Notes under the pieces: model-generated | The model's input: the letters and a program-made list of their open reading frames with translations, nothing else | The model's database searches: none | Told to the model about the DNA's origin: nothing | Source of the DNA: Methanoregulaceae archaeon UBA467 | GTDB taxonomy: Archaea > Halobacteriota > Methanomicrobia > Methanomicrobiales > Methanospirillaceae | DNA: 24,000 nucleotides | Reading direction: 5' to 3' | Assembly: GCA_002503825.1 (NCBI GenBank) | Contig: DASP01000011.1 | Span: 1 to 24,000, forward strand | Shown: piece after piece, positions 1 to 24,000 of the stretch | Layout: every line of letters begins with the position of its first letter | How positions within the stretch are numbered: the first letter of the stretch is position 1 | Program-made: the position numbers and the translations under genes

Positions 1-482
1 CCATCTATTATGGGCATATTTTAGGTTTCTAACTTGAGGTACAAAGATCTTGCGGTCGGTTAATTTTCGGCGTTATGTTTTTTACTGCGAATTGTGGGAT
101 AAATTCGATTTGCGCTAGAAAACCGTTGCGGTGGACGCAAAGGAAGATGCCCTGGTCGAGCAGGACCTGGCCCGGGCCCGGCAGTGGGAGACGAAATCGC
201 TGAAGGGGATAACAGGATTTCGTTCTTCGACCCGGAGGACGAGTCGGTGGTCAAGGCCCCGCCCGAGGTGGCAGGCCCGGGTCCTGGAGGGGAGCAACTC
301 ACAACCTATCTTGAAGATCCGGATACCGGTCTCGGGGTTCTGCAATGAAATCTGCGGACTTTTAATCAGGAACCGGGGACACTGATCTGTGCCGGTGCGG
401 AACGGTTGAGAAGGCATGCGGACTTGTCCGACAAAAAGATGATGAATGATAAGCACCAACAATCCACAAAGGATCGTGAACG

Positions 483-704
483 GTGACCCATCTCCATAAT
501 GTTAAGGGCAAGGATGCCATCCGGGCATTTGCCAAGGCAGGAGGAGATGTCCGGCAGGGTAAAGGAGATCACGTCAATATCAAAATGCCCAATGGAATGT
601 TGATAACGATCCCGGTTCCCAAAGATCTTAAAATCGGGTTGCTGAAAGCGGCAATCAAGAAAGCCGGACTGACCGAAGAGGAATTTGAGAAATTACTCGA
701 ATGA
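483..704 (+). CDS. hicA: HicA-family mRNA interferase toxin (GTG start)
   Basis: 73-aa ORF. The motif KGDHVNIKMPNG..ITIPVP and the basic N-terminus are typical of the HicA/YcfA fold. Its stop overlaps the downstream antitoxin start (ATGA at 701-704). Confidence 0.75.
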   Translation: MTHLHNVKGKDAIRAFAKAGGDVRQGKGDHVNIKMPNGMLITIPVPKDLKIGLLKAAIKKAGLTEEEFEKLLE

Positions 705-940
705 GGATGATCATGGAATACACCATTCTGATTCACAAGGCCGAAGAAGGCGGGTTCTGGGCCGAAGTGCCGGCCTTGCCCGGCTGCTTTTCCCAGGGAG
801 AGACTGTCGAGGAGACGATCGCGAATACGAAGGAGGCGATCGAGCTCCACATCTCCTGCCTGAAAGAAGATCATGAGGAGATCCCGCTCGATGACGAGTT
901 CATCATCAGCCGGATTCGTGTAGGGACCGTCGCCAGCTGA
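701..940 (+). CDS. hicB: HicB-family antitoxin (UPF0150-like)
   Basis: YTILIHKAEEGGFWAEVPALPGCFSQGETVEETIANTKEAIELHI is the classic HicB N-terminal domain. It is coupled to hicA by a 4-nt overlap. Alternative starts lie at 707 and 713. Confidence 0.75.
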   Translation: MRMIMEYTILIHKAEEGGFWAEVPALPGCFSQGETVEETIANTKEAIELHISCLKEDHEEIPLDDEFIISRIRVGTVAS

Positions 941-1309
941 AACTTTTTTCGCCACCCGGTGGTGCGGCCCCGTCTTTTCGTTCGATTTGCGGAACCGGAT
1001 AGGGATGGAGGGCGTCTTTACAACCGGATCGGGTATCTCCGTCGGTGCTATGAGCCCGGCAGAACATCTCGTGAGATGACTCATACATTCGCGTCGCATC
1101 GCCTGCTCCTGCCCGCTCCTCACGGACTACATAGCAGACTGCTCGTCGCTGCGATGATCACCAGCATAGACGTTCCGTGACTCACTCCCACCTGACAAAC
1201 CAATTGAATAATACTATCCCTCCTGGTTAGAATCCCCTCTCCGCCATTGAGTAAAAATACGGTTAATTAACGGAAAATTTTGGAAAATAACCCGAAAATA
1301 GCGTTAGAA

Positions 1310-1384
<75 letters not shown>

Positions 1385-1410
1385 ACGTGCCTTTAATGGT
1401 TGTACCTCGG

Positions 1411-1420
1411 GTTAAAAATA
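1411..1420 (-). promoter_or_regulatory. Candidate archaeal TATA box for tRNA-Glu
   Basis: On the minus strand, ATATTTTTAAC lies about 27-35 nt upstream of the mature tRNA 5' end. Confidence 0.35.
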
Positions 1421-1451
1421 TGTTGTGGAACAGGTATGCAGGATCGCCTGT

Positions 1452-2318
1452 TCAATAGACCTGAGTGCCTTCTTTCTCGGTTACAGCGCGGAAAGCGGCC
1501 ATCAGCTGCCGGGTGACCGGGCCGGGTTTTCCTGACCCGATGCTCCTTCCGTCAATATATACGATCGGGGCTACTTCTGCTGCTGTACCGGTGACGAAGA
1601 CTTCGTCCGCCGTGTAGAGATCGAAGTACCCGATATTTGATTCATTCAGGGTAAGGCCGAGCTGGTGGGCGAGCTCGAGGACGACGAGACGGGTGATGCC
1701 CTTGAGATTATTCAGCGTCGGGGGAGTGTAAATGATCCCGTTCTTGACGACGAATATATTGTCGCCCGACCCTTCCGATATATGACCTGCCATGTCGAAC
1801 ATGATGGCCTCGTCGCCGCCCTTGCAGTTCGCCTCGATCTTTGCAAGGATATTATTCAGGTAGTTCAGGCTTTTCACGTTCGGCGGGAGGGCACAGGCAG
1901 GGTTGCGGCGTATTGAAACAGTAACGGCACGGAGTCCTTTCTCGTAAAGGTCACCGTACATGGCGCCCCATTCGATGGCGATTATGATGACGGTCGGCTT
2001 CGGGCACTTGGTCGGGCAGAGCCCGAGGTCCCCTATTCCACGGGTGACAATCGGCCGTATATACCCGTTTTTAAGGTTGTTCCTGCGGATGGTCTCTTTC
2101 ATCGCCTCTGCCATCTCTTCCTTGGTCATCGGAATGCGGAGGTCGATGGTCCGGGCGGAATCATAGAGGCGGTCGAGGTGGTCTTCAAGACGGAAGATCC
2201 TCCCGTTATACATGCGGATCCCCTCAAAGACCCCGTCGCCGTAAAGCAGGCCATGATCAAAAACCGAGATTTTTGCATCGTCCTTGGAGTAAAATTTCCC
2301 GTCGATGAAAATGTGCAT
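1452..2318 (-). CDS. ilvE: Branched-chain amino acid aminotransferase (class IV PLP enzyme)
   Basis: 288 aa. [16 protein letters not shown], the [12 protein letters not shown] lysine region and [11 protein letters not shown] are class IV aminotransferase signatures. Confidence 0.85.
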
Positions 2319-2348
2319 GGAAAGTTGTAGTCGGTTCTCCTATTTTTA

Positions 2349-3731
2349 TCAATTGATCCGGATCGACCTGCAGGTCCCGACAAGGTGTGCAATCAGGATA
2401 CGGCTGCTGACCGGGTGGAGATGCGTATAACTCCCGATAGTGTTTCCTGCGAGTGCACCGTCAGATGAACCGGTTATACCGACCCCCCTGTCGAGAAAAA
2501 AGGCAAAGCGGGTTGACGGGTCAAGCCTGACATCGGAGTAGTGAAATTCATGTCCCCGGAACGTTCCGGGCCCGAGAGGGTTCTTTCCGACAGTGCGTCC
2601 CTCCACGTAGCTGACGACCCTGCGGGCCGGCATGATTGTCTCTCCCGTGAAGACACCTGCCATCTCCCCGGAACGCCCGCTCTCCTCACCCTGCCACCCG
2701 GGCGAAAGAATAATCCTGTCGGTCAGGTACATCAGGCCGCCGCATTCGGCATATATGGGTGTCCCGTTCCGTGAAGTTTCAAGGACTGCCTCCCGCATCC
2801 GGTCATTTCTCTCAAGTTCCGGGAGAAATAGTTCAGGGTACCCGCCGCCGATGATATACCCGTCGGCATCCGGGAGGCGGTCGTGTACCGGGCTGAAGCA
2901 TTCGGTCCTGGCACCAAGCCCGTGGAGGATATCAAAGAGGTCTGCATAATAGAAATTGAATGCCTCATCAAGCGCGACGCCGATGGTGACATCCGGTTCC
3001 GGGGGCTCGTGGAAGATGGGGGTCGCGGTCATTGCAGGCTCGCATCTCCTGGCCAGCGTCAGCAGGTCGCCGATCGAGACATGGTCCCGGATCATCCCGG
3101 TGACATAGTCTATCCTGTTCCGGAAGCCTGCATGGGCCTCGCCTTCACGGTACGGGACAAGCCCGAGGTGCCTCATCGCCAGTTCCATCTCGGGCTGGCG
3201 GGGGACGGCGCCTATAACCGGGATGCCGCAGTAATGCTCAATCGAGGTCACCGCCTTATCGATGTGTTTTTTCCCTGACACATTATTCAGGATGACCCCG
3301 ACGATCGTGACGTCCGGATCAAAGGACTGGAACCCTTTTACAATCGCAGCAGCGCTACGGGTAATACTCCGGGCGCTGACCACGAGGACCACGGGGAGGT
3401 CCAGTTCCTTTGCGATCGCGGCCGAACTGCCGGTGTCATCGAGGGCCTCGGCGCCCTCGTACAGGCCGCGTACGCCTTCTACAAGCGAAATGTCTGCGCC
3501 GGTACTTCCATGGAGGAATATCTGGCGGATCTCATCGCGATCCATGACAAACGAGTCGAGGTTCCGGCATGGCCGCCCCGTGACTGCCGTGAGGTATGAC
3601 GGGTCGATATAATCCATCCCGACCTTGAACGTCTGCACGGTCATCTCTTTTGACAGGAGCGCTGCAATCGCAAGGGTGATGGAGGTCTTACCGCTCCCGG
3701 AGCGGTCCCCTGCGATCATCAGTGCCCTCAT
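2349..3731 (-). CDS. cfbB: Ni-sirohydrochlorin a,c-diamide synthase (CbiA/CobB-family amidotransferase)
   Basis: 460 aa. It has the N-terminal P-loop GDRSGSGKT, the CbiA core, and a C-terminal glutamine amidotransferase part (YAECGGLMYL, HEFHYS). The CfbB assignment comes from context with cfbA/D/E. Its start overlaps the cfbD stop (ATGA). Confidence 0.75.
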   Translation of the reverse strand: MRALMIAGDRSGSGKTSITLAIAALLSKEMTVQTFKVGMDYIDPSYLTAVTGRPCRNLDSFVMDRDEIRQIFLHGSTGADISLVEGVRGLYEGAEALDDTGSSAAIAKELDLPVVLVVSARSITRSAAAIVKGFQSFDPDVTIVGVILNNVSGKKHIDKAVTSIEHYCGIPVIGAVPRQPEMELAMRHLGLVPYREGEAHAGFRNRIDYVTGMIRDHVSIGDLLTLARRCEPAMTATPIFHEPPEPDVTIGVALDEAFNFYYADLFDILHGLGARTECFSPVHDRLPDADGYIIGGGYPELFLPELERNDRMREAVLETSRNGTPIYAECGGLMYLTDRIILSPGWQGEESGRSGEMAGVFTGETIMPARRVVSYVEGRTVGKNPLGPGTFRGHEFHYSDVRLDPSTRFAFFLDRGVGITGSSDGALAGNTIGSYTHLHPVSSRILIAHLVGTCRSIRIN

Positions 3732-4792
3732 TTCATGCTCCGTAATACAGAACCGAATTCGCTCTCAACGATCGAGCGTACGCCAAGCGTCTTTGGGTGG
3801 AGGTCGATCTCCACCACCACGTGCCGGTGACCCATCTCCCTCAGCGGTTCCACCTGCCTCGGTCCGTTGGTAATTGAGAAACATTCGATCCCGGAGGTAT
3901 ACGGGGCAGGAATGGCATGCGGGACACCCGCGATAAGTGCAAAATCAGGTTTCAGTTCCTGTATCCTGGCTCCGAGTGCATCACCGTTCGCCCCGTACTC
4001 GTCAAGTGCTCCGATCAGTTCGGGGGAAAGCCCCCTCTGTTCCATTTCATCCCGTATCCGGCGGGTATCGGCCCGGACCTTGGGAAGACCGCGTTCTTCA
4101 AGGTTTGCGATATAGGTAACATCAGCACCGGGGCATGCCTCATGGAGGGCGAGGAGTTCATCGGAAAACATGTATGCCGTCTCTTTCTTGGCATTCATGA
4201 TGGCCACGCCTTTCATACCTGTTTTCGCGACTTTTAGCAGGCGTTCTGCTGCAATGTGCTTGAGATCCCCGCGTGACGGTTCGATGTAGGCCTTGCATGC
4301 AGCGCCTCTCAGGCGTTCCACCTCGTTTGCCTTTCCAAGGAGGTATTTCTGGCGTTCAAGTTCATCATGCGTTATCCAGCCGGCAACAGCCGCAGGCTCG
4401 AGCGTGGCAATGACCCCGTCGATATTTTCAGCAAATCCCGCATGGATATCCACTGCGATGGCAGGCGTCGTAATGCCGGAGGAGTCGATTGCAGAACCAA
4501 GATCTTCACCGATGATCATTGAGACGCAGGTGCCGATCACGGCCATCCGGTGCGGGGAAAAAGTATTCTCTGCGTACCGCAGGACGTCCTCAAGGGTCTT
4601 TTGCCCCCCGAAAATAAACTCGTTGTCTGCGAGTGACGTGGTCAGGACCCTCATCCCGTCCTCTTCAAGGAGGCGGGCATGTTTGAAGGAACACCCTGAC
4701 GGCCCGTGCAGGATCGCCACGTCAACTTCGAGGTCACGTGCGGTATAGAGTGCTGCGACGATAGAACTGGGTCTTGGCTGCATGTATTTCAT
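3728..4792 (-). CDS. cfbD: Ni-sirohydrochlorin a,c-diamide reductive cyclase subunit, NifD/NflD-like
   Basis: HGPSGCSF and IGTCVSMIIGEDLG are nitrogenase component-1 family motifs. I place the start at the internal ATG (MKYMQPRP) because GGAGGT lies 6 nt upstream and the cfbE stop is at 4797. The 403-aa track ORF would overlap cfbE by about 140 nt. Confidence 0.8.
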   Translation of the reverse strand: MKYMQPRPSSIVAALYTARDLEVDVAILHGPSGCSFKHARLLEEDGMRVLTTSLADNEFIFGGQKTLEDVLRYAENTFSPHRMAVIGTCVSMIIGEDLGSAIDSSGITTPAIAVDIHAGFAENIDGVIATLEPAAVAGWITHDELERQKYLLGKANEVERLRGAACKAYIEPSRGDLKHIAAERLLKVAKTGMKGVAIMNAKKETAYMFSDELLALHEACPGADVTYIANLEERGLPKVRADTRRIRDEMEQRGLSPELIGALDEYGANGDALGARIQELKPDFALIAGVPHAIPAPYTSGIECFSITNGPRQVEPLREMGHRHVVVEIDLHPKTLGVRSIVESEFGSVLRSMK

Positions 4793-4796
4793 CTGG

Positions 4797-6020
4797 TTAC
4801 CTCCATGTCTTGACGGCAAGCACGATGCTTCCGCCCCTGTGAATATCGAGGGCTTTCTCCCTGCCCTGTTCGAGGGTCGCTGCCCATTCTGCCGGGATAT
4901 CACTGATGCCCGGGGTGAAAACACTGCATGCACCGTCACGGGTGCGGAATGCCTCGCCGACGATCACGAGTGCAGAGGGCCTGACCTCGTCGATTGCCCG
5001 TGCAACCTCGGTGGCTGAAAATCCCTCGCAGACGGCACCGTATTCCTGCCCGATAACAAGCGTCAGGTGGCTGTTCCCTGAGAGCGACCGTGCATATGCG
5101 GCTGCCTGGACCGTGGTCATCACGTTCACCCCGCTGTTCGCATTGTCTATTACCCGGATACCCCTGTGCTCTGTCACCGACATCCGGCCCGGAACTGCCT
5201 CAAATTTCGCCAGCCCCGAAGGGTCGGCCCCAAGGAGGCATGCTGCAGATGCTGCGAGCATGAGGGGGGTCCGGTACCCGTCGAGGGCAAGAAGCGGATT
5301 TGTGAATCTCCCGTGGTATTCCCCGTAATGCCAGTTACATGAATTCCCCTGTACAGAGACAAGTGAACCGGCCCTGGTCCCGGACGGGACCGAAACCTTC
5401 TCCCCGGGAGGAACGAGCAGGACCGGCATTCCCTGGCCCGACCTGACCTTCTCGGCGAGTGCGTTCTTTCTTCCGGCTGCACACAGGTAATCTTCAAAGG
5501 ATGTGAGGATACCCATCCGGCCCGCACCGGTAAACCCGAGCGAGACTTCGGCAACAAGCCACCCGCCGGTCTTCATTGCATGCCGTGCAGCAGGGATCAG
5601 TGATGCCGGGGTGATACTCTTTCTCCAGAGCAGGGTCCGTGACGGGTATTCGAATGTCCCGTTCGAGGTATGGAGGACCCCGGGTCCCGGAAGGATGCTG
5701 CACAGGGCATGGGCAGTCGTTGTCTTTCCCCGTGCCCCGGTTATCTCCACGAACGTATCCGGGATATCGTTCCCGAGGATCCAGCGCACTGCAGCATGAT
5801 GCGAGATTACCGGAACCCTGATTCTCTGCAGTACCGGGTGCAGCGGGTCGAGATGGACGGGTGATATGAGAAGGTCGTAGTCTCTCCCGGACACCTGTTC
5901 AACCGTAGTGCCGGTGCATCCCCGGTATACATCAAGGGTGTCAGTGCTGTGCCCCATCTCTTCGAGGTGCCGGGCAAGGTCCTTTCCACCATGTATCGTA
6001 TCGAGCACCAGCAGTTTCAT
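4797..6020 (-). CDS. cfbE: Coenzyme F430 synthetase (MurF-like ATP-dependent ligase)
   Basis: 407 aa. It carries the Mur-ligase P-loop ITGARGKTTTAHAL. The specific call rests on its position between cfbA and cfbD. Confidence 0.8.
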   Translation of the reverse strand: MKLLVLDTIHGGKDLARHLEEMGHSTDTLDVYRGCTGTTVEQVSGRDYDLLISPVHLDPLHPVLQRIRVPVISHHAAVRWILGNDIPDTFVEITGARGKTTTAHALCSILPGPGVLHTSNGTFEYPSRTLLWRKSITPASLIPAARHAMKTGGWLVAEVSLGFTGAGRMGILTSFEDYLCAAGRKNALAEKVRSGQGMPVLLVPPGEKVSVPSGTRAGSLVSVQGNSCNWHYGEYHGRFTNPLLALDGYRTPLMLAASAACLLGADPSGLAKFEAVPGRMSVTEHRGIRVIDNANSGVNVMTTVQAAAYARSLSGNSHLTLVIGQEYGAVCEGFSATEVARAIDEVRPSALVIVGEAFRTRDGACSVFTPGISDIPAEWAATLEQGREKALDIHRGGSIVLAVKTWR

Positions 6021-6027
6021 GGACGGT

Positions 6028-6429
6028 TCAGAGGCGGGTCAGCGCCACTTGTGCGTTCTTTACCATGAGTTCGGCAAGAAGCGGATCACTCCCGATTGGA
6101 TCTGCATAAAGGAGAGGTATGCTTACACCGTTCATTAAAAATGTACCCTTCGTTGTCCCTTCCGGGAGACCGATTATTGCCGGGATGTCCTTGAGGATAT
6201 GGACCCCCTTGGCAAGGAAGAGCGGGACAACAACGAGTGTGTCGATATCTTCCTTCCGGAATTCCTCCATGCACTCTTCGATTGTAGGGGTGTTCATATT
6301 CATAAACCCGCATTTTACAATGAAATCAGGATACTTTGCGGCGATAAGATGCCCTGTTGACTCAACAAGTTCCTTGTTGTGGGGGAGTTTGCTGCCATGG
6401 CCGACCAGTAATATTCCCTTCTTACTCAT
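6028..6429 (-). CDS. cfbA: Small CbiX-type sirohydrochlorin nickelochelatase/cobaltochelatase
   Basis: The 133-aa version starts MSKKGILLVGHGSKLPHNKE. Together with VVPLFLAKGVH this is the CbiX(S) signature. The upstream 30 codons of the track ORF are AT-rich and promoter-like. Confidence 0.8.
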   Translation of the reverse strand: MSKKGILLVGHGSKLPHNKELVESTGHLIAAKYPDFIVKCGFMNMNTPTIEECMEEFRKEDIDTLVVVPLFLAKGVHILKDIPAIIGLPEGTTKGTFLMNGVSIPLLYADPIGSDPLLAELMVKNAQVALTRL

Positions 6430-6526
6430 ACTATACAATGTATTACGGGGACTGTTAAAAATTCTTACCAAATGTATCCCCGGTCCGCAGGTTAGTATAA
6501 AAATAGTGAATTTTTTCATTTGATTT

Positions 6527-6597
6527 ACCGGAACCGGAATTTTTATCGTTATTTTTTTAACGCAGGGTTACCGTTGTTCCTCAAAGCCGGTTCCGGT
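6527..6597. repeat. Perfect 11-bp inverted repeat ACCGGAACCGG / CCGGTTCCGGT flanking a T-rich 49-bp spacer
   Basis: Positions 6527-6537 are the exact reverse complement of 6587-6597. The repeat lies in the 400-bp divergent spacer between cfbA and the marker-9 gene. Confidence 0.6.
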
Positions 6598-6829
6598 TTT
6601 CTCACCGGGAAAATCAGGCCCGTAATCCCCGCGCAGAGACAATATCTGTCAATATTATTGATTATTATATAATCCTGCTCATGTTTTTTCGCATTTTAAC
6701 GAAACGGTATCCCTGTACATCCCTGTCGGGCATGAGAGGATCTGCAGGATGCTCCACCTTTTTATAATCATGGAAAATGAAACTTATAAGGAATTTTTAC
6801 AATTTCGAAAAAAGTTGTGTGTTTTAAAT

Positions 6830-7972
6830 ATGGAAGCCATGCAGTACTACGAGCGTTTTGGTCTCGTTATCAATAACAAGGTCGTAAAAACGCCGTTGGC
6901 GATAGCATCCATGGCCGGGTGCGTGGATGCCGGATATGTCCTTAAGCGGGCTGCCCATATCGGGGCGGCGTTTATCGGAGGATACTCCATTGATCAGCCG
7001 ACCATGGACGCAGGCAGGGAAATGGCAGCAGCCGGAAGGACTGAATTTATCTACGACGACCCGCTTGAAGAACTGAAAAAACAGGTCGCCCTCCTGAGTG
7101 CAACCGATATCCAGGCCGGCCTGAACCTGAGAGGGAGCACCCCTGCTTCATACGCAGCAGTCGCCGATTCAATCGGCGATTCAGTTGTATACGAGATCGA
7201 TGCACATTGCAGGCAGGAGCCGATGATCCGGGCTGGCTGCGGGGAATTTTATTTAAGGAATCACGGGGCGCTTGTCAGCACGATCGAGGCCCTGAAATCC
7301 CACGATGTCACTGTTTCTGTCAAGATGAGGGCCGGGGTGGCACCTGACGACCGGGTGCTTGCAAAAAAGATCTGGAAGGCCGGTGCCGATATCCTGCATG
7401 TCGACCTGATGGACCATGGGTACCAGAAAATCCGCCAGATCAGGAACAGCTGCCCGCTGTTAATAATTGCCAATAATTCAATCAACACCTTCGAACGGAT
7501 GAAGGACATGTTCTCGCATGGTGCCGATATGGTATCCCTTGCGCGGCATTCGGACGAACGGACACTCGCCGGACTCGACGCGGCAATAACCCGCTATGCT
7601 GGTGAACACGGCTGGTACAATTCACCAAAGCAGCTCTGCCGCGGGGGAGATGTCCGGTCTCTTGCATTCTGCTGTATGCCGGTGAAAAGCTGCCCCCTCA
7701 TCCCAACCCTTGAAAAGATCGGCATTTCCCGTGATGAGTATATTGCACTCAAGATGGATTCGGTGAGTGGCACACCCCTCGACCAGGGAAAACACACATG
7801 TTTCGGCAGCCTCGCGTGGTGCTGCAAAGATTCGTCCCCGTGCATGTTCCGTGATATGACCATCCGCCAGGCCGGGATGGAGAGCAGGGAATACATGATT
7901 CACAAGCGGGAACTTTCGGAAAAAATTATGCACCGCCTCTTCGATACAGAAAAGAATGATGAGTCCTGTTGA
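6830..7972 (+). CDS. Methanogenesis marker 9 domain protein: NifR3/Dus-like TIM barrel fused to an 8-Cys C-terminal domain
   Basis: The N-terminal part (PLAIASMAGCVD..) resembles Dus/NifR3 TIM barrels. The C-terminus has 8 Cys, including two [FW]CC..K..C-type motifs (FCCMPVKSC, WCCKDSSPC). I recall these motifs as defining the marker-9 domain. Start chosen at MEAMQYYERF; the track start at 6749 lies in AT-rich, TATA-like sequence. Confidence 0.65.
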   Translation: MEAMQYYERFGLVINNKVVKTPLAIASMAGCVDAGYVLKRAAHIGAAFIGGYSIDQPTMDAGREMAAAGRTEFIYDDPLEELKKQVALLSATDIQAGLNLRGSTPASYAAVADSIGDSVVYEIDAHCRQEPMIRAGCGEFYLRNHGALVSTIEALKSHDVTVSVKMRAGVAPDDRVLAKKIWKAGADILHVDLMDHGYQKIRQIRNSCPLLIIANNSINTFERMKDMFSHGADMVSLARHSDERTLAGLDAAITRYAGEHGWYNSPKQLCRGGDVRSLAFCCMPVKSCPLIPTLEKIGISRDEYIALKMDSVSGTPLDQGKHTCFGSLAWCCKDSSPCMFRDMTIRQAGMESREYMIHKRELSEKIMHRLFDTEKNDESC

Positions 7973-8765
7973 AAGAGCACAACTGGCAATGGTGCTTGAG
8001 GTCTGTGCGTATCCAAAACCCGGAAACGTTGACCGCTGTCACGACTATGCAGATACGCGCCTGGAGCATTTCCTTGCGTCAACTCTTTTTGCACGACCTG
8101 TTTTTGAGAAGGCACAGCGACAGAGGGACCCGATCGGGGCCCTGATCCATGAAGCGGTTGAGCGCACCAATGTGCACTCCGGCGGCAACACCCATTTCGG
8201 TGCGTTTCTCCTCCTTATACCCCTGATTATGGGTGATGGTATCGAGGGCGCAAAAAGGCTTGTCAGGGAGACGACCGTGGACGATGCGGTGGAGTTTTAC
8301 CGGGCGTTTGGAAAGACAGATGTCCGTGTGCTTTCCGGGGATGAGATCGACGTCTCGGATCCGCTGGCAACCGAAGAGATCAGGCGACGCCGCATGACCC
8401 TTTATGATGTCATGCTCCATTCGGCACCAAACGACATGGTAGCGCGGGAATGGCTCAACGGTTTTACCCTCTGCCGGAGAGGGGCGGACCTCCTGGTTGC
8501 ACACGGGTGCGGCAGGCAGGCAATTGTCGCGGCATTTCTTTTTCTCCTCTCCACCGAGCCGGATACGTTCATCATAAAAAAGCACGGGACTGATATTGCG
8601 CGGGTGGTCATGGAGCATGCAATGCAGGTCAGGGAAGGGATCAGGGACATCGAGCAGTTCGATGACGAGTGTATACAAAACGGCATCAATCCCGGCTCTA
8701 TCGCTGATATTATCATTGCGTCTATCTATATCGCACTGGGAGAGGGATGGCAGTGGGACTGCTGA
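7956..8765 (+). CDS. CitG/MdcB-family protein (triphosphoribosyl-dephospho-CoA synthase-like)
   Basis: 269 aa. LEVCAYPKPGNVDR..D and the helical remainder match the CitG family. Its start overlaps the upstream gene by 17 nt. Confidence 0.7.
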   Translation: MMSPVERAQLAMVLEVCAYPKPGNVDRCHDYADTRLEHFLASTLFARPVFEKAQRQRDPIGALIHEAVERTNVHSGGNTHFGAFLLLIPLIMGDGIEGAKRLVRETTVDDAVEFYRAFGKTDVRVLSGDEIDVSDPLATEEIRRRRMTLYDVMLHSAPNDMVAREWLNGFTLCRRGADLLVAHGCGRQAIVAAFLFLLSTEPDTFIIKKHGTDIARVVMEHAMQVREGIRDIEQFDDECIQNGINPGSIADIIIASIYIALGEGWQWDC

Positions 8766-9319
8766 AAGAGGGCATTAACGAAGTAATAGCAACGACTGAT
8801 GGAAATGCCGCACCGATGGGTATTATATTCCGGGACGGCGCGAGCCGGCTTATCGCGTTCAAAGGGAGCCATACCGCTGAAAATATCATGAAGCACGGAT
8901 GGATCGTTGCGAATTTTATCTACGATCCACTCCTCTACGTAAAAACGGCATTCGAAGACCTCGGCAGCGAATGGTTTCTTGAAAAGAACGCAGGCGGAAC
9001 ACGTGTGTGCAGCCTCGCAGGTGCCGAGGCGTGGATTGCATTTGAAGCAAAAATTGAGCGTGAAACGTCTGAAGCGCTGATTGTCGATCTCAATCCCCTT
9101 CACGAACAGGTAGATGCCCTCGCGCTCCACCCGGTCAACAGGGGATTTAACAGCATCATTGAGGCGACGGTCCACGCCACCCGGTATGTCAGGACACATG
9201 ATCCCGTAATGGCAGACTTAATTCTGCATCATTCCGCCCTCGTACGAAAATGCGGCGGAAAAAGGGAACAGGAAGCCCTTGAACTCCTGCTGTCGTATGC
9301 CGGCCCGCTGAAAAAGTGA
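8747..9319 (+). CDS. DUF447-family protein (split-barrel, flavin-binding-like)
   Basis: 190 aa. EVIATT..NAAPMGI and the C-terminal NRGFNSIIEATVHATR resemble DUF447 proteins. These proteins accompany CitG-like genes in H4MPT-using organisms. It overlaps the upstream gene by 19 nt. Confidence 0.55.
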   Translation: MAVGLLKEGINEVIATTDGNAAPMGIIFRDGASRLIAFKGSHTAENIMKHGWIVANFIYDPLLYVKTAFEDLGSEWFLEKNAGGTRVCSLAGAEAWIAFEAKIERETSEALIVDLNPLHEQVDALALHPVNRGFNSIIEATVHATRYVRTHDPVMADLILHHSALVRKCGGKREQEALELLLSYAGPLKK

Positions 9320-9404
9320 TTCCCAGGTATCCGGAAGACCCCTCAGCGGAGTTGTCACCGGAGGGAACTGCATGGTACCCTGCTTTTTCTGTAGACTCCC
9401 GGAA

Positions 9405-9429
9405 CCGTGATGCCGGGCTTGCATCACGG
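9405..9429. terminator. Perfect 9-bp stem / 7-nt loop hairpin in a convergent spacer, preceded by a T5 run (9384-9388)
   Basis: CCGTGATGC-cgggctt-GCATCACGG lies between the DUF447 gene (+) and hypE (-). An oligo-T run is the usual archaeal termination signal for the plus-strand operon. Confidence 0.4.
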
Positions 9430-9455
9430 GATATGAATCTGCGCCTGTTGTCTCT

Positions 9456-10451
9456 CTAGCAGACACGGGGTACGGGATCGCCGATCGGTGGCTCGATAAA
9501 CCGTTCCCCTCCGATCGTAGTCTCCATGATCACGTGTGACCCTTCCGTCACCACACCAATGATGGTTGCGTCCCTGCCGTAGGGATGGGACCTCAGTGCT
9601 TCAAGAACCGCCTGCGCATCCTTTTCCGGGACTCCCATGATGACTTTTCCCTCGTTCGCGACCTGGAGCGGGTCTATCCCGAGCATTTCCGATGCACTGC
9701 GGATGCTCCGCCTGACCGGCAGGGCCTCTTCTTTCACCCTTACCGAGACATGGCTTTTCCGGGCCATTTCATTGATTGCAGCGGCAAAACCGCCACGGGT
9801 AGGGTCTTTCATGGCATGGATCTCACCTGCAGCGAGTGCCTTCTCGACCAGTCCCCAGAGCGGTGCGACGTCCGACCGGATCTGCTCCCCGAGATCGAGG
9901 CCTGAACGCTCGGCCATGATAGCAATGCCGTGATCGCCAAGCGTCCCGGAGACAATAATCCGGTCGCCGGGCTGCAACCCGCAGTCCCTTACTACTTTTT
10001 CGGCGACACCGATCCCGGCGGTATTTATGATAATGCCGTCCAGCGATCCCTTCTCGATAACTTTCGTATCGCCGGTGACAAGGTTCGCCCCGCACTCGCC
10101 GAGGGCTTCGTCCATTGAACGGACGATCCGTTCGAGGTCGGCAACATCAAACCCTTCCTCTATGATCATGCCGCAGGAGAGTGCGACCGGCCTTCCGCCC
10201 ATCATTGCAAGGTCATTGACCGTCCCTGCAACAGCAATACGACCGATATCTCCGCCCGGGAAAAATATCGGCCGAACGACGTGCGAATCGGTCGTAAAAA
10301 CAATATTCTGACCGTTTAATGGAATTACTGCGCCATCATCGAGTGATTCAAGTCCAATCCCGCCGGCATTGTTATGGGTGAGCTTTGTAATAACCTCGAG
10401 GAGCTCACCCATCACCTCTCCGCCTGCACCATGCATCAGATTTACTTTCAT
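9456..10451 (-). CDS. hypE: [NiFe]-hydrogenase maturation protein HypE
   Basis: 331 aa with the AIR-synthase-like fold (GDTKV, DPTRGG). It ends in the diagnostic C-terminal PRVC. Confidence 0.9.
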   Translation of the reverse strand: MKVNLMHGAGGEVMGELLEVITKLTHNNAGGIGLESLDDGAVIPLNGQNIVFTTDSHVVRPIFFPGGDIGRIAVAGTVNDLAMMGGRPVALSCGMIIEEGFDVADLERIVRSMDEALGECGANLVTGDTKVIEKGSLDGIIINTAGIGVAEKVVRDCGLQPGDRIIVSGTLGDHGIAIMAERSGLDLGEQIRSDVAPLWGLVEKALAAGEIHAMKDPTRGGFAAAINEMARKSHVSVRVKEEALPVRRSIRSASEMLGIDPLQVANEGKVIMGVPEKDAQAVLEALRSHPYGRDATIIGVVTEGSHVIMETTIGGERFIEPPIGDPVPRVC

Positions 10452-10789
10452 TCGTCATCCACCTCAATTTCAATATTCGAGACGACCACTTCCCTTCCCC
10501 GGATGATTTCCGGGAGTGCCCCGCAGACCGGACATACAAACCGTTCGTTACCTTCGTATCCGCATTTGCAGCGGGAAACGGTTTTTACGACGTTACAGGC
10601 AAGTTTTGCCCCTTTGAGCAGTTCGTCGTCCTCGATCAGGGTTCCAAAAAGAAATTCGACCTGCTCCGGGTTGATCATCGACATTTCCCCGATATCGACA
10701 TCGACCCGGGTGACCTGGCGGGCATGATGGTCGAGTGCAGTCTTGCGGGCTGTGGCATAGATATCATACGCTATACTGAATTCGTGCAT
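10448..10789 (-). CDS. hypA: Hydrogenase nickel-insertion protein HypA
   Basis: It starts with the Ni-binding MHE motif (MHEFSIAYDI). The Zn site is CKC...CPVC. Its stop overlaps the hypE start (ATGA). The 21 upstream codons of the track ORF are not HypA-like. Confidence 0.85.
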   Translation of the reverse strand: MHEFSIAYDIYATARKTALDHHARQVTRVDVDIGEMSMINPEQVEFLFGTLIEDDELLKGAKLACNVVKTVSRCKCGYEGNERFVCPVCGALPEIIRGREVVVSNIEIEVDDE

Positions 10790-11048
10790 TGTCTGTTCTG
10801 CCCCACACATCTCTTGACGAGAATGACGCACATTCACCGGCATGTCAGGCACGGATCATAGGTGCACTCATTAAGAAATACTTCACAGATCTTGGAGCAC
10901 AATTGCCTTAAAATATTCCAAATTGACGAAAAAACCTGACCCCCACATCAGCTTCCGGAAGATGAGGAACGGTCGGAAAAACCGGGAAAATGTTCCGTAT
11001 TGTGATAGTTGATATAGATTGCAGGCTAAATTCTGTTAAAGCATTATT

Positions 11049-11702
11049 GTGTTTGCATTCATCGATTTTTTAATCCATATCGACCAGAATCTGCCGCTTG
11101 TCATCAGTTACTTCGGCATCTGGACATATGTTGTACTGTTCATAATCATTTTGCTGGAAACAGGTCTTGTCATCACCCCGTTTCTTCCCGGTGATTCGCT
11201 CCTTTTTGTAACGGGTGCTGCCGCTGCGGCAGGGATGCTCGATATATACTGGCTTATTGCGATTTTTATAACCGGGTCGGTAATTGGTGATACCATGAAT
11301 TACTGGATCGGGCATTACGTGGGGGTAAAGGTCCTTATGAACCGCTTCCCGGACCTGGTGAAAAAAGAGTATATCGATCGCACATACGGGTATTTTGAAA
11401 AATACGGTGGCAAAACAATTTTTATTGCACGGTTTATCCCTCTTGTCCGGACATTTGCCCCGTTTCTTGCAGGAGTCGGGCAGATGACATATAAAAAATT
11501 CCTGCTGTACAATGTCCTCGGCGCGGTAACATGGGTAGTTATAACGACCCTCGCAGGATATCTCCTCGGCTCCCACCCTGTCGTTTCACAGAACATCAAC
11601 ATTCTCATCTACGCCGTAATCGCAGTGACGCTGGTCACCGTCATCATCATACTGGCAGGAGTTGTAAGGGGTCTTCTGCACAGAAGGACTTCTTTAAAAT
11701 GA
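11049..11702 (+). CDS. DedA-family membrane protein (GTG start)
   Basis: 217 aa and multi-pass. LLETGLVITPFLPGDSLLF and RFIPLVRTFAPFLAG are DedA signatures. Confidence 0.8.
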   Translation: MFAFIDFLIHIDQNLPLVISYFGIWTYVVLFIIILLETGLVITPFLPGDSLLFVTGAAAAAGMLDIYWLIAIFITGSVIGDTMNYWIGHYVGVKVLMNRFPDLVKKEYIDRTYGYFEKYGGKTIFIARFIPLVRTFAPFLAGVGQMTYKKFLLYNVLGAVTWVVITTLAGYLLGSHPVVSQNINILIYAVIAVTLVTVIIILAGVVRGLLHRRTSLK

Positions 11703-11949
11703 ACGTTACGGGCGCTCCCGGGCAGGATCGCCGGATTGCCCGGTTGAGGGTCCCGTCCCGAAGGACAATTCCCGTGAGGGGAGTTTCCGGCAGTCCGTGA
11801 AGCGCCGGGGGATGATGAGGACCGGGTATTGCTGCAAAACCTGCAACCCCGTGAGTCCGGGAAGCGGCAGACGGAAGAAGGCTGACCCGGGTATTGTTGC
11901 GGACCCGGAAAAATCACGACAGGACTTGTTGAAACTCCTGCCCGGACTT
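11703..11949. other. GC-rich structured convergent spacer: candidate ncRNA of unknown class (strand undetermined)
   Basis: A 10-bp long-range helix pairs 11718-11727 with 11936-11945. Inside it are tetraloop hairpins at 11755-11766, 11769-11782 and 11787-11808. A 14-nt direct repeat occurs at 11822-11835 and 11887-11900. See the finding for this region. Confidence 0.3.
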
Positions 11950-12690
11950 TTACTGGTCTTCGCCGTCTTCGTATACTGAACACACTTCGCGCCTCTTTTT
12001 CCGCGCCCGCGATGTGCAGACTGCAATGGCAATCCCTGCGATAATGACCCCTGACGCGAGGAGAAGCCCGAGGATAAGGTTCTCTTTTAAGAGGTTTATG
12101 ATGTACTGCGCTCCGATGGCGACGGCAAAACTTCCGATGAATGCACCGAGGGTAATCGCGGCAACGACCTCGATCTTTGACATGCCAAGCACCCTTCCGA
12201 CAATCGATCCGCCCACGCCCCCGCTCCCCTGCAGCGGTACCATGACAAATATGACCAGCCCGGCAAAATAAAGTTCTTCGAGCCACGGGCGCTCGCAGAC
12301 GAATGCTCTCCCGTGGTGCATGAATTTCTCTATCCACCCGCCGACGATCGGGATCTTGAGTGCGAGATCAAAATTCCATGCCATAAACAGCCCTGAAAGG
12401 GCATCGAGGAGTGCGATTGAGATTGCAACAAGGTACCACGGGATACCAAGGGCGATGCCGAGAGGGATCATGCTCTCTTTCCCGGCGGGTGGAACAAAAT
12501 ATGCAAGCATTACCCCTCCAAGCAGGAGGAACTGCTCGTACGGAAGATACGCGAAAATAAATAAAATGTAGGCGGATACCAGCAGGAACGGGATGCAGAG
12601 CATGAGTGCCCGGTCAGCCAGCGGATTGATGAATACCTTTTGTTCACCGTCCCACCGGCCGGTTGATCCTGACTGAGTTGAAGACGCCAT
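11950..12690 (-). CDS. Polytopic membrane protein, possibly of the small multidrug-export family (COG2426-like)
   Basis: 246 aa with about 6 hydrophobic segments and the motif VPLQGSGGVGGSIVGRVLG. It has a basic C-terminal tail. The family assignment is tentative. Confidence 0.55.
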   Translation of the reverse strand: MASSTQSGSTGRWDGEQKVFINPLADRALMLCIPFLLVSAYILFIFAYLPYEQFLLLGGVMLAYFVPPAGKESMIPLGIALGIPWYLVAISIALLDALSGLFMAWNFDLALKIPIVGGWIEKFMHHGRAFVCERPWLEELYFAGLVIFVMVPLQGSGGVGGSIVGRVLGMSKIEVVAAITLGAFIGSFAVAIGAQYIINLLKENLILGLLLASGVIIAGIAIAVCTSRARKKRREVCSVYEDGEDQ

Positions 12691-12793
12691 CCAAAAAGTC
12701 CGTATATAGCCATTGTGGCTGATACGTCATTAATGGCGCAGTCAGGCCCGGTTTAACCGTTTAACCGGATCGCCGGGTGAAAAAAATGGGGTA

Positions 12794-13873
12794 TTAATCG
12801 CAGAAATGGGTGAGGACGAGCCCTTCATTGTCTATATGTGTTGCGATACTCAGGGAAAGTCCGATGCGGTCCAGGATGCCGCGTACCTCCTCTTCACCTT
12901 TCGCCGTGATCACTGCTATTGACGGGCCGACAGAACTCATCCCCACGAATTCAAGTCCTGCTTCGCGGAGCCTGCTCATGTAATGGTAAATTTCAAAACT
13001 GTGGTGTTCAACTTCCGCCCTTTTTGATCCCCGGAAATCAATTTCCCAGATAATTTCCCCCATACGTCCGAGGTCATCCTTCTCAAGCGCCGGGATGAGG
13101 TCCATCATGATAAGATACGCCTTGAGCTCGCGGTCCCGGTAGTCAAGGACACGCGCCTTGTTCATCAGGAGGTCAAATTCCTTTGTACCGGCAGACGAGA
13201 TGTCGCTTGGGGGAATGATGATAAAGACATTTTTTCCCGCGGCAAACCGGTGGTGACAGACGAGTGAGAGTTCATCTCCCATGATCGCCATCCCGCCGTG
13301 CATGCTTGCGGCAGGACCGACCCCAGTCTCAAAACCAAACGCAATATGGCCGTCGGCAGTCTCCTCAACGTAATTATATCCGATAAGTCTCCTGAGATCA
13401 TCGCCGTCCAGCGGTGATCCGACCGCATAATTCAGGGCATTTGCAAGGGCGATCATTATCGTACTTGTCGAGCCGAGTCCGACATGCTCGTGCTGGTGGT
13501 CCTGTGCCTTTATCTTAAACCCGCCCCGGTACCCGGTGACCGCTTTGAACACGTCCACAAAATGACGAATAAGGACCGGTCGTGAATATTCAATTTCACA
13601 CCCGTGCGTGGTGCATTCAACTTCAACGCTGCAGTACAGCTGGATGGCAAATCCGACACCTCCCCCACCGGGTCGTGCAGGTGAAAACCGGTTCATGTCA
13701 AGCACGGTGAGGTGGATCCGGGCAGGTGCCCGCACGGTCACACGTCCCTCGACAGGTGCGAGTGTGTAGTCCTTTAAAAGACCGATGGTCTTTATGTTCT
13801 GGCCGGGACAGAAGGTGTTGAACTCGTACTCTACAAGGTCGAGATCTCCACCGCGTATCTTCATGACAGGCAT
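12794..13873 (-). CDS. Beta-ribofuranosylaminobenzene 5'-phosphate (beta-RFAP) synthase, GHMP-kinase-like
   Basis: 359 aa. VRAPARIHLTVLDMN...GGGGVGFAI and HVGLGSTST match the beta-RFAP synthase branch of the GHMP superfamily. This enzyme catalyses the first committed step of methanopterin synthesis. Confidence 0.72.
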   Translation of the reverse strand: MPVMKIRGGDLDLVEYEFNTFCPGQNIKTIGLLKDYTLAPVEGRVTVRAPARIHLTVLDMNRFSPARPGGGGVGFAIQLYCSVEVECTTHGCEIEYSRPVLIRHFVDVFKAVTGYRGGFKIKAQDHQHEHVGLGSTSTIMIALANALNYAVGSPLDGDDLRRLIGYNYVEETADGHIAFGFETGVGPAASMHGGMAIMGDELSLVCHHRFAAGKNVFIIIPPSDISSAGTKEFDLLMNKARVLDYRDRELKAYLIMMDLIPALEKDDLGRMGEIIWEIDFRGSKRAEVEHHSFEIYHYMSRLREAGLEFVGMSSVGPSIAVITAKGEEEVRGILDRIGLSLSIATHIDNEGLVLTHFCD

Positions 13874-13894
13874 TGTGTATACTTCCGGTTTAGA

Positions 13895-14446
13895 TCATGA
13901 TCGATCAAAGAAAATATTTTTCCCTGATGCCTTCAGCGGTATTCCGAATGCGGCAGAACAGGGTATGAGTACACCAAGTGAGAGGGCGGCAACTCCTGCG
14001 CTGTACATGACCCTGTTGTCAAGATTGTGCAGCGAGGCGGTCTTCACTGCAGAGCCCGCGGCTATGCCGAGGTCGGCCATTTTTATCACGCAGTTCGGCC
14101 CGCTGAAGGGTGACGCAGTGTCTTTTCCGGAAGCGGAGTGGTCCTGCATCTCTGAACATGTTGGAAAACCGCACCCCCCGCAGTTGATGCCGACACCTTT
14201 CTGCCCGGCAATGCCGAGGAGGAGGCACCCGTCCGATGCAGCCACATTTTCAGCATCCCTGAGAAAAAAACCAAGTTTCATTGCGTTGCCAAGCCGGGTC
14301 ATCTCTGCGGCAAGAAGCCCGAGGTCTTCCCCGGTAACCCCGTTGATAACGAGGGAGTCAAGCCCCTTTCCCTTGGGTGCAGTCCGGGCGGATAGCGCCA
14401 TGAGCGACATGACCGTCCAGACCGAATCTTTTTCGGGATTTTTCAT
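13895..14446 (-). CDS. DUF2148-type ferredoxin-like domain protein
   Basis: 183 aa. It carries the motif [12 protein letters not shown] and a second Cys region (GPNCVIK). It lies 21 nt upstream of the beta-RFAP synthase gene on the same strand. Confidence 0.6.
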
Positions 14447-14623
14447 AATAACAGAATGTTAGGGGACGGGAACCTGATATCTTCTTTGGAACACCGTGGT
14501 CCGGGATATTCTTCTTCGGATTTTCCAAAGCCGGGTAATGGCCGGACAGGAACAGTTATGGCGGATAGGCAGTATGAAATATATTCTGAACTTAACGGTA
14601 TCTTGAAATTCAGGAGAAATAGT

Positions 14624-14782
14624 ATGAAATCATACCAGTGTTCGATATGCGGGCATATTTACAACCCGGAAAAGGGCGAGCCCGAACAGGGAATCGCGGC
14701 AGGAACAGATTTTTCAGACCTCCCGTCCGACTGGACCTGCCCGGTATGCGGGGCATCGAAAGACAAATTCAATCCTGTGTGA
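14624..14782 (+). CDS. Rubredoxin
   Basis: 52 aa, [18 protein letters not shown]...[14 protein letters not shown], with two CxxCG knuckles. AGGAG lies 8 nt upstream. The track ORF's N-terminal extension is not supported. Confidence 0.9.
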
Positions 14783-14794
14783 GGGTTGATCGAG

Positions 14795-15982
14795 ATGACT
14801 GTCCGGGAAATTGTACCTGATGTATACTGGGTAGGGGCCGTTGACTGGGACCGCAGGCTATTTGATGCGCTCATCCCTCTCCCGAACGGGACGAGCTATA
14901 ACTCGTACGTCGTAAAGGGGAGCGAGAAAACCGTGCTGGTTGACACGGTAGACCCGTCAAAGGAATTTGAATTTATATGCAACCTTGTAAAACTTGGGAT
15001 TGAAACGGTCGATTATATCGTTGTAAACCATGCAGAGCAGGACCATTCCGGCACGCTCCCGATGATACTCGAGTTATTCCCTGCAGCCAGTATCCTCTGC
15101 AGCGAAAAATGCAGGGACCTCCTCGTGAAAATGCTGGAAATCGATCCAGGCCGCTGCCGCGTGGTAAAAGACAGGGAGACCGTCTCGCTTGGCAATAAAA
15201 CGATTGAGTTCATCATGGCGCCATGGGTGCACTGGCCCGAGACGATGCTCTCGTATGTAAAAGAGGACCGGATTCTCTTCTCGTGCGATCTCTTCGGGTC
15301 CCATTTTGCCACCGGAGACCTTTTCGTATCAGATGAAAAAGCGATTTATATTGCGGCAAAGCGGTACTACGCTGAAATAATGATGCCGTTCCGGTCTACT
15401 ATCAAGGGGCACATGGACACGGTGGGGGCTCTTGATATCGGAATCATCGCCCCGAGTCACGGCCCTCTCCATACCTCCCCCGGGTTTATCCTGGATGCAT
15501 ACAGGGACTGGATTTCTGATGAGGTAAAAAATGAGGCGGTTATCTGTTATGTTTCAATGCACGGCAGTACACAGAAGATGGCCGAGTATCTTGCCGGTGC
15601 ACTGATCGAGCGCGGGATCTCGGTAAAACTGTACAATGTTATAGTGACTGATATCGGGGATCTCGCAATGGGACTTGTAGATGCGGCAACGATCGTGATC
15701 GGCTCCCCGACCGTCCTCTTCGGACCGCACCCGAAAATTGTGTATACTACCTACGTTGCGAATCTCATTCGTCCCAAGGCCCGTTTTGCATCCGTTATCG
15801 GCAGTTTCGGCTGGGGGGGAAAGACCGTCGACACCATTGCCGGGATGCTGACACATATCAAACCGGAACTCCTTGAACCGGTATATCACGCAGGAACCCC
15901 CGGGAACCAGACTCTGCAGGACCTCGACAGGCTGGCCGATGATATTGCACAAAAACACCGGGAAGCTGGTCTTTTCACCTGA
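14795..15982 (+). CDS. fprA: Flavodiiron protein, FprA family (F420H2 oxidase / O2-NO reductase type)
   Basis: It has a metallo-beta-lactamase-like domain with the di-iron motif HAEQDHSG and a C-terminal flavodoxin-like domain (YVSMHGSTQKMA). ATG 14795 is preferred over TTG 14786 because GAGGG lies about 10 nt upstream. Confidence 0.85.
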   Translation: MTVREIVPDVYWVGAVDWDRRLFDALIPLPNGTSYNSYVVKGSEKTVLVDTVDPSKEFEFICNLVKLGIETVDYIVVNHAEQDHSGTLPMILELFPAASILCSEKCRDLLVKMLEIDPGRCRVVKDRETVSLGNKTIEFIMAPWVHWPETMLSYVKEDRILFSCDLFGSHFATGDLFVSDEKAIYIAAKRYYAEIMMPFRSTIKGHMDTVGALDIGIIAPSHGPLHTSPGFILDAYRDWISDEVKNEAVICYVSMHGSTQKMAEYLAGALIERGISVKLYNVIVTDIGDLAMGLVDAATIVIGSPTVLFGPHPKIVYTTYVANLIRPKARFASVIGSFGWGGKTVDTIAGMLTHIKPELLEPVYHAGTPGNQTLQDLDRLADDIAQKHREAGLFT

Positions 15983-16180
15983 AAAATCCGGAAATATTTC
16001 AAATATTTTTTATAATTCATATTTCCCCGGGGACGTCCGCCGGTTTGGTTTATTCTTTCGGGAACATCCCCTGTTCTGTACCGGGTGACTGGCGGGTACG
16101 CGCGATAAAAAAATGGGAAAGTGTCCCGGCTTCATCATTATGTATCCCTGCGGTAGGTATGAGGGGGGGTCATGCGACCT

Positions 16181-16268
16181 GGTAATTATTTGGCGGCCCT
16201 GCGACAATAATAACGGGAATCCGACGGTAATTACCCCTTGTTTGCGGTCCTGCCAATATAGTCCCGGG
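16181..16268. repeat. Imperfect tandem direct repeat (about 45-bp period) upstream of the kinase gene
   Basis: GGTAATTA..TTTGGCGGCCCTGCGACAATA (from 16181) matches GGTAATTAccccttgTTTGCGGTCCTGCCAATATA (from 16226). Confidence 0.6.
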
Positions 16269-16296
16269 AGTGAGGAAAACCGCATTCAGGATGGAA

Positions 16297-16305
16297 TTTT
16301 ATATA
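16297..16305 (+). promoter_or_regulatory. Candidate TATA box for the receiver-PAS-kinase gene
   Basis: TTTTATATA lies about 41-49 nt upstream of the ATG at 16346. Confidence 0.4.
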
Positions 16306-16345
16306 GTGTCATCTCATATGATGATACATCCGGGGCCATTCAGGA

Positions 16346-17788
16346 ATGATTTCCATACTTCTGATCGATGACGAAGCAGGTCTGCTTGAGGTCGCACGGC
16401 TTTTTCTCGAACGTGACGGTGAGATCGAGGTGACCCCAGCCGAATCAGCGCAACAGGGTCTCGACCTTATGGTGGGGCACCGGTTCGATGCGATCGTATG
16501 CGATTATGATATGCCCGGAATGAGCGGTATTGATCTTTTAAAAACACTCCGTTCCCACGATAATATGATCCCGATCATCATTTTTACCGGCAAGGGAAAC
16601 GAGGACGTCGTTATCGAGGCATTAAACAACGGTGCTGATTTCTACCTGCAGAAAGGAGATGACCCGCGGCAGAAATTTGAGGAATTATATCAGCGTATCC
16701 ATGAAGCGGTCATACGACAACAGGCCCGGGAGATCATCGCCGGGAGTGAGAAAAAATACCGGGCCCTCATGGAATATGCGCCGATAGCAATTATGTCGAC
16801 CGACAGCTCGGGGCTCATCACCGATATGAATTCGATGCTTCTTGATCTCCTCGGTATCGGGCCTGGCGCAGAAGTGAAAAAAACAAATATCCTTACCTAT
16901 CCCCCCCTCGTCAAATCCGGAATATCTGCGGATTTTGAACATTGTCTTAATTATGGCGAGGGTGGCACGTTCGAGCATTATTACGTGAACAAGCGTGGGA
17001 AAAAGATTTACCTCCGGTACCGGATCAAGCCGGTCCGGGACACGGGTAAAAATATCACGGGGCTTCTTGCCGCCCTTGAAGACTTTACCGAATGGAAAGC
17101 GATGGAAGAGTCCCTCAAACAGGCGAATAAAAAATTAAGCCTCCTCTCGAGCGTTACCCGTCATGATATCATGAACCAGCTCACTATACTCATGGGAAGC
17201 CTGGAACTGATGAAAAATGACCGCATGGACGCGAGCATGCGCGATTACATCAGGAAGGAGGAGCTGGCGGCCGAACGCATCAAAAACCAGATACACTTCA
17301 ACAAGGATTACCAGGATATCGGAGTGCACTCCCCGGAATGGCAGAACCTGAAATCGACCATTAACAAGGCACTGATGACCATCAACCTCGGCAGGATAAG
17401 TTTAAAAATCGACCTCCCTGATATCGAGGTCTATGCGAACCCTCTCTTTGAGAAGGTATTTTTTAACCTTGTCAATAATTCGGCACGGTCAGGCGGTAAT
17501 GTATCCGCGATCACGATCTCTACCCGGCAGGACAAAGGTGGTAGCACCATACTGTACGAAGATGACGGAGCCGGTGTGGAAGAAGACGAAAAGGAGCTGA
17601 TATTTGAGAGGGAGTATGGAAAACTGATCGGTTACGGGCTGTTCGTGTCCCGCGAAATATTATCCATCACCGATATCACCATCAGGGAGACCGGTGAGCC
17701 GGATAAGGGAGTCCGTTTCGAGATTTTTATTCCTGAGGGCCGTTCCCGGAAGGTGCAGGGAAAGAAGAGATCGTCCCGCGTAACGTGA
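16346..17788 (+). CDS. Hybrid sensor: response-regulator receiver + PAS + histidine kinase
   Basis: 480 aa. The receiver has DAIVCDYDMPGMSG with the phospho-acceptor Asp. A PAS region follows, then the H-box SSVTRHDIMNQL and the HATPase N/G boxes (NLVNNSARSG, DDGAGV, GYGLF). Confidence 0.85.
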   Translation: MISILLIDDEAGLLEVARLFLERDGEIEVTPAESAQQGLDLMVGHRFDAIVCDYDMPGMSGIDLLKTLRSHDNMIPIIIFTGKGNEDVVIEALNNGADFYLQKGDDPRQKFEELYQRIHEAVIRQQAREIIAGSEKKYRALMEYAPIAIMSTDSSGLITDMNSMLLDLLGIGPGAEVKKTNILTYPPLVKSGISADFEHCLNYGEGGTFEHYYVNKRGKKIYLRYRIKPVRDTGKNITGLLAALEDFTEWKAMEESLKQANKKLSLLSSVTRHDIMNQLTILMGSLELMKNDRMDASMRDYIRKEELAAERIKNQIHFNKDYQDIGVHSPEWQNLKSTINKALMTINLGRISLKIDLPDIEVYANPLFEKVFFNLVNNSARSGGNVSAITISTRQDKGGSTILYEDDGAGVEEDEKELIFEREYGKLIGYGLFVSREILSITDITIRETGEPDKGVRFEIFIPEGRSRKVQGKKRSSRVT

Positions 17789-17849
17789 ACTGCGGCTGAA
17801 TAACCGGGGTTAATACCATTTTGTATTTTTCATACAGGAGCGCCAGGGC

Positions 17850-18815
17850 ATGAAAGAGGAACGAAATTTCAAAGAAATTGTGGCTGAAAGCCGTTATGTA
17901 TTTGTTATCGCTGTTGCCGGCGACAGCGGCTCGGGAAAGACCACATTTACCCGGTCTGTCCGCCACATATTTGGCGACGATCTTGTATCCACCATCACGC
18001 TTGACGATTACCATATTTATGACCGTAAAGAGCGTGAAAGACAAAATATTACTCCCCTCTCCCCGGCCGCAAATGACCTGGCCCGTCTTGAGCATGACGT
18101 TGAAGTCCTCAGGCAGGGAGACCCGGTCCAAAAAATGAGGTATAACCATGAGAAAGGCACTATTGAAGGCCCTTTCAGGTTTATGCCGGCCAAAATACTC
18201 ATACTCGAAGGACTTCATCCAATCGCCACGCCGCGGCTCCGCGAGCTCGTCGATTTTTCAGTGTATGTCGACCCTGCGCCCGATGTAAAACGGGAGTGGA
18301 AGCTCAAGCGCGACATCGAAAACCGGGGGTACTCGGAGCGCGAAGTAACCCTTGAGATGGCACGAAGGGAGTCTGATTACCAGAACTATGTTGCCCCGCA
18401 GCGGGAACTGGCGGATTCAGTCATCAGCATTGAGTTTTCCCGTTTTGGAAGGGAGATCGGGTGGCTGAAAAATATCTACCGGATCAGTCTTTCACAGACC
18501 TGCAGGGAAGGAGTGACCGCGGCTGTCGACCTGGTCATACCTCTTGGAGGACTTTTCTCGCAATGCGACAGGAATTTTCTTTTTAAATATGGATCCGGTG
18601 AAAAAAACGGGAAAAAAACAGGCACCCTTTCAATAGACGGTGAACTGAGCGGGGAAATGATGCAGGGCCTCCTGAAAACAATCAGCCGGGAGACAGGTAT
18701 TGAATATACGGTGCCGCAAACGCCGGATAAAATCTACACTGCAACCGATTTTTTCCAGATGTTTCTTTCATGGAAGATCATTGACGCCCGGATGGCCATT
18801 GAAGAGAGAAGATAA
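17850..18815 (+). CDS. Phosphoribulokinase/uridine-kinase family protein, archaeal PRK-like
   Basis: 321 aa. It has the P-loop AVAGDSGSGKTT, then LDDYH, ILILEGLH and KLKRDIENRGYS. Length and motifs fit archaeal phosphoribulokinase better than uridine kinase. AGGAG lies upstream. Confidence 0.7.
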   Translation: MKEERNFKEIVAESRYVFVIAVAGDSGSGKTTFTRSVRHIFGDDLVSTITLDDYHIYDRKERERQNITPLSPAANDLARLEHDVEVLRQGDPVQKMRYNHEKGTIEGPFRFMPAKILILEGLHPIATPRLRELVDFSVYVDPAPDVKREWKLKRDIENRGYSEREVTLEMARRESDYQNYVAPQRELADSVISIEFSRFGREIGWLKNIYRISLSQTCREGVTAAVDLVIPLGGLFSQCDRNFLFKYGSGEKNGKKTGTLSIDGELSGEMMQGLLKTISRETGIEYTVPQTPDKIYTATDFFQMFLSWKIIDARMAIEERR

Positions 18816-19052
18816 CGACCGTTTCCGTGATATCTTACCCGCGGTTTTCTGGGTGCTGCATGCATGAAGCCTGGTGAATATCCTGAACATTCCCGGCAGG
18901 AGCCAAGCCTGTCACCGTTCTTTTTCATTGGGTCGCGAACCGGGACGGGACCGGTAAAAACGGCAATACGCCGGGTGTGATGGCCGGAATTACTCGCAGA
19001 CTGGCGTTTCAGACGGGCAAAACATATCTGGATAGAACACAATTTTCTAGTA

Positions 19053-20513
19053 ATGGGACGGATCCAGTATTTTTCCACGGTCTTTGGCGAGCTTGGAGGA
19101 ATGCTGATATTTATCAGTCCGGTGACTGTTGTTCCTCTCATCGTTTCACTGATCTACCGGGAATGGGATATGCTCATACCGATGGGGATCGTGCCGGTGC
19201 TGTTTTTCTCACTCGGGGTGCTCCTGAACCGCCTCCCCAGAAAATCCCGGGAAGTACGGCTTAGTGCGGCGCTCTGTTCTGTCGCCCTTGTATGGCTCAC
19301 ATTTGCCGCAGTGAGCAGCATACCCTTCATGCTTACCCTTCACATCTCCTTTACCGACGCCCTTTTCGAAGGAATGGCCGGATGGACCGGCACAGGGTTT
19401 ACCCTTCTCCGGAACCTTGACAGTATCCCGATGACACTGATATTCTGGCGGACATTCATGCAGTGGATCGGGGGGGTGGGCATCATCGCCCTGACCATTA
19501 CCATGGCGAACCGCTCGGGCCTGAGCCAGTCGCCGTTGTTCCGGGCAGACAGCAGGAACGAGCAGATCCTCCCGAACGTCATCGCCACGGGCAGGCAGAT
19601 CTGGGTCAGTTATATCATCCTTACGGTTATTGCCATTGTTCTTATCCTGATTGCCGGCATACCGCTCTGGGACGCGGTAAATATCGGGCTTTCCGCAATA
19701 TCGACCGGGGGATTCACGCCACACCCGGGGGGAATTATCGCCTACCATAACCCGCTCCTCGAATACCTTCTCATCCCGGTCATGATTATCGGCTCCACAC
19801 CGTTCATCCTCTACTACATGATGTACAGGAAGCGGAAAATTGCGCTTTTCGGTGATGAACAGATAAAGATACTCTTCACATTTCTCGTATTCGGGGCGCT
19901 CATTGTTATTTCAGACCTCCTGTTCATCAGCCATTATGCGTGGACCGAGGCGGTCAGGCAGGGCCTTTTCATGACTGCTGCGGCCATCAGCACTACCGGG
20001 TTCCAGAACGGGAATCCCCATGCCTATGCCAGCGTGACCGTCGTCTTCCTTTCCATGCTCATGTTTATCGGGGGATCGTCGGGGAGCACTGCCGGAGGGG
20101 TAAAATTGTCAAGAATTGCACTCGGGTATCGTGGCCTCATCTGGTGGTTCAGGCGTGCCTTCGTCAGGGGCAAGGTCCTTGTCGCATTCAAGTACGAGGG
20201 CCGGACCATCCCTGACCAGATCGCCGAGCCGGAACTGGCAAAAAACATGCTGGTCATCATCCTGTCGGTCATTACCATTTTTGTCGGCACGATGATTATT
20301 CTGCAGTTCCATATTATCTCATTCGGGCTTACCGAGCTGGTTTTTGATATTGTCTCTGCGTTTTCTTCATGCGGGCTTACGACAGGATACGTCTCCCCGA
20401 CAATGCCGCTGATCTCGAAATGGGTTTTTATCTTTGTCATGTGGATCGGCAGGCTTGAGGTAATCCCGGTTATCGTCCTTTTCCTTGGCCTGTTCCAGGG
20501 CTCCGAGCGATAA
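19053..20513 (+). CDS. trkH: TrkH/KtrB-family K+ transporter membrane subunit
   Basis: 486 aa and polytopic. It has repeated selectivity-filter-like motifs (GTGF, STGGF, STTGF, CGLTTGY) and GSTAGGVKLSR. Confidence 0.85.
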   Translation: MGRIQYFSTVFGELGGMLIFISPVTVVPLIVSLIYREWDMLIPMGIVPVLFFSLGVLLNRLPRKSREVRLSAALCSVALVWLTFAAVSSIPFMLTLHISFTDALFEGMAGWTGTGFTLLRNLDSIPMTLIFWRTFMQWIGGVGIIALTITMANRSGLSQSPLFRADSRNEQILPNVIATGRQIWVSYIILTVIAIVLILIAGIPLWDAVNIGLSAISTGGFTPHPGGIIAYHNPLLEYLLIPVMIIGSTPFILYYMMYRKRKIALFGDEQIKILFTFLVFGALIVISDLLFISHYAWTEAVRQGLFMTAAAISTTGFQNGNPHAYASVTVVFLSMLMFIGGSSGSTAGGVKLSRIALGYRGLIWWFRRAFVRGKVLVAFKYEGRTIPDQIAEPELAKNMLVIILSVITIFVGTMIILQFHIISFGLTELVFDIVSAFSSCGLTTGYVSPTMPLISKWVFIFVMWIGRLEVIPVIVLFLGLFQGSER

Positions 20514-20553
20514 TTCCGCGGGTAGGACGAACGGGCGGACTGTTGAAATCAAC

Positions 20554-20561
20554 TTTTTTTT
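20554..20561 (+). terminator. Oligo-T (T8) archaeal terminator after trkH
   Basis: A run of 8 T starts 41 nt downstream of the trkH stop. Confidence 0.45.
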
Positions 20562-20578
20562 GGTTAACTTCAGAATAC

Positions 20579-20588
20579 CTAATATAAA
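20579..20588 (+). promoter_or_regulatory. Candidate TATA box for the nitrogenase-like operon
   Basis: CTAATATAAA abuts ATG 20589 and lies about 25 nt upstream of ATG 20610. This spacing favours a near-leaderless transcript starting at [11 protein letters not shown]. Confidence 0.4.
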
Positions 20589-20609
20589 ATGCAGACAAAC
20601 CTGATCACA

Positions 20610-21428
20610 ATGAAACAGATAGCCCTGTACGGGAAGGGTGGTATCGGAAAATCGACAACTTCAGCAAATTTATCAGCTGCACTCTCGGATCAGGGACTTG
20701 ACATACTTCAGATAGGGTGCGACCCGAAAAGGGACAGCACCCGCATGCTCATGCACGGGCGTCTCATCCCCACTGTCATGGACCTTGTCAGGGAGCGTGG
20801 GGACCGGGACCTTACGGTCGGGGATATCGTCTTTGAAGGGTATAACGGCATCAGGTGCGTGGAAGCGGGTGGTCCGGAGCCGGGCGTCGGATGTGCGGGA
20901 AGGGGTATTATTGCCACCTTCCAGATACTCGAACGCCTGGGGGCCCTGAAAGGGGATATAATCCTCTATGACGTCCTTGGTGACGTGGTCTGCGGCGGGT
21001 TTGCGATGCCGATGCGTGAAGGATATGCAGAGGAGGTCTACCTGGTCACGTCAGGCGAACTGATGTCGCTGTATGCCGCGAATAATATCTGTAAGGCAAT
21101 AAAACGTCTCTCTGCCCGTGTAAAGGGCCGTTGCAGGCTTGCAGGGGTGATATGCAACGCCAAGAATATTGAAAACGAGGAGGAACTGGTATCGGATTTC
21201 GCCAGCCGGATCAACAGCAGGATGGTTGCGTTCATTCCCCGGGACCCGGTCGTCCAGCGTTCGGAGCTGAATAAAATGACCGTTATAGAGTATGCCCCGG
21301 ATTCGTCGCAGGCTGCTGCGTACCGGACGCTCGCAGGGAGTGTCCTTGAAAATACCCGGCTTGATATCCCGGAACCGCTTGAAATTGATGAACTCGAGTC
21401 CCTCGCATATGAATACCTCAAGGACTGA
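20610..21428 (+). CDS. NifH/BchL/CfbC-family Fe-protein-like ATPase
   Basis: It has Walker [10 protein letters not shown], switch [10 protein letters not shown], and both [4Fe-4S] Cys contexts (GVGCAGRGI and [14 protein letters not shown]). An alternative start at 20589 would add 7 aa. Confidence 0.85.
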
Positions 21429-22428
21429 AGGCTGTACTCTTACCGGGGCGCTCTCGGTCACAACGGCGGTACGTGACGGTGTGACGGTCATTCATGGCCC
21501 GAAAGGCTGTGCCCATCATAATTTTTCCCTTTTTCATGCGACGCGAATCGATAACGAATGCTTTTCAGTCCCGCGGATAGTCTCGACAGGCCTCCTTGAG
21601 GACGATATAATTTTCGGCGGCGAAGAAGCGCTTGAACAGACAATCCGGGCTGTAATTCAACGTCGTCCGGCATCGGTCTATGTCCTCTCGACATGTGTCG
21701 TGGAGACTATCGGTGATGATGTGCGGTCTGTATGTGAAAAGATCTGGGACGTCCCGGTCCTCCATATTCCCACGGCAGGGTTTCTCGGGGGCGTATTCCG
21801 GACAGGGTATGTGAATGCCCTCATGGCGTTGTCGGTACTGGCAAAAAAGACCGGTGACTCCCCGGGTGTCAATCTTGTCGGGGAAAAAAACCTTGAATTC
21901 GAAGTTGACCAGCATTTTATGGAAGTATCGAGGCTGATCTCACTCCTCGGAACAGACGTGCATATCAGGTATGTTCGTGACGCGTCCACCGCAGATATCG
22001 GAAGACTCGGCAATGCATCTCTCAACATCCTGCGGGAACCTGCACTTGAACCGGTCGGCAGGCATTTTGAATCGTCGTTTCGGACCCCCTGGATCAGTTC
22101 GTTCCCCGTGGGGCTGTACGGCACCATACGGTTCCTCGAAGAAACCGCCGAAAAACTCGGTGCCGGAAGCAATGCTGCGGTTGAAGAGGAACTGAAGTTC
22201 CAGCGCGAGATGATGGAACGGTTCAGCGACCTGGAATGCCGCACGGTGTGGTTCGGCGAAGGCTTCGAATCATCCCCCGGATTCCCGCTCGTTGAGGAGC
22301 TCATCACGGAACTGGACATGGCACTTGACGAACGGGGAACCTCGCTGACGTTTCCTGACCCGTTCCCGGTAGGGACTGCAGGGATATCACGGCTGCTCCA
22401 CCGGTGGAGGAGGAGGTGCAATGCCTGA
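21409..22428 (+). CDS. Nitrogenase component-1-type oxidoreductase, short NifD/NifE-like subunit (339 aa)
   Basis: The motifs are [17 protein letters not shown] and [12 protein letters not shown]. Start is placed at ATG 21409 (MNTSRTEGC), overlapping the upstream gene by 20 nt. Earlier codons of the track ORF lie inside the nifH-like gene. Confidence 0.7.
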
Positions 22429-23545
22429 CTGTTCAAACCCTCTCTGGCCATGTGCGATGACCGGTGCAGCTGCCTGTATGGCCGGTTTCGAAGGCATGGG
22501 GGTCATCATCCATGGTTCGAGCGGGTGCTATTTTTACCCGGCCACCCTCCTTCACACCCTCCTGCACAGTACGTTTATCAGCGAGGAAGATGTCATCTTC
22601 GGGTCGGAAAAGAGGATTGTCGAGACGATCGATGAGTTGTCACCGCGATATGAGCGTCTTGCGGTACTCCTGACCTGTGTCCCGGCAGTCACCGGCGACG
22701 ACCTTAAACGGATGATTGGCCGTGATGATGTCATAATCGTTGACAGCCCCGGTTTTGCAGGGAGTTTTGAAGAGGGATATACGAGAGCAGTAAGCCAGCT
22801 CCCGTGTATCACAACAGGTGATGTACCGGGCGTCAATATCGACGGTTTAAGTCTTGCCGATCCGTTTTGTCATGGAAATGCGATCGAGATCGAACGGCTG
22901 CTCGGAAAAGCCGGAGTCAGGGTTGCGACACGGTTCTGTCTTGACCGTCTCGATGCACTCGGCCATTGTGCGGATAATACCGTCGGGGCAAACCCTGACC
23001 TTCAGAGCGGAAAGGGAAGATACCTTGGTTCAATGCTCGGCCTGGATAATATCAGGCAGACTGTTACTGAGCTTGCCAGGTATAACCCCCTTGATGCGGA
23101 TGCCGTCTGCCGGGAGGCTGACATGGCCGAAGAACGGCTGGCAGCGGCATGCGATAAGTACCTGCGGCGATATGAGCCGCCCTCTGTCGCGGTATCCGGA
23201 AATTTTTCCTATGCCGTCTTTGCAGCAGGGATGATAGAGCGTTATCTTGACGGTGCGATCTGCACGATCGCTTCACGGAATGCTGTCGGGCCGTCGCCGT
23301 ATAATGTGGTACAGACAGATGACCTTGATGTCATCACCGGCCTGATTTCGTCCAATGACCCTGACCTCGTTGTCGGGTCATCCTTTGAACGCTCTGTCGC
23401 CCCGGGGTGTGCATTTGTGGGTATAATTCCCCCGCTGCGGGGACAGGTGCGGCTCAGGGCCCAGCCGCTTGCCGGTACCGAAGGAGCGCTTAACTTCATG
23501 GAACAGGTTTTAAACGCATGTATTGATCGCCAGAAACGAAAATAG
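22421..23545 (+). CDS. Nitrogenase component-1-type oxidoreductase, short NifK/NifN-like subunit (374 aa)
   Basis: The motifs are WPCAMTGA, HGSSGCYF and LLTCVPAVTGDD. A strong SD (GGAGGAGGAGGTG) lies directly upstream. It overlaps the preceding gene by 8 nt (ATGCCTGA). Confidence 0.7.
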   Translation: MPDCSNPLWPCAMTGAAACMAGFEGMGVIIHGSSGCYFYPATLLHTLLHSTFISEEDVIFGSEKRIVETIDELSPRYERLAVLLTCVPAVTGDDLKRMIGRDDVIIVDSPGFAGSFEEGYTRAVSQLPCITTGDVPGVNIDGLSLADPFCHGNAIEIERLLGKAGVRVATRFCLDRLDALGHCADNTVGANPDLQSGKGRYLGSMLGLDNIRQTVTELARYNPLDADAVCREADMAEERLAAACDKYLRRYEPPSVAVSGNFSYAVFAAGMIERYLDGAICTIASRNAVGPSPYNVVQTDDLDVITGLISSNDPDLVVGSSFERSVAPGCAFVGIIPPLRGQVRLRAQPLAGTEGALNFMEQVLNACIDRQKRK

Positions 23546-23824
23546 TGTAGAATTTGCGTTTAATTGACTTCCAAAAATAATAAGGGCCGATTCAGGTCGG
23601 ACCTCCATTACTTCCAAAAATCTTTTGGTTTTCATTTAAATATCCATATTCCGGAAAAAATATTCGGATTCCCTGACATTCCCTGTTGCCCTTGCAATCC
23701 CTGGTTTTCCTGAATAATCAGGAATCCGCTCATCAGATAAAACGGGAAATTCACTTTCACCCCGCGCACATTGAATGCTTATATAGGGCTCTTTCCAGAA
23801 CAATGAAGTGGCAGAGTGGAAGAG

Positions 23825-24000
23825 ATGATGAGAAAGGCAGGCTACATTCAGAAATCCGGCTGGGAAGTCCTTGATTCAGAAGGTATTCCCCGCGAAGTGC
23901 TGGAATTAAGAATTCACGGCGCGACGCTTTGCATCCGTCTTGAAGAACTGTCTGAAACGATTGCAGGGGGACTGACCGCAAGTGTGGAGCGTATCCGCCA
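23825..24000 (+). CDS. 5' part of an unidentified ORF running off the window
   Basis: The open frame reads MMRKAGYIQKSGWEVLDSEGIPREVLELRIHGATLCIRLEELSETIAGG... TTATATA (23779-23785) lies about 40 nt upstream. I recognise no family. Confidence 0.3.
   Translation, partial: MMRKAGYIQKSGWEVLDSEGIPREVLELRIHGATLCIRLEELSETIAGGLTASVERIR

Follow-up and report, generated by a model that had tools for sequence, protein, structure and literature searches.

A nitrogenase-like H-D-K operon of Methanomicrobiales whose Fe protein is classified as CfbC

The window, meaning the whole 24,000-nt stretch of DNA analysed here, contains three overlapping genes, termed H, D and K, which encode a NifH-family Fe protein and two different component-1 subunits of a nitrogenase-like system. 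The Fe protein falls within the curated definition of CfbC, and D and K together place Cys at all six P-cluster ligand positions and lack the FeMo-co ligands. On balance, H-D-K is probably an ATP-driven CfbC-D2K2 reductase that would reduce its substrate, an organic compound or a metallo-tetrapyrrole, directly. Nitrogenase-like enzymes without an assigned function form the chief open frontier of the superfamily, and every one solved so far (CfbCD, MAR, ISR) has brought new chemistry.

Operon layout and conservation

H, D and K are all intact open reading frames (Table 1), with an overlap of 20 nt between H and D and of 8 nt between D and K (ATGCCTGA). This arrangement, and the lengths of D and K, match an earlier description made from the letters of the DNA (hereafter the sequence-only reading). 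The three genes are under purifying selection, with dN/dS values of 0.05 (H), 0.09 (D) and 0.15 (K) against the closest relative.

The start site given earlier is supported for K, but those of H (probably) and D (possibly) need correction. H probably begins at 20610, since most of its orthologues have 270–272 aa, and the TATA-like box TAATATAAAA lies about 26 nt upstream of this codon, a spacing that fits a leaderless mRNA. The box is a probable promoter, from which H-D-K would be transcribed without a leader. For D, a start at 21388 is possible, since residues encoded upstream of 21409 match longer orthologues. Gene callers place the start of K at 22457, but the conserved N-terminus MP-C-NPLWPC and the Shine-Dalgarno-like sequence GGTGGAGGAGGAGGTG support the earlier choice of 22421.

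Table 1. Features of the window
Feature	Position	Strand	Description or basis
cfbB	2349-3731	-	NCBIfam CfbB model passed
cfbD	3728-4792	-	NCBIfam CfbD model, 501 bits (cut-off 268)
cfbE	4797-6020	-	NCBIfam CfbE model passed
cfbA	6028-6519	-	NCBIfam CfbA model passed
TATA-like box TAATATAAAA	20580..20589	+	Sequence read directly; ~26 nt 5' of ATG 20610
H	20610..21428 (alternative start 20589)	+	NifH-family Fe protein, 272 aa (279 aa from 20589), classified CfbC
D	21409..22428 (possible start 21388)	+	Alpha-type (NifD/E-like) component-1 subunit, 339 aa (346 aa from 21388)
Shine-Dalgarno-like GGTGGAGGAGGAGGTG	22403..22418	+	Sequence read directly; precedes K start codon
K	22421..23545	+	Beta-type (NifK/N/BchB-like) component-1 subunit, 374 aa
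X, start of conserved ~150-aa orphan gene	23825..24000, cut by window end	+	Translation

A survey of synteny in other Methanomicrobiales, as suggested by the sequence-only reading, finds the order TrkH-H-D-K in about 140 loci (~65 genome loci and ~70 metagenome loci, plus Methanolinea and Methanoculleus). The family is confined to Methanomicrobiales wherever matches carry names, and its hosts are abundant methanogens of wetlands, digesters and sediments (Methanoregula, Methanolinea, Methanoculleus). The neighbours of these operons are TrkH, PRK and leuBDC, which are uninformative on function, and no tetrapyrrole or importer gene is linked to the Methanomicrobiales operon. Homologues of X follow K in 67 loci and in most of the metagenome loci. 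The full product of X has 150 aa (from L001), the gene has an AT-rich region of its own upstream, and no Pfam or PDB match was found for it; X is at most a possible member of the H-D-K system.

The Fe protein and F430 synthesis

The translation of H contains the P-loop GKGGIGKS, the switch I and II motifs, both [4Fe-4S] cluster Cys and VVCGGFAMP, and it matches PF00142 (E=1.8e-110, 369 bits against a threshold of 25) and the NifH chains in PDB (E 1e-96). The NifH hallmarks that had been claimed are present, and they identify H as a NifH-family ATPase with every nucleotide and [4Fe-4S] motif.

Finer classification places H with CfbC. The NCBIfam CfbC model NF033200, whose curated cut-off of 402 bits separates CfbC from NifH, gives H 426.2 bits, while on the nifH model TIGR01287 it reaches 394.1 bits, 0.25 bit short of the cut-off of 394.35. 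H orthologues of Methanoculleus, Methanolinea and Methanoregulaceae score 413–420 bits on the CfbC model and bear the name CfbC at NCBI; Fe proteins from five other nitrogenase-like operons reach 351–387 bits, all below the cut-off. H thus lies within the curated CfbC definition, by a margin that is modest across the Methanomicrobiales H proteins (10–24 bits).

The same genome encodes a bona fide CfbD, in a cfbA-E-D-B cluster for F430 biosynthesis (2349..6519, minus strand) that lies 14 kb from H-D-K. This CfbD (354 aa) has Ser at the first Cys position, in agreement with the earlier observation that the first Cys is missing. No cfbC or NifH-like gene is present in the cluster or in the ~4 kb beyond ilvE; the search for another cfbC covered the window plus ~10 kb on either side. 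The sequence-only reading had described H-D-K as an orphan, separate from the cfb genes, and this description finds no support. Given the CfbC score of H, the CfbC naming of its orthologues and a cfbAEDB cluster that lacks cfbC, the Fe protein used by CfbD in F430 synthesis is most likely H itself, so the operon is not an orphan. H would then probably have CfbD as its second partner, and one Fe protein would feed two catalytic components, as NifH feeds NifDK and NifEN.

The opposite arrangement, in which H is dedicated to D and K, a separate genuine cfbC elsewhere serves CfbD and the operon is independent of F430, appears unlikely. It would accommodate the modest CfbC margin and the near miss on the nifH model, as well as the fact that H adjoins D, never cfbD, in every genome and metagenome locus. 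Extra NifH genes are also found in the true nif operons of some Methanoregula (Mboo_1142; PMC3464626 supplement). However, the CfbC model sets the H proteins apart from the Fe proteins of the five other operons, and the NCBI names and the missing cfbC in the cfbAEDB cluster point the same way. If H is indeed CfbC, F430 biosynthesis would be wired to a second reductase in these methanogens, and environmental nifH and "nifH-like" surveys would be counting a dual-use gene.

Component-1 subunits and a proposed reductase

D and K match PF00148 (E=3.9e-52 and E=2.9e-33, respectively), so that the two Pfam families named in the sequence-only reading are recovered, PF00142 in H and PF00148 in the other two. 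The A. vinelandii NifD and NifK references were checked to be identical to the PDB chains and then aligned by MAFFT. C62/C88/C154 of NifD correspond to C9/C34/C96 of D, and C70/C95/C153 of NifK to C11/C36/C86 of K, which carries the motifs PC-AMTGA, HGSSGC and LTCVPAVTGDD. None of the six Cys varies in the family alignments, and the earlier claim of three Cys per subunit at P-cluster ligand positions is confirmed. The term "P-cluster-type" is an inference, since Cys positions are compatible with [8Fe-7S] as well as with [4Fe-4S] cluster(s). The Glu that had been placed by eye at the Cys275 position is E210 in the real alignment, and E or D occupies this position throughout the family. NifD H442 falls opposite a gap in D.

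The predicted structures of the two subunits differ. In the AF2 model of D (pLDDT 87.5), only residues 279–339 (about 60) remain after domain II, and domain III is vestigial in this model, whereas the three-domain fold is complete in the model of K (pLDDT 89.5). The best Foldseek matches of K are VnfK, NifN, AnfK, NifK and BchB, with TM scores of 0.81–0.86. For D, NifE is the best curated NCBIfam match (112.9 bits against a cut-off of 505) and the best match in the PDB sequence search, and it also tops the Foldseek list. D further contains C109, a conserved Cys after the GDD motif that is common to NifE. D is an alpha-type and K a beta-type component-1 subunit, and the two are distinct, as the earlier proposal of a heteromeric nitrogenase-like system had it.

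The resemblance of D to NifE raises the question of whether D2K2 and H form a NifEN-like scaffold or carrier that receives a NifB-made [Fe8S9C] cluster and either matures it or hands it on to the MCR activation complex and Mtr. C109 would fit such a role, NifB has been reported to be essential in methanogens, where extra nitrogenase-like proteins were noted (bioRxiv 10.1101/2023.10.20.563283), and both the MCR activation complex (PMC13474568) and Mtr (bioRxiv 10.64898/2026.07.03.736320) reportedly contain L-type clusters. The scaffold role is nonetheless improbable: the nifE score is far below its cut-off, D lacks the Cys equivalent to NifE-Cys250/NifD-Cys275 and, in the model, most of a third domain, the NifN reference has a single Cys at the three positions that are all Cys in K, and the window and the flanks examined contain no nifB. 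MCR and Mtr are found in methanogens generally, whereas the named matches of the H-D-K family are limited to Methanomicrobiales.

Relatives of D occur in bacteria. The D family and bacterial "nitrogenase component 1" proteins form one uncharacterised clade with 92% bootstrap support in a neighbour-joining phylogeny that holds no Mar, Isr, Nfa or Bch references. A C-terminal PVGTAG..RW motif is common to the family and these relatives, and a family profile scores at least 347 bits within the family and at most 218 bits for the relatives. The bacterial genes neighbour Peripla_BP_2/FecCD/TonB importers or CobA/CbiB/CobT; the importers are of the corrinoid/siderophore type.

These features suggest how the CfbC-D2K2 reductase could work. 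The H dimer would dock over the D-K interface of the D2K2 tetramer, and ATP hydrolysis would drive low-potential electrons from H to an interface Fe-S cluster of the [8Fe-7S] or [4Fe-4S] type. D would offer an open pocket to an organic or metallo-organic substrate, which would take up the electrons from this cluster in the manner of DPOR, COR and CfbCD; direct transfer is proposed because the ligands of a complex cofactor and much of its pocket are missing. The conserved carboxylate at D position 210 could act as a proton donor or metal contact. The best guess for the substrate is an F430- or corrinoid-type metal-tetrapyrrole, since CfbC appears to be shared, D is similar in size to CfbD and the bacterial relatives stand in a corrinoid/chelate-import context.

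A broader and decidedly more tentative proposal is that a shared CfbC feeds both CfbD and a heteromeric D2K2 enzyme, which would use a six-Cys interface cluster and no complex cofactor for a low-potential reduction of a metal-tetrapyrrole and would be the archaeal member of a wider, so far unrecognised "carboxylate-275" family of nitrogenase-like reductases. Candidate reactions of D2K2 would be the modification or repair of F430-related compounds, or Co(II) or ring reduction of a corrinoid, and the bacterial reductases of the family would be coupled to corrinoid, heme or siderophore importers. The location of the bacterial relatives beside corrinoid/chelate importers provides a testable substrate class, and the compact, cofactor-free D and K with six P-cluster-type Cys may be useful for probing an interface cluster alone.

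Several observations run counter to the reductase reading. Six P-cluster-type Cys are otherwise typical of L-type-cluster systems (MAR, Nif). K contains three extra Cys (C4, C19 and C244) that are conserved in every sequence. The uninformative neighbours, the distance to the cfb cluster and the narrow CfbC margin belong here as well.

Comparison with known systems

The sequence-only reading had held that H-D-K is neither a Mo/V/Fe nitrogenase, nor the homomeric CfbCD system, nor DPOR/COR, and the curated NCBIfam scores of D and K, all far under their cut-offs, agree. D and K have the six P-cluster Cys positions in common with NifDK. However, D scores 72.9 bits on nifD (cut-off 653) and K 49 bits on nifK (cut-off 427), and Cys275 and His442 are absent. 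N2 reduction by a minimal or primitive kind of nitrogenase could be imagined from the six Cys and from an Fe protein almost at the nifH cut-off, but this reading is effectively refuted because both FeMo-co ligands are missing. The vestigial domain III of D also opposes it, as do the true nif operons that stand separately in related species (PMC3464626 supplement). As had been claimed, searches of the window gave no nifB, nifE/N or nifI, and those of the flanks examined gave no nifB, nifE or nifN.

NifEN is the best sequence and structure match of D. It is built as alpha2beta2 around an interface cluster, lacks His442 and draws on an Fe protein that also serves a second enzyme. It is rejected as an identity by the nifE score and a nifN score of 36 bits against 327, and it differs at three points: D has Glu, not Cys, at the NifE-250/NifD-275 position, the three Cys positions of K read S/C/G in the NifN reference, and H-D-K has no nifB or nifDK context.

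CfbCD has in common with H-D-K an Fe protein recognised by the CfbC model, a methanogen host, the lack of complex-cofactor ligands and catalytic subunits of similar size (about 340–375 aa, compared to 354 aa for CfbD). On TIGR03282 (cut-off 268), D and K score only 44.4 and 41.1 bits. CfbD is a homomer with two cluster Cys per subunit (PMC13474568), whereas D and K differ from each other and each contains three.

DPOR (BchLNB) and COR (BchXYZ) combine an ATP-dependent Fe protein with a heterotetramer in which the interface cluster reduces a bound tetrapyrrole directly, without a complex cofactor, and their Foldseek TM scores are similar to that of NifE. The BchN/B/Y/Z models give 19–65 bits against cut-offs of 324–912 (best BchB, 64.6 against 490). 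The cluster ligands of DPOR are three Cys and one Asp (PMC13474568), compared to 3+3 Cys in D and K, where K has Cys and no Asp at all three positions.

Among the non-tetrapyrrole systems, MarBHDK (Group IV-C) resembles H-D-K in its NifH-like Fe protein and in the six Cys placed at P-cluster positions, and the characterised Group IV enzymes of this kind cleave carbon-sulfur bonds (PMC13474568; PMC11423573). H-D-K could by this precedent be a MAR/ISR-type reductase that frees sulfur from small organosulfur compounds, which is very unlikely. MAR holds its L-type cluster via MarD Cys270 and His428 and needs MarB or NifB (PMC13474568), but D has Glu at the Cys270 position, and neither the window nor the flanks examined contain a marB/isrB-type radical SAM or sulfur-metabolism gene. 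In the PDB sequence search, MAR chains (E 5e-13 to 2e-11) rank behind NifE and BchB, and no Mar model is among the NCBIfam matches. In Group VI NflHDK of Elusimicrobia no more than four P-cluster Cys out of six are retained (PMC13474568), compared to six invariant Cys in D and K. Labels for nitrogenase-like subgroups are used inconsistently from paper to paper, and current reviews list several clades of undescribed function (PMC13474568).

The closest description is that of Dos Santos et al. 2012 (PMC3464626), who reported NifE/N-like pairs, archaeal ones included, with 3+3 Cys and neither FeMo-co ligand. D and K belong to this class, as adjacent alpha/beta-like genes with 3+3 Cys and without Cys275 or His442. 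Since the class was described in 2012, H-D-K is a "known unknown", and the novelty earlier attributed to it was overstated. The "yellow" clades of that study are represented here by bacterial H-D-K operons of Limnochordia, Nitrospinae, Tectomicrobia and metagenomes. These have adjacent D and K, with three Cys and no H442 in D and with D/E or S at the NifD-275 position; K likewise has three Cys in the relatives from Limnochordia, Nitrospinae and Tectomicrobia. They differ in their D subunits (372–452 aa, with a larger domain III), in Fe proteins under the CfbC cut-off and in operons beside importers or cob genes. What H-D-K adds to the class is the vestigial third domain predicted for D, the carboxylate at position 275 shared with bacterial relatives beside importers or cob genes, and the 150-aa orphan gene that follows K.

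Organization and conservation of the H-D-K operon

Three same-strand ORFs spanning 20589-23545 encode, in order, a NifH-family Fe protein (H) and α- and β-type nitrogenase component-1 subunits (D and K). The observation of this operon in the sequence-only reading is correct, well above chance: all of the motifs it gave for H, D, and K are present in the translations, and HMM searches assign H to PF00142 and both D and K to PF00148.

Features of the H-D-K operon, its neighbourhood, and the cfb cluster
Feature	Coordinates	Strand	Evidence or remark
cfbA-cfbE-cfbD-cfbB, then ilvE-like aminotransferase (1452-2318)	2349-6519	-	F430 cluster
Methanogenesis-marker-9/Dus-like, CitG-like, DUF447, and beta-RFAP-synthase-family genes	6749-9319; 12794-13873	+; -	between cfb cluster and H-D-K
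hypE	9456-10451		between cfb cluster and H-D-K
hypA	10448-10852		between cfb cluster and H-D-K
Archaeal phosphoribulokinase (PRK)	17850-18815	+	upstream of TrkH and H
TrkH-family transporter	19053-20513	+	directly upstream of H
TATA-like TAATATAAAA	~26 nt upstream of ATG 20610	+	read in sequence
H	20589/20610-21428	+	PF00142, E 1.8e-110
D	21409-22428	+	PF00148, E 3.9e-52; 20 nt overlap with H
K	22421-23545	+	PF00148, E 2.9e-33; 8 nt overlap with D, ATGCCTGA
X, ~150-aa orphan ORF	23825-24000, runs past window end; full length L001:4381-4833	+	translation

Because H orthologues are mostly 270-272 aa long and a TATA-like element precedes the second of the two possible starts, the start of H is probably at 20610, with the mRNA leaderless. 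The codons upstream of the D start encode residues like the N-termini of longer D orthologues, and D may begin at 21388. Gene callers place the start of K at 22457; nevertheless, the start at 22421 chosen in the sequence-only reading, which includes the first cysteine, is borne out by an N-terminus (MP-C-NPLWPC) kept across the family and by a strong GGAGG-type site in front of 22421. By eye, no NrpR-type operator (GGAA-N6-TTCC) is seen upstream of H, and K is followed by an AT-rich spacer of ~280 nt with T-runs.

The window H is 96% identical to that of the metagenome-assembled genome PPR_0018, and the window organism is a member of the Methanoregulaceae. Purifying selection acts on all three genes: measured against the closest relative (locus L005), dN/dS values are 0.05 (H), 0.09 (D), and 0.15 (K). 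Scanning genomes with H gave ~65 Methanoregulaceae/Methanomicrobiales loci, and a survey of their synteny by ORF and phmmer parsing found TrkH-H-D-K kept in essentially all of them; a metagenome scan added ~70 further such loci. There are hundreds of D and K homologues, with Methanoculleus, Methanoregula, Methanolinea, and unclassified Methanomicrobiales as named hosts.

Synteny of the order PRK-TrkH-H-D-K-(X)-leuBDC extends from Methanoculleus to Methanolinea. Methanolinea mesophila has PRK-TrkH-H-D-K-X...leuBDC, and Methanoculleus sp. Wushi-C6 has the same PRK-TrkH-H-D block, but its K is displaced and inverted. In this Methanoculleus locus (L085, 9223-14736), five unrelated genes (Usp, bPH_2, an acetyltransferase, a 68-aa ORF, and a tautomerase) lie between H-D and K, which is intact (382 aa) despite its displacement. 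No trkA partner for TrkH is seen within the window, and PRK, TrkH, and leuBDC form an ancient syntenic group without an obvious functional connection. The ORF X, directly downstream of K, has an AT-rich region of its own upstream and matches nothing in Pfam or the PDB. In 67 Methanoregulaceae/Methanolinea loci, and in most metagenome loci, it lies after K on the same strand; it is missing beside the displaced Methanoculleus K. X is a candidate part of the H-D-K system.

Family placement, cluster ligands, and architecture of D and K

D and K score far below the cut-offs of every curated NCBIfam model. D reaches 112.9 bits on nifE (cut-off 505), 72.9 on nifD (653), 64.6 on BchB (490), and 44.4 on CfbD (268), and K reaches 49 bits on nifK (427). 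When 1.84 billion representatives were searched with a profile, ~16 full-length family clusters scored at least 347 bits; the next scores, at most 218 bits, belonged to NifH-NifE-like fusions of ~730 aa and to bacterial “nitrogenase component 1” proteins.

In a tree built by neighbour joining from 36 sequences (359 columns, 100 bootstraps), which has no Mar, Isr, Nfa, or Bch references and is only indicative, the D family is recovered at 100% and joined to uncharacterised bacterial proteins at 92%, away from NifD and NifE. The K family is likewise recovered at 100% and is weakly (41%) sister to the K partner of Limnochordia. D and K are 30% identical, which equals or exceeds the identity of either to Nif proteins. 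A lineage-specific D/K duplication was considered and rejected, as D and K together are monophyletic in none of the 100 bootstraps; this is an indication that the pair would come from an old α/β split and not from a recent duplication.

It has been established by MAFFT L-INS-i alignment that the three cysteines of each subunit fall at P-cluster positions, as the sequence-only reading had proposed by eye. The A. vinelandii NifD and NifK references are 100% identical to PDB chains and reproduce the canonical numbering. NifD C62/C88/C154 align with D C9/C34/C96, and NifK C70/C95/C153 with K C11/C36/C86; NifK S188 aligns with a glycine. Of the two FeMo-co ligands, Cys275 aligns with D E210, again as read by eye, in a position that is E or D family-wide, and His442 aligns with a gap. 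HMMER alignments to PDB NifE, NifD, and NifK are consistent with this mapping. A conserved C-terminal LHRW motif of D was considered as the equivalent of NifD MHSW (His442) and dropped, since MAFFT does not align the two and the model puts the motif in a terminal helix.

All six P-cluster-position cysteines of D and K are invariant in the family. K also conserves C4, C19, and C244 in every sequence (window positions about 22430, 22475, and 23150), of which C19 repeats the +8 spacing of A. vinelandii NifK C78. D conserves C109 and five histidines (H29, H36, H37, H43, and H331). Both an [8Fe-7S] P-cluster and [4Fe-4S] cluster(s) would be compatible with the sequence, which cannot decide between them. 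Reduction of N2 by D/K is excluded for practical purposes by the missing ligands.

The AlphaFold models are confident (pLDDT 87.5 for D and 89.5 for K). The K model has the full three-domain β-type fold and matches VnfK, AnfK, NifN, NifK, and BchB at TM 0.81-0.86. The D model contains domains I and II and a linker helix, followed by only ~60 residues (279-339), so that its domain III is, as modelled, vestigial. Foldseek against the PDB finds NifE, BchB, MarD/K, and NifK all similar to D, at TM 0.64-0.75, and thus does not discriminate among them. In nitrogenase, FeMo-co is held from two parts of NifD, by Cys275 and, in domain III, by His442. That D lacks both ligands and, as modelled, most of domain III speaks against a buried complex cofactor and in favour of an open substrate pocket, which would resemble those of tetrapyrrole reductases.

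The same losses bear on the idea that D/K is a NifEN-like carrier for [Fe8S9C] clusters. The idea has some appeal, as clusters of this type have now been reported in both Mtr and the MCR activation complex, and methanogens reportedly cannot do without NifB; however, the relevant cysteine and most of domain III are missing from D, K does not resemble NifN, and the family does not extend beyond one order, which makes such a carrier improbable.

These results agree with the sequence-only reading on what the system is not: D and K fall below all curated cut-offs and the FeMo-co ligands are missing. The novelty it gave to the class was overstated. NifE/N-like pairs with three cysteines per subunit and neither FeMo-co ligand were described by Dos Santos et al. 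2012 (PMC3464626) in Proteobacteria, Archaea, Firmicutes, and Fibrobacteres, together with nifH-nifE fusions, and a 2026 review by North and Shafaat (PMC13474568) lists Group IV clades that are still without function. The class is therefore a known unknown. Because papers differ in how they use the labels IV-D and IV-E, no subgroup label is given to D/K here. For H-D-K in Methanomicrobiales, literature searches gave only generic statements in place of a named function, and the 2009 genome paper on Methanomicrobiales has no discussion of nif-like genes. As judged from sequence, H-D-K stands apart among the nitrogenase-like reductases as a variant found throughout one order, with no function assigned.

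H as a candidate CfbC

The sequence-only reading described H-D-K as an orphan, separate from the F430 genes, a description that the evidence does not support. On the NCBI curated “exception” model for CfbC, the Fe protein partner of CfbD in F430 biosynthesis, H scores 426.2 bits, above the cut-off of 402, and it lies just under the nifH cut-off; NCBI also gives its orthologues the name CfbC. The H proteins of Methanoculleus, Methanolinea, and another Methanoregulaceae lineage also pass (413-420 bits). In five other nitrogenase-like operons (Methanolliviera, two Clostridia, Limnochordia, and the fusions), the Fe protein stays below the CfbC cut-off, at 351-387 bits. The Methanolliviera operon (L066, Ca. 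Methanolliviera sp. GoM_oil, an alkane-oxidising archaeon; 684-4337) consists of two ~480-aa component-1 genes and then a NifH-like gene, whose product is borderline (nifH 394.0, cut-off 394.35; CfbC 386.5).

No cfbC is present in the window's cfb cluster, nor within ~4 kb beyond ilvE in a contig walk; in some related contigs, HicAB and a DDE transposase lie there (L087). The simplest reading is that H would be the organism's CfbC, and that in Methanomicrobiales D and K would share a transcript with cfbC. A single Fe protein would then serve two catalytic partners, for which there is a precedent in NifH, which works with both NifDK and NifEN. A separate cfbC elsewhere in the genome is unlikely. 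All hits of the genome scan with H were H-D-K orthologues, a result that does not bear on a second cfbC.

Bacterial relatives and the substrate

The nearest bacterial relatives are more informative about the substrate than the Methanomicrobiales neighbourhood. Operons of the Limnochordia type have the order TonB receptor/ExbD/TonB-Peripla_BP_2-FecCD-H-D-K, and a metagenomic relative has CbiB-CobT-...-CobA-H-D-K-TonB receptor. In the latter (L090, JGI metagenome contig Ga0171658_1000541, 1878-12962), H-D-K lies between corrinoid genes (aminotransferase, CbiB, CobT, and CobA adenosyltransferase) and a TonB-dependent receptor, and the first P-cluster Cys position of its K is occupied by Asp. In a more distant Clostridium operon the order is AraC-flavodoxin-H-Peripla_BP_2-FecCD-ABC-D-K, and one H-D fusion adjoins a TonB receptor, FecCD, and an ABC ATPase. 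Nitrogenase-like operons merged with Peripla_BP_2/FecCD/ABC or TonB-receptor importers are seen at L081 (Clostridium argentinense, 6575-14035), L089/L095/L096, and L154; D of L081 and L089, the two checked, has Asp at the NifD-Cys275 position. A carboxylate at this position is common to the Limnochordia, cob-linked, Clostridium, and Methanomicrobiales D proteins, and a C-terminal PVGTAG..RW is common to the bacterial D proteins in alignment A3.

About 30 of the best 150 representatives are NifH-NifE-like fusions of 680-770 aa (P0281, P0287, P0297, P0298, and others), from Methanosarcina sp. T3, Desulfococcaceae, and metagenome bins. The Methanosarcina fusion keeps Cys at position 275 and is followed by a separate K-like gene (L093, 8001-11575). 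The neighbours of this fusion and of the Nitrospinae and Tectomicrobia pairs are uninformative. P0273 was rejected as a separate context, being the Methanomicrobiales locus again in a copy full of errors.

Importers of the Peripla_BP_2/FecCD type carry iron-siderophores, heme, and cobalamin. Nitrogenase-like proteins have been linked with metal transport before (PMC3464626; PMC8890362). C-S cleavage of the MAR/ISR kind is a doubtful activity for D/K, as D has no equivalent of Cys270 and the operon has neither a radical SAM partner nor a sulfur context. The CfbC link and the importer-linked relatives with a carboxylate at position 275 lead to concrete experiments. By analogy, the best guess for the substrate of D/K is a metal-tetrapyrrole, because of the importer and cob context of the bacterial relatives, the putatively shared CfbC, and the size of D, which at 339 aa resembles CfbD.
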